NCBI GenBank assembly: GCA_037044975.1
Contig: JBAOIL010000030.1
Coordinates: forward strand, 204,802 to 268,801
Length of the DNA stretch: 64,000 bases
DNA from: Verrucomicrobiota bacterium
Lineage (GTDB): Bacteria; Verrucomicrobiota; Verrucomicrobiia; Limisphaerales; JADLHS01
Direction of reading: 5' to 3'
Shown one piece after another: positions 1 through 64,000 of this stretch. Numbering within the stretch: position 1 is the first letter of the stretch; each line of letters starts with the position of its first letter. The notes beneath the pieces were generated by a model. The model worked only from the letters and a program-made list of their open reading frames with translations. It was not told the origin of the DNA and did not search any database. The translations under genes were made by a program, and so were the position numbers.

Positions 1-295
1 AGAATTCGGTGAGATTTGGCGCTAAGGGGTTGGATGGTTCATGGAAAATGGCGGCACATAGGTCGGCATGCAGGGAGACTGCGCTGGCTGGTTTCCCGTG
101 TCAATCGCCGGACGCTCTCGTATTTCTTGCTTTTGCATTCCAGCCGGGGGGAATGATTTCACGCAAACCTCCGAATGCGGCTCTGGCTGAACAACTCGTC
201 TGGCAGTGTCGAAACCGTGCCCCGTTCTCATTCTTGCACGCGGTGTTTGGTGAGCAATTCGCCGTTTCGCATCCAAAGCGACCGGGTAGCCTGCT

Positions 296-901
296 TCAGG
301 CCAGAGCGCGTTCGATGAGCGATTGTTCGCGTGTGTTATACTTTAGTCTCAGCGCTTCGGCGTGCGCGATGGGCGTCATCTTTTTCCATGATTTTTGGAG
401 TGCGTTAATCATCTTCTCGTCGTCTGATTTCGCCGCGAGGGCGGCGAACTGCCGCTCAAGAAACACGAGGCACAGGGCGTCTTCAAGGACGCGGCTGTCG
501 GGATCGTTGGGGAAATTCTTTTTCAGGTTCAACTCCTGCACGCGGCGGACGGTGTCATCGTCATAGCCCACGGCACGGAGAATTTCGCCCGCCTTCTGCG
601 CGTGGAATTTCTTCAAGTCCGCACGCCATTGCAAATAACCCGGGCGCGTCATTGGGTACGAGTCGCGCGGTATGAGCCAGCGGGCGATGTGCTGGCAGCG
701 GGCCGCAAGGCGTAACGGTTCGCTGGCGGCAGGGTTGAGTTTGAGCACCCAGTCGGTGAGCCATTGGGCGTAGATCCGTTCGCGGGGATGGGCTGCTCCG
801 TCGGCGATCTCCACATGTGGATCGTGGGCATTTTTCTCATCGAACCGCTGGAGGGCGGCGGCGAGCCGTTCCGGATCTTTGGATTCAAAATGTGACTGCA
901 T
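296..901 (-). CDS. DUF4202 domain-containing protein
   Basis: 201-aa ORF with a clean ATG. The pattern (RCQHIARW...YLQWR...EDALCLVFLE) matches my memory of the DUF4202 family. The overlapping + strand ORF 9..566 has off-frame composition. Confidence 0.6.
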   Translation of the reverse strand: MQSHFESKDPERLAAALQRFDEKNAHDPHVEIADGAAHPRERIYAQWLTDWVLKLNPAASEPLRLAARCQHIARWLIPRDSYPMTRPGYLQWRADLKKFHAQKAGEILRAVGYDDDTVRRVQELNLKKNFPNDPDSRVLEDALCLVFLERQFAALAAKSDDEKMINALQKSWKKMTPIAHAEALRLKYNTREQSLIERALA

Positions 902-985
902 GACGGGGTTATTTCAGAGCCCGGGCGGGTGGGCAAGGTTGGAGATCAATTCTTTGGGGAAAAAGGTTGTCAAGCGGCATCCGCC

Positions 986-998
986 CTGCTGAACTTGG
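986..998 (+). promoter_or_regulatory. Conserved 13-nt leader CTGCTGAACTTGG (copy 1), shared with the paralog at 4840..4852
   Basis: Identical 13-mer just upstream of the ATG of both small His/Cys paralogs, each preceded by GCAT 5 nt further upstream. It falls in different reading frames relative to the two ATGs, so the conservation is at nucleotide level. Confidence 0.45.
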
Positions 999-1002
999 GG
1001 TG

Positions 1003-1332
1003 ATGCAGTCGCCGTTCCAGAGACAGTCCGTCTGGCTCAAGCCCGCGCTCGCGGGTTTGATGGCGGGGTTGGCCCTGCTGCTGGCGCTAGTCGCGTCCAG
1101 CGAAAGCCTGCATCACCAGTTGCATGGCAATTCCGCGGATGGCCAAAGCCTGTGTGCCATTTGCTCGGTGGTCCGGGGGCAACTGGATGCCCCGGCCTCG
1201 GCCTCGCCCGAAGCCGCCGTGAAGTTTTTTGGTGCATGGACCCTTCCCCACCTTGAATCGGCAAAGGCGCACCCGGTTGATGGCTCCGTAGCTTCTAGTC
1301 GCGATCCGCCGGCTTCTTTTTCTTCCCTGTAA
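1003..1332 (+). CDS. Small membrane-anchored His/Cys-motif protein (paralog A)
   Basis: The ORF track gives 967..1332 with a TTG start; the first ATG is at 1003. One hydrophobic helix (LAGLMAGLALLLALVA) is followed by LHHQLH-x8-C-x2-C-x5-GQLDA. It is a paralog of 4862..5191 (LHHFFH-x8-HHC-x8-GQIDA). Confidence 0.5.
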   Translation: MQSPFQRQSVWLKPALAGLMAGLALLLALVASSESLHHQLHGNSADGQSLCAICSVVRGQLDAPASASPEAAVKFFGAWTLPHLESAKAHPVDGSVASSRDPPASFSSL

Positions 1333-1423
1333 TTCGTCACTGGCTCTTCATGGGCCGGCTTTTTCCGTTTGGTTTTTAACCTTTGGCGTGCCGCGTCGCG
1401 TGGACGCTCTGAATACGAAATTT

Positions 1424-2893
1424 ATGAATCCTTGGAAGATGATGAGAATGACCGTTTTGGTTTCCGCGTTGGTCCTGGCGCCGCAAAGTGCGGTTCGGGC
1501 GCAGGAAACCAATCAAATAAACCAGTTGAAGCGGCAACTGGAGTTGATGCAGGAGAATTTTGAAAAAGTGCAGCGCGCCCAGCGGGAGCAGATCGAGGCG
1601 TTGACCAGACAATTGAATGAGGTTATCCACCAGCAGACGACAACGACGGAGCAAAAGAAGCTGGAGGCACAACTGGCTCTGGATTTGGCGACCAATCAAC
1701 CGGCGGCAACGGCGTCCGCAAATGCCTTGGAGAAGGCGCCGTGGTCCCCGGCGCAGCCACTCACCGTGGCCCGGAGTGGCGCGTCGTACCTAAACTTGAG
1801 CTTTGACGGCATGTTCGCCGTCGGTGGCTCCTCGGCGCAAGATATCGAAGCGCTCGAATTTGGGGGCCACGATCCCAAGCAGAACGGTTTCACCGTGCAA
1901 AACTTGGAGATGACGCTGGACGGCAAGGTAGATCCTTATTTCAAGGGTCAAGCTAACATCGTGTTGCAAATTGACCCCGATGGCGAGACGATCATCGAGG
2001 CGGAGGAGGCGTTTCTGGAAACCATTTCGCTACCGTGGAATTTGCAGGTGAAGGCCGGGCAATATTACACCCAGTTTGGACGGATCAATCCGACGCATCC
2101 GCATACATGGGATTTTGTGGATCAGCCACTCGTCATTGGCCGCTTCCTGGGGCCGGATGGCTTGCGCAATCCAGGCGCACAGGTTTCCTGGCTCGCGCCG
2201 ACGCCTTTTTATTCTGAACTTTTCCTGTCCGTGCAAAACAGTGGGGGTGAAACGGCCACGAGCTTTCGCGATGCAGCGGGCACCGAATTGATCACGCAGC
2301 ATCCCGGCGTGGACACGTCGGTGGAAAACGCGGGCGACATGCTCTATTCGCCGCGCTATGTGATGTCGTTCGATCTGGGGGATGAACATACGTTGGTGTT
2401 GGGCGGATCGGGTGCGTTTGGACCGAACGCCAGTGGGCCGGATGGGCGGACGGCGATCTACGGCGCCGACCTGTTCTACAAATGGAAGTCGCGCAATCAT
2501 GACAAGGGGTTTCCGTTTGTGACGTGGCAGACGGAGTATTTATACAGCCACTATGACGCGGCGGCCTATTCCGGCAGTCCCGGTTTTCCGGCTTCGGCGG
2601 CGACGACCATCAATAATTGGGGCCTATACTCTCAGGTATCGTACGGCTTCCGACCCCGTTGGGTCGCGTCATTACGCGGCGATTACGTGACCGGCCAGCC
2701 GGGTGATTTCTGGGCGAACCCGCTGCTCGACGATCGTTACCGTATCTCGCCGGCGCTGACTTTTTTTCCAAGCGAGTTTTCCAAGATTCGTCTGCAGTAT
2801 AATTACGATCACATCCAGAACACGGGCGTGGAAAACTCGGTGTGGTTCCAATTCGAGTTTCTCCTTGGCGCACACTCGGCGCACCGGTTTTAG
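1424..2893 (+). CDS. Putative outer-membrane beta-barrel porin with N-terminal coiled coil
   Basis: Signal peptide MNPWKMMRMTVLVSALVLAPQSAVRAQE, heptad-like QLKRQLELMQENFEKVQRAQREQIEALTRQLNEV, alternating aromatic/Gly-rich strands and a C-terminal Phe (..HSAHRF). ORF track start 1388 is GTG; the ATG at 1424 is preferred. Confidence 0.6.
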   Translation: MNPWKMMRMTVLVSALVLAPQSAVRAQETNQINQLKRQLELMQENFEKVQRAQREQIEALTRQLNEVIHQQTTTTEQKKLEAQLALDLATNQPAATASANALEKAPWSPAQPLTVARSGASYLNLSFDGMFAVGGSSAQDIEALEFGGHDPKQNGFTVQNLEMTLDGKVDPYFKGQANIVLQIDPDGETIIEAEEAFLETISLPWNLQVKAGQYYTQFGRINPTHPHTWDFVDQPLVIGRFLGPDGLRNPGAQVSWLAPTPFYSELFLSVQNSGGETATSFRDAAGTELITQHPGVDTSVENAGDMLYSPRYVMSFDLGDEHTLVLGGSGAFGPNASGPDGRTAIYGADLFYKWKSRNHDKGFPFVTWQTEYLYSHYDAAAYSGSPGFPASAATTINNWGLYSQVSYGFRPRWVASLRGDYVTGQPGDFWANPLLDDRYRISPALTFFPSEFSKIRLQYNYDHIQNTGVENSVWFQFEFLLGAHSAHRF

Positions 2894-2938
2894 CCGCTCT
2901 CCGCTTTGCACAAACCCATCACCCGATTCAAATTAACC

Positions 2939-3856
2939 ATGAACCATGTTCTCAAGCCCTTGCTGGCCGCGGCCCTGTTAACCGGCGCACTGACGGCGCA
3001 GGCGAAACTGACCATCGTCGTCACCACGCCCGACCTCGCCTCGCTCGCGGAGGCGGTCGGCGGTACGCAAATTGACCTCACCACTTTGGCCCGGCCAACG
3101 GAAGACCCGCACTTTGTGGATGCCAAACCCAGCTTCATCGTGAAGCTCAATCGTGCCGATGCCTTGATTGAAGGTGGCGCGGAGTTGGAAATTGGCTGGC
3201 TGCCGCCGCTGCTCACGGGGGCGCGAAATTCCAAGCTGGCTTCGGGTGCGCTGGGGTACATCCGGGCCAACGAAGGCATTCAAATGCTCGAAGTGCCCAC
3301 CGCACTGGACCGTTCGGAGGGTGACATCCATGCTGCGGGCAATCCGCATTTTCTGGTGGACCCGGAAAACGCGAAGATCATTGCCCGCCACCTCGCGGAC
3401 GTGTTTTGCAAACTGGACGCGGCAAATTGCGCGACCTACCAGACGAACTTGAAGAAGTTCCTGGAGGAATTGGATGTCAAAATGGTGGAGTGGCAAAAGC
3501 AACTTGCGCCCTTCAAAGGCGAGCAGATTGTCGCGTATCACAACTCCTGGGTCTATTTCGCACGCCGCTTTGGCTTGCGGATTGATTTGTTTCTCGAACC
3601 CAAACCAGGCATCCCGCCTTCGCCCGCGCATCTCGCGTCGGTGATCACGAAAATGAAGGCGGACAAGACGCGTGTCATCATTGTGGATCCGTATCTGAAT
3701 CGGCGAACGGCGGAAACCGTGGCGCGAAACACGGGTGCAACGGTGGTGGACGTGGCGCAGATGCCCGGGGGCGTAAAAGGTACGGAGGGCGGCTACATGG
3801 CCTTGATGGACTATTTGGTGAATTCGCTGGCAAAGGCGCTGATTCAAAGGAATTGA
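2939..3856 (+). CDS. Metal ABC transporter substrate-binding protein (ZnuA/TroA, cluster A-I type)
   Basis: Signal peptide, then VVTTPDLASLAEAVGG..., DPHF, NPHFLVDP, YHNSWVYFARRFGL and a C-terminal VVDV... layout typical of ZnuA/TroA-family binding proteins. ATG at 2939 (track start 2906 is TTG). Confidence 0.8.
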   Translation: MNHVLKPLLAAALLTGALTAQAKLTIVVTTPDLASLAEAVGGTQIDLTTLARPTEDPHFVDAKPSFIVKLNRADALIEGGAELEIGWLPPLLTGARNSKLASGALGYIRANEGIQMLEVPTALDRSEGDIHAAGNPHFLVDPENAKIIARHLADVFCKLDAANCATYQTNLKKFLEELDVKMVEWQKQLAPFKGEQIVAYHNSWVYFARRFGLRIDLFLEPKPGIPPSPAHLASVITKMKADKTRVIIVDPYLNRRTAETVARNTGATVVDVAQMPGGVKGTEGGYMALMDYLVNSLAKALIQRN

Positions 3857-3967
3857 AATGTACACAACATCGAAGAAGCACGACTGCCAACCGTTGGTGG
3901 GTGGCCGTTCATGCATTTCGCTGGATGCTGAGCGTTCGCGGTTGGCTGGCTGTTACCCGGGTTATTT

Positions 3968-4792
3968 ATGACTGAGATCCTCTCCGTAATGAAATGGCCG
4001 CTGGTCGCGTGTTTGTTGCTGCCGGGCATCCTGGTTTATTACGGGCTGCACATCATCCGGCGCGAAGTCATCTTCGTTGACCTCGCGCTGGCGCAGGTAG
4101 CCACGCTTGGTACGTGCGTTTGTTTGTTCCTCGGCCATGAGCCTGACGATCCGCACAACTATTTTTGGTCGCTCGGTTTCACGCTGGTGGGTGCGTTGGT
4201 GTTCACGTTCACGCGTGCGACGAGGCACGCGAAGGTACCGCAGGAGGCGCTGATCGGCATTACTTACGTCGTGGCGGCAGCGGCGGGGATTTTGTTGTTA
4301 AGCAAAAGCCCGCACGGCAAGGAGGAACTCCAACGTACGCTTGTCGGCGACCTGCTTACGGTGACGCCGGTGGAAATCGGAAAAACCGCCGCACTCTACG
4401 CCGTCATTGCGATCGTGCATTTTATCTTCCGGAAACAATTCATCCGGCTTTCCTGGGATCACGAGCATGCGGCGGCCGGCGGACTGTCCGTGCATTTCTG
4501 GGACTTTCTTTTTTACGCCCTGTTCGGTCTGATCGTGACCAGCTTCGTGCAAGTGGGTGGGGTGCTCATGGTATTCTCCTATCTCATTGTGCCAGCGGCG
4601 TGCGGGACATATCTGGCGGTCTCCCTGCCGGCGCGACTCGCTATCGGCTGGTGCGTGGCGACCATGGCGAGCGTCGGTGGACTTTACGCGTCATTCAAGC
4701 TCGACGTGCCTACGGGCGCCGCCATCGTGTGCGTGCTGGGGGTGACCTTGTTGCTGGCGGTGATCGCGCAGAAGTTCCGGCGCCCTGCTTGA
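3968..4792 (+). CDS. Metal ABC transporter permease (ZnuB/TroC-D family)
   Basis: 274 aa, multi-pass. FVDLALAQVATLG and LLSKSP...LVGDLLTV resemble the ABC-3 (ZnuB-type) permease family. It lies directly downstream of the binding protein. Confidence 0.75.
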   Translation: MTEILSVMKWPLVACLLLPGILVYYGLHIIRREVIFVDLALAQVATLGTCVCLFLGHEPDDPHNYFWSLGFTLVGALVFTFTRATRHAKVPQEALIGITYVVAAAAGILLLSKSPHGKEELQRTLVGDLLTVTPVEIGKTAALYAVIAIVHFIFRKQFIRLSWDHEHAAAGGLSVHFWDFLFYALFGLIVTSFVQVGGVLMVFSYLIVPAACGTYLAVSLPARLAIGWCVATMASVGGLYASFKLDVPTGAAIVCVLGVTLLLAVIAQKFRRPA

Positions 4793-4795
4793 GGC

Positions 4796-4810
4796 TGCAA
4801 GTCACTTGCA
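4796..4810. promoter_or_regulatory. Perfect 15-bp palindrome TGCAAGT-C-ACTTGCA (candidate operator)
   Basis: 7-1-7 inverted repeat 4 nt after the permease stop and about 50 nt upstream of paralog B. A 1-nt spacer cannot form a stable hairpin loop, so a dimeric protein site is more plausible than a terminator. It is followed by the TGCATGCA palindrome at 4832..4839. Confidence 0.35.
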
Positions 4811-4839
4811 AATAATACCATGGTTGTTGTGCATGCAAT

Positions 4840-4852
4840 CTGCTGAACTTGG
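4840..4852 (+). promoter_or_regulatory. Conserved 13-nt leader CTGCTGAACTTGG (copy 2)
   Basis: Identical to 986..998. It lies 9 nt upstream of the ATG at 4862. Confidence 0.45.
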
Positions 4853-4861
4853 TTCGTTGGA

Positions 4862-5191
4862 ATGAATCGAAGACTGAAAAAATCAAGTGACACCGTTCCG
4901 CTCCGATGGGCGCGGGCGGGGCTGTTGCTTGGCCTGTTCCTTTTTGTGCTGGCGCTGGCTCAATTCGGGGCGCTGCACCATTTCTTCCATGCCGACTCCA
5001 AGCAGCCAAACCATCACTGCGCCGCCACCATGCTGGCCGGTGGTCAGATTGACGCTGCTCCGCCATGCGCAGTAGCCGTAGTGGTTTCTCCGATCCAGTT
5101 CGTGGTGACCATCACCGAGCTGTTTCCCATTTTCGTCTCGTTTGATTTCACCCTTCCTCTCAGTTGCGGCCCGCCCGCACTCCGCTCCTAA
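4862..5191 (+). CDS. Small membrane-anchored His/Cys-motif protein (paralog B)
   Basis: 109 aa. Basic N-terminus, TM helix LLLGLFLFVLALAQFGA, then LHHFFHADSKQPNHHCAATMLAGGQIDAAPP. It aligns with paralog A over the motif region. Confidence 0.55.
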   Translation: MNRRLKKSSDTVPLRWARAGLLLGLFLFVLALAQFGALHHFFHADSKQPNHHCAATMLAGGQIDAAPPCAVAVVVSPIQFVVTITELFPIFVSFDFTLPLSCGPPALRS

Positions 5192-5336
5192 GTCGTAGTT
5201 GGTCTTTTCCGGGGTGGTGGTTCGCGCAAGCGAATTGTCGCCGCTTTCGGAAAGGAAATTTCCCTCAAGTTAATTCCGTTCGGGTTTTTCGTGCCCGGAT
5301 TCACTGCGCGTGGATCAAAAGACGAAAAGCAACATT

Positions 5337-6017
5337 ATGAAAACGAACCGGGCGATGAATCGCCGTGGTGGGTTCACTTTGATCGAATTGCTGGTGGTGA
5401 TTGCCATCATAGCAATTCTGGCGGCCATGCTTTTGCCAGCATTGGCTAAGGCCAAGAGCAAAGCGTACTCCGTCAGTTGCATCTCGAATATGCGGCAGAT
5501 CGGCATTGCAATGAACCTGTATGCCGAGGACAACAGCGGTTGGCTGCCTACCACCACCCACGGCGGCAGCACCAACGCCTCATGGATTTATCAGCTCGCC
5601 AGTCAACTTGCCAACGTGGATCGCGTCCGGCTCTGTCCCGCTGATCCCAAACGCGAGGAGCGATTGACGGCTCATGCCTCAAGCTACACTCAGAACGAAT
5701 TCGTCTTCGTGGATCTCACGGACCCGTTTGGTCGGATTTTGGAGTCCTATCGCAAATTCGCCACGATCCCGAAGCCCTCGCTGACCATCACCACGTTCGA
5801 CATTTCCGACACCGTCGGGATGAACGTGATGAACGATCACACGCATTCCCGGCAATGGCTGCTCGGCTGGAGTTCCGTCACGGCGGACATTCAACCCACG
5901 CGCCACGGCCAGTCGGCCAACTACCTGTTTGCCGACAGCCACGTGGAAAGCATTCGGGCGGAGAAACTCAAGGCGCGCATTGCTGCCGGTGACAATTTCG
6001 CCAAGCCGCCGAAGTAA
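5337..6017 (+). CDS. Prepilin-type N-terminal cleavage/methylation domain protein (DUF1559/H-X9-DG-like pseudopilin)
   Basis: [30 protein letters not shown]-terminal pilin-like signal. C-terminal [13 protein letters not shown] resembles the H-X9-DG motif region. ATG at 5337 (track start 5310 is GTG). Confidence 0.8.
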
Positions 6018-6093
6018 GAAACCAAAACAAAAATCAATTTCACGGTGCGAGCCGTGATTCACGAGACAAACCCAGTAGTAAAAAACAAGTAGC

Positions 6094-6837
6094 ATGAAAA
6101 AACAAAACACTCAGATCATCGGTCACATCCGCCAGCTTGGGCTGGCGGCACTGTTGACCACGGGCCTGGCGTCCCAGGCGCAAACCTACCTTTGGGAGGG
6201 ACACACTGATGTCGGTATCGTCTATGAACTCGGCGCGTGGAACCTGCACATCGGCCGGCACGATGACATCCCGCCGATGGAATACGCGCCCAACGAGGCC
6301 GTTCTTGGCGTGGACCTTCTGGCAGCCGGCACGACAGTGCCCGCCAATCCACAGTATGGCTTCCTCGGCACAGCGGGCAGTCCGGTCTGGATTCTGCCGG
6401 AGGTGCAAAACCCGGCCCTCCTGTTCCTGGGCTTCGGCACGGAAGAATTGGCGAACGGCCTGTTCGTCGGCGACCAGGTGACGATGAGCTTGCAAGCCGT
6501 CAGGGGGCCCGGCCAGTTCTCCGTCTATGACGTGGACATGTTCGGCAGTCCTAACGTGTTCATGAACTCTGGCAACGGCATCACCGGTGCCGATTCCATC
6601 GTGCTGCCCGCCGGCGGGCATCAACATGCGAACTGGGCTTTCAGCACGCCCGGCACCTACGAGGTGGACTTCAATGCTTCCGGCACGCTCGTGGACGGCA
6701 ATGTCTTCACTTCCAGTGGTCCGATTACCTACACCTTCGAGGTCGCGGCGGTGCCGGAGCCGAGCGCTCTGGCGCTGCTTCTCTTGGGCGGTTTCGGGTT
6801 GGCGGGTTTCGCGCGCCGTCGGAATGATCGCGCTTGA
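6094..6837 (+). CDS. Choice-of-anchor-M / TIGR03769-like surface protein with PEP-CTERM anchor
   Basis: Signal peptide; GHTDVG; VPANPQYGFLGTAGSPVWILPEVQ; GPGQFSVY; GGHQHANWAFSTPGTYEVDF. C-terminal VPEPSALALLLLGGFGLAGFARRR is a PEP motif plus TM helix plus Arg cluster. Confidence 0.8.
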   Translation: MKKQNTQIIGHIRQLGLAALLTTGLASQAQTYLWEGHTDVGIVYELGAWNLHIGRHDDIPPMEYAPNEAVLGVDLLAAGTTVPANPQYGFLGTAGSPVWILPEVQNPALLFLGFGTEELANGLFVGDQVTMSLQAVRGPGQFSVYDVDMFGSPNVFMNSGNGITGADSIVLPAGGHQHANWAFSTPGTYEVDFNASGTLVDGNVFTSSGPITYTFEVAAVPEPSALALLLLGGFGLAGFARRRNDRA

Positions 6838-6899
6838 GAACAGTTCACGCGGCGGTCCGGGTGTTCGCGTCCGGGCCGCCGCACTTTTTCCTGAATGAC

Positions 6900-7940
6900 A
6901 TGAAACAACTATTTTTCACCGCTGTCACCACCCTGGCCCTCGCCGTTGCGCCGCGCGCTTCCGCCCAGTGCTTCCAATTCACCGATGGGCATGTGGACTT
7001 GCTGGCTGTGAACTGGAACAGCGCCAGCAATCAACTCACCCTCATGGCTTCCGATGATGCTTCGGGACTGCTTTACGCCAGCAACCAGTGCGTCGTCATC
7101 TGCCCGGAGAGCATGAAATTCACCTTGCCCGCCGGCACCCCGCTCGGCAACGAGGGTGACCCGCTGTGGATTCTCCCGCAGAATCCTTACACCGGCGTGC
7201 CGTATGTCGGGATTTCCGCCGAGTCGGTCACCACCGGTGTGTTCAACGATCCGTTCACACTGACACTGACGCGCCTGGAAGGCCCGGGCCAGTTCATTGT
7301 CTGGCAGGCGGGTTCGTTCGGAGGCTTCGACGTCAAAATGGACACGCGGGACGGCATTGGCGCGAACGATTCACTGACATTGCTCGTTGGCGGACACGCC
7401 CACTACAACTGGGGCTTCACCACCAACGGCGTCTATCGCGCCTATTTCCAAGCCTCCGGCGTTCGCGTCGGCCAAAGCACCAACACTGTTTCGCCGGAGA
7501 CACCGTTCACATTCCACGTGGTGCCACTGCGCCCGTTTGAGAACTGGACTGCCACCAACTGGCCGTGCGAGTGCGCCACCAACATCATCGCCGCCAGCGC
7601 CGACCCGGATGGGGATCGAATCGTCAACGTGTTGGAATACGCCTTCGGCAATAACCCGCATGTCGCGCTCTACACGAATGTGCCCGCAATCACCTTCGTC
7701 ACCGACAGCGGAACGAATTACGGTGCGCTGCGTTTTGTCCAGGCGACCAACGCCACGGACCTCACCTTCAATCCCGTGGCCGCCGATTCCGTGACAAGCG
7801 CAATCTGGTCAAGCCTCACCAATACCGTCAGCGTCGTCACCAATGGCGCAACCCAAACAATGACTGTGCGCGACTCGCTTTCCATGGAGGGGACGACCAA
7901 TCGCTTCTACCAACTTCGCGTGAAATTGAACTACCCATGA
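6900..7940 (+). CDS. Choice-of-anchor-M / TIGR03769-like secreted protein with C-terminal DPDGD/EYAFG module
   Basis: Signal peptide MKQLFFTAVTTLALAVAPRASAQ; GHVDLL; GDPLWILPQNP; GPGQFIVW; GGHAHYNWGFTTNGVYRAYF; then DPDGDRIVNVLEYAFGNNP and a terminal ...RFYQLRV module. The stop overlaps the next gene's ATG (ATGA). Confidence 0.75.
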   Translation: MKQLFFTAVTTLALAVAPRASAQCFQFTDGHVDLLAVNWNSASNQLTLMASDDASGLLYASNQCVVICPESMKFTLPAGTPLGNEGDPLWILPQNPYTGVPYVGISAESVTTGVFNDPFTLTLTRLEGPGQFIVWQAGSFGGFDVKMDTRDGIGANDSLTLLVGGHAHYNWGFTTNGVYRAYFQASGVRVGQSTNTVSPETPFTFHVVPLRPFENWTATNWPCECATNIIAASADPDGDRIVNVLEYAFGNNPHVALYTNVPAITFVTDSGTNYGALRFVQATNATDLTFNPVAADSVTSAIWSSLTNTVSVVTNGATQTMTVRDSLSMEGTTNRFYQLRVKLNYP

Positions 7941-8791
7941 ATACCATGCTCGAAACCTCGAAACCCGCCGCACCCGCTCGTGGCGCGGCAGCCCTACCGG
8001 CCGGCCGCGATCAACTCAACGGCAATCCGGTTGGCTTCAAACCCGACGTCATCACGATCAAGAACCTGCGCATCGAGTATCGCTCGCGCGAGTTGGGCAG
8101 CCAGAAGAAACTCGCCGTGAAGGACCTTTCGCTCTCGGTTCATGCGGGCGAGGTGTTCGGTTTCCTCGGGCCGAATGGTGCGGGCAAAACCTCGACGATG
8201 AACGTGCTTTTGGGTTTCGTGCCGCCGACCAGTGGAACGGCGAACATTTTCGGCGTGAACGTGCAGCAAACCATCGCGCGGCAGCGGCTCGGTTATCTGC
8301 CGGAGTTGACCTACTACTACAAGTTTCTCACGGCGGAGGAATTGTTGCGGTTCTATTCGCGCATCTTCGGCATCGAGAAAGCCGAGCGCGAGCGGCGCAT
8401 TGATGCCGTGTTGAAACTGGTGGAACTGGAACACGCGCGCAAGCGACTCATCAAAACCTACTCGAAAGGAATGCAGCAGCGCGTCGGTCTCGCGCAGGCG
8501 CTCATCAATAATCCCGATCTGCTCATTCTCGACGAACCCACGAGCGGCCTCGATCCGCTGGGCCGCATGAAAGTGCGCGACATCATCAAACGCCTCAAGA
8601 ACGAGGGCAAAACGGTGTTCTTCTCCTCGCACGAACTCGGCGAAGTGGAAACTGTCTGCGACCGCGTTGCCATTATGCACGAGGGCGAACTCAAGGTGGC
8701 AGGTCGCGTGGACGACCTCGCGCAACAGCATCAGTGCAACCTCGAACAATTGTTCCTCAAGATCGTGGGCTATCAACCGGAGAATCTCTGA
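7937..8791 (+). CDS. ABC transporter ATP-binding protein (ABC-2/NosF/CcmA-like subfamily)
   Basis: Walker A GPNGAGKTS, signature YSKGMQQRVGLA, Walker B LLILDEPTSGLD, H-loop SSHEL. Confidence 0.9.
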   Translation: MNTMLETSKPAAPARGAAALPAGRDQLNGNPVGFKPDVITIKNLRIEYRSRELGSQKKLAVKDLSLSVHAGEVFGFLGPNGAGKTSTMNVLLGFVPPTSGTANIFGVNVQQTIARQRLGYLPELTYYYKFLTAEELLRFYSRIFGIEKAERERRIDAVLKLVELEHARKRLIKTYSKGMQQRVGLAQALINNPDLLILDEPTSGLDPLGRMKVRDIIKRLKNEGKTVFFSSHELGEVETVCDRVAIMHEGELKVAGRVDDLAQQHQCNLEQLFLKIVGYQPENL

Positions 8792-8794
8792 CCT

Positions 8795-9571
8795 ATGAAA
8801 AACTCATTTGCCGTCGCGCAGCTTGTCATTCTCGAAATGTATCGACGCAAGGACTTTTACGTCCTGTACTTTCTCACCGTGCTCATCACGGGCCTGATGG
8901 GGTCGGTGAATTTCTTCAACGATCCCAAGGTCGCCCGTTACTTGAAGGAAATCTGCCTCGCGCTCATCTGGATTTGCGGGGCATTCATCGCCATCGCCAC
9001 CACCGCACGCCAGATTCCCGCCGAGCGCGAGAGCCGCACCATCTTTCCGTTGATGGCGAAGCCCATCACGCGTGGGCAGGTGTTGTTCGGCAAATTCCTC
9101 GGCTGCTGGGTGGCGACGTGTCTCTGCCTCGTGGCGTTCTATCTGTTCTTCGGAATCGTCGCGGCGGCCAAGGAACATGACTGGCCGGTGGGAATCTATT
9201 TTCAGGCGTGGTCACTGCATTGCGTGATGCTGGGCGTGGTCATCGGCATGACGCTGCTCGGTTCGCTCGTGCTGAGTTCCGTGGCCGCAAACATCACCTT
9301 GAGCGTCGTGATCACGGCAGGAATTCTTTTCGTCGGCAGGCATCTGAACAAAGTCGCCGCGCAAATGAGCGAAACGGCGGGCGCGATGGTGAGCGGACTT
9401 TACTACGCTATCCCGCACCTGGAGTTGTTTGACGTGCGCGATCTCATCGTCCACAACTGGCCGCTCATCGGCTGGAGCATCTGGGGCATCGCGGTGGTGT
9501 ATGCGTTGGTCTATGCGGGAATGCTGGTCCTCGCGTCCTGGCTCGTGTTTCGGAGGAAATCTTTCCAATGA
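8795..9571 (+). CDS. ABC-2 type transporter permease
   Basis: 258 aa, about 6 TM segments, directly after the ATPase (3-nt gap). No similarity to ZnuB-type permeases. Confidence 0.7.
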   Translation: MKNSFAVAQLVILEMYRRKDFYVLYFLTVLITGLMGSVNFFNDPKVARYLKEICLALIWICGAFIAIATTARQIPAERESRTIFPLMAKPITRGQVLFGKFLGCWVATCLCLVAFYLFFGIVAAAKEHDWPVGIYFQAWSLHCVMLGVVIGMTLLGSLVLSSVAANITLSVVITAGILFVGRHLNKVAAQMSETAGAMVSGLYYAIPHLELFDVRDLIVHNWPLIGWSIWGIAVVYALVYAGMLVLASWLVFRRKSFQ

Positions 9572-10458
9572 AAACGAATCGTGCGTTTGTTTTACTGGGG
9601 GTTTTGTTGCTCGTTGTTTGCACCGGACTGGCTGCATCACTGGATCGCTGGTTCATGGGCTGGCAGGGCAATCGGGCCAAGAACTTTAATCCGCTGAATG
9701 TTGCCATCGGGGACGGCCAGAAGATTTTTGCCGGACAGTTTTATCGCAAGGCCGACGTGTATTTCCACAGCGGCATGTATCCGAGCATCTTTGACAACAA
9801 CGCGTCGTTCAAGACCGCCCATATCGGTGAAGACGCGGGTGCGACGGGGAGCAAGAACCAAGGTGACGAGGCCAATTATCTCGGCAAGTCACACGACATC
9901 GTGGAACAGTTCAGTCGAAATTTTTTTCCCTCCCACCACACCCATCTTGATGAGGGCGGCGTGGCGGGCGAACTCGGCGATAAATCCGACGTGCGTGAGA
10001 TTTTGCCGTGGCTGAAAATCGCTCAAGAACTCGATCCCGAAGAACCGCTCACCTACACCGTCACGGCCTATTGGCTGCGCAGCCGGATGAACAAACCGCA
10101 CGAAGCCGAACGGCTGTTGCGCGAAGGTTTGAAGGCGTTACCTGATCATCCGGCGTTGCAGTTTGAATTGGGGCGGATCTACTTTGAGAATCAAAAAGAC
10201 TCCGCCCGCGCTCGCAACATCTGGGAACACGCGGTCAAGTCCTGGCAGAAGCAGGAAGGGGTTAAAGCCGATCCCGACACGTTCATTCTGGAACAAATTC
10301 TTACTCATCTGGCCAAGCTCGAAGAGGAAGCGGGCAACTTGCCCCTCGCGATCAGCTATTGGGAACAGGCAAAGGTTTACGCCCGCAAACCCGATGTCAT
10401 TCAGCAGCGCATTGACGAGCTCGCACCGAGGAAACTCGTCCCTAACGGCCCGCCATGA
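9568..10458 (+). CDS. Membrane-anchored TPR-like repeat protein
   Basis: N-terminal TM helix (AFVLLGVLLLVVCTGLAA). The C-terminal half has TPR-like helical repeats (AYWLRSRMNKPHEAERLLREGLKALPDHPALQFELGRIYFENQKD...). ATGA overlaps at both ends. Confidence 0.6.
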   Translation: MKTNRAFVLLGVLLLVVCTGLAASLDRWFMGWQGNRAKNFNPLNVAIGDGQKIFAGQFYRKADVYFHSGMYPSIFDNNASFKTAHIGEDAGATGSKNQGDEANYLGKSHDIVEQFSRNFFPSHHTHLDEGGVAGELGDKSDVREILPWLKIAQELDPEEPLTYTVTAYWLRSRMNKPHEAERLLREGLKALPDHPALQFELGRIYFENQKDSARARNIWEHAVKSWQKQEGVKADPDTFILEQILTHLAKLEEEAGNLPLAISYWEQAKVYARKPDVIQQRIDELAPRKLVPNGPP

Positions 10459-10982
10459 ACGAGGTGGAACAGCGTTTGGGGTGGGCGTTAACGGCTTGTA
10501 GTTGCGCGCGGGCACGCATGACGCCGGTGCGCCGAGCCATTCTTGCGTTTCTCGCCGCCCGCCGATTGCCAGCCAGTCTGGAAATGATCGGGCAAGCGGA
10601 TGGCGTTCGTGGTCAATGTGGCGCGACGACGGTCTATCGGACGTTGATGCTCTTCGAGGGCGCCGAAGTCGTGCGATTGGTCGGCAGTCCGCACAAGATC
10701 AGTTACTTCGTGCTCAATGTACCCGGCGCGAGCAATCATTTCCTGATCTGTAGGCGCTGTGGTTGTCTCGCCGAACTGGCGTTGCCACCTGTGATGGAAG
10801 AAGCGATCCATAACATCGGTGCTGCTCAAGGTTTTCCATCAACCCACCATGATTGTGAAGTTCACGGTTTTTGTTCGGCCTGCCAGAGCGTCCGCGTCGG
10901 GCAGGGAATGCCATCAAAACTGTCGAGTGGCCAGGCGGCCTGGCTGCGGTTGCGACCGCCAATGGATTGCGCTGGTTTGTAG
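10455..10982 (+). CDS. Fur family transcriptional regulator (Zur-like by context)
   Basis: Winged-helix segment TVYRTLMLFEGAEVV, CxxC pairs LICRRCGC and FCSAC, and His/Asp positions between them. The start overlaps the TPR gene stop (ATGA). Confidence 0.75.
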   Translation: MNEVEQRLGWALTACSCARARMTPVRRAILAFLAARRLPASLEMIGQADGVRGQCGATTVYRTLMLFEGAEVVRLVGSPHKISYFVLNVPGASNHFLICRRCGCLAELALPPVMEEAIHNIGAAQGFPSTHHDCEVHGFCSACQSVRVGQGMPSKLSSGQAAWLRLRPPMDCAGL

Positions 10983-11075
10983 TCGGGGTGAGGTCAGCAT
11001 GTTTCTGGGGTTCGGCACTCGACTTCCGGTTCCGACTGGACGCCAACCAGTGTTCCCTCAATCATAGTCGCGGGC

Positions 11076-11972
11076 ATGAATTCCACGATCGGATTGCTGA
11101 TCGCCTACTCGGCGGTCATATTGGTCGCCTCGCTGGCCGGGGGATGGTTGCCCATGCTCGTGCGCCTGACGCACACGCGCTTGCAAACCGCCATCAGCTT
11201 TGTCGCCGGTCTCATGCTCGGCATGGCGTTGCTGCACCTGGTTCCGCACGCCATCGAACAGTCCCATTCGGTTGACCGAACCGTGGCATGGGTGCTGGGT
11301 GGTTTTCTCCTGATGTTTTTCTTGCAACGGTTCTTCCACTTCCATCATCACGATTTGCCCGAGGACGATCCCGAAGACTGCTGTCACGACCATCCCGAGC
11401 CGCACCAGCATGACCATTCACACACACTGGCGGAAAAGTCCGCGCGGCAACTCTCGTGGGCGGGCACGGCCTTGGGCTTGTCATTGCATTCGCTGCTCGA
11501 CGGTCTGGCGCTCGCGGCGGCGGTGATGGCCGAGGCCCAAGGCCACATCGGTCTGGGAGGCTTTGGCACCGCGCTGGTCGTGATCCTGCACAAACCCTTT
11601 GATGCAATGGCAATTACCACGCTGATGACCGCCAGCGGCAAATCGCGTTCGTCGCGACAATGGCTAAATGCGTTGTTCGCCCTGGCCACCCCGCTTGGGG
11701 CGATTGTGTTTTCGCTTGGCGCAATTCATCTGACGGATTCGCACGCGGCGCTGCTCGGCGCCGCCCTGGCCTTTTGCGCCGGCAACTTTCTCTGCATCGC
11801 CTGCAGCGACCTGCTGCCGGAGTTGCAATTTCATTCGCACGACCGTTTCAAGCTCTCCATCGCCTTGCTGGCGGGTTTGTCCGTGGCGGTCTTCATTGGT
11901 GGTTTTGAAACCGCCGGTCACGAAAGTCACGTCCACGAACCGGTTGCGCCCGTGCTTCCCCAAACCAACTAA
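11076..11972 (+). CDS. ZIP family metal transporter (ZupT-like) with His-rich loop
   Basis: 8-TM layout, HLVPHAIE, a central HFHHHDLPEDDPEDCCHDHPEPHQHDHSH loop, LHSLLDGLALA and FLCIACSDLLPE, typical of ZIP/ZupT. Confidence 0.85.
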   Translation: MNSTIGLLIAYSAVILVASLAGGWLPMLVRLTHTRLQTAISFVAGLMLGMALLHLVPHAIEQSHSVDRTVAWVLGGFLLMFFLQRFFHFHHHDLPEDDPEDCCHDHPEPHQHDHSHTLAEKSARQLSWAGTALGLSLHSLLDGLALAAAVMAEAQGHIGLGGFGTALVVILHKPFDAMAITTLMTASGKSRSSRQWLNALFALATPLGAIVFSLGAIHLTDSHAALLGAALAFCAGNFLCIACSDLLPELQFHSHDRFKLSIALLAGLSVAVFIGGFETAGHESHVHEPVAPVLPQTN

Positions 11973-12070
11973 CCGTGGGGCCGGGTGCTGGAAGCGCGAT
12001 TTCCTGAAACTTAAGTTGGTCATTAAATATGATTAACAATCGCAGCACCCAAAATTTTTCAAAAAAACCT

Positions 12071-12086
12071 TGTGAATTATTTCACA
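12071..12086. promoter_or_regulatory. CRP/FNR-family consensus site TGTGA-N6-TCACA
   Basis: TGTGAATTATTTCACA is a perfect match to the classical half-sites with a 6-nt spacer. It sits in an AT-rich stretch about 80-95 nt upstream of the atpB ATG (12168). Confidence 0.5.
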
Positions 12087-12167
12087 GCGAGGCAATCTGC
12101 GCGTCCTTTCGCCACCCGGTTTGGCCGGCACACCTGCCCGCTGGTGCGACAAGGTTTCAGAATTTCA

Positions 12168-13154
12168 ATGCGATTGCTTAGAATCATTTTAGCGTCGGTT
12201 TTGTTGGTCGCGGCTCCGGCAATGCTCGTTCGGGCGGCAACGGCTTCCGCGGCGCAAGACGCGCAGGCCGTGGTTGCAGACGCAGAACACGTCGCGGGAC
12301 TCGCTGCTAAGGATGTCGAGCATGCGGCGGCGCACGCGGAACACAGCGAAGGTCTTCCCGCCGCTGCACCTCATATTCAAGTCGGGCCTTTTAGCGTTAC
12401 AAATTCCATGATCATGACCTGGATTGTTGCGCTGGGAATCATCGTTTTCGCGCAAGTCGCGATGCGAAACGTCCGGGCTGTGCCGCAGGGGGCACAGAAT
12501 TTTTGGGAGTGGTTGGTGGAGGGATTATATGGTTTTCTGGAAGATATTATTGGCCACGATCTGGTCAAAAAGACTTTCTGGTTCTTTGCCACGATTTTCA
12601 TTTTCATTCTGGCCACAAACTGGGCCGGTCTGATTCCCGGAGTCGGCACGATGGGGTGGGGCACACCGGATGGGGCTGGCGCGTTGCACCATATATCCCG
12701 CCCGCTGCTCCGTGGCGTGAATGCTGACCTGAACATGACGCTGGCGATGGCCATGATTTTCTTCGTGTGCTGGACGGTTTGGGCGATTCAAGCGAATGGG
12801 CCGGGTGGGTTCATCCTGCATCTCTTTGGTCCGAAAGGCGACACGACCGGCGCTTTGAAAGTATTGATGGTCTTTGTGTTCATCGTGGTCGGCGTTTTGG
12901 AAGTGGTTTCCATTGCCTTTCGTCCGGTATCGCTAAGCTTCCGTCTCTACGGGAATATTTTTGCCGGCGAAAACATGCTGGAATCCATGGCGATCATGGG
13001 TGGTCCGTGGTTTGGTTGGCTGCTGGCGCTGCCGTTTTACGCGATGGAGCTTTTGGTCGGGGTGGTTCAAGCGCTGGTGTTCATGCTGTTAACGGCGGTC
13101 TTCACGCTGCTGATATGCACGCATGAAGAAGGTCCCGAACACGCGCAGCATTAA
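12168..13154 (+). CDS. atpB: F0F1 ATP synthase subunit a
   Basis: C-terminal SLSFRLYGNIFAGE (essential Arg motif) and multi-TM layout. Track start 12072 (GTG) overlaps the CRP-like site, so ATG 12168 (MRLLRIILASV signal-like) is preferred. There is an unusual Ala/His-rich N-terminal extension. Confidence 0.9.
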   Translation: MRLLRIILASVLLVAAPAMLVRAATASAAQDAQAVVADAEHVAGLAAKDVEHAAAHAEHSEGLPAAAPHIQVGPFSVTNSMIMTWIVALGIIVFAQVAMRNVRAVPQGAQNFWEWLVEGLYGFLEDIIGHDLVKKTFWFFATIFIFILATNWAGLIPGVGTMGWGTPDGAGALHHISRPLLRGVNADLNMTLAMAMIFFVCWTVWAIQANGPGGFILHLFGPKGDTTGALKVLMVFVFIVVGVLEVVSIAFRPVSLSFRLYGNIFAGENMLESMAIMGGPWFGWLLALPFYAMELLVGVVQALVFMLLTAVFTLLICTHEEGPEHAQH

Positions 13155-13218
13155 ACAATTTCGCCGCTTTGACCGTGTTCACTCGCGGGGGGCGGCGGGA
13201 ACAACGAAAGGCAATAAA

Positions 13219-13407
13219 ATGACTGGTAGCATTCACGTTGGTCTCGCCTGTTTGGGCGCGGCCCTGGGCGTAGGATTCATTGGCATGAAGGCTTCGGAAG
13301 CGGTCGGGCGCAATCCCGGCGCGGCGACGAAGATTCTCGTTCAAGCCATTTTGAGCACCGCGTTCGCGGAAGGAATCGTGTTCTTTGCGATCTTCCTGGT
13401 GAAGTAA
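13219..13407 (+). CDS. atpE: F0F1 ATP synthase subunit c
   Basis: 62-aa hairpin protein GLACLGAALGVGFIG...GRNPGA...AFAEGIVFFAIFL with the ion-binding Glu. ATG at 13219 lies within track ORF 13123..13407. Confidence 0.9.
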   Translation: MTGSIHVGLACLGAALGVGFIGMKASEAVGRNPGAATKILVQAILSTAFAEGIVFFAIFLVK

Positions 13408-13460
13408 TCAATGGCGCGGGGTCGCAAGACTCCGCGCCAAACCAGACCTTTTCGATAGCT

Positions 13461-14009
13461 ATGCAATATCAAATTCTTTTTGCGGCGGGTGATCTGCTTG
13501 AGCTCGCCAAGAGCACCGGAGAGCAATTCGGCTTTCAAAAGCAGTTGTTTTTTTCGCAGGTGATCAGCTTTTGCGTCGTCTGCTTTCTCCTGCATCGCTT
13601 TGCTTACAAGCCGATTCTGAAAGTGCTCGAAGAGCGCCGCACGAAAATCGCGGAGAGTCTGGCCAATGCCGAGAAAATCAAGGCGGATCTGGCCAATGCG
13701 CAGGTCAAGGTCCAGGAGATTTTAACCCAAGCGGGCGCGCAGGGAAACAAGATGATTGAGGAAGCCCGCCAGTCGGCGGCCAAGGTTTTGGAAGTGGAAT
13801 CGCAGAAAGCCATTGCCACCGCGAATGACATTATCGCAAAAGCGCGACAGGCCAGCGAGGCGGAACTCGTCCGCATGAAGACGGAGTTGCGCAAGGAAGT
13901 CGGTCGCTTGGTCGTCAACACGACGGCGAAGGTGACGGGTAAAGTTTTGACCGCAGAAGATCAAGGGCGTCTGGCCGAAGAGACAAATCGCCAACTGGCC
14001 GCCAACTAA
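13461..14009 (+). CDS. atpF: F0F1 ATP synthase subunit b
   Basis: One N-terminal TM helix, then a long charged coiled coil (RRTKIAESLANAEKIKADLANAQ...), in operon position between c and delta. Confidence 0.85.
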   Translation: MQYQILFAAGDLLELAKSTGEQFGFQKQLFFSQVISFCVVCFLLHRFAYKPILKVLEERRTKIAESLANAEKIKADLANAQVKVQEILTQAGAQGNKMIEEARQSAAKVLEVESQKAIATANDIIAKARQASEAELVRMKTELRKEVGRLVVNTTAKVTGKVLTAEDQGRLAEETNRQLAAN

Positions 14010-14021
14010 CCGGATAGCGGA

Positions 14022-14414
14022 ATGAAGATCACCAAACAAGCCCGCCGTGACGCCAAGCAGTTGTTCAACACCTGCAAGGTCGGCGGCTCCTGGACGAGGC
14101 GCGGGTGCGCCAGGTGGTTGGGGTGGTGGTGGCGCAGAAACCGCGGGGATACGCCGGGATTTTGACCCACTTCCAGAGGTTGGTGAAGCTTGACCTTGGA
14201 ACGGCGCATGGCGCGGGTCGAGAGCGCGGTGCCAGCAAGCGAAGCGTTGCAGCAATCAGTCAAAGCGAGCCTTGCGCAACGTTATGGCGCGGGTCTAGCC
14301 GTGAGTTTTGTTGTGAACCCGGCATTGATTGGCGGACTGCGGGTGAAGGTGGGCAGCGATGTGTTTGACGGCAGCGTGCGCGCGCGGTTGAACGAGTTGG
14401 AAGCAAGTTTTTGA
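14022..14414 (+). pseudogene. atpH: F0F1 ATP synthase subunit delta, interrupted by two compensating 1-nt frame changes
   Basis: Frame 0: MKITKQARRDAKQLFNTCKVGG (ATG 14022). Frame 2: LLDEARVRQVVGVVVAQKPRGYAGILTHFQRLVKLDL (inside ORF 14105..14368). Frame 0 again: ERRMARVESAVPASEA...[11 protein letters not shown] (ORF 14190..14414). The switches are near 14086 and 14198. Frame 0 read straight through hits a TGA. Confidence 0.8.
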
Positions 14415-14439
14415 TCGGCAAACGGAATTGAAATTAGCT

Positions 14440-15972
14440 ATGAGCAATCTACTGCAGGAAATTGAAGCACAGATCAGCGGCGTGAAAACGTTGGTGAACA
14501 AGCAGAATGTTGGCATCGTGCGCGAATGCGCGGACGGCGTGGCCAAGATTGAGGGGCTTACTGACGCGATGCTCAATGAGATGCTTGATTTCGGCAACGG
14601 CATCACTGGCCTTGCCCTCAATCTCGAGGAAACCGAGGTTGGTGCGATCATCCTTGGCGATTATCTCGGCGTCCACGAAGGCCAGGAGGTCAAGACGACG
14701 GGCAAGTTGCTGTCGGTGCCCGTGGGCAAAGGCCTGCTCGGTCGCGTGGTGAACATGTTGGGCCAGCCGATTGATGGCAAAGGACCGATCAAGGAGGACG
14801 CGTTTTATCCGGTGGAAAAAATCGCACCCGGCATCATCAAGCGCAAATCCGTGAGCCAACCGGTGCAGACGGGGATCATGGCGATTGACGCGATGATCCC
14901 GATCGGTCGTGGTCAGCGGGAATTGATCATCGGCGACCGTGGAACCGGCAAGACAACCATCGGGGTGGACACGATGATCAATCAGGCGCGCATGAACAAA
15001 GTTGGTCGCGCGTCCGGGGACAAGAATTTCCGCCCGGTGTATAACATTTACGTTGCCATCGGCCAGAAGCAATCGAACGTGGCGCGGGTCATCGCGGAAC
15101 TCGAAAAAGCCGGAGCGATGGGTGACACCATTGTGGTCGCGGCGTCGGCGTCCGACTCCGCTGCGAACCAGTACATGGCGCCGTTTTCCGGGGCGGCCAT
15201 GGGAGAATGGTTCATGGATAACGGCATGGACGCGCTCATCATTTACGACGATTTGTCCAAGCAGGCGGTTGCGTATCGCCAGGTTTCCCTCGTCTTGAAG
15301 CGGCCGTCGGGTCGCGAAGCGTATCCCGGCGACGTATTCTATCTGCACAGCCGCCTGCTCGAACGCAGCGCGCGGGTTTCAGAAAAATACGGCAATGGTT
15401 CGCTCACGGCCCTTCCGATTGTAGAAACGCAGGCGGGCGACGTGTCGGCCTACATTCCGACGAACGTGATCTCGATCACGGACGGCCAGATTTATCTCGA
15501 AACCGATTTGTTCTATCAGGGCGTCCGGCCCGCTGTTTCTGTCGGTCTCTCCGTGAGCCGTGTCGGTTCCGCCGCCCAGATCAAGGCGATGAAGCAGGTG
15601 GCTGGTCGGATCAAGGGCGACCTGGCGCAGTTTCGCGAACTGGCGGCTTTCGCGCAGTTCGGTTCGGATCTCGATGCCAAGACCCAGGGAATTCTCGAAC
15701 GCGGCAAACGCGTCGTGGAGGTTTTCAAGCAGCCGCAGTTCAATCCGATTCCGGTCGAGTTGCAGGCCGCCGTTCTTTGGGCGGTGCAGAACAATTTCTT
15801 TGACGACGTGGCCGTGGAGAAGATCAAGGTTTGTCAGGACAAGATGACCGACTTCCTGAACACCCGGAAGGCTGACTTGTTGACAAAAATCCGAACCGAA
15901 AAAGCGATCAGCGAAGCGCTCGCTGCCGAATTGAAGGCGGCCATCACCGAATTCAAACAGACCTACCGCTAA
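14440..15972 (+). CDS. atpA: F0F1 ATP synthase subunit alpha
   Basis: Walker [25 protein letters not shown], and a full-length alpha pattern. ATG at 14440 (track start 14428 is TTG). Confidence 0.95.
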
Positions 15973-15976
15973 GGCA

Positions 15977-18405
<2,429 letters not shown>

Positions 18406-18470
18406 CTGGGCTGCAAAGTGGCAACTCTTTCTGCCCCCTTGATGACTCGACTTGTTTAATCGCTTAGACC

Positions 18471-18878
18471 ATGGCCAACACGCTAAAACTGGAAATCGTC
18501 ACGCCGGAATCCAAGGTTTACTCCGAGGATGTGGATATGGTCACGTTGCCAGGCATTGAAGGCGAGATGGGCATCTTTCCGATGCACGTTCCGCTCATGA
18601 CACAACTTGTGTCCGGAGAAGTTGGTGTGCGCAAAAGTGGGCAGGATTTCTTCCTCGCGGTTGGTGATGGTTTTGTGGAAGTGACCGGCGAACGCGTTTC
18701 GATTTTGACCGACATGGCAGTCAAGGCCGAGAACATTGACGAAACCAAGGCTGAAGCAGACCGCCAGCGCGCGGAAGCCCGCCTCGCCGAAAAACTGGAC
18801 GACGAAGAAGTGGCGACGGTGAAAGCGGCGCTTGATCACTCGCTGGTGCAACTCAAGGTTAAGCGGCGACATCCGTAA
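18471..18878 (+). CDS. atpC: F0F1 ATP synthase subunit epsilon
   Basis: LKLEIVTPESKVYSEDVDMVTLPGIEGEMGIFPMHVPLMT, the typical epsilon beta-sandwich N-terminus, plus a helical C-terminus. Last gene of the operon. Confidence 0.9.
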   Translation: MANTLKLEIVTPESKVYSEDVDMVTLPGIEGEMGIFPMHVPLMTQLVSGEVGVRKSGQDFFLAVGDGFVEVTGERVSILTDMAVKAENIDETKAEADRQRAEARLAEKLDDEEVATVKAALDHSLVQLKVKRRHP

Positions 18879-18899
18879 CCGCTTTCACATTGAAAGCGG
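18879..18899. terminator. Perfect 9-bp stem hairpin between convergent atpC and recO
   Basis: CCGCTTTCA-cat-TGAAAGCGG begins 1 nt after the atpC stop. No clear U-tract on either side, so function is inferred from position only. Confidence 0.45.
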
Positions 18900-18917
18900 C
18901 CCGATAGCGAGAATGTG

Positions 18918-19545
18918 TCACGGTCGACCGTTTGGGATGCGTCCCAGGTGAAGAATCAGGAAACCGTGCAGGAAGTGCCTCAGTTCTTGGACCTGCGCTT
19001 TGCTTAATTTCAGCCGCGCCACTTCCGGCCAATCCCCCTTCGAAAACGCACTCAGAATTTGTCGCGTCCCTGGCGTGAGTTGGCTCTGCTTGAGATTTGG
19101 GGTCAGTCCAAGTTCGTGGAGCAGTTTGATTTCAAAGGCAAATAGCGTTTGCGGCTCTGGCGACTGTTTGGGCAGGTGGACCAGGAGGGCCTGCAGCAAA
19201 TCAAACACCGCGGGCAGAGGAGTTTCCGTTTCGGTGGTCTGCTCGACCAATTTCGAACAATACGCGGCCTGTTGCAGGTAACCAAGTCTCGTGGCGTAAC
19301 GCCGGGTGGGTCCCGCGGAGTTTGATTTCGCGAAGCGTATGGAGATTGGAGCGGCGACTGCGCTGGAAGGTGAAGTCGGCGGCGTAGAATAAATCGAGTT
19401 TTCCGGCGAACGTGGATTTGGGTCGCCGGGCGCCTTTGGCCACTGTGCTGATGCGTCCTAGATTGGGGGTGAGCCAGTTTACGATCAGGCTCGTCTCCGT
19501 GAGGGCGCGCGTGCGCAGGATAAGGCCGGTGGCAGCTTCCGTCAT
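18918..19545 (-). pseudogene. recO: DNA repair protein RecO, single frameshift near 19300
   Basis: The N-terminal OB-fold part is in ORF 19201..19545 (GLILRTRALTETSLIVNWLTPNLGRISTVAKGARRPKS...LHTLREIKL..HPALR). The C-terminal part is in ORF 18918..19250, which extends upstream as RRYATRLGYLQQAAYCSKLVEQ in the other frame. Confidence 0.8.
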
Positions 19546-19553
19546 CGGGGGGG

Positions 19554-20222
19554 TCAGGTTTTGCGTTGCGTGACGATAGGCGGCGTGTAGTCCGGCGATA
19601 CCGACCCAAGACTGATAATATATTTGATGCCCTCCGCCACCGACATGTCGAGCTTGGTCACCTTTTCCTCGGGAATCAGCACCAGAAAGCCGCTGGTGGG
19701 ATTGGGTGTGGTGGGGATGAAGACACAGACCACCTTTTCGTTCGTCTTCGTCTGAATTTCATCGTGCTTTTCGCTGGTGAGGAAGCCGATGGAATAAATT
19801 CCGGGACGCGGGAATTCGACGAGGACGACAGTTTTGAAGGAGGTTTTCTTGCCGCTGCTGAAAGCCTCGTTCACCTGCTTGATCATGCCGTAGATTTTGT
19901 TGAGCAGCGGCAGACGAAGCATGGCGGTGTCGAGCCATTCGATGAGGCGTTTGCCGATGTAGTAGCGCGTGAGTAATCCCGTCGCGCTGACCAGGACGAC
20001 CGCCAGGCCCAGGGCGGCCAGGCTCCAGTACCAATACATCGGCCCCTTGCCGGCCTCCGCGTGGGTAAGCCGGGTCGGCAGGAAAAACAGCAGCAGATCG
20101 GTTAGGCTCGCGATGGTGCCGAAGAGCCACTTGATGATGGCCAAGGTAATGACCGTGGGCAACAGCACCGCGAGACCGGTTAGGAAATTGCCGCGCCAAT
20201 GGCCGAGGAATTGATTATTCAC
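19554..20222 (-). CDS. DUF502 domain-containing membrane protein
   Basis: Two N-terminal TM helices, then SIGFLTS...VFIPTTPNPTSGFLVLIPEEKVTKLDMSVAEGIKYIISLG, as in the DUF502 family. Confidence 0.75.
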   Translation of the reverse strand: MNNQFLGHWRGNFLTGLAVLLPTVITLAIIKWLFGTIASLTDLLLFFLPTRLTHAEAGKGPMYWYWSLAALGLAVVLVSATGLLTRYYIGKRLIEWLDTAMLRLPLLNKIYGMIKQVNEAFSSGKKTSFKTVVLVEFPRPGIYSIGFLTSEKHDEIQTKTNEKVVCVFIPTTPNPTSGFLVLIPEEKVTKLDMSVAEGIKYIISLGSVSPDYTPPIVTQRKT

Positions 20223-20830
20223 CGGCGCAGTCTAGGTTTGGGGGCAAGACGGCTCAAGGGAAAGCGCGTTGCGAGCAATCGAAGCAGGCGATTTTCCTCG
20301 CGTTTCATTTTGCGGCGGTAAGACGCGACGTGGTCGTCGTGGCCGAGCAGATGGAGCGTACCGTGGATAATGTAGCGGACGATTTCGGATTGCCAGGTTG
20401 TGCAAAAGCGGCGGGCTTGCAGCACGGCTTCATCCACGCAGGCAAAGATTTCACCGCAAATGTTGGTGCTAAGATCTGGAACATCGGCGTAGTCGAAGGT
20501 GATCACATCGGTCGAACCTCTGTGTTGAAGAAAGGTTGAGTTCAATCGCGTCATTTCCGTCTCGGCGATGAGGGTGATGCCCAGCTTATACGCTTTGAGT
20601 TGAAGGTGATCATCAAGCAGCCCAAGGGAAACTTCCCGTAGTAATCGCTGGTTGATCTTTCTGGTTCGTTGGCGGTTGTTGAGGAGCAAAGATTTCGCTG
20701 GCGGCGGGGGGGCATCTTCCCCCCGAGCCTTCCCCCCTTTGCCGACAGGGCGATGGGGAAGCGTTCGCGTGCGCCTTCCGGTCGCTGTGCTTTTGCCGGA
20801 CTCGCCACGTCGTGTCACTCGCCGTTTCAT
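20219..20830 (-). CDS. ybeY: rRNA maturation RNase YbeY with basic N-terminal extension
   Basis: Zinc motif HGTLHLLGHDDH near the C-terminus and TDVITFDY upstream. About 50 extra Arg/Lys/Gly-rich residues at the N-terminus. 4-nt overlaps with phoH and DUF502. Confidence 0.85.
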   Translation of the reverse strand: MKRRVTRRGESGKSTATGRRTRTLPHRPVGKGGKARGEDAPPPPAKSLLLNNRQRTRKINQRLLREVSLGLLDDHLQLKAYKLGITLIAETEMTRLNSTFLQHRGSTDVITFDYADVPDLSTNICGEIFACVDEAVLQARRFCTTWQSEIVRYIIHGTLHLLGHDDHVASYRRKMKREENRLLRLLATRFPLSRLAPKPRLRR

Positions 20831-21792
20831 TCCGGCTTGGTCTTGCCGCGATGTTCTTCGTAGGCGCTGATGATCCGTTGCACCAGCGGATGGCGCACGA
20901 CGTCGCGCTTGTCGAACTCGATCACGGCGATGCCATCCACCTTCCGCAACACCCGATGGGCTTCCAGCAAGCCCGAATGCCTGTGCGGCGGCAAATCCAC
21001 CTGCGTTTCGTCGCCGGTGATGACGGCCTTGGAGCCATGGCCCAGGCGCGTGAGGAACATTAACATCTGCTCGGTGGTGGAGTTCTGCGCTTCGTCGAGA
21101 ATGATAAAGGCGTTGTTGAGGGTGCGCCCGCGCATGTAGGCGAGCGGGGCAATCTCAATTGTGGTGCGCTCGGTGAGTTTCTGGATTTCATCGGCTGGCA
21201 GCATGTCCTGGAGCGCGTCGTGCAGCGGGCGCAGGTACGGCAGGATCTTTTCGTAGAGGTCGCCGGGCAGAAAGCCTAGCGCCTCGCCCGCCTCCACTGC
21301 CGGGCGCGTGAGGATGATGCGGGAAACCTGACCTGCTCGCAGCGTGGCAAGCGCCATCGCAACGGCGAGATAGGTCTTTCCGGTGCCGGCGGGGCCGATA
21401 CCGAAGGTGATGTCGTGTTTGCGGATGGCATCGAGGTAATTCTTCTGCCCGACGGTTTTGGCGGTGACGCAGGGTTTTTTTTCGTGGGTCTGGACCCGGT
21501 CGCCCATCAGGTTTTGGAGGGTGGAGACGCCTTCGTGCTGCACCACATTCAGGGCGTGGGTGAATTCACGATTGCGCACATGCGAACCGGCTTTCAGCGA
21601 ATCTTCCAGCGAGACGAACAGATGCTTTGCCCGTTCGACGGCGTCCGCGGGACCTGCCAGCTTAATCCAGCCGTCGCGCACGGTTGCCTGGACGCCGAGC
21701 TGCTTTCTAAGCGCGTCAAGATTGCGCGGATCATTGTTGAAAAGCTGCTGGGCCAGGCGGTCGTTTTCAAAATGCAGGGTCTCGGAGGCCAT
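20827..21792 (-). CDS. PhoH family ATPase
   Basis: Walker A GPAGTGKTYLAVAMA, ILTRPAVEAGE.LGFLPGD, FIILDEAQN. ATG at 21792 (MASETLHFEN); the longer track ORF to 22047 overlaps the HIT gene. Confidence 0.9.
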   Translation of the reverse strand: MASETLHFENDRLAQQLFNNDPRNLDALRKQLGVQATVRDGWIKLAGPADAVERAKHLFVSLEDSLKAGSHVRNREFTHALNVVQHEGVSTLQNLMGDRVQTHEKKPCVTAKTVGQKNYLDAIRKHDITFGIGPAGTGKTYLAVAMALATLRAGQVSRIILTRPAVEAGEALGFLPGDLYEKILPYLRPLHDALQDMLPADEIQKLTERTTIEIAPLAYMRGRTLNNAFIILDEAQNSTTEQMLMFLTRLGHGSKAVITGDETQVDLPPHRHSGLLEAHRVLRKVDGIAVIEFDKRDVVRHPLVQRIISAYEEHRGKTKPE

Positions 21793-21824
21793 GGGATGAA
21801 AAATTAAAATTGCAGAATGAAAAA

Positions 21825-22346
21825 CTATTGGGCGAGCGCCGCGCGGAGTTGATTGCCGAGCTCGACCAGGGCCTGGGGAATGACTCCGGTATGCGCGAGC
21901 ACCGGCATGAAGTTGGTGTCGCCGAACCAGCGTGGAACGATGTGGATATGGAGATGCCCAGCAATGCCGGCGCCCGCCACGCGACCGAGATTGATGCCGA
22001 TATTGAAGCCTTCCGCTTTCATCTCCTGTTGAAGGACGTTGACGCATCGGCGAACAAGTTTCCAGAGATCTGCGAGTTCCTCGTCGGTGAGTCCGTTCAA
22101 ATCGGGTGATTGCTTGTAGGGCACAACTAGCACATGACCGCCGTTATAGGGGTAACGGTTGAGAACGGCGTAGCAGGTGCGGTCACGGGCGATGACAAGG
22201 TTCGTCACGTCGTCGCTTGACTGCGCGAGCGTCGTGAACAGGCTTTCCGTCAGCGGCGGCTTGGGCGCGACGATGTATTCGATTCGCCATGGGGCATGGA
22301 GGGTGTCCATGCCGGGCAGGGTAGGAGTCGTCGTAGGCAAAGTCAA
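21825..22346 (-). CDS. HIT family protein (Ap4A phosphorylase/nucleotidyl hydrolase-like)
   Basis: Histidine triad GHLHIHIVPRW; NRYPYNGGHVLVVP. Confidence 0.85.
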   Translation of the reverse strand: MTLPTTTPTLPGMDTLHAPWRIEYIVAPKPPLTESLFTTLAQSSDDVTNLVIARDRTCYAVLNRYPYNGGHVLVVPYKQSPDLNGLTDEELADLWKLVRRCVNVLQQEMKAEGFNIGINLGRVAGAGIAGHLHIHIVPRWFGDTNFMPVLAHTGVIPQALVELGNQLRAALAQ

Positions 22347-22392
22347 AAGGGCTCTGGCCTGGATCGGGTGACGCGCAGCCGAAGTTCGCCGG

Positions 22393-23575
22393 CTATTTCG
22401 AGCCGGTGCTCTTGCCGCGCAGGATGTGGACGATGGCCTTGACCGCCAGTTCCATCAAGTGAAATGGCTTGGCGATGAAATCATTGCCGCCGCTCATCAT
22501 GGAACTGGCGCGGGCCTCGAAATCATTGAGGCCGGTGACAAACACAACGGGGGTCGTTTTGTGCCGCGGCAAGGCGCGCAGTCTGGTGCAAAGCTCATAG
22601 CCGTTCATGCCGGGCATGTCCACATCGAGGAAGATGAGATCGAACGCGCCTTCGGCCAGTAAATGATATCCGGCGTTCGGATCTTCGACCACGGTCGATC
22701 GAAGCTTTGCCTTCTCCAGAGCCTGCGTAATCGCGCGCCGTGAGAAGGCTTCATCATCCACAACGAGAATTCTGGCCTGGCTGACATCGAATTCTTTGAT
22801 GCCCTTGGCCTTGTCAAACAGTAAGCCCAGGCAATCCACGGCGGTTGCGGCGGTCCGCAGCGTGGAGGCGGTGACGCTGGCGGGTTTCCCACCAAGGTCC
22901 AGAAGCATGGCTTCCAGCGCTTCGGCCAATTGCGCGACGGGGGCGAAGCCGGCAAGGTTGGCGGTGCTGGCCAAAGTCCGGGTGTGCCGGGCAAGTTCCT
23001 GAAGGGGTTGCGCGCGGTCGGCTTCGTTGTCCGCCCGGCTGAGGGCTTTGAGTCCGGCGCGCAAGAAATTAAGGACTTCCGGCAGGGTGGTGGCGAAGGT
23101 GCCGCGGACATCCGTCTCGAACTCCATGTCAAAAACGGGCGCGGGTGTGGGCGCGGTTAGTTTGGCGCGTGGCTCCGGTATGACGGGTTGCACCGCCGCG
23201 GGGCCACTCGTGCCCAAGACACTCCCCAGGGCATCGAGCACCTGACGGGGGGTGCAACTGGCCTTGGAAAGACATTTGGTCGCGCCGGCCTTCCACGCCT
23301 CCAGCACCATGTTGGTGAGGTAAGTGTTGGAGAAGACGATCATCGGCAGGTGCGCAAACTTGGCCTCCGCCCGGACCATTTTCATTAATTCAACGCCCGA
23401 GAGTTTGGGCAGCACGAGATCCAGTACAGACGGCATCGGGCCGAAAACTCTTGATGAGGTCGTAGCCGGCTTCGCCGGTATGGGCCACTTCCACCTGATA
23501 ACCGTGGACGACGAGTTTGTTCCGATAAACGTTCGCAACAATCTGATCGTCTTCAATGATGAGAATTTTTTTCAC
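22393..23575 (-). pseudogene. REC-HPt-like-REC response regulator protein, frameshift near 23428
   Basis: ORF 23390..23575 encodes MKKILIIEDDQIVANVYRNKL...FRPDAV. The frame then changes into ORF 22393..23556, which reads VLDLVLPKLSGVELMK... (rest of REC1), a helical HPt-like segment (ELARHTRTLASTANLAGF), and a complete REC2 (ILVVDDE...FLDVDMPGMNG...AKPF). Confidence 0.75.
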
Positions 23576-23577
23576 GC

Positions 23578-26046
23578 TCAGGAACCGACGGCTTGGGCAG
23601 CGGCGGGAGCCAGATACGGAGTCAGGGCGGTGCGAATTAGCTCAAATTCCTTGAGGGTCTGCGCGCACAGCTCCGCGACCTGGGTCAACTTGCCTTCGCT
23701 GCTCTGGCGTTCAAGCTCGCGCAGCGGGATGACGATGCGGCGCATGCCGCAGGTGGCGCTGGCCCCGGCACAACTGTGTGCCAGACGCCGAATATCTGGA
23801 GCATTGTTCGCCTTCACCGCGATTTCGAGTTGCTCGAGTTGTTGGGTCGTTTGCTGAACGTACAGCGTGACCAGCTCCGTAAGATTTTCCGGATTGCCTT
23901 CCGTGAACTCTTGGAGGCGGTCGAGATCGATGGGGGGCAGGTTGTTCATAGGTGTGTCAGTGTTGGCCATCATTTTGGCGGTGGTGGCTGCGGAATCGGT
24001 GGATGTGGCCGGTTCGCCCGCCGCTGCGGTGGGCCCCCAGCGCTCGACGATCGTACGAACATCTTCCGGGCGGACCGGTTTGGAGAGATAATCGTCCATG
24101 CCGGCCGCGAGGCACTTATCGCGGTCCCCCGGCATGGCGCTGGCCGTCATGGCAACGATGATCATCGGCGATTTGAAGTTTGGATACTGCCGGCGGTCTT
24201 TTTGCCGGGCGCGGATCTGGCGCGTCGCCTCGAGACCGTCCATCTCGGGCATCATTACGTCCATAAAGATCAGGTCGAACGGAGCGTGATCAATGGCGGC
24301 CAGGGCCTCGACGCCGTTGCCGGCGATGGTAGAGCGATAGCCCATTTGTTGCAAGAGGCGCATGGCGACTTTCTGATTGATCAGATTGTCGTCGCAGAGC
24401 AGCACGCGCAAAGGCAGGCGGCTGGCCAGGGCGGGATCGAGCTTGCCGGGGGTGCGAGTGGGTTTGGCGGCAGTGCGGACGCCGGAGACAATGCGCGTGA
24501 GTGCATCAAACAATTGGGCGGCTTTGATCGGTTTGGTCAGACAGGTCGCGAAGCTGGCCGCGAGAAATTCCGGACTATCGGTGCGCAGGCCCATCGAACT
24601 CAGGAGCACGAGCGGAAGATGTCCCGCGTTCGGAAGCTTCCGGATTTCCCGGGCAAGCATCAGGCCGTCCATGCCCGGCATCTGCATGTCGAGCAGCGCG
24701 AGATCAAACGCTTCCCCTGCTCTCAGCCAGGCCAGCGCCTGCGCGCCGCTTGGGGCGGTGCGCGTGTTGATGCCCCACTTTCCAGTCTGGAGGGCGAGGA
24801 TGCGGCAATTGGTCGGGTTATCATCCACGATCAACAAGCGCAGGTCCGCCAGTTGCGGCTGACGCTGGTCGAGCGTGGAAGTTGTGGTTGGTGTGGCCGC
24901 TGGAAGCGGGAGTGTGAAGTTGAAGGTGGCGCCATGGCCGGGGGAGCTTTCCGCCCAGATTCGACCGCCCATCAATTCGACGAGGCGCCGGCTGATGGAT
25001 AACCCCAAGCCGGTACCGCCGAAATGCCGCGCCGTGGAGGCGTCCGCCTGTTCAAAGGGGAGGAACAACCGGCCAAGGCGTTCGGTTGCAATGCCGATGC
25101 CGGTGTCGCGGACGGAGAAGAGCAACTCAAACGTTCCCGCCGCGTCCGCCGGAGCCGAGAGGACTTTGACGGTGGTGACGATCTCCCCTTGCTCGGTGAA
25201 TTTAACGGCGTTGCCCAGTAAATTGACCAGGATTTGGCGCAGCCGCGTGACGTCGCCAAGGACATGCGTGGGGATGCCGTCTTCGAGTAGATACGCGAGG
25301 TCAAGCCGCTTCTCGCCCGCCTTGGCGGCGAGGAGGTCGAGCGCCTCTTCGATGCACCCGCGCAGATTCACCGGGCAGGTCTCAAGGTTCAGTTTGCCGG
25401 ATTCGATTTTTGAAAAATCAAGAATGTCGTTGATGATCGTCAGCAGGGATTCGCCGCTCGAGCAGATCGTGTCCACGTAACCGCGCTGCTCCGGGGTCAG
25501 CAACGTTTCCCGCAGCAGGCCGGACATACCAAGGATGCCGTTCATTGGCGTGCGGATTTCGTGGCTCATGTTGGCGAGGAACTCGGCCTTGGCGCGGACG
25601 GCCTTCTGGGCCGCGTTCCGGGCCGCGGTGAGTTCTTGATTCGTGTGCGTCAATTCGTCCGCCATTCGCTTCGCGCGCAACGCAGCGCCGACGCGCGCCA
25701 GCAACTCCGCCGTCTCGAACGGCTTCGTCAGGAAATCCGTCGCCCCCAACTCAAAGCCCCGCACCTTTTCGGTCACGCCGTTCCACGCGGTGAGCAGGAT
25801 GACCGGGATGGCCTGCGTTTCCGGCGTGGCCTTGATTTGGCGCAACAATTCAAAGCCGTTCATGTCGGGCAGCCCCAGATCGAGCAGGATGAGGTCTGGG
25901 GGTGTGGTTTGAAGCGAACGCAAGGCGGCATTCGCGGTGGCGGCGCAACCAAGTTCCACATTCGCCCCCTGGAGATGAGCGGCGAGTAACTCGGGCATCG
26001 TCACGTCATCTTCGACCAGCAGGACTTTCGCAGCGGGTGTGTTCAT
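23578..26046 (-). CDS. Hybrid sensor histidine kinase (REC-HisKA-HATPase-REC-REC-HPt)
   Basis: H-box [11 protein letters not shown]; N/G boxes [28 protein letters not shown]. Three receiver domains ([33 protein letters not shown]). C-terminal HPt ([16 protein letters not shown]). No obvious sensory or TM domain. Confidence 0.9.
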
Positions 26047-26301
26047 AGTTCGGCACTGTCGCGATGCACACTTCGTGTGTTCAACAAATCACGAGTCGAA
26101 CAGGATTTAGCACATTCAACACCAATTTCCGGAAAAGCCACCGTGAAAAGCCCGGGGTGGTGGCGGGCAATGATGGCCGCGTCAGCGGCGCGGTTCGTTG
26201 ACCCGAAACAAGACAATCCGCGTCCGCTTCAAAGCCACTCGTCCCGTTGACACCCGAAAGAATCGTTGCGTCCGCGCGCTTGGGCGTCGTAACTTTCGGA
26301 C

Positions 26302-27333
26302 ATGGTTCAATCGCTGGTCGAACCCACAACTTCAGGGGACATATCCGTGCCACAGGAGCTGTACGTCAAAGCGTATCGCATCATGCTGCTGGCGCGCGTG
26401 CTGGACGATAAATTCGCCAGTCTCTATCGCGCGGGCAAGATTCATGGCGGGGTGTTTCTCAGCCGCGGCCAGGAGGCGCTGAGCGTGGCCATCGGGGTGG
26501 CCTTGCGCGAGGGCGATGTGTTTGCCCCGCTGATTCGGGATCTCGCGGGACGGCTCGCGTTTAACGAACCCATTCTCGACGGCGTCCGAAATTATTTCGG
26601 CTCCACCCTTGGCCCGATGCGTGGGCGCGACGGCAATGTTCATCGGGGGCGTCCGCGGGAAGGTCAGCTTGCGATGATCAGCCACCTTGGCGCGATGATA
26701 TCCGTGGTCAACGGCACATTGTTCGCGCGCCGGATGAAGAACATCGCGGGCACGGTTGGCGTGGCCACTTGCGGTGATGGTGCGACCTCGACCGGTTCAT
26801 TTCACGAGGCATTAAATCAGGCGGCTGTCGAAAGGTTGCCCCTCGTCCTGGTCGTGGCGGACAATCAATATGCCTATTCAACCCCCACATCGCGGCAATT
26901 TGCCTGTCGCTCGCTCGTGGATCGCGCTGTGGGCTATGGCATTTCCGGATGCGAGGTGGATGGGACTGACCTTGCCGAATGCCTGCGGGTGGTTGGGGAT
27001 GCAGTTGTCCGTGCCCGAGCCGGCGCGGGGCCGCAACTGGTCGTCGCCCACTTGCTCCGGCTTTGCGGTCACGGCGAACACGATGACGCAAGCTACATTG
27101 ATCCCCAGCAAAAGAGTTCTCCGTTGGGCGGGGATTGCCTGAAACTGGCGGAGGAATTATCTGCGGCAGCAACTGCTGGGCGGGCGCGGACACCCTGGCG
27201 CAGTGGCGCAATGAAGCGCTGCACAAGGTGGAAGACTGCCGTGGCGACCGTGCAGCGCGAGCCGACGCCTGATCCGTTTACGGAAGTCTGGTCCGCGCTC
27301 GCCACCGCGCATCTAGGTGAGGGCAATGCCTAG
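26302..27333 (+). CDS. 2-oxoacid dehydrogenase E1 component alpha subunit (TPP-dependent)
   Basis: TPP motif GVATCGDGATSTGSFHEALNQAAVERLPLVLVVADNQYAYSTP; RLCGHGEHDD. The last ~70 codons read more naturally in alternative frames (see findings). Confidence 0.85.
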   Translation: MVQSLVEPTTSGDISVPQELYVKAYRIMLLARVLDDKFASLYRAGKIHGGVFLSRGQEALSVAIGVALREGDVFAPLIRDLAGRLAFNEPILDGVRNYFGSTLGPMRGRDGNVHRGRPREGQLAMISHLGAMISVVNGTLFARRMKNIAGTVGVATCGDGATSTGSFHEALNQAAVERLPLVLVVADNQYAYSTPTSRQFACRSLVDRAVGYGISGCEVDGTDLAECLRVVGDAVVRARAGAGPQLVVAHLLRLCGHGEHDDASYIDPQQKSSPLGGDCLKLAEELSAAATAGRARTPWRSGAMKRCTRWKTAVATVQREPTPDPFTEVWSALATAHLGEGNA

Positions 27334-27485
27334 AAAACGGGAAAGTAGAATGACAAATGGTAGATATGATTTCACCCAGCGCCCGCAAGATAACACGTCA
27401 TACCAGCGCAGGATACCGCTTGTGGGCGGGGTCCAGATTTGCCGGCCTGCGGCTGGCTTGATTCCTCCCTCTTGGATCGCTCCGT

Positions 27486-28451
27486 ATGAGCATCACATAC
27501 CTCGAAGCCATCCGTTCCGCCCAGGCCCGTGCGCTGGCCGAAGATCCGCGGGTGTTCATCTACGGGCAGGACGTGGGCGCGTTCGGTGGCGCATTCAAGG
27601 CGACCAAAGGCCTGGCAAAGGAGTTTCCGGGTCGCGTGCTTGACGCCCCGATCAGCGAAGACGCGATGGCTGGTCTTGCCATAGGCGCGGCGATTGAAGG
27701 TCTGCGGCCCATTATCGAAATGCAATTTGCGGATTTCTCGACCGTGGCGTTCAACCAGATTGTGAACCAAGCCGCGACGCTGTTTTGGCGAACCGGGGTG
27801 CCATGCCCAATCACGGTGCGCCTGCCGTGCGGCGCCACTTCGGGCAGCGGACCGTTTCACAGCCAGACGATGGAGGCGATCTATGCCCATTATCCCGGCC
27901 TCGTGGTGCTGACGCCGGCGACGGTGGAGGATGCCTACAGCATGTTGCTCGAAGCCGTGGCGATTGATGATCCGGTGATTTTCTGCGAGCACAAACTTCT
28001 TTATTATCATCTCAAAGCTGCGGCGCTCCCCACGGAGGCGTTGCCAGTTGGGAAGGCGCGTATCGCCCGAGAAGGTCGGGATCTTACGGTCGTAGCTTAC
28101 AGCGCCATGGTGCATGAAGCTCTCGCGGCGGCAGAAGTGTTGCAAGGCGATGGCTGGGAAATAGAAGTCGTGGATTTGCGTTCCGTCAAACCGCTCGACA
28201 CCGATACCGTGATGGGCAGTGTTGCGCGGACGGGACGTTTGCTTTGTGTGGGCGAGGCGTGGCCATGGGGTGGCGTAACCGCTGAAGTGATTGCTCGCGT
28301 TACTTGCGAGGGCTACGATTTGCTCGACGCGCCGCCGCAACGGTTGAACGCCAAGGACACGCCCGTGCCGTATCACCCGGATCTGTGGGCGGCGCACCGC
28401 CCGACCGCCCGGAGCATCGTCGAGTCGGCTCGAAAAGTATTACAGCATTGA
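27486..28451 (+). CDS. 2-oxoacid dehydrogenase E1 component beta subunit
   Basis: ITYLEAIRSA..., GQDVGAFGGAFKATKGL, RVLDAPISE, FADF...AFNQIVNQAA, and VVDLRSVKPLD, the transketolase-like beta subunit pattern. Confidence 0.95.
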   Translation: MSITYLEAIRSAQARALAEDPRVFIYGQDVGAFGGAFKATKGLAKEFPGRVLDAPISEDAMAGLAIGAAIEGLRPIIEMQFADFSTVAFNQIVNQAATLFWRTGVPCPITVRLPCGATSGSGPFHSQTMEAIYAHYPGLVVLTPATVEDAYSMLLEAVAIDDPVIFCEHKLLYYHLKAAALPTEALPVGKARIAREGRDLTVVAYSAMVHEALAAAEVLQGDGWEIEVVDLRSVKPLDTDTVMGSVARTGRLLCVGEAWPWGGVTAEVIARVTCEGYDLLDAPPQRLNAKDTPVPYHPDLWAAHRPTARSIVESARKVLQH

Positions 28452-28562
28452 GTCATCATGCCCGTACACTTGAAACCATTGAGCAGTGGCGGATTGGGGT
28501 GTTCGGCGGGTAACCCCGGCGGCGCTCCCCGGCTCCACCGTCCAATCATCCCACTCTGAATC

Positions 28563-29767
28563 ATGCCCCACGTTCCCATCATCATGCCCCAACTTGGCGA
28601 ATCCATCGCTGAGGCCACCATCGTCAGTTTCCTTGTCCAGCCGGGCGATACCGTCGAGGCCGACCAGGACATCATCGAGGTGGAAACCAACAAGGCGACC
28701 ATGAATGTTGTCGCGCCGGCGCGTGGGCGCATCGAGCAATTCACCGTTCAACTAGGCGGGAGTTATCCTGTCGGCGGCTCGTTGGGCCGGATCGAGGTCA
28801 CCAAGGACGAGGCGACCCGCCTTGGCCTCGACACGGCGCAACTCGAAAAAGTCGGAGCGCAAGCCGCGCCTGCCGCCGGGTTGTCCGGCAACCCCCGTAA
28901 TCTACCCGCGCCCAGGTGGAGCCCACGATTCGCGGTCTGCCCGTGCCGGCGCATGCGGTCGGCGCAGGCTACATGTCGCCGCGACTCAAAGCCCGGATGC
29001 ACGAACTGGGCCTCCACGCGGCCGACCTCGCTGGCCTCGCCGGCAGTGGGGCGGCGGGGCGCGTTACCGTGGAGGACTTCGAGCGTTACATCAGCAATCT
29101 GGAAAAGCAAAAGCTGACCCCCGCTTCCTCCATGCGCGTGGCCGTGGCCGATGCCATGCGTCGCAGTTGGACGCGCCCCCTGGCCACGGTGGGAATGCCG
29201 GTGCTCATGGACCGTCTGCTGGCGCATCGCAAGGCGCAGGTCGTCAAGCCCGGCCCCGCATTGTATGGGCTGCGCGCGCTGGCAATCGCGTTATCCGAGA
29301 ACAGCGCGCCGGCGGGACGCCTCATCGGCAACAACATCGTTCATCCTTCAGCCATTGACCTGGGGTTCGGCGTTGAGGTCGAGGACGGCGTGCTCGTGCC
29401 GGTGATTCGTAACGCGGACCAGAATAAGCTTGCCGATCTCGTCGCTCGGTACAACCACCTGATCGAACTCGCGCGTCAACGAAAACTGCCCGCCGATGCC
29501 ACCGGCGGCTCCATTGCCACCGTGACGAACTACGGCACCTTCGGCTTGACCCTGGCGACACCGATTCCGTTGCCAGAGCAAAACCTGGTGCTCGGCATTG
29601 GCGCGGGGCGCAAAGTGGTACGCTGGGATGAGGTGAATGCGCAGTGTGTGCCGGTGACCGAATCGCATCTTACTTTGAGCTTTGATCATCGGGTGCTTGA
29701 TGGCGGCGCCGCGGGTCGGTTGCTTGGGCGCGTAGTTGATTTGTTGATGCACCCGGAGCAGCTTTAG
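28563..29767 (+). pseudogene. Dihydrolipoamide acyltransferase (E2), frameshift at a C5 run near 28892-28896
   Basis: The lipoyl domain (IEVETNKATMNV) is in ORF 28563..29117. The subunit-binding domain (MSPRLKARMHELGLHAADLAGLAGSGAAGRVTVEDF) and catalytic domain (LTLSFDHRVLDGGAAGRLL) are in ORF 28916..29767, a different frame. Confidence 0.85.
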
Positions 29768-29858
29768 CCCGAAGGGAGATCGGGGGACAGAGTTTCCGGC
29801 TGCCTGCGCGCCGCTGTCCCCGGCTGCCTATCGTCGGGGCGACGGCAGCTTTGGGAAA

Positions 29859-30590
29859 TCAACGATCCTTAACTTCTCGACTTTCAGCTAGCGTGGCCTT
29901 GCCGGCAGCCTTGCCATACAACCCGCGATTGCTCTGGTTGAACTCAAATTTCAAATCCACCTGCAAATCCTGCAAGGTGATCAGCTTCCAGTGGACGGGG
30001 ATGAAGGTGGGTTTGCCGTTGCGGGTGGTCTTTTCAAGTTCATAGGCGAGGAGTAAATGCAGCGCGTCGCGGGTGACTTTCGGATGTTCGGACGGTGAGT
30101 AATAAAACGAACGTTGCGTGGTGTCGGCCGTCGCGGCGCTATAGGTCTTTAACTCGAGATAGCAGGGCGGGTCGCTGACGATTTCCACATCGGGATAACC
30201 GGTGGTTTGGGCATCGCCCTGAGTGGTGACCGGCGTGCGGGCGTCCAGCCCGGCTTCCTTCAACGCAGTCTTTACGAAAAGCTCCATGTGATTGCCGGCT
30301 TCGTTGGCTCGCGTGGCGAATACGCCTTCGGCCCGCGCTTTGGCCGCGGCGGCGCTGGCGGCAGCCGAGAATTTCTGGAACAGCACCCGGTGAGCGGCGT
30401 TGTGGCTATCGAATTCCAGGATCCGATGTTGCGTGGTGGCGAAAATGACTTCTTTGAACGGAATGCGCTTGGCGGGTTTGGTGAGTTCGGCCAGGGCAGC
30501 GGTGGCGGGTGTATTTGTTTGAGCGGCCCCCAGGGGCGCGCCGGCCGCAACCAGCAATAAACCGGCAACGAAGGGGTCACGCAGTTTCAT
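29859..30590 (-). CDS. Hypothetical protein with Sec-type signal peptide and PD-(D/E)XK-like nuclease motif
   Basis: N-terminus MKLRDPFVAGLLLVAAGAPLGAAQT. Core GYPDVEIVSDPPCYLELKTY fits PD...(D/E)xK, with an upstream acidic residue in NEAGNHMELF. The start overlaps the methyltransferase stop by 4 nt. Confidence 0.45.
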   Translation of the reverse strand: MKLRDPFVAGLLLVAAGAPLGAAQTNTPATAALAELTKPAKRIPFKEVIFATTQHRILEFDSHNAAHRVLFQKFSAAASAAAAKARAEGVFATRANEAGNHMELFVKTALKEAGLDARTPVTTQGDAQTTGYPDVEIVSDPPCYLELKTYSAATADTTQRSFYYSPSEHPKVTRDALHLLLAYELEKTTRNGKPTFIPVHWKLITLQDLQVDLKFEFNQSNRGLYGKAAGKATLAESREVKDR

Positions 30591-31909
30591 GGTTTTCGGA
30601 AGAGAACGATCCGGTTGGTATTCGTGCCTTTGCTCATGTTGTCCACGCCCCAGCAGTTGGCAGTTTTGGTGAACTTCTGGTCGTTGATCAAGATCAAGAC
30701 GGGTTCGAGTCCTGCCGCGAGGCCGCAGGGAAGGACGGTTTCCTCCAACTTCGTTTTGCCACCGTGAACTTCGCCGACTTCAAAGGCGATGTGGCCGCCG
30801 GGTTTCAAAACGCGGTACAATTCCCGGAAGACCGAGGACATGGCCTCTCGCCAAGCTTCGAGCTTTTTGGGGACGGTGAGCGCTACGGCTTTGGGATCAA
30901 TGCCGAGAAACCAGCAGCGCAGCCAGTTGTCGTCGGCGTATTGCACCACATCGAGGAAGGGTGGTGAGGTGACGACGAGGGCAATGGATTTGGCGGGAAA
31001 GTCGCGCGTGCCATCGGCGGCCGCGTTTGTGAAGCGTGCCTGGGTGGCGACGCGTGCCAGCTTGGCGCGCACGGCGGGTGTCACATCACCTAGAAGTTGT
31101 TTGGATTTCTTGAGGATGAGTTTGATGACATCGCGCCGAGGCGGGGTTTGGTTTCGCTTGGCGTTGATTCTGCGTTGCGACACGAGGCTCACGGCTTGGT
31201 TGGGTGGCAGGGTATAAACCGAGAAAAAACCTGACGAATGGCCGGTTAGGCGATTGAGGGCGACCATACGGAGCCAGACATCCAAAGCGTCCGGAGTTTC
31301 CCCGGTGCGGCGGCGGATGAAGTGCTTTTTCAGTGCGCAGATTCCGCGAAGGGTGTCTGGGTGATAAAAGACCAGCAAGTCTTCGGGTAGTTCGTCCTGA
31401 ACCGTCAGGTTGATTTCACGCAGACGGGCTTCGACTTGGTCGAGGTTCGGAGGCTGAAGGCGCGGCGCGGTCAGTGTCAGACTCAAAGGATTAATATCAT
31501 TGCCCCAGGGCACGCGCCCAAGTAACGCGGCTTCAATCGGCGTTGTGCCGCGCCCCATGAACGGATCATAAACGACATCGCCGGGCTGGGTGAGCCGCTC
31601 GATGAAGAAGCGCGGGAGTTGCGGCTTGAAGCAGGCGCGATAGGAGACTTCGTGCAACGAACTGGCCTGGCGTTGCCGCGCGGTCCAGAACTCATTAACG
31701 AAGGTTGGAACTGAACATTCTTCGCAGCGGGTGGCGATTTGGCGGGTGGGTTGCCCGAATTCCTGAAAGTCCGCCAGTTCGGCGGCGAAATCCAGCGTCA
31801 CCGTCCGGGGCAATCCTGGGATCGGCGGACTGAGCATCGGCAGATCGGGTTGGGTGAGATGGTTCAGCATGTCGCTCGGGATGAGAGCAACGATTCGTCC
31901 CCCGGGCAA
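30587..31909 (-). CDS. Site-specific DNA methyltransferase (amino-MTase; motif I before motif IV)
   Basis: SAM motif VVYDPFMGRGTTPIEAALLG and catalytic VVTSPPFLDVVQY (SPPF, as in N4-cytosine/N6-adenine MTases). Start uncertain; alternative in-frame ATGs at 31870 and 31837. Confidence 0.8.
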   Translation of the reverse strand: MPGGRIVALIPSDMLNHLTQPDLPMLSPPIPGLPRTVTLDFAAELADFQEFGQPTRQIATRCEECSVPTFVNEFWTARQRQASSLHEVSYRACFKPQLPRFFIERLTQPGDVVYDPFMGRGTTPIEAALLGRVPWGNDINPLSLTLTAPRLQPPNLDQVEARLREINLTVQDELPEDLLVFYHPDTLRGICALKKHFIRRRTGETPDALDVWLRMVALNRLTGHSSGFFSVYTLPPNQAVSLVSQRRINAKRNQTPPRRDVIKLILKKSKQLLGDVTPAVRAKLARVATQARFTNAAADGTRDFPAKSIALVVTSPPFLDVVQYADDNWLRCWFLGIDPKAVALTVPKKLEAWREAMSSVFRELYRVLKPGGHIAFEVGEVHGGKTKLEETVLPCGLAAGLEPVLILINDQKFTKTANCWGVDNMSKGTNTNRIVLFRKP

Positions 31910-31997
31910 GCCCCGAGGGGTGGGTTGGGGAATGTTTTGGATTGAAGAATGGATGAATCTCCGGCATCTTCCCGCCGACCGTTACGCCGCTGAAATT

Positions 31998-33284
31998 ATG
32001 AAAATTGCCATCGTGGGATTGGGTTACGTCGGATTGCCGTTGTGTTTGCAGTTTGCCCGGAACGACGTGGACGTCATCGGGCTGGACATTGACGCCTCCA
32101 AAGTCGAACACATCAACGCCGGGAAGAGTTACATTGAGCACATTGACGGGGAGGCCATTCGCAGTGCGGTGGGCACCGGACGCTTGACGGCGTCGGCCGA
32201 TTTTGGGCGCGTCCAGGACGTCGAAGCGATCATCATCTGCGTGCCGACGCCGTTGAACAAGAACCGCGAGCCGGACATATCCTACATCATCAAGACCGGC
32301 GAAGCCATTGCGGGCCATCTGCAAAAGGGCACGCTGGTGGTGCTGGAATCCACGACGTATCCGGGCACGACCGATACCGATCTGCGCGAAGTTTTGGAAC
32401 AGGGCTCCGGGCTCAAGGCCGGGGCGGACTTCCACCTCGCCTTTTCCCCCGAACGCGAAGATCCGGGCAATCCGGACAGCAAGGTGGCGAAGATTCCGAA
32501 GGTCATTGGCGGATTCACCCCGGCGTGCCTGGAACGCGCCAAGGCGCTGTACAGCCAGGCGATTCAAACCCTGGTGCCGGTGTCCTCCTGCCGCGCCGCC
32601 GAGGCGACCAAGCTGCTCGAGAACATCTTTCGCAGCGTCAACATCGCGCTGGTCAATGAGCTCAAACAGGTCTACGGCGCGATGGACATCGACGTGTGGG
32701 AAGTCATCAATGCCGCGAAGACCAAGCCGTTTGGATTCATGGCGTTTTATCCCGGCCCGGGTTTGGGCGGGCACTGCATTCCGATTGATCCGTTCTACCT
32801 GACGTGGAAAGCGCGTGAGTATGGCCAAAACACCCGGTTCATCGAGCTGGCGGGGGAAGTCAACACGGCGATGCCGACGTTTGTGCTGCACCGGGTGGCG
32901 GAGGCGTTGAACCGGCGGCAAAAGAGCGTGAACGGCAGCCGGGTGCTGATCCTGGGCCTGGCCTACAAAGCCAACGTGGATGACGATCGCGAATCCCCGA
33001 GCTATCACCTGCTCGACCTGCTCAAGCAGCAGGGTGCGACGGTGGCGTATTATGATCCGCACGTGCCGGTGATTCGGCCCACGCGGGAGCATCCGCACTG
33101 GGCGGGGATGAAATCCGTGGGGTGGAATCGGGAAACGGTCGCCAGTTTCGACCTGGTGCTGATCGCGACGGCGCACAAGGCGGTGAACTATCAAGAACTC
33201 GCCGAATGGGCGGCGGGCATTGTGGACACGCGCAATGCCATGGCCGGCTGCACGGTCGCCCCAGGCAAATTGTGGAAAGCGTGA
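31998..33284 (+). CDS. Nucleotide-sugar 6-dehydrogenase (UDP-GlcNAc/UDP-glucose dehydrogenase family, TviB/WbpA-like)
   Basis: [15 protein letters not shown] Rossmann start, catalytic [11 protein letters not shown], and a C-terminal [16 protein letters not shown] domain. The longer track ORF from 31854 and the antisense ORF 31695..33476 are rejected. Confidence 0.9.
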
Positions 33285-33285
33285 T

Positions 33286-34314
33286 ATGCCGCGCTTCGAC
33301 GAGCTGCAGAGCGAGCTTTTGGCGGCACCCAAGCAATGGCTCGTCACGGGGGTGGGCGGTTTTATTGGTTCGAACTTGCTTGAAGCCCTGCTCAAACTGA
33401 ACCAATCCGTGGTCGGTCTCGACAACTTCGCCACTGGCAAACGTGCGAACTTGGAGCAGGTGCAGGCGTTGGTCACTCCGGCGCAGTGGAATCAATTTCG
33501 GTTCATCGAAGGCAGTATTTGCGATTCGGCGATCTGCCGGCGGGTGACGGCGGGGGTGGATTTTGTGTTGCACCAGGCGGCCTTGGGTTCCGTTCCGCGT
33601 TCGATGCTCGAACCGCTGGGGGCGCACGAGGCGAACGTCACCGGCTTTGTGACCCTGCTTGACGCCGCGCGTAATGCCCGCGTCCAACGTTTCGTGTATG
33701 CCTCCAGTAGCGCCGTCTACGGTGATCATCCCGGACTGCCCAAAGTGGAAGACAAGCTCGGGCAGCCGCTTTCACCCTATGCCGCCACGAAACTGATCAA
33801 CGAAGTTTATGCCCAGACCTACGCCAAAGCCTACGGCTGCGAGTGCATTGGGCTGCGCTATTTCAACGTTTTCGGCCCGCGGCAGGATCCTGATGGGGCT
33901 TATGCCGCGGTAATACCCAAGTGGATTGCCGCCCTCTTGCGGCGGGAACCCGTGCGGATCAACGGCGACGGTGAAACGAGCCGGGATTTCTGTTTCGTGG
34001 CCAATGTTGTCCAAGCCAACCTGCTCGCGGCCACCACGTCGAACCCCGAGGCAGTCAATCAGGCCTACAATATCGCCGTCGGTGAGCGTACGACCCTGAA
34101 CGAATTGTTCCAGTTGCTGCAAAGCGGGTTGCGCCGCCGCGATCCCGCGCTGCCGGAACAGCGGCCGATGTACCAGGATTTTCGTGCTGGTGACGTGCGC
34201 CATTCGCTGGCGGACATCAGCCGCGCGCAACGCCGGCTCGGCTACGTGCCGACGCAACAAGTGCGCGATGGTCTGGACCTCGCCTTGGAGTGGTATTGTC
34301 GCAATGTCGGCTAA
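33286..34314 (+). CDS. NAD-dependent epimerase/dehydratase (TviC/WbpP-like UDP-sugar 4-epimerase)
   Basis: [16 protein letters not shown] Rossmann motif, [16 protein letters not shown] (YxxxK). The ATG at 33286 is 1 nt after the dehydrogenase stop. Confidence 0.9.
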
Positions 34315-34470
34315 CGCTGCTTTGCGGCCGGCGTTCCGGGCGGAGCGTCCGCGACGCTTCCAGTTGGATTAAGAAACTTCTCGCTCGCCCCGCGGCCTTT
34401 CGCTTTACTCCGCGAATAAGCGGCCGGTGACTTCGACCGGCGCCAGCGGTCGAGCCCGGACTTTTTCATC

Positions 34471-35118
34471 ATGGCTTGGGTCGAGCAAATTCAATCGGTG
34501 AATATCCTGCACACCTTGGCGTGTCTGGCTGGGGCCTATGCCCTCGGTTGCGTTGGCACTGGTTACTACCTCGTGCGAGCCCAAACCGGTCGCGACCTGC
34601 GCGAGGTGGGGAGTGGCAGCATCGGCGCCCGCAATGTCGGCCGGGTGCTGGGGCGGAGCGGTTTTTGCGTGACGTTACTGGCCGATTTCGCAAAGGGGGC
34701 GCTGGCGGTTATGATGGCGCAACACCTGACCGATACGGAGTTTCTTACCGCCGTGGCATTGCTGGCGGTTACTGTCGGTCACGTCTGGCCGGTGCCACTC
34801 GGCTTTCGCGGCGGGAAGGGCGTGGCGACTTCGCTTGGTGGGTTGCTCGTTTACGACTGGCAGTCGGCGCTCATCTACGCGACGGCGTTCGCGATTTTGT
34901 TTGCGCTAATGCGACGGACAATTTTGCCGGGGCTGTTTGCTTATCTCGTCCTGCCGTTCACGGTGTGGTGGTTTCGCCAAGATGGGGTGCAAGTCGCGCT
35001 GGTCAGCGGCTTGATCGGGGTTGTCTGGTTTGCCCACCGGCAGAATTTAATTACCGAAATTCGTGAACTGGCCCGGTACCGAAGCGCGGAACCGGACCCG
35101 AAACAACTCAAACCATGA
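34471..35118 (+). CDS. plsY: Glycerol-3-phosphate acyltransferase PlsY
   Basis: GSGSIGARNVGRVLG, DFAKGALAV and FRGGKGVATSLG are PlsY motifs, on a multi-TM protein. Confidence 0.9.
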   Translation: MAWVEQIQSVNILHTLACLAGAYALGCVGTGYYLVRAQTGRDLREVGSGSIGARNVGRVLGRSGFCVTLLADFAKGALAVMMAQHLTDTEFLTAVALLAVTVGHVWPVPLGFRGGKGVATSLGGLLVYDWQSALIYATAFAILFALMRRTILPGLFAYLVLPFTVWWFRQDGVQVALVSGLIGVVWFAHRQNLITEIRELARYRSAEPDPKQLKP

Positions 35119-36794
35119 GCGCCACCCGTTCACCCCTCATTTTCAAATTTGCCTCGGAGGACTGGGAGTTTGAGCAGATACACCGGCTCAACTACCGCAC
35201 CTTTGTCGAGGAGATTCCGCAGCACCAGGCATCTCCCACGCACCGCCTTGTGGACAAATTCCACACGGAGAACACCTATCTGATCTGCCTCGCCAACCGA
35301 AAAATCGCCGGTATGTTGGCGGCGCGCAGTAGCCGCCCGTTCTCCCTCGATCAGAAACTGCCGGAGCTCGATCGCCATCTGCCGACGGGGCGAAGGGTCT
35401 GCGAAATTCGCCTGCTGGCAATTGACCAACAATTCCGCGGTGGCCGTGGCGGCCAGATTCTCTCCGGCCTGCTCGCGTTGCTCTGGCAGCACGGTGTCGA
35501 GAAGGGCTATGACCTCGCGATCATTTCCGGCACCTTGCGGCAGGCCAGGCTTTATCAGCATCTTGGTTTTGTGCCCTTTGGTCCCGTGTTGGGCACGGGG
35601 GACGCCCTGTTCCAGCCGATGTATGTCACGCTGGAAACCTTTGAGGTGACCGCCCGCGAATTCCTCCGTGCGGCGCCAGCCAAGTCTTTTCAGCCCAGCG
35701 CGGCCAATTTTCTCCCCGGCCCGGTGACGGTGCGGCGGGAAGTGCGCCGGGCTTTCGAGCAGGCGCCGGAATCGCACCGGGCCGACGGTTTCCAAACTGA
35801 CTTTCAGAACACCCAGGCGATGCTTTGCGACCTCACCCACGCCGCCAGCGTGGAACTCCTGCTCGGGTCGGGCACGCTCGCCAATGATGTCGTGGGCGCG
35901 CAGCTTTCCTTGTTGCCGGGCAAGGGCGTGGTGTTGAGCAATGGCGAATTCGGTTTGCGACTCGCGGATCATGCGCGCCGCTTCAAGCTGCGCTTCGACC
36001 ATTTCGATTTTCCCTGGGGCGCACCGCTGGACCTGGAGGCGGTGCGGGAAAAGTTTGCGCGCGTCCCGTCGCCCGAGTGGCTCTGGTGCGCGCACTGCGA
36101 AACCTCCACGGGCGTTCTCAACGATCTCGCCGCCCTTAAACGGCTGTGTGCCGAATACGGCGTGAAACTCTGTCTCGACGCCATCAGCAGTCTGGGCACG
36201 CTGCCCGTGGAACTCACCGGGGTGCATCTTGCGTCCGGCGCGAGCGGCAAGGGATTGCGCGCGTATCCCGGGGTCGCGATGGTTTTTTATCATCACGGCG
36301 TCCGTCCGGCCAGCGACCATTTGCCGCGCTATCTTGACCTTGGCTTTTATGCGGAGCAGGGTGGCGTGCCGTTCACGTTCTCGTCGAACCTGCTGCACGC
36401 GCTTAACGCCGCCATCCGCAGGGTGGATTGGAAGAAACGCTATGCTGAACTCCAGGCGACTTCGGCCGGCCTGCGGGCGAGGCTGTTGGCGTTGAACTTT
36501 TGCCTTGTCGGCGGAGCGACGCGGACTTCGCCCGCCATCATTACGCTCGCTTTGCCACGGGAACTCAACTCCGTGACCGTGGGCAAGTTAATGCAGGAGG
36601 CGGGCTTCCTGCTTAGTTACAACAGTGATTATCTCCGGCGCGAAAACTGGCTTCAGATTTGTCTCATGGGCGAGGTTGCGCGCGAGAAGGCGGATGCACT
36701 TGTGGATGCTTTGCAGCGCGTATGTCCGGAGCCGTTTCGCCCCAGACCTGGCCCCGGACGCACGGAAAGCCTGGCGTTTCGCCATTTACCTTGA
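35115..36794 (+). CDS. Fusion protein: N-terminal GNAT-like acyltransferase + C-terminal class V (PLP) aminotransferase
   Basis: Residues ~1-175: RLLAIDQQFRGGRGGQILSGLL...ARLYQHLGF (GNAT A/B motifs). Residues ~190-559: NFLPGPVTV, GSGTLAND, CETSTGVLND, DAISSLG, SGASGKGLRAYPGVAMV (Lys at the PLP position). ATGA overlap with plsY. Confidence 0.7.
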   Translation: MSATRSPLIFKFASEDWEFEQIHRLNYRTFVEEIPQHQASPTHRLVDKFHTENTYLICLANRKIAGMLAARSSRPFSLDQKLPELDRHLPTGRRVCEIRLLAIDQQFRGGRGGQILSGLLALLWQHGVEKGYDLAIISGTLRQARLYQHLGFVPFGPVLGTGDALFQPMYVTLETFEVTAREFLRAAPAKSFQPSAANFLPGPVTVRREVRRAFEQAPESHRADGFQTDFQNTQAMLCDLTHAASVELLLGSGTLANDVVGAQLSLLPGKGVVLSNGEFGLRLADHARRFKLRFDHFDFPWGAPLDLEAVREKFARVPSPEWLWCAHCETSTGVLNDLAALKRLCAEYGVKLCLDAISSLGTLPVELTGVHLASGASGKGLRAYPGVAMVFYHHGVRPASDHLPRYLDLGFYAEQGGVPFTFSSNLLHALNAAIRRVDWKKRYAELQATSAGLRARLLALNFCLVGGATRTSPAIITLALPRELNSVTVGKLMQEAGFLLSYNSDYLRRENWLQICLMGEVAREKADALVDALQRVCPEPFRPRPGPGRTESLAFRHLP

Positions 36795-36827
36795 AGGTGG
36801 CGGAACTGCCGGGCAGATTGCGCGGCA

Positions 36828-37814
36828 ATGAAATGTGTTTTCCCGTGCGGGCTGTGGCTGGCGATTTGCCTTGGCCTGGCTGTGCCGCTGGGCGCGGGGG
36901 CGCAGTCATTGACCGTCCGCCTGCATGATACCGGCTATGTTCGCCTCTCAGAATGGGCGCGCTGGCAGGGCCTGAGTTGGCGCTGGCTCAAACGCGACGA
37001 ATCCTTTCAACTCACGAATCAGCTGACGCGTTTACAATTCGCGGTGGATTCGCGGGAAGCCCGTGTTAACGGGCTCCAAGTCTGGTTGCTCTATCCACTG
37101 GCGTCTCGCGATGGCAGCCTTTACATCTCGCAACTTGACGTGGATGCCACCTTTCGGCCGTTGCTCTCGCCCGCGCCGCCGGGATCGGGCCGGAAAGTCA
37201 AAACCATCTGCCTCGATCCCGGGCATGGGGGCAAGGACCCGGGCAACCGGCTTCCGGGCCGACAGGAGAAGGATTACACCCTGCGGCTGGCTTTTGAACT
37301 GCGCGATCAGTTGAAGCAATCCGGCTTCAAGGTGTTGCTCACGCGTTCGAGCGATAATTTCATCGAGCTTGCCGAGCGTCCGGAAGTTGCGCGCCGCGCG
37401 GGCGCGGACCTGTTCGTGAGTCTGCATTTCAATGGCACCGAGGGCGCACGCGCGGAGGCGCGCGGTTCGGAGGTCTATTGCCTTACGCCCGCCGGCGCCG
37501 CCTCCACCAACGCCCGCGGCGAAGGTGCGCGCAGCGGCGCTTTCCCCGGTAATCGCAACAATGCCAAGAACCTGTTGCTGGCGTATCAAATCCAGAAATC
37601 CCTCGTCCGCGCGCTGCAAAGCGGCGATCGCGGTGTGCGCCGGGCGCGCTTTGAAGTCTTGCGCGGCGCAACCATGCCGGCGGTCCTCATCGAAGCAGGC
37701 TTTCTTTCGCATCCCGAAGAGGGGAAAAAGATTTTTACCGCCGGGTATCGCCGGCAGATGGCGCGCGCCATTACCGAGGGAATTCAGGGCTACAAGAAAC
37801 TAATCGAGCGGTAA
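36828..37814 (+). CDS. N-acetylmuramoyl-L-alanine amidase (Amidase_3, AmiC-like with N-terminal targeting domain)
   Basis: ICLDPGHGGKDPG, DLFVSLHFNG, AVLIEAGFLSHPEE. Confidence 0.9.
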   Translation: MKCVFPCGLWLAICLGLAVPLGAGAQSLTVRLHDTGYVRLSEWARWQGLSWRWLKRDESFQLTNQLTRLQFAVDSREARVNGLQVWLLYPLASRDGSLYISQLDVDATFRPLLSPAPPGSGRKVKTICLDPGHGGKDPGNRLPGRQEKDYTLRLAFELRDQLKQSGFKVLLTRSSDNFIELAERPEVARRAGADLFVSLHFNGTEGARAEARGSEVYCLTPAGAASTNARGEGARSGAFPGNRNNAKNLLLAYQIQKSLVRALQSGDRGVRRARFEVLRGATMPAVLIEAGFLSHPEEGKKIFTAGYRRQMARAITEGIQGYKKLIER

Positions 37815-37912
37815 ACCATTTCGCCCACATTTATGAGCGGACTTTTCAGCTGGCACTGAACCACTCGGCCAAGCAGGCGATGAGAATCGAATTATGAACC
37901 GGAACTGAATCT

Positions 37913-38455
37913 ATGAGCATCGTTACCAAAACCGGCGACAAAGGCATGACCGCCCTGATGTATGGCCGGCGCGTCTCAAAATGTCATCCGCGCGTGGAAG
38001 CGTACGGCTGCGTGGATGAATTAAACACCGCGCTCGGACTGGCCCGCGCCACGGCGGATCAGGACTTCATCCGCAACAGCCTGCTCGTGATCCAGCGCGA
38101 CCTCGTCACGCTCATGGGCGAACTGGCGACCGCGGTGGAGGATTTGCCGCGCTACGTCAAGGACAACTACACGCTCGTCACCTCGCAGTTCACGCATAAA
38201 CTCGACGCCTTGATCCGGGAAGTCGAAGCGCAAAGTGTATCCTTCAAAGGCTGGGCCACGCCCGGTGCTTGCCTGAACTCCGCGGCGCTCGACGGGGCGC
38301 GAACGGTCTGCCGGCGGGCAGAGCGAAGGGTCTGCGTGTTGCAGGAGGCAGATCAATTGCAAAACTCCGAAATTATCATCTACCTCAATCGCCTGGCGGA
38401 TTTGCTCTGGCTCTTGGCGCGCTGGGTGGAGACGAAATCAGCGACCCCCGTGTAA
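37913..38455 (+). CDS. ATP:cob(I)alamin adenosyltransferase, PduO type
   Basis: TKTGDKGMTAL..GRRVSKCHPRVEAYGCVDELN and IYLNRLADLLW, typical PduO/MMAB-family patterns. Confidence 0.85.
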   Translation: MSIVTKTGDKGMTALMYGRRVSKCHPRVEAYGCVDELNTALGLARATADQDFIRNSLLVIQRDLVTLMGELATAVEDLPRYVKDNYTLVTSQFTHKLDALIREVEAQSVSFKGWATPGACLNSAALDGARTVCRRAERRVCVLQEADQLQNSEIIIYLNRLADLLWLLARWVETKSATPV

Positions 38456-38598
38456 ACCAGTCAAGGAAGGCGCCGGCAAGCGGGTCGCCCGCCGCTACGT
38501 CGGTTGCTGTACCTGCCCGTTCCAGTTACCCCTTGGAATGATTCGCCGCTTTACAGGGCAGCCGGCTGATTTACTCTAGACTCACTTTCCGAACACAT

Positions 38599-39315
38599 AT
38601 GGCACGAGAACCAATTGAAATGCTGATTGAAACGGTGACAACCGAGTTGCCGGACACGAAAACCATTCGACTAAAGTGGCCGGACGGGTACGCGCCAGAG
38701 TTTCTGACGGGCCAATTCATCACCGTATATTGGCCGGACATGCCGACCTACAAGCGGGCCTATTCGCTTTCGTCCTGTGCGTTGGATCGGGGCAGCTACG
38801 ATGTCACCATCAAGCGCGAAGGCAAGATGGGCACCCGGGTTGTGGATTGGGCCAAGCCGGGCGACAAGTTGTTTGTGCTGCCGCCGGCGGGAAAGTTTCT
38901 GCCCATATTCGAACCGCAGAAACACCTTGTCTGTATTGCGGGTGGGTCGGGGGTGACGCCGTTTCGCGGTTTCGTGCGCGAGGCCACCCGGCGCCAGCTC
39001 CCAACGAAAATCACCATCCTGTATAGCGTGCGGACGACCAACGACATCATTTTCCAGCGCGAGTTTCTCGACTACGCCGCGCAGAATCCTAACTTCACCT
39101 TCCTGGTCACCTGCACGCGGTTGCAACCGGACGATGCGTGGACCGGCCATCGTGGACGCATCACTGCCGAGTGGTTACGGGAGCAGATCCACGATCTGCC
39201 CAACACGATCTTCTATGCCTGCGGGCCGAATCCGCTGGTGGAGTTTGCCGAGGAACTCGTCTTGCACGGTTTGAACGTCCCCAAGGCGCAGATGAAGACG
39301 GAGAAATGGGGCTAA
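38599..39315 (+). CDS. FAD/NAD(P)-binding oxidoreductase (ferredoxin-NADP reductase family)
   Basis: RAYSLSS (RxYS FAD motif), GKMGTRV, CIAGGSGVTPF (NAD-binding), YACGP near the C-terminus. Confidence 0.8.
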   Translation: MAREPIEMLIETVTTELPDTKTIRLKWPDGYAPEFLTGQFITVYWPDMPTYKRAYSLSSCALDRGSYDVTIKREGKMGTRVVDWAKPGDKLFVLPPAGKFLPIFEPQKHLVCIAGGSGVTPFRGFVREATRRQLPTKITILYSVRTTNDIIFQREFLDYAAQNPNFTFLVTCTRLQPDDAWTGHRGRITAEWLREQIHDLPNTIFYACGPNPLVEFAEELVLHGLNVPKAQMKTEKWG

Positions 39316-39396
39316 CCAACCGCCCCGGAGGTTGCCGGTTCCGGGCTGCTTCATCGCGGGCTTGAACTTGCTGCCGGCAACCGGCAACCTGCAACG

Positions 39397-40524
39397 ATGT
39401 TGAAACGCACATCCCTTTACCCGGCGCATCAAAAACTCGGCGGCAAACTCATCGAATTTGGCGGCTGGGAAATGCCCGTCCAATACACGAGCATCACGGA
39501 CGAGCACTTGGCCGTGCGCAATGCCGCCGGTCTCTTCGACATTTCGCACATGGGGGAAGTTACTGTCAGCGGGGGCGGTGCCGTGGCCTTTCTCAACCGC
39601 GTGCTGACCAATGACATTCGCAAGCTCACCCCCGGTCAGGGCCAATACACCCTGATGTGCAACGAGCGGGGCGGCGTTATTGACGACCTCTACGCTTATT
39701 GTTTGTCCAACGATGTTTATTTGCTGATCATTAATGCGTCCCGGATCGAGGCCGACATTGCCTGGTTGCATGCCCAGGCGGCTTTGGTCGTTGGCGCGGA
39801 GCTAAAAGTCAGCAATGCATCGCATAATTACGATGCCGTTGCGGTGCAAGGTCCGCGGGTGAAAGAGTTCATTGACCAGTGCTTGCCGGGCGCGTCCACC
39901 GCTGCGATGCGCGTGGCGCGGATTACGGACTTAAAGAAAAATGAGATCGGCGGGTTTCCCTTTGGCGGTTCGACCGTGATGGTTTCACGCACTGGCTACA
40001 CTGGCGAGGACGGATTTGAAATTATCGGACGCGACGATTCAATCGCGAAGGTATGGGCTTCGTTGCTTGAAATTGGCAAGCCCTGTGGCATCAAACCTTG
40101 TGGGCTCGGGGCGCGGGATACCTTGCGAACGGAGGTCTGCTATCCCCTCTATGGCCACGAGTTGGATGAGGAAACCACTCCGATCGAAGCCGGGGTTGGA
40201 TTCTTCGTCGCCCTCGACAAGGGCAATTTCATTGGGCGCTCGGTGCTGGCGGAACAGAAGGCCAAAGGCGTGAAGAAGAAATGTGTGGCGTTTAAGATGA
40301 CGGAGAAGTCCGCACCGCCGCGCCCGCATTATCCGATTTGGGTCAATGGGGCGATGGTCGGCCAAGTCGTGAGCGGCACCCAAAGTCCATCGCTTGGTAT
40401 TGGCATCGGCATGGGCTACGTGCCGCCGGAATTCGCGAAGCCGGGAACGATCATTGAAATCGAAGCCCGCGGCAAACGCGCGCCGGGCGTGGTGGTGGCC
40501 AAACCGATTTACCGACGCGCTTAA
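39397..40524 (+). CDS. gcvT: Glycine cleavage system aminomethyltransferase GcvT
   Basis: LKRTSLYPAHQKLGGKLIEFGGWEMPVQY, FDISHMGE, RTGYTGEDGFEI. Confidence 0.95.
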   Translation: MLKRTSLYPAHQKLGGKLIEFGGWEMPVQYTSITDEHLAVRNAAGLFDISHMGEVTVSGGGAVAFLNRVLTNDIRKLTPGQGQYTLMCNERGGVIDDLYAYCLSNDVYLLIINASRIEADIAWLHAQAALVVGAELKVSNASHNYDAVAVQGPRVKEFIDQCLPGASTAAMRVARITDLKKNEIGGFPFGGSTVMVSRTGYTGEDGFEIIGRDDSIAKVWASLLEIGKPCGIKPCGLGARDTLRTEVCYPLYGHELDEETTPIEAGVGFFVALDKGNFIGRSVLAEQKAKGVKKKCVAFKMTEKSAPPRPHYPIWVNGAMVGQVVSGTQSPSLGIGIGMGYVPPEFAKPGTIIEIEARGKRAPGVVVAKPIYRRA

Positions 40525-40593
40525 CCGCGGTGGATCTTGCCGGCGGGTCACTTTCCCCTTTCAAAGCCGCACCCGCGGCGCCTAACCTGCGTC

Positions 40594-41613
40594 ATGGCAT
40601 CAAAGGTGAAAGTCGCGGTCCTCGGTACCGGTTCGCTTGGCAAGGAGCACGTGCGCCTCTACGCCCAACTGGCGGCCGCCCGGGCGGTGGATCTCGTCGG
40701 TGTCTTCGACACCAATCACGAGGTGGCCCGTCACATCGCGGCCAAGCACCACACCCACGCGCTGGGTTCGGTCGCCGAAATTGTGGACGACACCGACGCC
40801 GTCAGCATCGTCACGCCCACCGTCACGCACTACGAGTTGGCGAAAATGTTTTTGGAGCGCGGCAAGCATGTCCTTGTCGAAAAGCCAATGACCGACAACA
40901 CGGAACAGGCCGCCGAACTGATTCAGCTCGCGCAGCAACACAATTGCGTTCTGCAAGTCGGCCACGTCGAACGGTTCAATCCGGTTTTCCACTATCTCGA
41001 AACCGTCGTCACGGAACCGCGCTTTATTGAAACCCACCGGCTCTCGCCTTATCCCGCGCGCAGCACCGACATCGGCGTGGTGCTTGACCTGATGATCCAC
41101 GACCTCGACGTGGTGTTGGCGTTCGTGAAATCGCCGGTGACCAGCGTGGACGCCGTCGGCATTCCGGTCCTGAGCAAGTCCGAAGACATTGCCAACGCCC
41201 GCCTGCGCTTCGCCAATGGCTGCGTCGCGAATCTCACCGTGAGCCGCGTCAGCCCGGATCGGATGCGGAAGATTCGCGTGTTCAGCGGTGGCGACACGCC
41301 CAGCTACATCTCGCTGGACTACCGGGCGCAGGAGGGTTTCATCTATCGCATCGCCCGCGACGGCGAGGAGGAAAGCTCGCTTTTGAAAAAGCTGCTCGCG
41401 TCGAAGGACTCAACCATCGTGAGCGAATTCGCTGGCAAACGCATCGTGCGCGAACCGGTACCCATCGCCAAAGACGAGCCGCTAAAGCTGGAGTTGCAGC
41501 ATTTCGTCGAGTGCGTGCGGGAGAAGCAGACGCCGCGTGTCAGTGGTGAATCCGCGAAAGCAGCATTGGACTTGGCGTTCGAGATCACGCGGCAGGTGCA
41601 GCAGAGTAAGTGA
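40594..41613 (+). CDS. Gfo/Idh/MocA family oxidoreductase
   Basis: VKVAVLGTGSLGKEH Rossmann start, LVEKPM, and a C-terminal alpha/beta domain. ATG at 40594 lies within track ORF 40537..41613. Confidence 0.85.
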   Translation: MASKVKVAVLGTGSLGKEHVRLYAQLAAARAVDLVGVFDTNHEVARHIAAKHHTHALGSVAEIVDDTDAVSIVTPTVTHYELAKMFLERGKHVLVEKPMTDNTEQAAELIQLAQQHNCVLQVGHVERFNPVFHYLETVVTEPRFIETHRLSPYPARSTDIGVVLDLMIHDLDVVLAFVKSPVTSVDAVGIPVLSKSEDIANARLRFANGCVANLTVSRVSPDRMRKIRVFSGGDTPSYISLDYRAQEGFIYRIARDGEEESSLLKKLLASKDSTIVSEFAGKRIVREPVPIAKDEPLKLELQHFVECVREKQTPRVSGESAKAALDLAFEITRQVQQSK

Positions 41614-41620
41614 AATAGCC

Positions 41621-41956
41621 ATGAGCAAGAATTTCTACGTTTACGTTGATGTCGATGACACAATTGTGAGAAGTGCTGGATCAAAGCGGATCCCAATTCC
41701 AAGTGTCATTAAACACGTCCGTGATTTGAAGACGCAAGGCGCTGTCTTGTTTTGCTGGAGTGCAGGAGGTGCCGAATATGCTAAAAGCTCGGCTCAGGAA
41801 TTTGGCATCGCTGATTGTTTTTTGGCTTATTTGCCGAAACCAAACATAATGATTGACGACCACGAGGTCACAGCTTGGCCCCGTTTCATCCAAGTTCATC
41901 CATCTGGTTGTTCACAACGTTCGCTTGACGATTATTCGGCAGAATTAGAACGATAG
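41621..41956 (+). CDS. Minimal HAD-superfamily hydrolase-like protein (111 aa), visibly A/T-richer than its neighbours
   Basis: HAD motif I YVDVDDT, motif II CWSAGG, motif III/IV KPNIMIDD. Codons end much more often in A/T than in flanking genes. ATG at 41621. Confidence 0.6.
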   Translation: MSKNFYVYVDVDDTIVRSAGSKRIPIPSVIKHVRDLKTQGAVLFCWSAGGAEYAKSSAQEFGIADCFLAYLPKPNIMIDDHEVTAWPRFIQVHPSGCSQRSLDDYSAELER

Positions 41957-41957
41957 G

Positions 41958-43161
41958 GTGAAACCACTCTCCTTCATGCTCATCGCAGGCGAAGCGAGCG
42001 GCGATACGCTTGCGGCGGCGCTTGTTGGTGCGTTACGGTGGACAGTTGTTCCTGGTTCGTTGGACCCCACAGCGGATGTGCAGCCGCTGCGCACGGCACT
42101 CGCGCCGCGATTCTTTGGCGCGGGCGGACCCAAGATGGCCGCGGCGGGTGTGGAACTGGCGTTTGATCTCACGCAACACTCCGTCATCGGCATCTCGGAT
42201 GTGTTCATGAACATTTTCAAATTCCGACGCTTATTCCAACAGTTGTTCCGGCTGGCTCTTGAGCGGCAACCCGACGTGATCATCGGCGTGGATTACGGCG
42301 GGTTCAATTTGCGCTTCGGTCGGGCGATCAAGCAGTACGTCCGAGCCCATCGCAGCCGGTTCAATAATTGGAATCCGAAGATCGTGCAATTCGTTTCGCC
42401 GCAGGTATGGGCTTCGCGTCCGAGCCGCGCCTACACGCTGGCGGACAACTGCGATTTGCTCCTGAGCATTTTCCCATTTGAGAAGGAGTGGTATGCGCGC
42501 CGCGTGCCGAAGCTGCGCGTGGAGTTCGTCGGGCATCCGATGGTGGAGCGAATGCAAAATGCAAAATGCAAAATGCAAAATGTCAAGATGTCGCCAGCGG
42601 TGGTATTGTTGGCGGGCAGTCGGGCGGATGAAGTGCGCAGGCATCTGCCGGTCGTAACCGGGGCGTTCGAATTGCTGCGACGCGACCTGCTGGGATTGCG
42701 GGCGAAAATGGTTTTGCCCAACGAGGCGTTGCTGCAATCCGTGAAGTCCATCGGATTGCCGTCCGGTTTGGAACTACAAGCCGGGGATGTCTCCTCGGCG
42801 CTGGCCGAAGCGGACCTGGCCATCACCAAGTCCGGCACGATCACGATGGAGTGCGCGGCGTTTGGCCTGCCGGCGGTGGTGTTCTACAAAACTTCGTGGC
42901 CGACGTATTTCATTGGCCGGCAGATTGTGAGTGTGAAGTATCTCGCGATGCCAAATCTTATGGCGGGCGAAGAAATCTATCCGGAGTTCGTTCAGGACGC
43001 GGCCACAGCGGAGAACATTTCACGCGCGGCGTTGGCATTGTTGCGGAGATGAATCGCGGCGGGCAGTGGTGAAGGCGAAGCTCGCCGGAGTTGTGGCATC
43101 GCTGGGAAAGTCCGGCGCTGCGTTGCGGGCAGCGGATGCGATTGTGAGTTTGTTGCCATGA
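41958..43161 (+). pseudogene. lpxB: Lipid-A-disaccharide synthase LpxB, C-terminal frameshift near 43047
   Basis: LIAGEASGD, FVSPQVWASRP, GSRADEV, SGTITMECA. The track ORF stops at 43052 (..ALALLRR*), but the next frame continues DESRRAVVKAKLAGVVASLGKSGAALRAADAIVSLLP* to the TGA at 43159-43161, a typical LpxB tail. Confidence 0.85.
42551..42585 (+). repeat. Heptanucleotide tandem repeat (AATGCAA)x4 plus one degenerate unit, inside lpxB
   Basis: aatgcaa aatgcaa aatgcaa aatgcaa aatgtca encodes MQNAKCKMQNVKM in the variable linker after the GHP motif. It is A/T-rich in a GC-rich gene. Confidence 0.9.
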
Positions 43162-43189
43162 GAAATGTTTTTGGACTGCGCTGGCAGAG

Positions 43190-44000
43190 CGCTGCGACGA
43201 CGGGTACGTTGGGCATGGTGATGCGCTAGAGGGTGAAAGACCCTTGTGGGCCTTCGAAAGGCAACCGCGAGTCGAAGGCAACTGCATGAGTCGCGAGGCC
43301 GTGTGGGGAGGAAGCCGGAGGACGAAACGGAGTCCTGAACGAAAGTGAAGCCTCGTAAGGGAGGTCGGGCGGATGAGTGTGCTTGTGAACATGATACCCG
43401 ATATTCCGGGATGCCCGATTTCTAGGGAGGGCAGGGCGGCGGGAAAGTTCATCACCTTACCCCAAGAGATCTCTGCCGCTCCTGGGTGACAAGGTAACGC
43501 CGAGGGAAGGTAGCGACCCCGGTGTGAGGTTGGCAGAGAAGTCGGATTATCTCGTAGTAGCGACGACGCGCGTAAAAGCCCGGGGAGCGAAGGGAATGAT
43601 GAAGATGAGAACAACGAAACCAGAACAACTGAACTTGGTGTTCGCCACCAGCCCGCAAGGAAGCCAAGCCGCGGAAGTTCCCGATCTATCGGGAATGGCC
43701 AAGGCGCGGCTGCATACAGCCAAGGGCAAGGAGTTCAGCGGTTTCATGACCGGAGCCGTGGACGGGAATTTGTTGCTGGATGCAGTGGCCTCCGAGTTCA
43801 ATCTTCTGAGGGTGCTGTACAAAGTCATTCAGAACAAGGGAGCGCCCGGCGCGGACGGTCAGAGCGTGGCAGCAGTGAATGAACATCATCAAGAACTGCT
43901 GCCGCGTCTGCGCCGCGAACTGCTGGCGGGAACCTATCGCCCCGGAGACATCCGGCGGGTTTGGATACCCAAGCCCGGCGGTGGCGACAGGGGTTTAGGT
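43190..44000 (+). mobile_element. 3'-truncated group II intron (5' ribozyme domains plus N-terminal RT remnant)
   Basis: ORF 43524..44027 contains LLRVLYKVIQNKGAPGADGQSVAAV...LLAGTYRPGDIRRVWIPKPGGGDRGLG, the canonical start of group II intron reverse transcriptases (RT0/RT1). Similarity ends abruptly at about 44000, 24 nt before the next gene. About 400 nt of structured-looking non-coding sequence precedes it, starting after the stem-loop GCGCTggcagAGCGC (43178-43192) with TGCGAC. The 5' boundary is approximate. Confidence 0.75.
43596..44000 (+). pseudogene. Group II intron reverse transcriptase/maturase, N-terminal fragment only
   Basis: Begins MMKMRTTKPEQ. It lacks RT domains 2-7, X and En; the reading frame runs into unrelated sequence and stops at 44027. 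Confidence 0.7.
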
Positions 44001-44023
44001 AGACCCGGGAACCAAACCGACCC

Positions 44024-45313
44024 ATGAGCACCTGCATCCTGACCACCGGCGCACCGAAGCGCATCGGTTTCATCTCCACCCGCTTTCACGGCACGGATGG
44101 CGTCACGCTGGAGGCAAAGAAGTGGGCACACATTCTGCAAGGCATGGGCCATGAATGCTTTTGGCTGGCCGGTCTGCTCGATACACCGCCAGAAGTTAGC
44201 CACCTGTCGCCACTCGCCTATTTTAATCACCCGCAAGTGGCCGCTCTCCAGACCAAGCTCTTCGGCGTGAAAACCCGGACCCGCGCGACCACCGATGAAA
44301 TCCACATGCTCAAGGAGGGGTTGAAAAACGAACTGTATCATTTCATCGAGCGGTTCCAAGTCGAAGTCCTGATCCCGCAAAACATCCTGGCAATCCCGAT
44401 GCACATTCCGTTGGGGCTGGCGATGACAGAAGTTCTCGCTGAAACGGGCCTCCCCACCATTGCACATCACCATGACTTTGCCTGGGAGCGTGAACGCTTC
44501 GTAGTGAGCGCGGTGAACGACTATCTCCGCGCGGCGTTTCCCGGAGCCCAACCTGGCGTGGAACATGTGGTCATCAATTCAATGGCCCAGAAGGAATTGG
44601 CCCGGCGTTGCAGCCGATCCGCGGCCATCATCCCCAACGTGCTCGACTTCGAAACGCCCGCGCCCGGCCTGGACAGCTACAATCGCGACCTGCGCCGCGA
44701 AATCGGGCTGGCCGACGACGATTGGTTCATTCTCCAGCCCACCCGCGTGGTGCAGCGCAAGGGCATTGAACACGCCATCGAACTCGTCCGCCGTCTGCAG
44801 CGACCCCGCGCCAAACTCGTCATCTCGCATCCCGCCGGGGACGAGGGCAGCGCTTACATGCAGATGCTGCGCGACCGCATCGAGGACGCGAAGATTGACG
44901 TGCGGTTTATCGCCGATCGCGTGGGCGAAACGCGCGGCGTAACGAACGATGGTAAGAAAGTCTACACGTTGTTTGATGTTTATCCGCACGCCGACCTCGT
45001 CACCTACCCGAGCCAGTACGAGGGCTTCGGCAACGCGTTTCTCGAGGCGATCTATTTCCGGAAGGCGATCGTGGTAAATTCCTACGCAGTTTATGCGCGC
45101 GACATTGACCCGCTCGGCTTTAAGACCGTCGAGATGTCACAACTCGTCACGCGCGAAGTCGTCGAGCAGACCCGCACCGTCCTGGAAAGCCACCGCCTGC
45201 GCGAGGAATGGGCGCGGATCAATTACGACCTGTGCCTGAAGTATTTCTCCTACGCCGTGGCCCGGCGCAAGCTGGCCGCCCGTCTGGCGAACCTCTTTGG
45301 CGAGGGCGTCTGA
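44024..45313 (+). CDS. Glycosyltransferase (GT4/GT-B fold)
   Basis: N-terminal RIGFISTRFHGTDGV and C-terminal YPSQYEGFGNAFLEA (the EX7E-like region of retaining GT4 enzymes). Confidence 0.75.
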   Translation: MSTCILTTGAPKRIGFISTRFHGTDGVTLEAKKWAHILQGMGHECFWLAGLLDTPPEVSHLSPLAYFNHPQVAALQTKLFGVKTRTRATTDEIHMLKEGLKNELYHFIERFQVEVLIPQNILAIPMHIPLGLAMTEVLAETGLPTIAHHHDFAWERERFVVSAVNDYLRAAFPGAQPGVEHVVINSMAQKELARRCSRSAAIIPNVLDFETPAPGLDSYNRDLRREIGLADDDWFILQPTRVVQRKGIEHAIELVRRLQRPRAKLVISHPAGDEGSAYMQMLRDRIEDAKIDVRFIADRVGETRGVTNDGKKVYTLFDVYPHADLVTYPSQYEGFGNAFLEAIYFRKAIVVNSYAVYARDIDPLGFKTVEMSQLVTREVVEQTRTVLESHRLREEWARINYDLCLKYFSYAVARRKLAARLANLFGEGV

Positions 45314-45391
45314 GCCGCCGGGGTGTGGGCGGCCCGCGTCCGCAAGAAACTTGCAGCGTTTGTTCGCGGGGTCGCTACACTTTGCGGCGTG

Positions 45392-46333
45392 ATGACGATC
45401 CACCAAGCCCACGAACTTCAAGCCGGCAGCCGCGAAGTCTGTCTAGCGATTGGAGTCTTTGACGGCGTCCATCTCGGCCATCAACAAATCATCCGGCAAA
45501 CCATCGCCGACGCCCGCAAACACAACGGCATCGCCGTCGTCGTCACGTTCGATCGTCATCCCAACGCCATCGTCGCGCCCGACCGCGTGCCGCCGTTGAT
45601 CTATTCCCTGCCGCAAAAGGTTCGCACCATTGAATCGCTCGACACGGACGCATTGCTTCTGCTTCAGTTCGACCAGGCGTTTAGTCAACAAACCGGCGAG
45701 GCTTTTATCCGCCACCTCGTCCGTGACCTTGGCACCATCCAAAGCATCTGCGTCGGCGCGGATTTCGTTTTCGGCCATCAGCGAAGCGGCAATGTGGCGC
45801 TCCTGCAAAAGCTCGGCGCGGAAATGAACTTCACCGTCCACGGCATCGCCGCTGTCGCGCTCGATGGCCAGGTCGTTAGCAGCACCCGGGTCCGCGAAGC
45901 CATTCGCGCTGGTGACCTTGACGCCGCCAGTCAGATGCTCGGCCGAACCTACTCCCTCGCCGCACGGATAGTGCAGGGCGACCGACTCGGACGGCAACTT
46001 GGTTTCCCCACCGCGAATCTGGACACGACCGGTTTTGTCCTTCCGCCGAATGGCGTTTACGCCGCGCGCGCCACCGTCGGCGGCCAAAGCCATCAAGCCG
46101 TCGTCAACCTTGGCTATCGTCCGACGCTCCAACCAGCAACTCCGCAACTCCGCGTCGAGGTCCACCTGCTCGATTTCAACGAGGAGGTTTATGGGGCGGA
46201 AATGGAAGTTACCTTTGCCGTTCGGCTGCGTGCCGAAATGAAGTTTGCCTCGGTGGTGGCGCTGCGGGAGCAAATTGGTCGCGACGTCGCCGCCGCCCGG
46301 AAAATTATGGGGCCGTCACCGGACGCAGTTTGA
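45392..46333 (+). CDS. ribF: Bifunctional riboflavin kinase / FMN adenylyltransferase
   Basis: LAIGVFDGVHLGHQ, FDRHP, GFPTANL, HLLDF. Confidence 0.9.
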   Translation: MTIHQAHELQAGSREVCLAIGVFDGVHLGHQQIIRQTIADARKHNGIAVVVTFDRHPNAIVAPDRVPPLIYSLPQKVRTIESLDTDALLLLQFDQAFSQQTGEAFIRHLVRDLGTIQSICVGADFVFGHQRSGNVALLQKLGAEMNFTVHGIAAVALDGQVVSSTRVREAIRAGDLDAASQMLGRTYSLAARIVQGDRLGRQLGFPTANLDTTGFVLPPNGVYAARATVGGQSHQAVVNLGYRPTLQPATPQLRVEVHLLDFNEEVYGAEMEVTFAVRLRAEMKFASVVALREQIGRDVAAARKIMGPSPDAV

Positions 46334-47060
46334 GGCCGCGAAACGCCGCGCTCGTGCTCCACGACGCAAGTCCGAACGGCTTCGAACGCTCAATGTCCCC
46401 AAACCGCAACGAGACTTTCCGGCCGACCGTGTTTACATCCACGACCTGCTTCTGCTCAATCCAGGCTTCGATCTTTTGCTCCGTTACCCGCAGCCGGACG
46501 CGATACCACCGCCCTTTCTCGAAGGTGATGAACTTCGTTGTCTCGTTCTCCGAGGCATCCGCGCCATCGAGGTTCGACAGCCCCACCAACCCGCCGCCCC
46601 AACCACCCACAATCAGGCTGCAAAACGAGTCGTTCACCGGGAACGTCAATCCACAAAAAAAGTCATCGCCCGCTAGGCGCATCGCCTCAAATGTAAGCTC
46701 GTAGTTCGCCTTCGGGATTTCATTGGTGCAGTTGACGCCGACGAAATTGTCCCCCTTGAAGAACACCAACAATCCATCCCGCACCTCCACGCTCCCACCC
46801 TGCTTGAAGTCGGTGACCTTCCAACCCGTGAGCGATCGACCATCGAACAAGGGTCGCCAACCTTCGCCCTCGATCGGGGCAGATGGTTGCGCGGCGGCGT
46901 GAGCGATCAGCTCGATCTCGGCCAGCTGCGGCTGGGGCGGCAACACCGCGGGTTGGCCTCCCGGCAGAACGGTTGCGGGTTCATAACGGGACGATTCGCA
47001 GCCAGCCAGCCCAACGCCGACCACCAGCGCGGCGGCCGTCCAAAGTATTTTGATGTTCAT
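46305..47060 (-). CDS. DUF1080 domain-containing lipoprotein (3-keto-disaccharide hydrolase-like)
   Basis: Lipobox LAGCES; GWRPLFDGRSLTGWKV...GGSVEVRDGLL; FRGLKLRPV C-terminus. Confidence 0.75.
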   Translation of the reverse strand: MNIKILWTAAALVVGVGLAGCESSRYEPATVLPGGQPAVLPPQPQLAEIELIAHAAAQPSAPIEGEGWRPLFDGRSLTGWKVTDFKQGGSVEVRDGLLVFFKGDNFVGVNCTNEIPKANYELTFEAMRLAGDDFFCGLTFPVNDSFCSLIVGGWGGGLVGLSNLDGADASENETTKFITFEKGRWYRVRLRVTEQKIEAWIEQKQVVDVNTVGRKVSLRFGDIERSKPFGLASWSTSAAFRGLKLRPVTAP

Positions 47061-47092
47061 CTTGGGACTAATTCTGGCAAAGTCCCCGGAGA

Positions 47093-47515
47093 ATGCACGA
47101 TCGGAAAAATAGAAGCCGCTCCCGTCCCAACGGACCCTCTCCCCCCATCCGATTGGGAGAGGAGCAGGGTGAGGGGTCGCTCCCCGCTTTCATCACCGCC
47201 CAAACCGATGGCGTAACGCTCGCCATAAAGTTGCAACCCCGGGCCACGAAGAACGAGATTGGCGAACCACACGGCCCGGAACTTCGCATCCGCGTCACCG
47301 CGCCGCCCGTGGACGCGGCCGCTAACGAAGCGTTGCTCCGGTTACTGTCGGACACCCTGGCTTGTTCGCGCGGCAAGGTGGAACTGATCCGCGGCCAGAC
47401 CGCGCGGCATAAAGTGGTGAAGATTTACGGGATCATGCCAGCAGGAATCATGGCGAAGCTCGGCCCCAAATATATGAGCCGCGCCCAGCTTCGATCCCAC
47501 TTGGCTCTCCCCTGA
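47093..47515 (+). CDS. DUF167 (YggU-like) domain protein; start uncertain
   Basis: GVTLAIKLQPRATKNEI......LRIRVTAPPVDAAANEALLRLLSDTL....VELIRGQTARHKVVKI matches the DUF167 pattern. Confidence 0.65.
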   Translation: MHDRKNRSRSRPNGPSPPIRLGEEQGEGSLPAFITAQTDGVTLAIKLQPRATKNEIGEPHGPELRIRVTAPPVDAAANEALLRLLSDTLACSRGKVELIRGQTARHKVVKIYGIMPAGIMAKLGPKYMSRAQLRSHLALP

Positions 47516-47537
47516 TAGACTGCTTAACTCCGCCGCC

Positions 47538-48536
47538 TTGAATTCTTGGATTCATCAGATTGAACGCACCGGCACTTATGCCCCGTGGTGTTTTCTCGCA
47601 GTTTTCATCGCCGCATCGCTACTGATGATCTGGCGGCTGGAGGCGATGAGCGACGGCGGCTTTGAGGGCACGGTGCTGGGCACGCTCATCATGCCATATT
47701 GCTCCGGCATCGGGAATCTGATCTTCGCCTTCCTGCTGGCCCACAAAGGCGGCCCCGGCGAAGACGTGATGACTAACGCGCTCGTCAACAACGTGACGAA
47801 CCTTACTCTGCTCATCGGACTGCCCGCGATCCTATGGCCGGCAAAACCGGCGGCGGCCCCGAAGGGCAAATCAAAAAAAGACGGCGGTCCATCGGCGGAT
47901 CAGCTTCATCGCCTTTCGCTGTTGCTGACGTTGACAGCCGTGCTCTTTTTTACCGGCGCAGTCTATGCCTTGGGCCGGGATGGTAGCTTGAACTTCAATG
48001 ACGGCCTGGTCCTCGTAGGATTGTTTTTATTCTGGCAATGCTTCCACGTCTTCGAGGTGCTGAAGACCAATGCGCGGCAAGGAAAGTCATTGGGGTGGAA
48101 GCTGCCGCTAAATCTGGCGTTGCTCGGCGGGGGGGCTTATGCGTCGTATGTGAGCATTGACTGGCTGATGACGTGGCTCGCGAGAAGCCACAGCGGATTC
48201 ATCTCCGCAAAGAATCTCGGCTGGTTGAGCGGCTGGCTGATGGTGCTGCCGAATGCGATGCTCGCACTCTACTACGGCTGGCGCAGAAAACCGGAAGTCG
48301 TTTACACGTCCCAGGTTGGCGACGGCCACATCTGCCTGCCGTTGTGCGTCGGTATCTTCGCGGCGCATCACACACTCAAGCTGCCCGGCGTTTTCCTAAC
48401 CGGCGTGTATATCATCGGCGCGGCGACCGCGATTCACCTGGTGTTCGTAGGTGTCCTAGGACGATTGCCCCGGATCGTGGGTTTTGCGCTCGTGGCGGCG
48501 TACGGATTCTTCCTGAAACAAGGTGTGCTGCGCTGA
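47538..48536 (+). CDS. Cation/Ca2+ exchanger (CaCA)-like membrane protein
   Basis: About 10 TM segments with two internally similar halves. GTLIMPYCSGIGNLIFA and QVGDGHICLPLCVGIFA sit at the positions of the alpha-repeats. Assignment is tentative. Confidence 0.45.
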   Translation: MNSWIHQIERTGTYAPWCFLAVFIAASLLMIWRLEAMSDGGFEGTVLGTLIMPYCSGIGNLIFAFLLAHKGGPGEDVMTNALVNNVTNLTLLIGLPAILWPAKPAAAPKGKSKKDGGPSADQLHRLSLLLTLTAVLFFTGAVYALGRDGSLNFNDGLVLVGLFLFWQCFHVFEVLKTNARQGKSLGWKLPLNLALLGGGAYASYVSIDWLMTWLARSHSGFISAKNLGWLSGWLMVLPNAMLALYYGWRRKPEVVYTSQVGDGHICLPLCVGIFAAHHTLKLPGVFLTGVYIIGAATAIHLVFVGVLGRLPRIVGFALVAAYGFFLKQGVLR

Positions 48537-48539
48537 ATT

Positions 48540-48980
48540 TTAGCGCACACCCGCGGTTGAAGCGGCACACATTCGTTCGCTCAGATCGGCAAACGGTACC
48601 TGCGCGCTTAACCATCGGGGGTTCCTCGCAATTTCATCCATCGAACAGCGCGTGTTATTGCAGATCAGATAAAGCCCTTCGCCCAAAACCATGAAGGCCT
48701 CAAAGCTCGTGCCGGCAGCGTGCCGGGCAAACTCGAAGTCACCGACCTGGTGTTGACCAGTCAAGAGCGACGCCCGCAAACCGCCGAGATCGCGGCTAAA
48801 ATTCTTCGCGAACGCTTCGTGGCGCGGCCCGACGTAGCCAAGCACACGTGGCTGCGGGTCCTGGAGCGACACCACCACCCACTCGTCAAAGACGGGGCTG
48901 CCGTACCGTGCGTTCATTTGCGTGGCACAATCGCGAATCGCCCGCATCGTTTCGCTCAACTCCATTGGTTTGTCATTCAT
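48540..48980 (-). CDS. Hypothetical protein
   Basis: 146-aa ORF with coding-like composition and an ATG start. No motif recognised. Confidence 0.4.
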   Translation of the reverse strand: MNDKPMELSETMRAIRDCATQMNARYGSPVFDEWVVVSLQDPQPRVLGYVGPRHEAFAKNFSRDLGGLRASLLTGQHQVGDFEFARHAAGTSFEAFMVLGEGLYLICNNTRCSMDEIARNPRWLSAQVPFADLSERMCAASTAGVR

Positions 48981-49221
48981 CTGCGTCCGAAATAAACAAG
49001 TTTGATGCCAAGGAACGGGACGGGGCGGTTATGAACAGGGACTTCGGTTGGCTGGAACGAACCAAAACCGTAGATCACAACGAATGTTCGTTAATTGTGG
49101 TATGACAGAGTCCAGGTCGCTTGAATTCCGCGCTCCAAACGTGCCCATGAGACGGCACGACCAGTGTCCACTTTTGGACTTCGTTTTGGTGAATTTTGGT
49201 TTTACGCTCCGCGCCACCGAT

Positions 49222-50070
49222 ATGGATTCGCCATCGCTATCCCGCCGCCCTACCGCCGAGGTCGTCCCGATCACACGCCTGCTGGATCTGGGGAGTCACA
49301 CGCTTTCCGTCCTGGCTTTGGTGAGTTTTATCCTCGTTCTCTGGCCGCTCATAACCGGTGCGCCGGTATCCAGTAAGCCCGGTTGGTCCGAAGCCGTGCT
49401 CGTTCTGACCGCCGCCATGGCCACGCTGGCCGCACTCGCGCGCATTCTCCCCGGACAAAAAGTCCTGCTTGTCACAGTCGTCATCAGCCTTCTTGGCGGT
49501 CTCGTGCACGGCTTGAGCGCCAAAACGGCGTTCCCGTTTGGACCTTTCGTTTATTCGGTCGCCGCCGGTCCACAGTTCTTCAACGCACTTGCCTGGCCGA
49601 TACCGTTGATCTGGATTATCGCCATCTTGAATACGCGAGGGGTGGCCAAACTCATGCTCCGCCCCTGGCGCAAGCTGAGGAGCTACGGATTCGGGTTGAT
49701 TGGCCTCACCGCCACACTGGTGATGCTTTTTGATCTCGCGCTCGAACCGTTCGCGGCGCACGCCAATCACTATTGGCGCTGGCTGCCGACGAAGTTCCCC
49801 GTCACTTGGTATGACGCCCCGCTCGTCAATTTCCTCGGCTGGTTGCTCACCGCGTTGCTCATCCTGGTGTTCACCACACCCGCGCTGACTCTAAAGACGT
49901 CCCGCGCGCGAAAATCGCGCGTGGACTATCACCCCCTTGTCGTCTGGTTGCTCTTGTTGACGCTGTTTGCGACCAGCGCCTTCCGCAACCAACTCTGGAC
50001 CGCGGCGGGGTTGTGTGTGCTGACGGGAATCGCGACCGCGATCTTCGCCGTGCGCGGCGCCCGCTGGTAA
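49222..50070 (+). CDS. Carotenoid biosynthesis protein-like membrane protein (DUF422/PF04240-like)
   Basis: Multi-TM. LALEPFAAHANHYWRWL...WYDAPLVNFLGWLL resembles the family signature. ATG at 49222 lies within track ORF 49048..50070. Confidence 0.5.
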   Translation: MDSPSLSRRPTAEVVPITRLLDLGSHTLSVLALVSFILVLWPLITGAPVSSKPGWSEAVLVLTAAMATLAALARILPGQKVLLVTVVISLLGGLVHGLSAKTAFPFGPFVYSVAAGPQFFNALAWPIPLIWIIAILNTRGVAKLMLRPWRKLRSYGFGLIGLTATLVMLFDLALEPFAAHANHYWRWLPTKFPVTWYDAPLVNFLGWLLTALLILVFTTPALTLKTSRARKSRVDYHPLVVWLLLLTLFATSAFRNQLWTAAGLCVLTGIATAIFAVRGARW

Positions 50071-50087
50071 CCGGTCGCCCACCTCGG

Positions 50088-51401
50088 TCAACGCTTCGTC
50101 ACTCGTAGCCGCGCCACGCGGGAGCCGTCGGTTTCTTCCACTCGCAGTTCGCATACGCCGATTTTCACTACGTCACCCGTTTTGGGAAATCCCCCCAGCT
50201 TGTGTGTCACCCAACCACTCGTTGTGGTAATGCCCTCCGCCGGCAATGGCAGCCCGACCAATTCCTCCAATTCGTGCAGCGGAAGCGCCCCCGCCACCTC
50301 CCAGGTTGTCTCACTCGACCGGGTGAGCAGCGGTTGCTCCTGATCAAACTCGTCCTGAATCTGCCCCACGAGTTCTTCGATGATGTTCTCCAATGTCACC
50401 AGTCCCACCGTACCGCCATATTCATCCACCACGATGGCCAGATGCAGTTTCCGTTCGAGGAACAACTGCAACAACTTTTCGAGACGGGCGGTTTCCGGCA
50501 CATAAATCAATTTTTGCGCCACTGGTAGCAAGTCCGCCCCGGTGCGCACCGTGTGCCGCAGCGCGAACAGTTCCTTGATGTGCAACACACCAAGGGTTCG
50601 GTCGAGGTTGCCGCCCTCCGCGATTGGGAAGCGAGAATAACGGGTTTTCTCCGCCAATTCCAGGCACTCGACGACAGTGGCACCCGTATCGAGCATGGTG
50701 ATTTCCTGGCGCGGTCGCATCACGTCGCGCGCCACACGATGCCGCAGTTCGAGCGCGTTTTGCACGAGGTCTCGGCTGAAGCTGGAGGCACCAAAATGCT
50801 TCTGCGCCGTCGCCACCAGCACGCTAAGTTCCTCCTCAGATGATGCGCTTTCGTGTTCGCTCGCCGGTTGCAGGCCCAGCACTCGCAACAATCCCAGCGA
50901 ACTTTCGTTCAGCAGCCAAATGAACGGAAAAGCAATGAAGTAAAAAATCCGCATGGGATAAGCCACCCAGAGCGCGGTGGACAGGGGTTGCCGGATGCCG
51001 AACGATTTTGGCGCCTGCTCGCCCGCCACGATGTGCAAGAAGGTAATCACCGTAAACCCCACGGCGAAGGCAATGGACTTTCGCAGGGTCGGACTCTCCA
51101 CGGCAAACGCGACAAACACCGGCTGGAGCAACTCTTCAAAAATGGGTTCGCCGATCCACCCCAGTCCCAGGCTCGCCAGCGTGATCCCCAGTTGCGCCGC
51201 GCTGAGATACGCGTCGAGGTGGGTGACGATATGCCGCGCCATCCGCGCCCGCCGCTGTCCATGAGCCACCAGCGGCTCCAATTGCGTAAGTCGCACCTTC
51301 ACGAGCGCAAATTCCGTCGCCACGAAGAATCCGTTCAACGCCACGAGCACCAGCACGGCGAGGATTTTCAAGGCCAGCAGCGAAAGATGGTGCGAGTCCA
51401 T
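50088..51401 (-). CDS. CNNM/CorB-type hemolysin family protein (DUF21-CBS pair-CorC_HlyC)
   Basis: N-terminal DUF21 (ATEFALVKVR...GEQAPKS), a CBS pair, and a C-terminal transporter-associated domain (TTWEVAGALPLHELEELVG...CELRVEE). Confidence 0.85.
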   Translation of the reverse strand: MDSHHLSLLALKILAVLVLVALNGFFVATEFALVKVRLTQLEPLVAHGQRRARMARHIVTHLDAYLSAAQLGITLASLGLGWIGEPIFEELLQPVFVAFAVESPTLRKSIAFAVGFTVITFLHIVAGEQAPKSFGIRQPLSTALWVAYPMRIFYFIAFPFIWLLNESSLGLLRVLGLQPASEHESASSEEELSVLVATAQKHFGASSFSRDLVQNALELRHRVARDVMRPRQEITMLDTGATVVECLELAEKTRYSRFPIAEGGNLDRTLGVLHIKELFALRHTVRTGADLLPVAQKLIYVPETARLEKLLQLFLERKLHLAIVVDEYGGTVGLVTLENIIEELVGQIQDEFDQEQPLLTRSSETTWEVAGALPLHELEELVGLPLPAEGITTTSGWVTHKLGGFPKTGDVVKIGVCELRVEETDGSRVARLRVTKR

Positions 51402-52390
51402 TACAGCTTCACCTCCCCGAACATCGTCTTCAGCATGTCCGCCAGGCTGACGATCCCGACTTCCCGGCCATCACGCCCCAGCACAACCGCCAGCCGCTGA
51501 CCGCCGCGCTGCAACCGATCCAGCGCCATATCCAGCCGCAAATCCTCATCCATGAACAAAGCCGGCACAATCACCTCCGACACCTTGCGCATCCGATCTA
51601 ACTGCTCATCAAATATCAGGCCCTCGGCGCTGACCATGCCCGCAATGCGCCGGACGCCGCTGCGCTCCTGCCAGACCGGCAGCCGCGTCAGCCCGCTCTC
51701 GCGAAACAGCATCAGCGCGTCCGCCACCGTCGCTTCGATGGAAATGGTCGTCGCCTCGGCGAGCGGTTTTGCAATCTGGCGCACCTTGACATTTTCCAAA
51801 TCGAGCACCCGGTTGATCATCGCGCGTTCCTCACTGGTAAAGACCTGCTCGGAATCCTGGGTCACGAGCCGCAACTCCTCGCGATTTCCAAAGAGATGGC
51901 CGGCATGCATCTTCCCCCCTGACCATCGTAGCAGCATCCGCGACCCCCATTCCACCACCGCCACGAGAGGTCGCAGGCCGATATGCAGAACCCGGAAAGG
52001 CCGCGCCAGCGCCAGGCACAAGCGGTTCGGGAAGGTGCGGAATAACATCTTGGGTAGCAGATCGAAGAAGGTGTAGAACACGAGGCCCACCACGAAAAAC
52101 CATAGCGCAAACCATCCGGAACGCAGCGAGACCTGGCCGTATAACGTCGAAAAAAACCACCCCAACACCACGAAGTTCACCAAGGTATTGCCAACCACAA
52201 TCGTCCAGAGAAAGTTTTCCGGGTTCTCCAGGAATTGATGCAACACCTTCGCCGAAGGCCGGCCCGCCCGCATCTGCTGGCGGATCCGCAACCGGCTCAA
52301 GGCCAGCACGCCCGCCTCCATGCCGCTCAGCCAGAACGACAGGACGAGACAGCCAACGAGCCCAAGCGCGATGAAAAGGTTGGTTTCCAT
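51401..52390 (-). CDS. CNNM-type DUF21-CBS protein lacking the CorC_HlyC domain
   Basis: DUF21 TM region (GMEAGVLALSRLR) plus a CBS pair. It ends right after CBS2, and its stop overlaps the next ATG (TAATG). Confidence 0.8.
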   Translation of the reverse strand: METNLFIALGLVGCLVLSFWLSGMEAGVLALSRLRIRQQMRAGRPSAKVLHQFLENPENFLWTIVVGNTLVNFVVLGWFFSTLYGQVSLRSGWFALWFFVVGLVFYTFFDLLPKMLFRTFPNRLCLALARPFRVLHIGLRPLVAVVEWGSRMLLRWSGGKMHAGHLFGNREELRLVTQDSEQVFTSEERAMINRVLDLENVKVRQIAKPLAEATTISIEATVADALMLFRESGLTRLPVWQERSGVRRIAGMVSAEGLIFDEQLDRMRKVSEVIVPALFMDEDLRLDMALDRLQRGGQRLAVVLGRDGREVGIVSLADMLKTMFGEVKL

Positions 52391-52504
52391 GATCAGACAA
52401 AACCCACAACGAAGGACCTAATCCACCCACCCGCAAAGCAGCGGCCCACAAATGACTCCTTCGTGGTTCGACCTTCGTGATTGGATGTTGGATGTTTTGC
52501 CATG

Positions 52505-53746
52505 TTATTTCACTCGTTCCACCAGAACTTCTCGCACCCGCCGTTCATCCACCACGCTCGCCGTGAGTTTCAGCCCCCGAAATGCCGCGGTCTCGCCCGT
52601 TCCGGGCACCACGTCCAGCAGCTTCAACAGCAACCCGCCCATGGTCTCGACGCCCGCCACTTCGCCCAATTCGCGATACTCCCGCCGAAAATCGTCCAGC
52701 CGCATCGTTCCGTTGACCCGCCACCGACCCGTGCGCAACTTTTCCATGACAAATCCCTCGCTCTCAACCGCGCGACGAAACTTCCCGACCAGTTCGATGA
52801 GAATGTCCTCCATCGTCACCAAGCCGGAAACGCCGCCAAATTCATCCAGCACAATCGCCATCCCCCGCCGCTGTCGCTGCAAGCTTTTGAAAAGTTGCAG
52901 CAGATTCATCGTCTCCGGCACGAACGACGGAAACTCGATGGCGTCCGCGAGGTCCACATTCGGATCCAGCAGCAATGCCCGCGTGTTCAGAATGCCCACA
53001 ATCGTATCCGGCGTCTCGTCAAACATCGGGAGCCGCCGATGCCGGGAATGACGCGCGGCCGTGATCATTTGATCGAGCGCCAGATCATCCGGGATCGCCG
53101 CCATCTGCGCACGCGGCCGCATCACGTCATGTACCGTGCGCCGATCCAGATTGACGATCTGCAGAATGATGTCGCGCGCGGATCGGGCGAGGTTGCCCTG
53201 CTGAAACGCGAACTCCACCAACTCCTGATAATCGGCGTCCGTCAACATCTGTTGCGGTTTCACCGATTCCGGAATCGCCGCCCGCAGCAAGGCGTGATTG
53301 AGCCGCTGCGCGAGCTGGTGCAACGGTCGCGCCACCCAATGCAGCCACGCCAGCGGCCGCGCCACGCGCAACGACCAGACTTCCGGCCGGCGCACCGCGA
53401 GCGTTTTTGGCAGCACCTCGCCGAAGAAGAGCGTGAGCAGAAAAACCGCGGCCACCGTCGCGACTGTCCCTGCCAGCGGCCCGCGGTCGCCGAGCGCCAG
53501 CCAAAGTCCCACCGCCAACATGCCGGCGTTGGCAAAGGTGTTGCCCAGCACCATCGTCGCCAGCAGGTCTTGCGGCTCGGCCAGCAAGCGTGTCGCAACG
53601 CCGCCCGCACGACCAGCCCGCTGGGTGAGTTCACGCACCTGCCATTTGCTGAGCGAAAACAGCGCCGTCTCCGCCAGCGCAAAGAAGAAACTTGCACCGG
53701 CGCAAACCAAGACCACCACGATCGCAAGAATTGGTGCGGCTTCCAC
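52505..53746 (-). CDS. CNNM/CorB-type hemolysin family protein (DUF21-CBS pair-CorC_HlyC)
   Basis: DUF21 (AETALFSLSKWQVRE...GEVLPKT), a CBS pair, and a CorC-like C-terminus (GRWRVNGTMRLDDFRREY). Confidence 0.85.
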   Translation of the reverse strand: MEAAPILAIVVVLVCAGASFFFALAETALFSLSKWQVRELTQRAGRAGGVATRLLAEPQDLLATMVLGNTFANAGMLAVGLWLALGDRGPLAGTVATVAAVFLLTLFFGEVLPKTLAVRRPEVWSLRVARPLAWLHWVARPLHQLAQRLNHALLRAAIPESVKPQQMLTDADYQELVEFAFQQGNLARSARDIILQIVNLDRRTVHDVMRPRAQMAAIPDDLALDQMITAARHSRHRRLPMFDETPDTIVGILNTRALLLDPNVDLADAIEFPSFVPETMNLLQLFKSLQRQRRGMAIVLDEFGGVSGLVTMEDILIELVGKFRRAVESEGFVMEKLRTGRWRVNGTMRLDDFRREYRELGEVAGVETMGGLLLKLLDVVPGTGETAAFRGLKLTASVVDERRVREVLVERVK

Positions 53747-54259
53747 GCGGACAGCATGGTGAGGAACCCCGTCCGGCTAAAGCCGAAATTCGTTCCGGGC
53801 TTGGGATTTGACACCTACCGACAACCCTCTTCGTCTTGATTCTTGCTACGCATCCTCCGATCAATGCCGGGATGACTTGCCTGAAATCAACGCGGTTTGT
53901 ATTTCCCGCATCCTTGGCCCCTTAAAGCGATGACAACATCACAAGCGAAATGCCGACGGCATTTGGCTCAGCTCGATATTTGTGGACCTGTAATTTCTCC
54001 ACGCTGAACGCCGGGAGCGACAATCAACTCCAGACCAACTGGATTTGGGCTAACGAAAAATTGAAGCCAAGTGTCGCGATCAGGGGACTCTGAGCCGTTT
54101 CGGCAACGGAGGAAACGAGGCGTCAACTCGCTGCCGCTGGGCCGGTTCACGATGCGGTTATCCGAGGGACGACTGGAACTGGTTTGAGTTAATTCCACGT
54201 CAAATCATTCGTTCTGTCGGCTCGCCTTCCCACCAACCGACCTTCTATGATCGCTGGGG

Positions 54260-56080
54260 ATGGCGCGCTATTCACGGAATGACCAAGCGGGAGTCGAACT
54301 CCCGAAGGCGAAGCTGGATCGGGAAACGCTCCGGCAGGCATTGGAGCTGTTCCGGTATCTGCGTCCGTACCGGGGCCGTTTTGGGACTGCCTTGGCGGCC
54401 TTGTTTGGCTCCAGCCTGCTGAGTCTGGCGTTCCCGTATCTGGCCGGGAGCATCGTGGACGCGGCTGTGCTCCACACGAAAGGCACTGGCAACATGGCGG
54501 GCGTGGATCGAACGGCGCTCGTGCTGATGGGCATCCTGGCCTTGCAAGCGAGCCTCTCCTACTTCCATTTCCTTTCGTTTGCCACCGTGGGGCAACGCAG
54601 TCTGATTGATTTGCGGCGCGATACCTACGCGCGATTGATCTCGCTGCCCATGACGTTTTTCGCTCAACGCCGCGTGGGCGAACTGGCCAGCCGCCTTTCC
54701 GCCGACCTGATCCAGATCGAGGACACCTTGATCACCATTCTGCCGCAGTTCCTCCGGCAAAGCACGTTGCTCGTGGGCGGGATCGCCATGATAGCCGCCA
54801 CTTCGCTGAAATTGACCGGCATCATGCTCGTAAGTCTTCCCGTGTTGACGGTCGTCGCCGTGGTGTTTGGCCGGAAGACCCGCAAGATTTCCCGGGAAGC
54901 GCAGGATCGCCTCGCCGACACGGCCACCATCGTCGAGGAAACCTTGCAAGGCATCGTGAACGTAAAAGCGTTCGCGAACGAAGGCTATGAACTCAATCGC
55001 TACCACGCGGGGCTGGGGCGGTTCCTCACCGCCACCTTGCGTGGCGCCCGGTTGCGCGCGGCGTTTATCGCCTTCATTATTTTCGCCCTCTTCGGCTCCA
55101 TCGTCCTGGTGCTCTGGTCGGGGGCAAGGTTGCTGCAACAGGGCGAGATCACATTCGGCGATCTCACCCGCTTCATTCTCTACACGACCTTTGTGGCCGG
55201 AGCGATGGGCCAGTTTGCGGAGTTATACAGTCAACTTCAGAAAGCCATTGGCGCCACCCAACGCGTTCGGGAACTCCTGCGGGAATCCGGTGAAGTCGAA
55301 GCCCTCCTGGGCCCGCCCCCGCCCGCTGCCTTGCCCCGGCTGCGCGGTGACGTGGGGTTTGAGCAGGTTTACTTCACCTACCCATCACGACCTGGGGTTG
55401 AAGTGCTGCATGCGATCAACCTCACCGCAACCTCCGGACAACGAATTGCGCTGGTCGGCCCGAGCGGCGCGGGCAAATCCACCCTCATTTCCCTATTGCT
55501 TCGGCTGTATGACCCGTCGGCTGGACGCCTGCTGATTGACGGCCAGGACGCCCGTGACTACCGGCTCGCCGATCTCCGCGGTCAAATGTCCATGGTGCCA
55601 CAAGAGGTGTTGCTGTTCGGCGGGAGCATCGCGGAGAACATCGCCTATGGAAAACCGGACGCGAATGCGGACGAAATTCAAGAGGCGGCCCGTCAGGCCA
55701 ATGCGCATGAGTTTATCCAGACCTTTCCCGAGGGTTACGCCACGCTGGTGGGCGATCGCGGCATCAAACTCTCCGGCGGCCAGCGCCAACGCATCGCCAT
55801 CGCCCGGGCGATTCTCAAGAATCCCGCCATCCTCATTCTGGATGAAGCCACCAGTTCCCTGGATTCCGAAAGCGAGCGCCTGATTCAGGAAGCTCTGGAG
55901 ACGCTGATGCGCGGGCGAACGTCGTTCATCATCGCACACCGCCTCGCCACCGTGCGGCATGTCGATCGGATCATCGTCATCGCTGGCGGACGGGTTGTGG
56001 AATCCGGCACTCACGATGAACTGCAAACCATTGACAACGGAGTTTACCGCCGCCTCGCCAGCCTGCAATTCCGCGAGTGA
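54260..56080 (+). CDS. ABC transporter ATP-binding/permease fusion (MsbA-like exporter)
   Basis: Six-TM ABC exporter domain, then Walker A GPSGAGKST, signature LSGGQRQRIAIARA, Walker B ILILDEATSSLD. Confidence 0.9.
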   Translation: MARYSRNDQAGVELPKAKLDRETLRQALELFRYLRPYRGRFGTALAALFGSSLLSLAFPYLAGSIVDAAVLHTKGTGNMAGVDRTALVLMGILALQASLSYFHFLSFATVGQRSLIDLRRDTYARLISLPMTFFAQRRVGELASRLSADLIQIEDTLITILPQFLRQSTLLVGGIAMIAATSLKLTGIMLVSLPVLTVVAVVFGRKTRKISREAQDRLADTATIVEETLQGIVNVKAFANEGYELNRYHAGLGRFLTATLRGARLRAAFIAFIIFALFGSIVLVLWSGARLLQQGEITFGDLTRFILYTTFVAGAMGQFAELYSQLQKAIGATQRVRELLRESGEVEALLGPPPPAALPRLRGDVGFEQVYFTYPSRPGVEVLHAINLTATSGQRIALVGPSGAGKSTLISLLLRLYDPSAGRLLIDGQDARDYRLADLRGQMSMVPQEVLLFGGSIAENIAYGKPDANADEIQEAARQANAHEFIQTFPEGYATLVGDRGIKLSGGQRQRIAIARAILKNPAILILDEATSSLDSESERLIQEALETLMRGRTSFIIAHRLATVRHVDRIIVIAGGRVVESGTHDELQTIDNGVYRRLASLQFRE

Positions 56081-56110
56081 CATGGAAATAACGGGCGGTG
56101 GATCGCGGTT

Positions 56111-56133
56111 GGGCCATTTTCAAAGGATGGCCC
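56111..56133. terminator. 7-bp stem hairpin between the convergent ABC exporter and ftsZ
   Basis: GGGCCAT-tttcaaagg-ATGGCCC, 30 nt after the exporter stop. No strong U-tract. Confidence 0.35.
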
Positions 56134-56248
56134 GTGTTGTCGGGGCAAGCACCGAACGGGTACGCTGCAGGTTGCAGGAATTCCTCGCCCGCGAAGCGAG
56201 TCCTGCGCCGCCCCATCTCAGCTGGTCGGCCCCAAACCGCGCGCAGGG

Positions 56249-57562
56249 TCAATTCAGTGCCACACCCCGCCGGACGTAAGTTGGCAGGTCGAGGTCTTCA
56301 CCCTTGTGGATTGTCGGTTCACTCTTATCGAAGCGGCCCTTGTTCACGATATCGAGGGGCAGCGTGATTTGTTTCATGCGGGGGCCAGGCTTGCGGGCGC
56401 GTCCGGACTTCCCCGTTTGCTGGGCGAGAATTTGCTCACGCTGCTCCAAGCTCAGCGCCGGCGCCGGAGGCAGATGACGTGAACTCGGGCGTTCCGGTTT
56501 GGTGGGATGCAGCAATTCGGTGTCAAAACCCGGCATGGTGGTAGGCAACCCGGCCTTTTCAGGCTTGCTAGGCTCCCGTTTTGCGGAGACCGCCGGGCGA
56601 CCCGTGGCGATAATCGTAACCGCCAGCCGGTCGCGAAACGATTCATCCACCGCCGCGCCCATGATGATGCGCGACTTCGGACAATGCTCGTTGAGTTCGG
56701 ACATCACCCGGTTCACGTCAGCCATCGCGAGGTCCGGCCCGCCCAGGAGACTGACGAGCACAGTTTCCGCTCCGGCTAACGCCCTTGCCCCCCATCGAGC
56801 AATGGATGGGCGGACAGCTTTTCAATCGCCGCGGTCGCGCGGCCAAGTCCGGCGGATTCCACGGTGGCGAAACAGCTTTCGCCGTGCCCCGCGCGCAGCA
56901 CCGCACACAGTTCTGCGAAATGAATCTCAATCAAACCCCGATGCATGATCAGACGCCACACGCCGCGCAGGCCTTCGATCAAGAGGTGGGCGGAGGCGCG
57001 GAACGTGTCGGCAAAACCGGCGTTTTCATCGAGCAACTTGGCCGCCTTTTGGTGCGGCAAACAGATAACACCGTCCGCGATGGCCGTGAGTTCGTCGAGG
57101 CCCTGCCGGGCAAGCCGTTGCCGCTGATTGCCCTCACAAACGAACGGCAGCGTGACGAAAGCCAGCACCAGCGCGCCGCTTTCGCGGGCGGCGCGCGCCA
57201 GCACTGGGCACACGCCGGTGCCCGTGCCACCCCCGAGTCCCGCCAACAGAAACACCACTTCCACGCCGGCACAGGTTGTTTTCAAGCGTTGGAAATGTTC
57301 CTCGGCCAGTTCACGCCCGCGCTCCGGATCGCCGCCCGTCCCCAATCCGCGCAGCAGTTTGCCTTCGAGATGAATCGTCTCGCTGCCGGTTGCCACAACG
57401 GAATGGTCCGTGTTAAGGGCCACGAGTTTTGCGCCCGTGAAATCTTCGCGAGGCCAGCTGCCCGGCCATCGTAATCCCCGCCGTGCCGACGCCAAAAATG
57501 GTGACGGCTCGTTTCCGGGCTTCCACAGGCGGCACGGGTTGGGAAGTGTTTTCAGGGTCCAT
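56249..57562 (-). pseudogene. ftsZ: Cell division protein FtsZ, two frame changes (near 57451 and at the C6 run 56788-56793)
   Basis: ATG at 57562: MDPENTSQPVPPVEARKRAVTIFGVGTAGITMAGQLA. The middle frame (ORF 56776..57807) reads REDFTGAKLVALNTD...GLGTGGDPERG...LAGLGGGTGTG (tubulin signature)...PLLDGGQ. The original frame resumes with ALAGAETVLVSLLGGPDL... (ORF 56249..56761), ending DLDLPTYVRRGVALN (a C-terminal peptide-like tail). Confidence 0.85.
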
Positions 57563-57574
57563 AGCAGTTGTTGG

Positions 57575-58795
57575 TTAGCGGGGCAGAAGTTTGCTGAAGA
57601 CGCTTTTGAGGTTTTGTCCAAGCGTGGGTCGGACCTCGCGCTTGCGAAACTTGAACGAGCCAAACCGGACCAGCCCGATGGCTGTGGCGAACTCAGGCTG
57701 ATCCAAGGTGGACTTGAGGCCGCTGACGGAACTGGTCTTCCCGATCGTGACGGGCAGTTCAAGCACCTGTTCGGCAAGCCGGGCGATCTCCGGAATGCGG
57801 GCGCCACCGCCGCAGAGGAACACGCCGGCGCGCAAATATTCCAGCAACCCCGCCGGCGCCAAATCCTGCGCGATCAGCTGAAACCCTTCCTCCAGTCGCA
57901 TCGCCATAATGCGGCGAAGATGCTCGAGGTTGACGGTGTTGAGCGGGAGGCCAAGTTCGCTCGTGATGTTCATGGTCTGGCCTTTGACCGCGTCGTCCAC
58001 CAATGCCGAACCATTTTCGATCTTGAGTTGTTCCGCGCGACCCTGTGGCACCTTCAGACCAAAGGCGAGATCGTTGGTCACATGATCGCCGCCGACTGCC
58101 AGCACCCCCGTGTGCTTGATGACGCCGCCGCAGTAAACGACGTAATCGGTCGTCCCGCCGCCGATGTCAATCACCAGCGCGCCAAGTTCCTTCTGTTCAT
58201 TCGACAGCACCGCCAGGGAAGAAGCCAGGCCGTTAAAGACCACCTCGTTCACTTCGAGCTGCATGCCCTTGACGACGCGAATGGCATTCTGCAAACGGTT
58301 CAAATGGCCGTGAACCACATGCACATCCACTTCCAACCGCGCCCCGAGCATGCCCACGGGATCAGTCACGCCGTCGTGGCCGTCCACAAGAAAATGCTGG
58401 CGGATGGCATGCAACACCGTGTTGTCCTGCGGCAGATTGATCGCCTTGGCGTTCTTCACGACGTCCAAAACGTCCTCGTCGGAAATCTCGCGATCGGCGG
58501 AAACCACTGGATGAACTCCGCGATTGTTGAAACCGCGAATATGGCCGCCCGTCACCCCAAGATAGACGCTGCGAATCTCCACGTCGGCCATCTGCTCCGC
58601 CTCCACGATCGCGTGGCGCACGTCTTCCTCGACCGCGCGGGCATCAATGATTTCGCCCTTGCGCACGCCCCGCGTCCGGGCCTGGCCGACGCCAATGATG
58701 TTCAGCGCGCCGTCGTCGTTCATTTCGCCGACAACCGCGCAAACCTTGGAGGTGCCAATCTCAAGCCCGACGATGATGGAGGATGAGTCAAACAT
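57575..58795 (-). CDS. ftsA: Cell division protein FtsA
   Basis: IIVGLEIGTSKVCAVVGE, LVIDIGGGTTD, VFLCGGGARIP. ATG at 58795; the longer track ORF to 58987 overlaps ftsQ. Confidence 0.9.
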   Translation of the reverse strand: MFDSSSIIVGLEIGTSKVCAVVGEMNDDGALNIIGVGQARTRGVRKGEIIDARAVEEDVRHAIVEAEQMADVEIRSVYLGVTGGHIRGFNNRGVHPVVSADREISDEDVLDVVKNAKAINLPQDNTVLHAIRQHFLVDGHDGVTDPVGMLGARLEVDVHVVHGHLNRLQNAIRVVKGMQLEVNEVVFNGLASSLAVLSNEQKELGALVIDIGGGTTDYVVYCGGVIKHTGVLAVGGDHVTNDLAFGLKVPQGRAEQLKIENGSALVDDAVKGQTMNITSELGLPLNTVNLEHLRRIMAMRLEEGFQLIAQDLAPAGLLEYLRAGVFLCGGGARIPEIARLAEQVLELPVTIGKTSSVSGLKSTLDQPEFATAIGLVRFGSFKFRKREVRPTLGQNLKSVFSKLLPR

Positions 58796-59768
58796 GGTTC
58801 TTCTTGCTCCGGAGCGGTTTGGGAGGTTTGGGTGGGACAGTTGGTAACGCGCTCGCTTCAAGCCAGCGCAATGGACTATTGCTCGGGACGGCGAGATCCA
58901 AGGACACGATTCTGCCCGGCTTCCGCTGGATCTGATCGTGAATCTCCCGCCAGCGGCGCAATTGCCGGTCCAGATCCTGAAGCGCAAAGGTCACTTCGCT
59001 CCCTTGCGCGGTGGTCACGACCAAAACGTCCGGCGCACTCACATCAATCCGCCGCAAGTCCACCAATCCCGCCATCGGCGAACAGGCGAATTCGGAGATC
59101 AAACGCAACCCCGCCACCACCGCCGCCGAATCCACTCGCCGTCCCGACTGGAGAACCGCGAGCTTCAGGCCCGTTAACTCAGGGAGCGAGTCATCTACCA
59201 GCCCGCCGGGCGTCGCGCGCTGACGCGGGTCCATCGGCGGCATCACGAATCCTTCCGGGTCCAGATGCAACACTTGCACGTCCGCGCCGCCGCCGGCCCG
59301 CGACCGCGGCACCAGGACCTGGGCCACGGCCTCGCGTTCGGTCACCCGCACGCGCAATGTTTTCGGCAGGATCCGTTCAACCGAGACGGTGGCGATGAAG
59401 GGAATGCGCTCCAGATTTCGCTTCACCCGCAAGAGATCCAGCGCCAGCAGGTTTTCGGCGGGCTTCACATTGGCCCACTGGCGCAATTGCGCCGCCGCGA
59501 TCACGCCGTCGGTTTCCACCTCGAACTCGCGAATGGCAAAGGCCGGGTTCTGGTAAACCATCTGATTCAGCGCCCAATCGCCGACCCGCCACAGCACATA
59601 AAGCCCGAATCCCGTACCCACCACCACGCCCACCGCCAACGCCCCCCACCGCATCCGGGTTTGGCGAACCTGGTCGGACCGCAACTTCACGTCCAACACA
59701 TGAACGCGACCTAACCGCCGGTTAACTGATTTTCGCTTGGGCCACATTGCCATCAATTCAAGATGCAA
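58788..59768 (-). CDS. ftsQ: Cell division protein FtsQ (POTRA domain)
   Basis: Basic N-terminus, a single TM helix (WGALAVGVVVGTGFGLYVLW), then a POTRA-like FAIREFEVETDG... region, positioned between ddl and ftsA. Alternative ATGs at 59753 and 59747. Confidence 0.75.
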   Translation of the reverse strand: MHLELMAMWPKRKSVNRRLGRVHVLDVKLRSDQVRQTRMRWGALAVGVVVGTGFGLYVLWRVGDWALNQMVYQNPAFAIREFEVETDGVIAAAQLRQWANVKPAENLLALDLLRVKRNLERIPFIATVSVERILPKTLRVRVTEREAVAQVLVPRSRAGGGADVQVLHLDPEGFVMPPMDPRQRATPGGLVDDSLPELTGLKLAVLQSGRRVDSAAVVAGLRLISEFACSPMAGLVDLRRIDVSAPDVLVVTTAQGSEVTFALQDLDRQLRRWREIHDQIQRKPGRIVSLDLAVPSNSPLRWLEASALPTVPPKPPKPLRSKKNHV

Positions 59769-59840
59769 AGTTGAGAATTGAAAATGCCGGAAGCCCGCCG
59801 ACCCGGCGGGCGCTCCGCCCTGGATTTGAATTTTGCATTT

Positions 59841-60749
59841 CTAAGTTTTTCTTCTTTTCAGCGCTAGGGCCACCATCCGCTGGCACAACTCCGCGTAGCC
59901 AATGCCCGCCGCCGCGGCCGCCTTCGGCATCAGGCTGGTCTCTGTCATCCCGGGCAACGAATTTACTTCCAACACCACAGGATCACCATTCGGCCGCACC
60001 ATCACATCCACCCGCCCATAATCGCGCCCACCGATGGCACGAAACGCGCCCACGGCCGCGCTCTGGACGCGCTTCGTCGTCGCGGCATCAAACACAGCGG
60101 GACAAACGTATTCCGCGGCGCCCACGCTGTATTTCGTCCGGTAATCATAGACGCCCGACTTGGGACGCACCTCAACGATGGGTAGCGGTTGGTCATCCAG
60201 AATCCCAACCGTACCTTCGCGCCCGATGATTTTTTCTTCCATCAGCACCTGCGAATCGTGCCGCAACGCCTCGGCTAGCGCGTTCGCCCACTCCTCGACG
60301 CGTTCGACGAATTGCAGTCCCACGCTGGAGCCCTGGCGCACCGGCTTGATCACCAACGGCGGATTCCACCCCATCGGCCACGGGGTTTTCGGCGTGTCCA
60401 ATACCAGCGACCGTGCCGTCGGCACTCCCGCCGCCACGCACCGCTGCTTCGTCAGGACCTTGTCAAAACCAATCCGGCTCGCCTCCGCGTCGCAACCGGT
60501 GTAGGGCACGCCTAATTGATCCAACTCCGTCTGTACCGTGCCGTCCTCGCCGTACGTCCCATGCAGGGCGAGAAAAACCACTTGCGTGCCCGGCGCCAGC
60601 CGCCAGCCCGGGGCGCGCGGATCCAGTTCCGCCACGACGTGCCCCAGCGACCGCAATGCCGTCGCCACCGCCGCGCCGGAGTTCAACGAAACTTCGCGTT
60701 CGGCACTCGGCCCGCCAAGCATCACGGTGATATTCAACTTCTCCATCAT
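59841..60749 (-). CDS. ddl: D-alanine--D-alanine ligase
   Basis: GGPSAEREVSLNSG, ALHGTYGEDGT, VLEVNSLPGMT. Confidence 0.95.
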   Translation of the reverse strand: MMEKLNITVMLGGPSAEREVSLNSGAAVATALRSLGHVVAELDPRAPGWRLAPGTQVVFLALHGTYGEDGTVQTELDQLGVPYTGCDAEASRIGFDKVLTKQRCVAAGVPTARSLVLDTPKTPWPMGWNPPLVIKPVRQGSSVGLQFVERVEEWANALAEALRHDSQVLMEEKIIGREGTVGILDDQPLPIVEVRPKSGVYDYRTKYSVGAAEYVCPAVFDAATTKRVQSAAVGAFRAIGGRDYGRVDVMVRPNGDPVVLEVNSLPGMTETSLMPKAAAAAGIGYAELCQRMVALALKRRKT

Positions 60750-60755
60750 CGCTTC

Positions 60756-61706
60756 CTAGTCTTCACCGACAATTTCCACTTCCGGCGACAACTCAATCCC
60801 GCGTTCGGTTCGCGCGCGATCTTGAATGAGGGCCATTAAATTCAAAACATCCTTTGCTGTCGCGCTGCCGTCGTTGACGATGAAATTTCCGTGTTCCAAA
60901 GAAACCATCGCCCCGCCGACGCGGGCCCCCTTCAGTCCGAGTTCCTGAATCAACCGGCCCGCCGGAATTGTGACCGGATTCTTGAAGCAACAACCCGCGC
61001 TTGGCGCCGACGGTTGCGAAGCCCAACGCTTTGCACTGAACGTATTCATGCGGGTTTCGACGTCCGCCCGCGTCGTCAGCCGGCCTTTGAACACAGCGCC
61101 AAGGGCGATGTGGGTTTTCAGCAGGGGGCAAGCGCGATATTCCGCCGGCACTTCGGCGACGGGCTTTTCAAAAATCCGGCCCGCGTAATCCATGAAGCGA
61201 AGGGAATCCACTACTTCAAACGCCCATGAGCCCATCGCGCCGGCATTCATCCGCAACGCCCCTCCAACACTGCCCGGAATGCCCTCCAGAAATTCCACCC
61301 CGCTCAAGCCCGCGCGTTTGGCTTCGACGGCAACCAGTTTCAGTTTCGCACCCGCTCCGCAGCGGATTCGTTCCCCGATGATTTCCACGGTGCTGAAACT
61401 CGGATGGGCGAGACAAATTACCACTCCCCGAATCCCGCCGGCACGCACCAGCAGATTTGATCCGCGCCCGAGCACAAATAAATTCGTGTCCCGCTCCGCA
61501 ACAAGCTTCACGAGCTCCGCTAGATCTGCTTCGCCCGCCGGCTCAACATACACGTCCGCGGGTCCGCCGACGCGCAGGGTCGTCCGTTTCGCAAGCGGCT
61601 CGTCGCGGCGAATGACCGTGGCCGGCGAAACACGCCGCGCCAGTTCGTGGGCAAACGGTTCACTACTGGTGCTCGGGCAATCCATGATGGCGGCAATTTC
61701 GGTCAT
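60756..61706 (-). CDS. murB: UDP-N-acetylenolpyruvoylglucosamine reductase
   Basis: LAKRTTLRVGGPADVYVEP, LGRGSNLLV, GIPGSVGGALRMNAGA, AGCCFKNP. ATG at 61706; the upstream 176 codons of the track ORF are an in-frame read into murG. Confidence 0.9.
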   Translation of the reverse strand: MTEIAAIMDCPSTSSEPFAHELARRVSPATVIRRDEPLAKRTTLRVGGPADVYVEPAGEADLAELVKLVAERDTNLFVLGRGSNLLVRAGGIRGVVICLAHPSFSTVEIIGERIRCGAGAKLKLVAVEAKRAGLSGVEFLEGIPGSVGGALRMNAGAMGSWAFEVVDSLRFMDYAGRIFEKPVAEVPAEYRACPLLKTHIALGAVFKGRLTTRADVETRMNTFSAKRWASQPSAPSAGCCFKNPVTIPAGRLIQELGLKGARVGGAMVSLEHGNFIVNDGSATAKDVLNLMALIQDRARTERGIELSPEVEIVGED

Positions 61707-62899
61707 GCAATCGTCGAACTTTGCAGCAGCGCGGCGCGATTCGACCGGGTTTGGGCCGAAGCACTTCCCGCCTCGGCGAGCCGGATATCGGCGATCCGGG
61801 GCACAGTTTGCAAGATCAGCTCGGCGATCCGCTCCGCTGATTTCGGTGCGTGCCACCGCGCAAGGGCCGCCTTCATCGCATCGTGGGCGGCAACGTCCTC
61901 GACAAGTCCGCGCAGAAGACCGAAAACCTTCTCCGGCGTGGCGGTGCGCTGTTCCAGCAGCAGCGCAGCGCCGGTTTCCTCGAACGCGCGGGCGTTGTGA
62001 AATTGATGATTGTCCGCCGCGGCCGGAAAGGGAATGAGCACCGCTGGCAACTGGACGGCCGCAAGTTCCGCCAGCGATGACGCGCCCGAACGACTCACGC
62101 ACGCAGTCGCCGCTCCAAGCGCCAGGTCCATCTCGGCAAGGAACGGAAGCACCACCGCCGTGAGGCCAAGTTCCGTGTAGGCCTGCCGGACCTTTTCCGC
62201 GTCCTGCGGGCCGGAGAGATGCAACCATTGCCATTGTGGGACATTACGCGCGAGCACTGGCAGCGTGGACAGGATCAGGTCATTGATGCCATTGGCACCC
62301 TGGCTGCCACCCATGACGAGCACCATCGGGCGGTTACCGTCGAGGCCGAGGGCGACGCGGCACAACGCGGCGTCGCGCGGCTGAAATTGCGGTCGGACCG
62401 GGGTGCCGGTGCAAGTTACTTGGCGGGCGGCCAGCCGTGATCCCGTTTGCGAAAACCCCACGAACGCCTGATCCACCAAACGTGCAAGCCAGCGATTGGC
62501 GCGACCGGGGATGGTGTTCGACTCATGGAGGAATGTTTTGACGCCCAAACCACGCCCCGCAAGCACCGGTGGAGCACTGGTGAATCCGCCCATGGCGAGC
62601 ACGGCGTCCGGCCGGCGGGATTTGAAAAGTTGGCGCGCTGCGCACCAGGATTGCCAGCAGCCAGCGAGGAAAGCAAAACGTCGGCCGCGTTGCAGCGCGA
62701 CGGCTGGAAGGGTGACAATCTCCAAGCCGCGCGCGGATTTTACGGCTTGTTGATCCACTTCTTTCGGGGAAATCAAAAGGGTGACCGAGCCACCGCGCGC
62801 CAGAATTTGCCGGGCGACGGCCAGACCCGGGAAGAGATGGCCGCCGGTCCCGCCGCAAGCAATGGCGACGTGAGGCAGAGTGGCACGCGCGGGGGTCAT
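61703..62899 (-). CDS. murG: UDP-N-acetylglucosamine--LPS/undecaprenyl-PP-MurNAc-pentapeptide transferase MurG
   Basis: IACGGTGGHLFPGLAVA, MGGFTSAP, VMGGSQGA, SRSGASSLAELA. ATG at 62899 overlaps the ftsW stop (ATGA), and the stop overlaps the murB ATG. Confidence 0.9.
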   Translation of the reverse strand: MTPARATLPHVAIACGGTGGHLFPGLAVARQILARGGSVTLLISPKEVDQQAVKSARGLEIVTLPAVALQRGRRFAFLAGCWQSWCAARQLFKSRRPDAVLAMGGFTSAPPVLAGRGLGVKTFLHESNTIPGRANRWLARLVDQAFVGFSQTGSRLAARQVTCTGTPVRPQFQPRDAALCRVALGLDGNRPMVLVMGGSQGANGINDLILSTLPVLARNVPQWQWLHLSGPQDAEKVRQAYTELGLTAVVLPFLAEMDLALGAATACVSRSGASSLAELAAVQLPAVLIPFPAAADNHQFHNARAFEETGAALLLEQRTATPEKVFGLLRGLVEDVAAHDAMKAALARWHAPKSAERIAELILQTVPRIADIRLAEAGSASAQTRSNRAALLQSSTIA

Positions 62900-64000
62900 G
62901 TTGTTTGCGCGGTGGGTAATTCGTCGGCGGCAAATGGATTGGCGGGTTTGATCTCCGGCGCGCGACCTTGCCGCGCGACGCTGATCAAGAGACCGATGCA
63001 ACCGAGCATTGCGAGCAAGCTGGAGCCGCCGTAGCTGATAAACGGCAAGGCAATTCCCTTGTTCGGCAGCGTGTTCGTGACAACGCCGATGTTGATGAAT
63101 GCCTGAAAGCCGATCAGGAAAGTGATGCCCGCCGCGAGCATCAAGCCAAAGGTGTCCCGCGCGTGCACCGCGATGTAAATTCCACAAATTACAATCAGAA
63201 CGAAACCCAGCACCACACCCAACGTCGCGACGAGGCCAAGTTCCTCGCCGATGATCGCAAGGATGAAATCCGTCTGATGCTCCGCCACCCAGCCATTCTT
63301 TTGACGACCATTGCCAAGCCCGAGGCCGGTCCAACCGCCGGAGCCCAAGGCAAGCATGGTCTGGTAGGCCTGGCTTGCCTTTTCCGATTTCTTTTCTTCC
63401 ATGTTCAACCAGGCTACGACACGCTCCCGACGCACGTCGTCGTTGTAAATGAAAATGCTCGCCGCAACGGCCAACGCGAGGACGGACGGGACAAACTGTT
63501 TGAGTTGGATCCCCGCGATCAGGAGCATCAGGCCACTGACGAGGGTGATCAGGAGGGCACAACCAACGTCCCGTTCAACGAAAATCAACCCCGCAATCAG
63601 TCCGATAAACAAACTGGGAACGAGCATCCCGCGTTTCCATGTGTGCATCTGCCGCTGATACCGTTCGCAATACCACGCCAGAGCGATTATGAGCGCGATT
63701 TTGGCGAGTTCTGAAGGTTGAAAACTTATGCCAGGAAAGACAAACCAACGGTTAGCACCATTGAGATTCGGACTGTATTTGGTAGTTCTTAGGACCAACG
63801 CCAACAGAATCGCCACGCAACCCAACAACGGCCAGACGAACCGCTTCAATGACCTGTAGTCGAGGGTCGCCGCGACCACGCACGCCACCAGACCAGCCGC
63901 GCACCACTGGAGTTGCTTCATCAGGAAACGGGAACTCACGTCCGTCCCGAATTTGTGGTAAAGCCCCGAGCTATAAAGCATCACTAAGCCGAGCGACAGC
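62896..64000 (-). CDS. ftsW: SEDS-family peptidoglycan glycosyltransferase FtsW (5' end beyond the window)
   Basis: QPSELAKIALII, LGSGGWTGLGLGNG, ALPFISYGGSSLL. The reading frame stays open upstream of 63984 (..LSLGLVMLYSSG), so the gene continues past position 64000. Confidence 0.85.
   Translation of the reverse strand, partial: LSLGLVMLYSSGLYHKFGTDVSSRFLMKQLQWCAAGLVACVVAATLDYRSLKRFVWPLLGCVAILLALVLRTTKYSPNLNGANRWFVFPGISFQPSELAKIALIIALAWYCERYQRQMHTWKRGMLVPSLFIGLIAGLIFVERDVGCALLITLVSGLMLLIAGIQLKQFVPSVLALAVAASIFIYNDDVRRERVVAWLNMEEKKSEKASQAYQTMLALGSGGWTGLGLGNGRQKNGWVAEHQTDFILAIIGEELGLVATLGVVLGFVLIVICGIYIAVHARDTFGLMLAAGITFLIGFQAFINIGVVTNTLPNKGIALPFISYGGSSLLAMLGCIGLLISVARQGRAPEIKPANPFAADELPTAQTT

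Follow-up and report, generated by a model that had tools for sequence, protein, structure and literature searches.

A mosaic gene island, most likely for zinc scavenging, in an uncultured verrucomicrobium

In C. diphtheriae, zinc and Zur repress a cassette of anchored-repeat and choice-of-anchor-M proteins (PMC6711530); in G. vaginalis this cassette is co-induced (PMC11979175). Zur regulons also include exporter-type ABC systems, such as PA4063-PA4066 (PMC11481552). For copper, NosFY and NosD form an ABC system that a periplasmic copper centre needs for its assembly (PMC8457098). Here we describe a gene island in a 64-kb stretch of DNA (the window). Its ZnuAB and choice-of-anchor-M part corresponds, in a Gram-negative organism, to the actinobacterial 'anchored repeat' cassette that Zur represses, and the nearest solved relatives of its ABC-2 ATPase and permease are NosF and NosY. 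The host is placed as a subdivision-3 (Limisphaerales-type) verrucomicrobium; it is an uncultured organism of soil and freshwater.

The island is flanked by a DUF4202 gene and the ATP synthase operon. An ORF check of the window recovered all 13 plus-strand genes at the coordinates and in the order given in an earlier note on this DNA, and HMM scans (Pfam/NCBIfam) assigned the ZnuA, ABC-3, choice_anch_M, ABC-2, FUR and ZIP families. The features are:

976..990, +: sigma-54-like -24/-12 element GGCAT-N6-TGCT, a promoter-like match just 5' of small protein A
1003..1332, +: small protein A, an N-terminal TM helix followed by LHHxxH...C...GQxD...PP; paralogue of small protein B
1424..2893, +: outer-membrane porin with N-terminal coiled-coil helix (AlphaFold and Foldseek)
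2939..3856, +: AztC-like zinc-binding periplasmic protein of the ZnuA family (PF01297, NCBIfam AztC, PDB matches)
3968..4792, +: ABC-3 (ZnuB/AztB-type) permease without cognate ATPase gene (PF00950)
4796..4810, no strand: perfect 7-1-7 palindrome TGCAAGTcACTTGCA and candidate Zur operator; no other perfect site occurs in the window
4830..4844, +: sigma-54-like element TGCAT-N6-TGCT, between operator and small protein B
4862..5191, +: small protein B, first gene of the putative operator-controlled operon (family alignment, synteny)
5297..5316, +: conserved hairpin GGATTCAC-N6-GTGGATC, 5' of the pseudopilin start codon
5337..6017, +: pseudopilin-like protein, prepilin-type (GFTLIE; N_methyl PF07963 at 1.4e-09)
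6094..6837, +: cM1, choice-of-anchor-M protein with PEP-CTERM sorting signal (NF038134, TIGR03769, PEP-CTERM)
6849..6891, +: GC-rich hairpin of 15 bp with T-run, putative attenuator or terminator, between the two anchor-M genes
6900..7940, +: cM2, second choice-of-anchor-M protein (NF038134, 110.5 bits); stop overlaps the abcA start
7937..8791, +: abcA, ABC-2-type (DrrA/ABCA/NosF-like) ATPase (PF00005)
8795..9571, +: abcP, ABC-2 permease (PF12679, 53.5 bits)
9568..10458, +: tpr, membrane-anchored TM and TPR protein (TM helix, His/Asp/Glu region FHSGMYP...HTHLDEGG, TPR domain)
10455..10982, +: fur, Fur-family regulator, most likely Zur, last operon gene (PF01475, NCBIfam, PDB)
11076..11972, +: zip, ZIP (ZupT-like) importer with His-rich loop (PF02535, 107 bits)

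Comparison of loci shows 12-13 of these genes in identical order in L001, L002, L003 and L005. Each of these is a distinct species-level genome, and protein identities run from 37 to 91%. The whole island thus co-occurs in at least four other species-level genomes, and its gene order is not due to chance. The earlier reading as a metal-acquisition island stands, most likely for zinc and tied to a Zur-like regulator, but the idea of a single conserved apparatus does not. The island is a mosaic of four separable modules: small protein A, porin, ZnuA and ZnuB (module 1); small protein B, pseudopilin, the two choice-of-anchor-M proteins and the regulator (module 2); the ABC-2 ATPase, ABC-2 permease and TM-TPR protein, hereafter the trio (module 3); and the ZIP importer (module 4). 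Module 1 stands alone beside the atp operon in L085 and L086, and alone at another site in L088. L090 contains small protein B, pilin, cM1, cM2 and fur without the ABC-2/TPR genes, so the trio is not essential to this unit. The ZIP gene, probably monocistronic, is present in L002 and missing from L003 and L005, where atpB comes after fur; its product contains 8.1% His. The products are predicted to reside in the outer membrane, in the periplasm or at the surface, and in the inner membrane, in support of the proposal that parts of the island serve outer membrane, periplasm and cell surface.

Neither small protein A nor the porin has a Pfam or NCBIfam match in HMM scans. Alignment with homologues shows small proteins A and B to be paralogues of one family, for which a profile search found 1849 cluster representatives and Pfam has no model. 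The gene for small protein A lies 5' of the porin gene in seven loci (L001, L002, L005, L018, L085, L086 and L088), and the porin gene adjoins znuA in every module-1 locus seen. The AlphaFold model of the porin (mean pLDDT 74) contains a signal peptide, a long helix spanning residues 28-72, and about 16 strands arranged as a barrel. Its best Foldseek matches (E down to 6.5e-12) are the trimeric porins VhChiP, OmpT, OprP/OprO and DcaP, the last with a coiled coil; a few of the more than 5000 homologues carry PF07642. ZnuA matches PF01297 with 181 bits (3.8e-53) and has AztC as top NCBIfam match. Its top PDB matches are chains 6xpn, 5kzj and 5w56, which we take to be P. denitrificans AztC, the database label being merely 'periplasmic solute binding protein'. 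Three aligned His (DPH, NPH, YHN) give a zinc-type ligand pattern. The permease (PF00950, 125 bits, 4.2e-36) shares 67-88% identity among the ZnuC-less loci L001-L005, L010 and L086, against merely 27-30% with ZnuB of the ZnuC-containing loci L085 and L018. The claim of an importer without ATPase is supported: no ZnuC-type ATPase is encoded anywhere in the 64 kb, and the one further ABC ATPase there (54260-56080) is a 606-aa fused exporter.

In module 2, cM1 scores 146 bits with NF038134 (choice_anch_M, cut-off 55 bits) and 56.5 bits with TIGR03769, and has a PEP-CTERM motif; residues H37, D39, H176 and H178 (GxHxHxNWxF) are conserved across 18 homologues. The C-terminal domain of cM2 (about 135 aa) has no Pfam match. 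Matches of the pseudopilin to DUF1559 and HX9DG are weak and below cut-offs, and its DHTHSR and RH-x9-D-x-H motifs are invariant in six orthologues. Motifs with invariant His/Asp are present in cM1, cM2, the pilin, both small proteins (A and B) and the TPR protein. The regulator matches PF01475 (FUR) with 40 bits. Its top NCBIfam match is Zur, at 48 bits against a cut-off of 167, and it scores far under every equivalog cut-off, which counts against Zur identity. The top PDB matches are E. coli Zur 4mtd (1.7e-11) and 3mwm, the Zur of S. coelicolor (database label 'putative metal uptake regulation protein'). The window's regulator has CRRC and CSAC motifs and lacks part of the His found in the regulatory sites of known Zurs. 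From its sequence the protein is most likely Zur, though with weak Zur scores and without these His the metal is one that we infer.

A search for a shared operator gave a clear result. The perfect 7-1-7 palindrome lies 5' of 4862, whereas none is found 5' of 1003, 1424, 2939, 6094 or 11076; module 1 and zip have no recognisable box in the window. The palindrome is kept at the same place in L001, L002, L003, L005, L006 and L090, so that it precedes small protein B in seven genomes including the window. A related box, TGCAA-N5-TTGCA, occurs in L072, L060, L007, L047, L055, L057, L068 and L088, where it precedes fur (L072, L060), znuA (L072), TonB-dependent receptor genes (L072, L060), module 1 (L088), small-protein genes and abcA. 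In total 18 distinct sites were counted in 1.37 Mb against about 0.8 expected, and all sites scoring at least 20 bits lie in such zinc-linked loci. The box in the window sits 5' of a sigma-54-like element and not over a sigma-70 promoter, which clouds the geometry of the proposed repression and is a point against the reading. This element (4830-4844) is a weak putative match with its first G replaced; it is kept in six orthologous loci and has the same spacing as the one at 976-990, the sole GGCAT-N6-TGCT in the window, which is kept with identical spacing 5' of the orthologous gene in L001, L002 and L005.

The ATGA overlaps reported at 7937, 9568 and 10455 are real. They are 4-nt overlaps at the cM2/abcA, abcP/tpr and tpr/fur junctions and, together with the 3-nt gap between abcA and abcP, support tight coupling of the five distal genes. 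The overlapping tpr/fur start is kept in L002 and L006; this junction overlaps or abuts in the window, L002 and L006, and in L001, L003 and L005 the two genes are separated by between a few and about 30 nt. Uniform co-expression of the operon is a different matter. The hairpin at 6849-6891 is the top terminator-like site of the region and has an equivalent in L001, L002, L003 and L005; a conserved strong hairpin with T-run between the anchor-M genes suggests graded rather than uniform expression. Five orthologous loci keep the hairpin at 5297-5316, where U-G to U-A changes are consistent with an RNA stem; it has no Rfam family match.

As to the trio, NosF (1.4e-44) is the top solved bacterial ATPase with a characterised role for abcA, ranking below ABCA domains and the uncharacterised 1vpl. 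Identity of abcA is 82-91% in the closest loci (L001-L006, L010) and 63-76% in most others, short or truncated matches aside. By analogy with its family abcP would have six TM helices, and a profile of 26 orthologues has NosY as its sole PDB match, a weak one (E 9.8e-4, 22 bits). The TPR protein has 1356 homologues and is counted in 408 species genomes; the trio occurs in about 408 genomes, mostly adjoining small prepilin genes. Residues H67, D76, D89, D110 and H124 of the TPR protein are invariant. AlphaFold gives a confident TPR domain (145-290), with low confidence for the conserved N-terminal region. We call a trio locus zinc-type if it has any of a small A/B gene, porin, ZnuA/ZnuB, anchor-M, fur, zip or Zur box; 27 of the 80 loci examined qualify, spread over three or more clades of the TPR tree.

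We give a probability of about 0.6 to the reading of this locus as a zinc-starvation island built from four modules. Unlikely, though deserving serious weight, is that the trio is a general envelope/pilus module, for example for N-terminally anchored prepilin-like proteins, with only the rest of the island (ZnuAB, anchor-M, Zur, ZIP) being zinc-related. In about 50 of the 80 loci the trio indeed lies 3' of one to four tandem prepilin genes (about 125 aa) with no metal genes nearby, a pseudopilin gene is also found 5' of it in the window clade, and L090 does without it. Against this, Zur-type boxes stand directly 5' of abcA in L060 (two sites) and L007, and in the window clade the trio is translationally coupled to the regulator. 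In L072 it also has a TonB-dependent receptor gene on one side and fur on the other, both box-controlled, and small protein B is there encoded 5' of a TonB-dependent receptor gene. In L018 and L021 the trio comes directly 3' of small protein B and ZnuABC, with the small protein B gene directly 5' of abcA. His-containing inserts after HTHLD of the TPR protein are enriched in zinc-type loci (13/27, against 2/about 37 others). Some genomes have two paralogous trios, one per context type, so both roles could exist.

There is a small chance that the divalent metal served is not zinc but manganese, iron, cobalt or nickel, under a Mur-, Fur- or Nur-type regulator. Some ZnuA-family and ZIP proteins transport manganese or iron, the second NCBIfam match of the binding protein is manganese MntC, the Zur assignment has weak scores, and 3/75 small A/B family members weakly match cobalt-related CbtB. 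Manganese binders, however, have Glu at the third metal-ligand position, which here aligns as His, like in zinc-specific AztC and ZnuA. The top matches are AztC and Zur, ZIP itself and the TPR homologues have His-rich loops, and the related anchored-repeat cassette is zinc-/Zur-regulated (PMC6711530). Slim, too, is the prospect that the ABC-2 transporter exports a zincophore or clears excess metallophore, in line with a proposal made for PA4064/PA4065, a Zur-regulated system of MacB type. Export is the classical function of ABC-2 systems. TonB-dependent receptor genes adjoin the trio in L060 and L072, and exporter-type systems are known in Zur regulons (PMC11481552). No metallophore biosynthesis genes are found in the island or the loci inspected in detail, however; the window clade has a porin instead of a TonB-dependent receptor, and simple export leaves the obligatory TM-TPR partner with its conserved His motifs unaccounted for. 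Slimmer still is the case for abcA standing in for the missing ZnuC, which would make a complete importer with a shared motor. Neither the window nor any member of its clade has ZnuC, the ZnuB proteins without a ZnuC form a lineage of their own that is well conserved, and in L010 abcA directly follows znuB. Yet ZnuC-less ZnuA-ZnuB pairs in L086 and L088 have no trio within 8-9 kb, and trios also lie beside complete ZnuABC operons in L018, L021 and L072. An ABC-2 permease of its own always follows abcA, and in ABC transporters generally the permeases of type II importers and the ATPases of type V exporters couple through different interfaces.

Judged from its genes, the island thus most likely serves zinc scavenging. 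In the zinc-starvation reading, module 1 would be the basic route of outer-membrane diffusion, periplasmic capture and ABC import, with its ATPase presumably encoded elsewhere in the genome. Small protein B, the prepilin-type protein and the two anchor-M proteins of module 2 would form a single operon from the Zur box at 4796-4810; most likely they bind zinc, either on the cell surface or periplasmically, and hand it on towards the cell interior. A Zur-like repressor would bind the 7-1-7 box at zinc sufficiency and so autoregulate the operon, as comparative genomics suggests, and the ZupT-like ZIP importer would be a separate gene. Past the attenuator hairpin the operon would run on into the trio by translational coupling. 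The weakest step concerns the trio itself: it would not import zinc, and might use cytoplasmic ATP to drive a periplasmic-side step, as NosDFY does for copper, either metal hand-off to ZnuA or zinc enzymes, or release and assembly of the anchored binding proteins. The earlier view that this is not a described system therefore needs dividing. A ZnuA-type transporter with choice-of-anchor-M/TIGR03769 proteins is the known anchored repeat cassette, whereas the trio, a NosFY-like ABC motor with a membrane-anchored TPR partner, is not previously described in zinc biology.

All 13 genes that the earlier note had named in the island are present in the window, and most of their proposed identities were upheld by HMM scans against Pfam and NCBIfam. 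The ATGA stop/start overlaps at 7937, 9568 and 10455 are exact, as is the 3-nt gap at 8792-8794. G+C content is even over the island and its flanks, and the island region is identical to contig JADLHS010000440.1 (GCA_020848635.1, 'Verrucomicrobia subdivision 3 bacterium'). Overall, we read the locus as a Zur-controlled zinc-uptake island with a newly inferred operator and three uncharacterised components: an ABC-2/TPR trio, the family of small proteins A and B, and a pseudopilin.

Parts of the island (13 genes, 967-11972, plus strand)
Module 1, plus strand: small protein A, porin, znuA (binding protein), znuB (permease)
Module 2, plus strand: small protein B, pseudopilin, cM1 and cM2 (choice-of-anchor-M proteins), fur (Fur-family regulator)
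7937-8791, plus strand: abcA of the trio (ABC-2 ATPase)
8795-9571, plus strand: abcP of the trio (ABC-2 permease)
9568-10458, plus strand: tpr of the trio (TM-TPR protein)
Own module, plus strand: zip (ZIP importer)

Conservation was assessed by searching a profile of the TM-TPR protein against one genome per species, which yielded 408 genomes. Eighty loci were kept, and the window proteins were mapped onto them by tblastn and phmmer (relatives' loci are denoted L001 to L090). Nearly all of the kept loci carry Verrucomicrobiota labels of the Limisphaerales or Pedosphaera type. Some locus-bearing MAG records (L002, L003, L010, L023, L057, L064, L072 and others) bear the names Bifidobacteriaceae, Klebsiella, Sulfotelmatobacter or Binatia; such implausible labels probably stem from mistakes of binning or labelling in the public entries.

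The whole island recurs in the same order in L001, L002, L003 and L005, but its parts also stand alone. A partial island was mapped in L006, L010, L025, L030 and L033. In L085 and L086 the atp operon is immediately preceded by small protein A, porin, ZnuA, ZnuC (where present) and ZnuB; L088 has this set at another location. Locus L090 holds small protein B, pseudopilin, cM1, cM2 and fur without the trio, and zip is found in L002 and missing from L003 and L005. Since each part is able to stand alone, the island is a mosaic of four modules; the single conserved apparatus proposed earlier is not borne out, the parts being separable among the loci compared. The mosaic is inserted between znuB and atpB; the insertion point of the other modules is placed by L086, in which module 1 abuts atpB directly. 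A DUF4202 gene (296-901, minus strand), also conserved in L002, flanks the island on one side and an F-type ATP synthase operon (12072 onward) on the other.

The binding protein matches PF01297 with 181 bits and has AztC as its best NCBIfam model. Its top PDB matches (5w56, 5kzj and 6xpn) are structures that we take to be AztC of P. denitrificans; three His (in DPH, NPH and YHN) align with these, and the fourth ligand is ambiguous in the alignment. With His as the third of these residues such a protein follows the zinc type; manganese binders have Glu there. The ABC-3 permease (PF00950, 125 bits) stays under the cut-offs of the AztB and ZnuB equivalogs. For the porin, neither Pfam nor NCBIfam gave a match. 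AlphaFold models it with a signal peptide, one long helix spanning residues 28-72 and a barrel of some 16 strands, and Foldseek matches to the model include the trimeric porins VhChiP, OmpT and OprP/OprO and the coiled-coil porin DcaP. Judged by its scores, the ZIP importer is a family member (PF02535, 107 bits against 35.1) and not a ZupT equivalog (58.5 bits against 252); it has a His-rich loop (8.1% His).

A ZnuC/AztA-type ATPase gene is absent from the 64-kb window, and no ZnuC-type gene was found at L001-L005, L010, L086 and L088; ZnuC is encoded at L018, L021, L072 and L085. The ABC ATPase at 54260-56080 was rejected as ZnuC, being a 606-aa fused exporter. Window-type ZnuB proteins are 67-88% identical across the loci lacking ZnuC, against 27-30% identity to ZnuB proteins with an adjacent ZnuC, and this split marks a distinct ZnuC-less lineage. 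The permease might be thought to share the ABC-2 ATPase of the trio. Such sharing is unlikely: L086 and L088 have ZnuA-ZnuB pairs without ZnuC and with no trio nearby, and in L018, L021 and L072 the trio stands beside complete ZnuABC operons. The simplest reading is that the importer ATPase is encoded elsewhere in the genome. The spacer between znuA and znuB (3857-3967, with equivalents in L001, L002 and L010) corresponds to the position of znuC in relatives. It contains GC-rich inverted repeats, which are REP-element-like in orthologues, and no znuC remnant is visible in the window or in these three loci.

Footprinting of the intergenic regions of orthologous loci gave a perfect 7-1-7 palindrome, TGCAAGTcACTTGCA, at 4796-4810. 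This candidate Zur operator (hereafter the box) starts 4 nt past the znuB stop and ends 52 nt ahead of the small protein B start. It is kept at the equivalent position in L001, L002, L003, L005, L006 and L090, and is the sole perfect site in the 64-kb window. An operator shared by six promoters had been suggested; a box is present at the one at 4862 and at none of the other five. The 1.37 Mb of loci retrieved contain 18 distinct sites of the relaxed form of the box, TGCAA-N5-TTGCA, where base composition would predict approximately 0.8. Three more sites lie in L047, L088 and L090. The placements in other loci are as follows.

Placement of the box in relatives' loci
L072: immediately before fur
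L060: between fur and the divergent gene
L072: before znuA
L072 and L060: before small-protein genes and TonB-dependent receptor genes
L088: at the start of module 1
L060 (two sites) and L007: directly before abcA

A PWM made from the box sites returned no additional site of at least 20 bits outside such loci. Matches of 14-18 bits located about 250 nt downstream of the trio fall inside hisB, over the sequence coding for ATVDLQLxCKGD, and were rejected. The CGCAAGTCACTTGCA sites seen in many loci, about 327 nt into small prepilin genes, were treated as coding coincidences; most likely they overlie a conserved P-Q-x-x-C segment near the pilin C-terminus. The near-matches in the window at 45341 and 62410 (two mismatches each) are at chance frequency, and the former lies inside a long ORF (45323-46333).

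A 7-1-7 inverted repeat is the classic operator format of the Fur family. Given this format and the co-occurrence with a Fur-family gene, the regulator of the island is the likeliest protein to bind the box. It matches PF01475 with 40.4 bits (cut-off 23.1), and in the alignment with E. coli Zur 4mtd its CRRC and CSAC motifs fall on the Cys pairs of the structural CxxC...CxxC zinc site. The Zur model NF008646 scores 48.1 bits against a cut-off of 167 and is nonetheless the top Fur-family model. PDB matches, at low scores, are E. coli Zur 4mtd (1.7e-11) and 3mwm, which we count as a Zur structure. By these matches the regulator is a member of the Fur family that would act as a Zur, and it is not an equivalog.

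From the AztC-like binding protein, the Zur-like regulator, the His-rich parts and a homologous cassette we infer that zinc is the best-supported metal for the island. Repression by zinc and Zur is on record for the homologous actinobacterial cassette (PMC6711530). Some relatives carry an additional small protein between znuB and the operator/small protein B, on the opposite strand (L003 and L005). It is absent from the window and, by eye, looks lipoprotein-like.

His-rich protein in relatives' loci
4747-5154 of L087, and the same place in L003, minus strand: small His-rich protein (HxxH and HHxH runs), no Pfam match

With the choice-of-anchor-M model NF038134, cM1 and cM2 score 146.4 and 110.5 bits (cut-off 55); with TIGR03769 they score 56.5 and 30.1 bits (cut-off 30.9). 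Invariant H and D positions and GxHxHxNWxF are common to both. The C-terminus of cM1, VPEPSALALLLLGGFGLAGFARRR, consists of a PEP motif, a TM helix and a basic tail (PF07589, 27.3 bits; TIGR02595, 25.4 bits). At its own C-terminus cM2 has a domain of about 135 aa (7530-7940; DPDGD...NVLEYAFG...RFYQLRVKL) with no Pfam or NCBIfam match, which may be an alternative sorting or anchoring domain in place of PEP-CTERM. The pseudopilin carries a prepilin leader with a G/FTLIE cleavage-methylation motif (PF07963, 37.6 bits; TIGR02532, 31.4 bits). Its matches to DUF1559 (PF07596, 20.3 bits against 23.3) and H-X9-DG (TIGR04294, 16.4 bits against 19) are both below cut-off. The C-terminal motif in orthologues reads RH-x9-D-S/W/G-H, and the DHTHSR and RH-x9-D-x-H motifs are invariant. 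A literature search on DUF1559/HX9DG turned up nothing about function.

Small proteins A and B are members of a single family, with a TM helix followed by LHxxxHxD...HxC...GQxD...RGPP. The family counts 1849 cluster representatives and is without a Pfam model; neither protein has a Pfam match even at E = 10. They resemble DUF2946 and CbtB proteins in length (about 100 aa), in crossing the membrane once, in having His/Cys motifs and in the position of their genes immediately ahead of one for an outer-membrane channel or a metal transporter. Their motif is distinct, however, and among 75 members weak matches to DUF2946 and to CbtB were seen in three each. Genes of the family precede a porin or TonB-dependent receptor gene, or directly abcA. 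PDB sequence searches with cM1, porin or abcP alone returned nothing useful. As far as can be judged from their sequences, the accessory proteins would be consistent with a chain of zinc binders of low affinity that spans the surface and the periplasm.

Several possible transcription and RNA signals accompany these genes. Between cM1 and cM2 lies a 15-bp GC hairpin with a T-run (6849-6891), conserved in orthologues, which suggests that small protein B, pseudopilin and cM1 are highly expressed and that fewer transcripts continue into cM2, the trio and the regulator. Sigma-54-like -24/-12 elements are located before small protein A (GGCAT-N6-TGCT, 976-990) and small protein B (TGCAT-N6-TGCT, 4830-4844); both are conserved in orthologous loci, and a transcript started from either would have next to no leader. 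In L081 the promoters of the small prepilin genes are near-consensus (TGGCAT-N5-TTGCT). Another conserved hairpin, GGATTCAC-N6-GTGGATC (5297-5316), stands 20 nt ahead of the pseudopilin start codon, and changes from U-G to U-A across five genomes suggest an RNA stem. We regard the candidate hairpins and the sigma-54-like elements as leads only. An Rfam scan of 1-13500 at E <= 1 gave no match, the hairpin at 5297-5316 included, and hence no known riboswitch or sRNA. A sigma-70 scan gave counts at chance level. GAACTT before small proteins A and B was considered as an ECF-sigma promoter and dropped, because the -10 element would fall inside coding sequence.

Among known systems, the ZnuAB and anchor-M part of the island is homologous to the anchored repeat cassette of Actinobacteria (TIGR03769-TIGR03773; troA-dip0445, cmrA and cmrA2 in C. 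diphtheriae) and works like it. Both combine a ZnuA/TroA-type binding protein and an ABC-3 permease with TIGR03769/choice-of-anchor-M surface proteins. They also share a link to the Zur regulon, which is experimental for C. diphtheriae and drawn from the operator for the island. The anchors differ: PEP-CTERM (cM1) and a C-terminal domain of unassigned family (cM2) are used in the island, whereas the cassette relies on LPXTG and sortase (the LPXTG model TIGR03773 gives 116 and 80 bits for the anchor-M proteins against 190). The binding protein lacks the inserted repeat domain of the cassette (TIGR03772, 78.8 bits against 350, core match only), the cassette ATPase TIGR03771 is missing, and the permease scores 85.8 bits against 296.8 with TIGR03770. 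To the anchored repeat theme the diderm island adds the porin, the pseudopilin-like protein, small proteins A and B and the ABC-2/TPR trio.

The likeness to AztABCD and ZnuABC consists of the AztC-like three-His binding protein and the AztB/ZnuB-like permease. Differences are the lack of an ATPase gene at the locus, conserved across the whole lineage, and equivalog scores that are all far below the cut-offs. AztD is a chaperone for AztC. The island contains no AztD or ZinT homologue; by analogy, its accessory periplasmic proteins could take an AztD-like chaperone role.

The trio is the invariant core of the 80 loci. In approximately 50 of them it follows one to four tandem prepilin genes of about 125 aa with no metal genes nearby (for example L081), and in 27 it has a zinc-type context, defined as any of a small A/B gene, porin, ZnuA/ZnuB, anchor-M, fur, zip or Zur box. 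In a neighbour-joining tree the zinc-type trios are spread over at least three clades, and two paralogous trios coexist in some genomes. Inserts containing His follow the invariant HTHLD motif of the tpr homologues in 13 of the 27 zinc-type loci, against 2 of about 37 others. The TM-TPR protein has an N-terminal TM helix, then a region with invariant His/Asp/Glu and then a TPR domain; AlphaFold models the TPR domain confidently and the conserved His/Asp/Glu region at low confidence. The ATPase is of the ABCA/DrrA/NosF type (NosF 7o0y_B, 1.4e-44, with ABCA domains higher); among solved bacterial ATPases whose role has been characterised, NosF scores best. The permease matches PF12679 with 53.5 bits, and for a profile of 26 abcP orthologues NosY is the sole match among solved structures, a weak one (E 9.8e-4, 22 bits).

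Tandem arrays of two to four nearly identical prepilin genes immediately upstream of the trio (L081 5912-8313 and many other loci) are seen in most Limisphaerales-type genomes. In L081 a clear terminator hairpin follows two of the four prepilin genes, and sigma-54-like elements lie in the spacers. A box-controlled locus in L060 (2837-11932) contains fur and, divergently, MerC-like and HEAT/thioredoxin-like proteins, a TonB-dependent receptor, the trio and an Amidase_3 gene. Amidase_3 is a periplasmic zinc enzyme.

Two known ABC systems invite comparison with the trio. NosDFY(L) is a copper-centre assembly system (PMC8457098; PDB 7o0y series). Both it and the trio are ABC-2 systems with a membrane-associated partner that is not a transporter, in a metal-related operon. 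The partner of the trio, however, has a single TM pass, a His-motif region and TPR, whereas NosD is a beta-helix; the metal context is zinc for the trio and copper for NosDFY, and no nos genes (nosZ and nosL included) are found in the window. PA4063-PA4066 of P. aeruginosa comprises a Zur-controlled MacB-type exporter ABC with periplasmic accessory proteins and has an indirect role in zinc homeostasis (PMC11481552). It is of the MacB/FtsX class and the trio of the ABC-2 class, and the accessory proteins differ. Genes for DUF3299 and an FtsX/MacB-type permease that resemble PA4063-PA4066 stand beside trio and zinc genes in L021 (991-4053). A similar FtsX-type permease, judged by sequence only, occurs in L015 (3505-4716) and L018 (11722-12966).

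Since the trio is found under Zur-type boxes (L060 and L007) and inside the Zur operon of the window, at least one paralogue is tied to zinc starvation. Far more often the trio lies beside prepilin genes, so that it may handle proteins with an N-terminal anchor. By analogy with NosDFY, the trio might act as an ATP-driven periplasmic coupler, and this is the least certain part of our model: it would couple ATP hydrolysis to a periplasmic step without moving zinc across the membrane. Taken further, the trio would represent a new kind of periplasmic machine that runs on ATP, comparable with NosDFY or LolCDE; the 408 or so species-level genomes in which it occurs are virtually all labelled Verrucomicrobiota, a few seemingly mislabelled MAG records aside. 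It would have one of two tasks: to pass zinc on to acceptors from His-cluster proteins of the envelope, or to pull proteins with an N-terminal anchor (pseudopilins, small proteins A and B) out of the inner membrane for display. Some paralogues would serve zinc starvation, under Zur control and with His-rich loops, and others pilin-like cargo. We consider this proposal improbable. If true, this would be the first case of zinc trafficking powered by an ABC system other than import or export, and the trio could explain the huge families of prepilin-like proteins in the Planctomycetes-Verrucomicrobia group.

How bacteria acquire zinc has been studied in depth for Proteobacteria, Firmicutes and Actinobacteria, and to our knowledge hardly at all for Verrucomicrobiota, a phylum abundant in soil and freshwater. 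The candidate Zur operator TGCAA-N5-TTGCA can be used for regulon mapping across the phylum. The locus also offers a variant of the Zur-regulated anchored-repeat cassette that belongs to a diderm cell and uses PEP-CTERM, and we know of no function for the surface proteins of that cassette in any organism. Small proteins A and B represent a large uncharacterised membrane family that consistently stands ahead of outer-membrane channel genes in zinc loci, and the ZnuA-ZnuB pairs without an adjacent ATPase form a conserved lineage. That a NosFY-like ABC-2/TPR trio has been recruited into zinc regulons is a testable hypothesis. Each of these five points can be tested, and no single one is paradigm-changing. 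The finding would carry much more weight should the trio turn out to be a periplasmic machine that uses ATP for zinc trafficking or protein extraction.

Follow-up and report, generated by a model that had tools for sequence, protein, structure and literature searches.

Two adjacent genes for choice-of-anchor M (CAM) proteins, here called CAM1 and CAM2, lie in a 64 kb stretch of DNA (the window) from a wastewater Limisphaerales-like Verrucomicrobium. On balance, we favour the view that they belong to an envelope cassette that scavenges zinc under the control of a Zur-type regulator. Both proteins are members of one domain family and conserve residues of metal-ligand type. They stand in a gene order that recurs in related loci, and a conserved palindrome and a conserved hairpin accompany it.

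Two choice-of-anchor M proteins and their conserved residues

The original prediction concerns two open reading frames, at 6094-6837 and 6834-7940 on the + strand, and both exist. CAM1 (6094..6837, +) is a protein of 247 aa, with a signal peptide, a choice-of-anchor M beta-sandwich and a PEP-CTERM signal at residues 220-243 (VPEPSALALLLLGGFGLAGFARRR). For CAM2 the frame stands, and only its start needs correction: it had been read as 368 aa from a TTG, and the true start is most likely the ATG at 6900, which gives a signal peptide beginning MKQLFF. CAM2 then spans 6900..7940 (+) and comprises this signal peptide, a choice-of-anchor M domain, a linker and, at residues 263-343, a C-terminal beta-sandwich. 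On other contigs, too, CAM2 was independently called at 346 aa, and a 15-bp GC-rich hairpin (6849-6882) falls within the putative N-terminal extension.

An HMM search places both proteins in the choice-of-anchor M/TIGR03769 domain family, as had been proposed from their motifs. On NF038134 (choice_anch_M), whose curated cutoff is 55 bits, CAM1 reaches 146.4 bits and CAM2 110.2 bits, both well over the cutoff and near full length on the profile. TIGR03769 (P_ac_wall_RPT; cutoff 30.9) accepts CAM1 at 56.5 bits and leaves CAM2, at 30.0 bits, just below. Neither protein is a member of TIGR03773, the third model suggested, on which CAM1 scores 116.4 and CAM2 79.5 bits against a cutoff of 190.3; this profile has 516 positions and describes a two-domain actinobacterial architecture, of which each protein spans one domain's worth. 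Verrucomicrobial relatives already carry the NCBI name 'choice-of-anchor M', and Pfam holds no model for the domain or for the C-terminal module of CAM2.

The motifs named in the prediction can be read directly in both proteins. CAM1 has G-H37-T-D39, VWILPE, GPGQF and GG-H176-Q-H178-A-N-W-AF...G-T-Y; CAM2 has GHVD, LWILPQ, GPGQF and GGHAHYNWGF, together with ADPDGDRIVNVLEYAFGNNP, and its DPDGD/EYAFG element is a short helical linker ahead of the C-terminal beta-sandwich. The GHxD and GGHxH motifs form the conserved core of the domain. Among 48 CAM1 homologues H37, D39 and H176 are invariant and H178 is replaced only by Asp, sometimes; among 49 CAM2 homologues all four positions of H31-V-D33 and H166-A-H168 are invariant. 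Asp is a metal ligand too.

The domain had been called uncharacterised, which no longer holds. Peng, Lyman and Schmitt (J Bacteriol 2025, PMC12445094) described a domain with HxD, about 150 aa and then HxH in ZnuE, ZnuF, ZnuG, CmrA and CmrA2 of Corynebacterium diphtheriae, reported zinc-dependent thermal shifts for these proteins and found that His-to-Ala mutants lose function. Because the His-to-Ala proteins still shifted with zinc, the authors regard the site assignment as likely rather than proven (PMC12445094). Repression of the C. diphtheriae relatives by Zur and zinc has also been reported (PMC12445094, PMC6711530). CAM1 and CAM2 both fit the definition of Peng et al. 2025, in which some 150 residues, among them conserved G, P and G, separate HxD from HxH. 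ZnuE, ZnuG, ZnuF-1, CmrA-2 and CmrA2-2 in turn score 78-119 bits on NF038134.

AF2 models were obtained with pLDDT values of 89.2 (CAM1) and 92.4 (CAM2). A Foldseek search of the PDB with both models returned generic Ig-like, Fab and PAD N-domain matches only, with TM-scores of at most 0.30; it gave no solved relative of the CAM beta-sandwich and no support for kinship with cupredoxins or Cu,Zn-SOD. A PDB sequence search with the two proteins found nothing significant, the best match of CAM1, to the cupredoxin domain of a Cu nitrite reductase, having E = 0.39. Two CAM1 orthologues (P0086 and P0106) carry a tail of about 70 aa in place of the PEP-CTERM signal, and this tail has no BLASTP similarity to the C-terminal module of CAM2.

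The PEP-CTERM signal assigned to one of the two proteins is indeed found in CAM1, which passes both models (TIGR02595, 25.4 bits, cutoff 16; Pfam PF07589, 27.3 bits, cutoff 20.7) and ends in VPEP, a hydrophobic helix and RRR. The signal is absent from CAM2. A PEP-CTERM form of the domain is already implied by the name of the NF038134 model. In the literature we found no metal-uptake role for any PEP-CTERM protein and nothing relevant on diderm or PEP-CTERM members of the domain family, nor on the function of DUF1559, a family that enters below.

A conserved cassette with a candidate operator

The CAM genes are part of a larger unit. It was defined across 67 non-actinobacterial loci, which come mostly from related MAGs and, because they share ancestry, do not count as independent events. 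The unit consists of a promoter palindrome, a small His/Cys membrane protein, a pilin-like protein, CAM1, a hairpin and CAM2, and its internal order is constant while the surroundings vary. The first gene (4862..5191, +) encodes a membrane protein of 109 aa with LHHxxH...HxC, whose His and Cys positions are conserved across 18 related loci; it belongs to no Pfam or NCBIfam family and is a weak paralogue of a second small His/Cys protein at 967-1332 (+). The next gene (5337..6017, +) encodes the pilin-like protein, with a prepilin N-terminus (G followed by FTLIELL) and a body of DUF1559/HX9DG type. Its prepilin cleavage/methylation motif is recognised by PF07963 (37.5 bits) and TIGR02532 (31.4 bits), and DUF1559 (PF07596), annotated in most orthologues, reaches 19.9 bits in the window's copy, below its cutoff. 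The conserved motifs of this protein are DHxHSR and RH-x9-D-x-H, and candidate starts are GTG 5310, ATG 5337 and ATG 5355. Of the 57 loci with enough sequence, 47 encode it directly ahead of the first CAM gene. The reverse also holds: CAM genes follow in all five members of this pilin-like subfamily (about 226 aa) that were looked up.

Ahead of the small gene lies a perfect 7-1-7 palindrome, TGCAAGT-N-ACTTGCA (TGCAAGTCACTTGCA, 4796..4810), which has the architecture of a Fur box and is a candidate operator for a Fur-family regulator of Zur type. A consensus scan found promoter-like hexamers that enclose it (TTGAGG-16-AATAAT, 4789..4816, +); these are weak evidence alone because the number of promoter-like matches equals the chance expectation. 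The perfect site is the only one in the window. The sequence of 78 related loci (1.22 Mb) contains 23 sites with at most two mismatches. Of these, 21 precede the cassette of small-protein, pilin-like and CAM genes, 14 of them at one fixed offset from the small gene, and the remaining two are upstream of Znu-type or ABC genes; in locus L051 the site precedes a small His protein and ZnuACB. Counted by locus, such sites occur in only 17 of 57. Two-mismatch palindromes at 45341 (the start of a ribF-like ORF) and 62410 (inside a murG-like ORF) match chance expectation and are not taken as operators. A 13-mer common to the upstream regions of both small genes (CTGCTGAACTTGG) was also set aside, as its count was matched in 7 of 100 shuffles and is not significant alone.

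The gene row ends in a Fur-family regulator, probably Zur, with two CxxC pairs (10455..10982, +; PF01475, 40.4 bits). Its top NCBIfam match is Zur (NF008646), at 48.1 bits and thus below the cutoff of 167, and in the PDB it matches E. coli Zur best (4mtd, E = 1.7e-11). Of the 67 related loci, 21 also have a Fur-family gene, which frequently overlaps the CAM2 stop. Genes for the pilin-like protein, CAM1, CAM2 and a Fur-family protein are likewise found together on L044, a Limisphaera contig. As judged from sequence, the palindrome is probably the operator of this Zur-like repressor.

The hairpin between CAM1 and CAM2 (6849..6882, +) has 15 GC-rich base pairs and a T-tract (dG -29.8 kcal/mol, z = -3.1) and is a candidate terminator/attenuator or mRNA-stabilising element. 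Related loci have a strong hairpin, differing in sequence, after the CAM1 stop. Across 31 loci the median dG is -28.6 after CAM1; downstream of the pilin-like gene it is -8.2 (Wilcoxon p = 8e-8) and downstream of CAM2 -18.5 (p = 7e-4). Metatranscriptome contigs span ZnuB, the pilin-like gene, CAM1 and CAM2, and are too sparse for a comparison of CAM1 with CAM2.

Upstream of the cassette, the small His/Cys paralogue is followed by a possible outer-membrane protein of 501 aa and unknown family (1388-2893, +), by a binding protein of the ZnuA family that lacks a His-rich loop (2906-3856, +; PF01297, 180.9 bits) and by the ABC-3 permease ZnuB (3968-4792, +; PF00950, 125.2 bits). Neither the 501-aa protein nor the small His/Cys proteins have a Pfam model; the nearest NCBIfam models, both below cutoff, are AztC for the binding protein and AztB for the permease. 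No ZnuC-type ATPase adjoins them in the window. This upstream set (967..4792) has the same arrangement in loci L013, L017, L021 and L023. The claim that a ZnuA/ZnuB pair sits beside the CAM genes is therefore right locally (about 1.3 kb upstream, with two genes between) and does not extend to a conserved feature, ZnuA being found in 13 of 67 loci. Nor is the transporter of the 'anchored-repeat' type that had been invoked: it scores 78.6 bits on TIGR03772 (cutoff 350.45) and 85.8 on TIGR03770 (cutoff 296.8) and has no inserted domain. The broader expectation, that metal genes would be enriched near the domain outside Actinobacteria and in a diderm lineage, here Verrucomicrobiota, is upheld. ZnuA, ABC-3, ZIP or Fur genes are found in 32 of the 67 loci, and a rough estimate gives a random gene such a neighbour about 1-2% of the time; 35 loci have no recognisable metal gene within the sequence at hand.

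Downstream of CAM2 come an ABC-2-type ATPase (7937-8791) and an ABC-2 permease (8795-9571), together 7937..9571 on the + strand, with DrrA and GldA as best NCBIfam models and a PF12679 match for the permease. This pair is exporter-like, not ZnuC-type, and only the loci nearest to the window's (L013, L021, L023, L040 and L051) have it together with the cassette. A TPR protein (9568..10458, +; weak TPR Pfam matches), whose start overlaps the preceding permease stop, is conserved in L013, L021 and L023. After the regulator comes a ZIP-family, ZupT-like metal importer (11076..11972, +; PF02535, 107 bits; ZupT 58.5 bits, below cutoff), and a ZIP gene is also found within the cassette in L004 (between CAM1 and CAM2), L022 and L025.

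Proposed zinc scavenging and competing readings

To bring these elements together, we propose the following. When zinc is plentiful, the Fur-family Zur-like repressor would bind the palindrome at 4796-4810, and when zinc becomes scarce it would let go. Transcription would then produce the small His/Cys membrane protein, the pilin-like protein and CAM1 and, beyond a hairpin that attenuates it, also CAM2 and the genes that follow. CAM1 and CAM2 would be exported by Sec, each as a beta-sandwich in which HxD and HxH could form a Zn2+ site, as proposed for C. diphtheriae ZnuE/F/G. The PEP-CTERM helix would tether CAM1, which would either stay in the inner membrane or be processed by an exosortase, and CAM2 would bring its extra C-terminal beta-sandwich. 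Together with the pilin-like partner, the two may trap zinc at the cell surface or within the envelope and pass it to the importers, namely the ZIP transporter and the AztC-like ZnuA, which has no His-rich loop and works with its ABC-3 permease. Mn and Fe are also handled by ZIP transporters and by cluster A-I binding proteins.

Does the captured zinc reach an importer at all? The CAM proteins could instead bind it as an envelope buffer, a store or a competitive sink that withholds it from neighbours, a reading that we consider unlikely. A znuAECB mutant of C. diphtheriae grew again once znuF and znuG were deleted, a result that suits sequestration more than delivery, and overexpression of these two genes impaired growth in low zinc; the authors themselves raise sequestration and storage (PMC12445094). 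Many members of the domain family are long tandem arrays, with up to 10 domains, which would suit high-capacity binding, and most verrucomicrobial cassettes have no adjacent importer. Against this, the C. diphtheriae znuE mutant has a low-zinc growth defect, and ZnuE, membrane-tethered and single-domain, is the protein whose topology is nearest to CAM1 (PMC12445094). Moreover, L087 joins the cassette and ZnuACB in a single compact row (CAM, pilin-like, CAM2, Fur, ZnuA, ZnuC, ZnuB). The actinobacterial TIGR03772 binding protein of L059 (646 bits) contains a circularly permuted CAM domain, recognised by NF038134, between two conserved blocks, where Synechocystis ZnuA has its His-rich loop. This position supports the passing of zinc to cluster A-I binding proteins and thus argues for hand-off.

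Zinc scavenging could also involve the pilin-like protein more intimately. It is conceivable, and in our view quite unlikely, that this protein of about 226 aa and the CAM proteins make up an unrecognised envelope-spanning zinc relay of PVC bacteria. A pseudopilus-type protein rooted in the inner membrane would take zinc from the CAM binders through its DHxHSR and RH-x9-D-x-H motifs or, alternatively, would export and position them. Such a relay, if real, would replace the TonB-dependent ZnuD route of Proteobacteria and provide the first function for a branch of the hugely expanded DUF1559 family.

Several observations suggest that the metal is zinc. The best matches are consistently of zinc types (Zur, AztC, ZupT/ZIP), and a ligand set made up of His and Asp alone is typical for Zn. 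Experiments on the domain have dealt only with zinc and Zur (PMC12445094, PMC6711530). For these reasons it seems very unlikely to us that the cassette handles Mn, Fe, Cu, Ni or Co under a regulator of Mur, Fur or Nur type. What speaks for another metal is that the regulator lies under the Zur cutoff with Fur and PerR models about equal (for the L087 regulator they score slightly better than Zur), that the binding protein has a likeness to Mn- and Fe-binding proteins as well, that in L084 HMA, SCO1, CusF and NikR genes adjoin the cassette, and that CAM1 has its non-significant match to the cupredoxin-type nitrite reductase. Finally, we give hardly any credence to the CAM proteins being ordinary surface or matrix proteins (adhesins, structural beta-sandwiches) whose proximity to zinc genes is incidental synteny within one order of Verrucomicrobia: the generic Ig-like matches of the fold search, the frequent ties of PEP-CTERM proteins to exopolysaccharide and floc formation, a weak PepA match in the NCBIfam profile search and the relatedness of the MAGs would suit it, but the invariant residues are of metal-ligand type at positions shown to be important in C. 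diphtheriae (PMC12445094), gene order inside the cassette persists in changing surroundings, the palindrome and the Fur-family gene accompany the cassette, and in another phylum the domain is tied to zinc ABC transporters and fused into their binding protein.

The HxD/HxH domain recurs in probable zinc-starvation cassettes of diderm Verrucomicrobiota and on at least one Pirellulales contig, with another anchor, its own operator and a dedicated pilin-like partner. If zinc scavenging is the right reading, a curated NCBIfam domain that had no functional name would be tied to a concrete role, and the cassette would give a first functional lead for one DUF1559/HX9DG subfamily. The principle by which zinc uptake is understood would stay as it is.

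Comparison with known systems

The closest counterpart is the C. diphtheriae system, where ZnuE/F/G, CmrA and CmrA2 share with CAM1 and CAM2 the NF038134 domain, an HxD and HxH separated by about 140-150 aa and export by a signal peptide. ZnuE and CAM1 also both end in a C-terminal helix with a basic tail. In both systems paralogues are adjacent, and a Fur-family/Zur regulator and a cluster A-I ABC importer are linked to them. The differences are equally clear. The window's host is diderm, and the anchor of CAM1 is a PEP-CTERM signal rather than LPXTG/sortase or a plain transmembrane helix. No CAM domain is inserted into its binding protein, which falls outside TIGR03772, just as the CAM proteins fall outside TIGR03773. 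The unit has two further genes, a dedicated pilin-like one of DUF1559/HX9DG type and one for a small membrane protein with His/Cys motif, and its regulator is encoded in the same gene row.

As PEP-CTERM/exosortase cargo (TIGR02595, PF07589), CAM1 resembles other such proteins in motif, helix and basic tail. It differs in its proposed role, the cargo known so far being mostly of unknown function or linked to exopolysaccharide.

The HxD/HxH proteins have been presented as parts absent from other metal transport systems, and their authors liken them to the streptococcal Pht proteins (PMC12445094). Pht proteins are surface-exposed, zinc-regulated and zinc-binding, often with several binding units, and their genes adjoin that of a ZnuA-family binding protein, AdcAII, the proposed recipient of the zinc (summarised in PMC12445094). 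Their sequences are unrelated and their attachment is to a Gram-positive surface, so the likeness to the CAM proteins is functional only; read directly, neither CAM1 nor CAM2 contains the Pht motif HxxHxH.

Lastly, ZinT, AztD and the His-rich loop of ZnuA capture zinc on behalf of a cluster A-I binding protein, the accessory role that we propose for the CAM proteins. They differ in fold, ZinT being lipocalin-like and AztD a beta-propeller. The window's binding protein, most similar to AztC, lacks the His-rich loop, the very site at which Actinobacteria put the CAM domain.

Two choice-of-anchor M proteins in a packed gene row

In this activated-sludge or wastewater Verrucomicrobium, all genes between 967 and 11972 lie closely packed on the + strand. 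The row opens with a small His/Cys membrane protein (967-1332), which has no Pfam or NCBIfam family, and a 501-aa protein (1388-2893) with neither a family nor a PDB match, followed by a ZnuA-family binding protein (closest to AztC) and an ABC-3 permease (2906-4792). A second small His/Cys protein (4862-5191), also without a Pfam or NCBIfam family, precedes a pilin-like protein whose N-terminus is of prepilin type (5337-6017), the choice-of-anchor M (CAM) proteins CAM1 and CAM2, an ABC-2-type ATPase (7937-8791) and permease, a TPR protein, a Fur-family regulator (10455-10982) and a ZIP transporter. The regulator is best matched by Zur, at 48 bits in NCBIfam (below cutoff), and in the PDB by E. 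coli Zur (4mtd, E = 1.7e-11). No ZnuC-type ATPase stands beside the ZnuA and ABC-3 permease genes, and the sole ATPase of the row is DrrA/GldA-like and paired with the ABC-2 permease.

The two small membrane proteins, one at the head of each half of the cluster, have a common LHHxxH...C...GQ(I/L)DA motif (pairwise E = 7e-5), and an identical 13-mer, CTGCTGAACTTGG, sits just 5' of their likely start codons. In the 501-aa protein, a signal-like N-terminus, a heptad-rich stretch (residues ~35-100) and a C-terminus ending ...AHRF suggest an outer-membrane barrel; since its gene adjoins ZnuA in five loci (L013, L017, L021, L023 and L056), it may be an outer-membrane zinc channel. A DUF4202 gene (PF13875, 227 bits; 296-901, - strand) diverges from the cluster and recurs on two other contigs with an identical CAM1 (L079, L080).

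The original prediction placed both CAM ORFs in the TIGR03769/choice-of-anchor M family, one of them with a PEP-CTERM anchor, and the ORFs and the motifs it listed are all present. CAM1 (6094-6837) has 247 aa. The second ORF spans 6834-7940, but CAM2 almost certainly starts at ATG 6900, where it gains a normal signal peptide (MKQLFFTAVTTLALAVAPRASA); genes called independently on four other contigs code for 346 aa, and a TTG-started extension would cross a 15-bp GC hairpin. In an NCBIfam scan, NF038134 (choice-of-anchor M, cutoff 55) matched CAM1 at 146.4 bits and CAM2 at 110.2, near end-to-end, and TIGR03769 (cutoff 30.9) was passed by CAM1 (56.5) and narrowly missed by CAM2 (30.0). Neither protein reached TIGR03773 (116.4 and 79.5, cutoff 190.3), and a Pfam scan found no model for the domain. 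CAM1 passed the PEP-CTERM models, as had been anticipated for one copy.

Alternative anchors are already stated by the very name of NF038134. In some CAM1 orthologues (P0086 and P0106, alignment A1) a ~70-aa tail ending FFRVRLE takes the position of the PEP-CTERM signal, and no similarity between this tail and the CAM2 C-terminal domain is detectable. The alignment shows a predicted choice of anchor within one orthologous group. The family is modest in size, with 2,794 clusters of 1.84 billion (50% identity, E <= 1e-10), and many of the 2,794 are multi-domain arrays. Many members are giants, reaching 4,123 aa and as many as 10 tandem CAM domains, a sign that some organisms build high-capacity arrays at their surface.

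AF2 models were confident (pLDDT 89.2 for CAM1, 92.4 for CAM2). CAM1 is modelled as one beta-sandwich, with the signal peptide before it and the PEP-CTERM helix after it; the CAM2 model adds short helices with the DPDGD/EYAFG motif, then a second predicted beta-sandwich (residues 263-343). Foldseek of both models against the PDB returned generic Ig-like matches alone, with TM-scores <= 0.30, so the CAM domain has no close relative among solved structures.

A conserved cassette and its candidate regulatory signals

Among GTDB species representatives, a scan confirmed 416 relatives, and we fetched 78 loci, 11 actinobacterial and 67 not (chiefly Verrucomicrobiota, one Pirellulales contig and several MAGs with implausible labels), and the proteins of the window were placed on them by tblastn. 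At least two adjacent CAM genes occur in 58 of the 67 non-actinobacterial loci, and 47 of the 57 with sufficient upstream sequence have the pilin-like gene as the direct 5' neighbour. In the reverse direction, CAM genes directly follow the pilin-like gene in all five subfamily members looked up, L087 among them. The subfamily (~226 aa, annotated N_methyl plus DUF1559/HX9DG) has many members, and the pilin-like orthologues keep DHxHSR and RH-x9-D-x-H motifs.

Among the 67 loci we found a Fur-family gene in 21 (often overlapping the CAM2 stop), ZnuA in 13, ABC-3 in nine and ZIP in three, with at least one of the four in 32. The ZnuA/ZnuB adjacency of the original prediction is thus real and enriched outside Actinobacteria, but the arrangement of the window is seen again in the closest loci only (L013, L017, L021, L023) and is therefore not the core of the conserved unit. 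More distant loci have ZnuA-ZnuC-ZnuB in the usual order (L034, L036, L050, L051, L054, L056, L065 and L087), the last in the row multi-domain CAM, pilin-like, CAM2, Fur, ZnuA, ZnuC, ZnuB.

Individual loci vary. A ZIP transporter gene lies between CAM1 and CAM2 in L004 (10753-11571), an independent link from cassette to metal importer. In L084 (9580-12212) the cassette adjoins the copper/nickel homeostasis genes HMA, two SCO1/SenC, CusF and NikR, with a ZnuA/ABC pair on the opposite strand, a mixed metal island. CAM1 and CAM2 of L085 (6717-8512) are each broken into two called genes whose tblastn matches run on in another frame, either an assembly frameshift error or a decaying cassette. Typical verrucomicrobial cassette content goes under the names 'uncultured Bifidobacterium/Bifidobacteriaceae', 'Methylomirabilota' or 'Ca. 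Paceibacterota' in L014, L017, L019, L021, L025, L032 and for the protein P0173; these public MAGs were probably misbinned or mislabelled.

The second small gene is preceded by a 7-1-7 palindrome without mismatches, TGCAAGTCACTTGCA (4796-4810), flanked by promoter-like hexamers; no second credible site was found in the window. The related loci, 1.22 Mb in all, contain 23 sites when up to 2 mismatches are allowed, 21 of them upstream of the cassette of small protein, pilin-like protein and CAM genes (14 with an identical spacing to the small gene); one of the other two, in L051, comes after the Fur gene, ahead of a small His protein and ZnuACB. Fur-family operators classically have the layout of a 7-1-7 inverted repeat. 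Because palindrome and Fur-family gene share one row, the simplest reading would be autoregulation at this predicted operator.

Between CAM1 and CAM2 (6849-6882), a T-tract comes after a 15-bp GC-rich hairpin with dG -29.8 kcal/mol (z = -3.1). In 31 related loci the corresponding position has hairpins of differing sequence and equal strength, with a median dG of -28.6 after CAM1, compared with -8.2 downstream of the pilin-like gene and -18.5 downstream of CAM2. These hairpins suggest a conserved attenuator or mRNA-stabilising element, and stronger expression of the genes through CAM1 than of CAM2.

The zinc link

The original prediction regarded the domain as uncharacterised, which no longer holds, and its guess of a metal site agrees with published work. 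In C. diphtheriae, ZnuE, ZnuF, ZnuG, CmrA and CmrA2 carry HxD and HxH around ~150 poorly conserved residues; the motif residues come together in AlphaFold models, zinc causes thermal shifts of the proteins, low-zinc growth requires znuE, the conserved His residues are required for function in vivo, and the authors draw a parallel to streptococcal Pht proteins (Peng, Lyman, Schmitt, J Bacteriol 2025, PMC12445094). As an earlier study showed, zinc and Zur repress the whole cluster and cmrA/cmrA2 (PMC6711530). We scanned the domain sequences from Figure S1 of PMC12445094 with NF038134 and all five matched (78-119 bits); thus H37-T-D39...H176-Q-H178 of CAM1 and H31-V-D33...H166-A-H168 of CAM2 are the same motif pair. 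H37, D39 and H176 are invariant in 48 CAM1 homologues and H178 is swapped for Asp alone; all four positions are invariant in 49 CAM2 homologues.

An Actinosynnema 'anchored-repeat' binding protein (L059; TIGR03772, 646 bits) contains the NF038134 domain in circularly permuted form, HxH preceding HxD, a reversal also noted in C. diphtheriae ZnuA (PMC12445094). It aligns with solved cluster A-I proteins in two blocks (residues 37-119 and 354-531), with an insertion of ~235 residues immediately ahead of the DPHxW ligand motif. In Synechocystis ZnuA, the offset of 1pq4 from the shorter 2ov1, which we take to be its loop-deleted form, puts the His-rich loop at this very site. A CAM domain in place of a zinc-capture loop argues that CAM domains would pass zinc to the binding protein. 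The ZnuA of the window has neither loop nor insertion, which leaves room for the CAM proteins to act on it in trans.

We think it rather probable, from these comparisons, that CAM1 and CAM2 bind Zn2+ and assist its import, within a Zur-type-controlled envelope zinc-scavenging cassette. Zinc sequestration or storage, for which znuF/znuG genetics speak, is an unlikely alternative function, and that the proteins serve another metal than zinc is less likely still. The complete absence of a metal role is very improbable.

The family, its variable anchors and the zinc link are already known. In the literature searched, the diderm cassette with its dedicated pilin-like DUF1559 partner is apparently undescribed, as are its candidate palindromic operator, the hairpin conserved between the CAM genes and the argument from the His-loop site. 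As for the anchor of CAM1, C. diphtheriae ZnuE works while membrane-tethered, and CAM1 may likewise act from the inner membrane.
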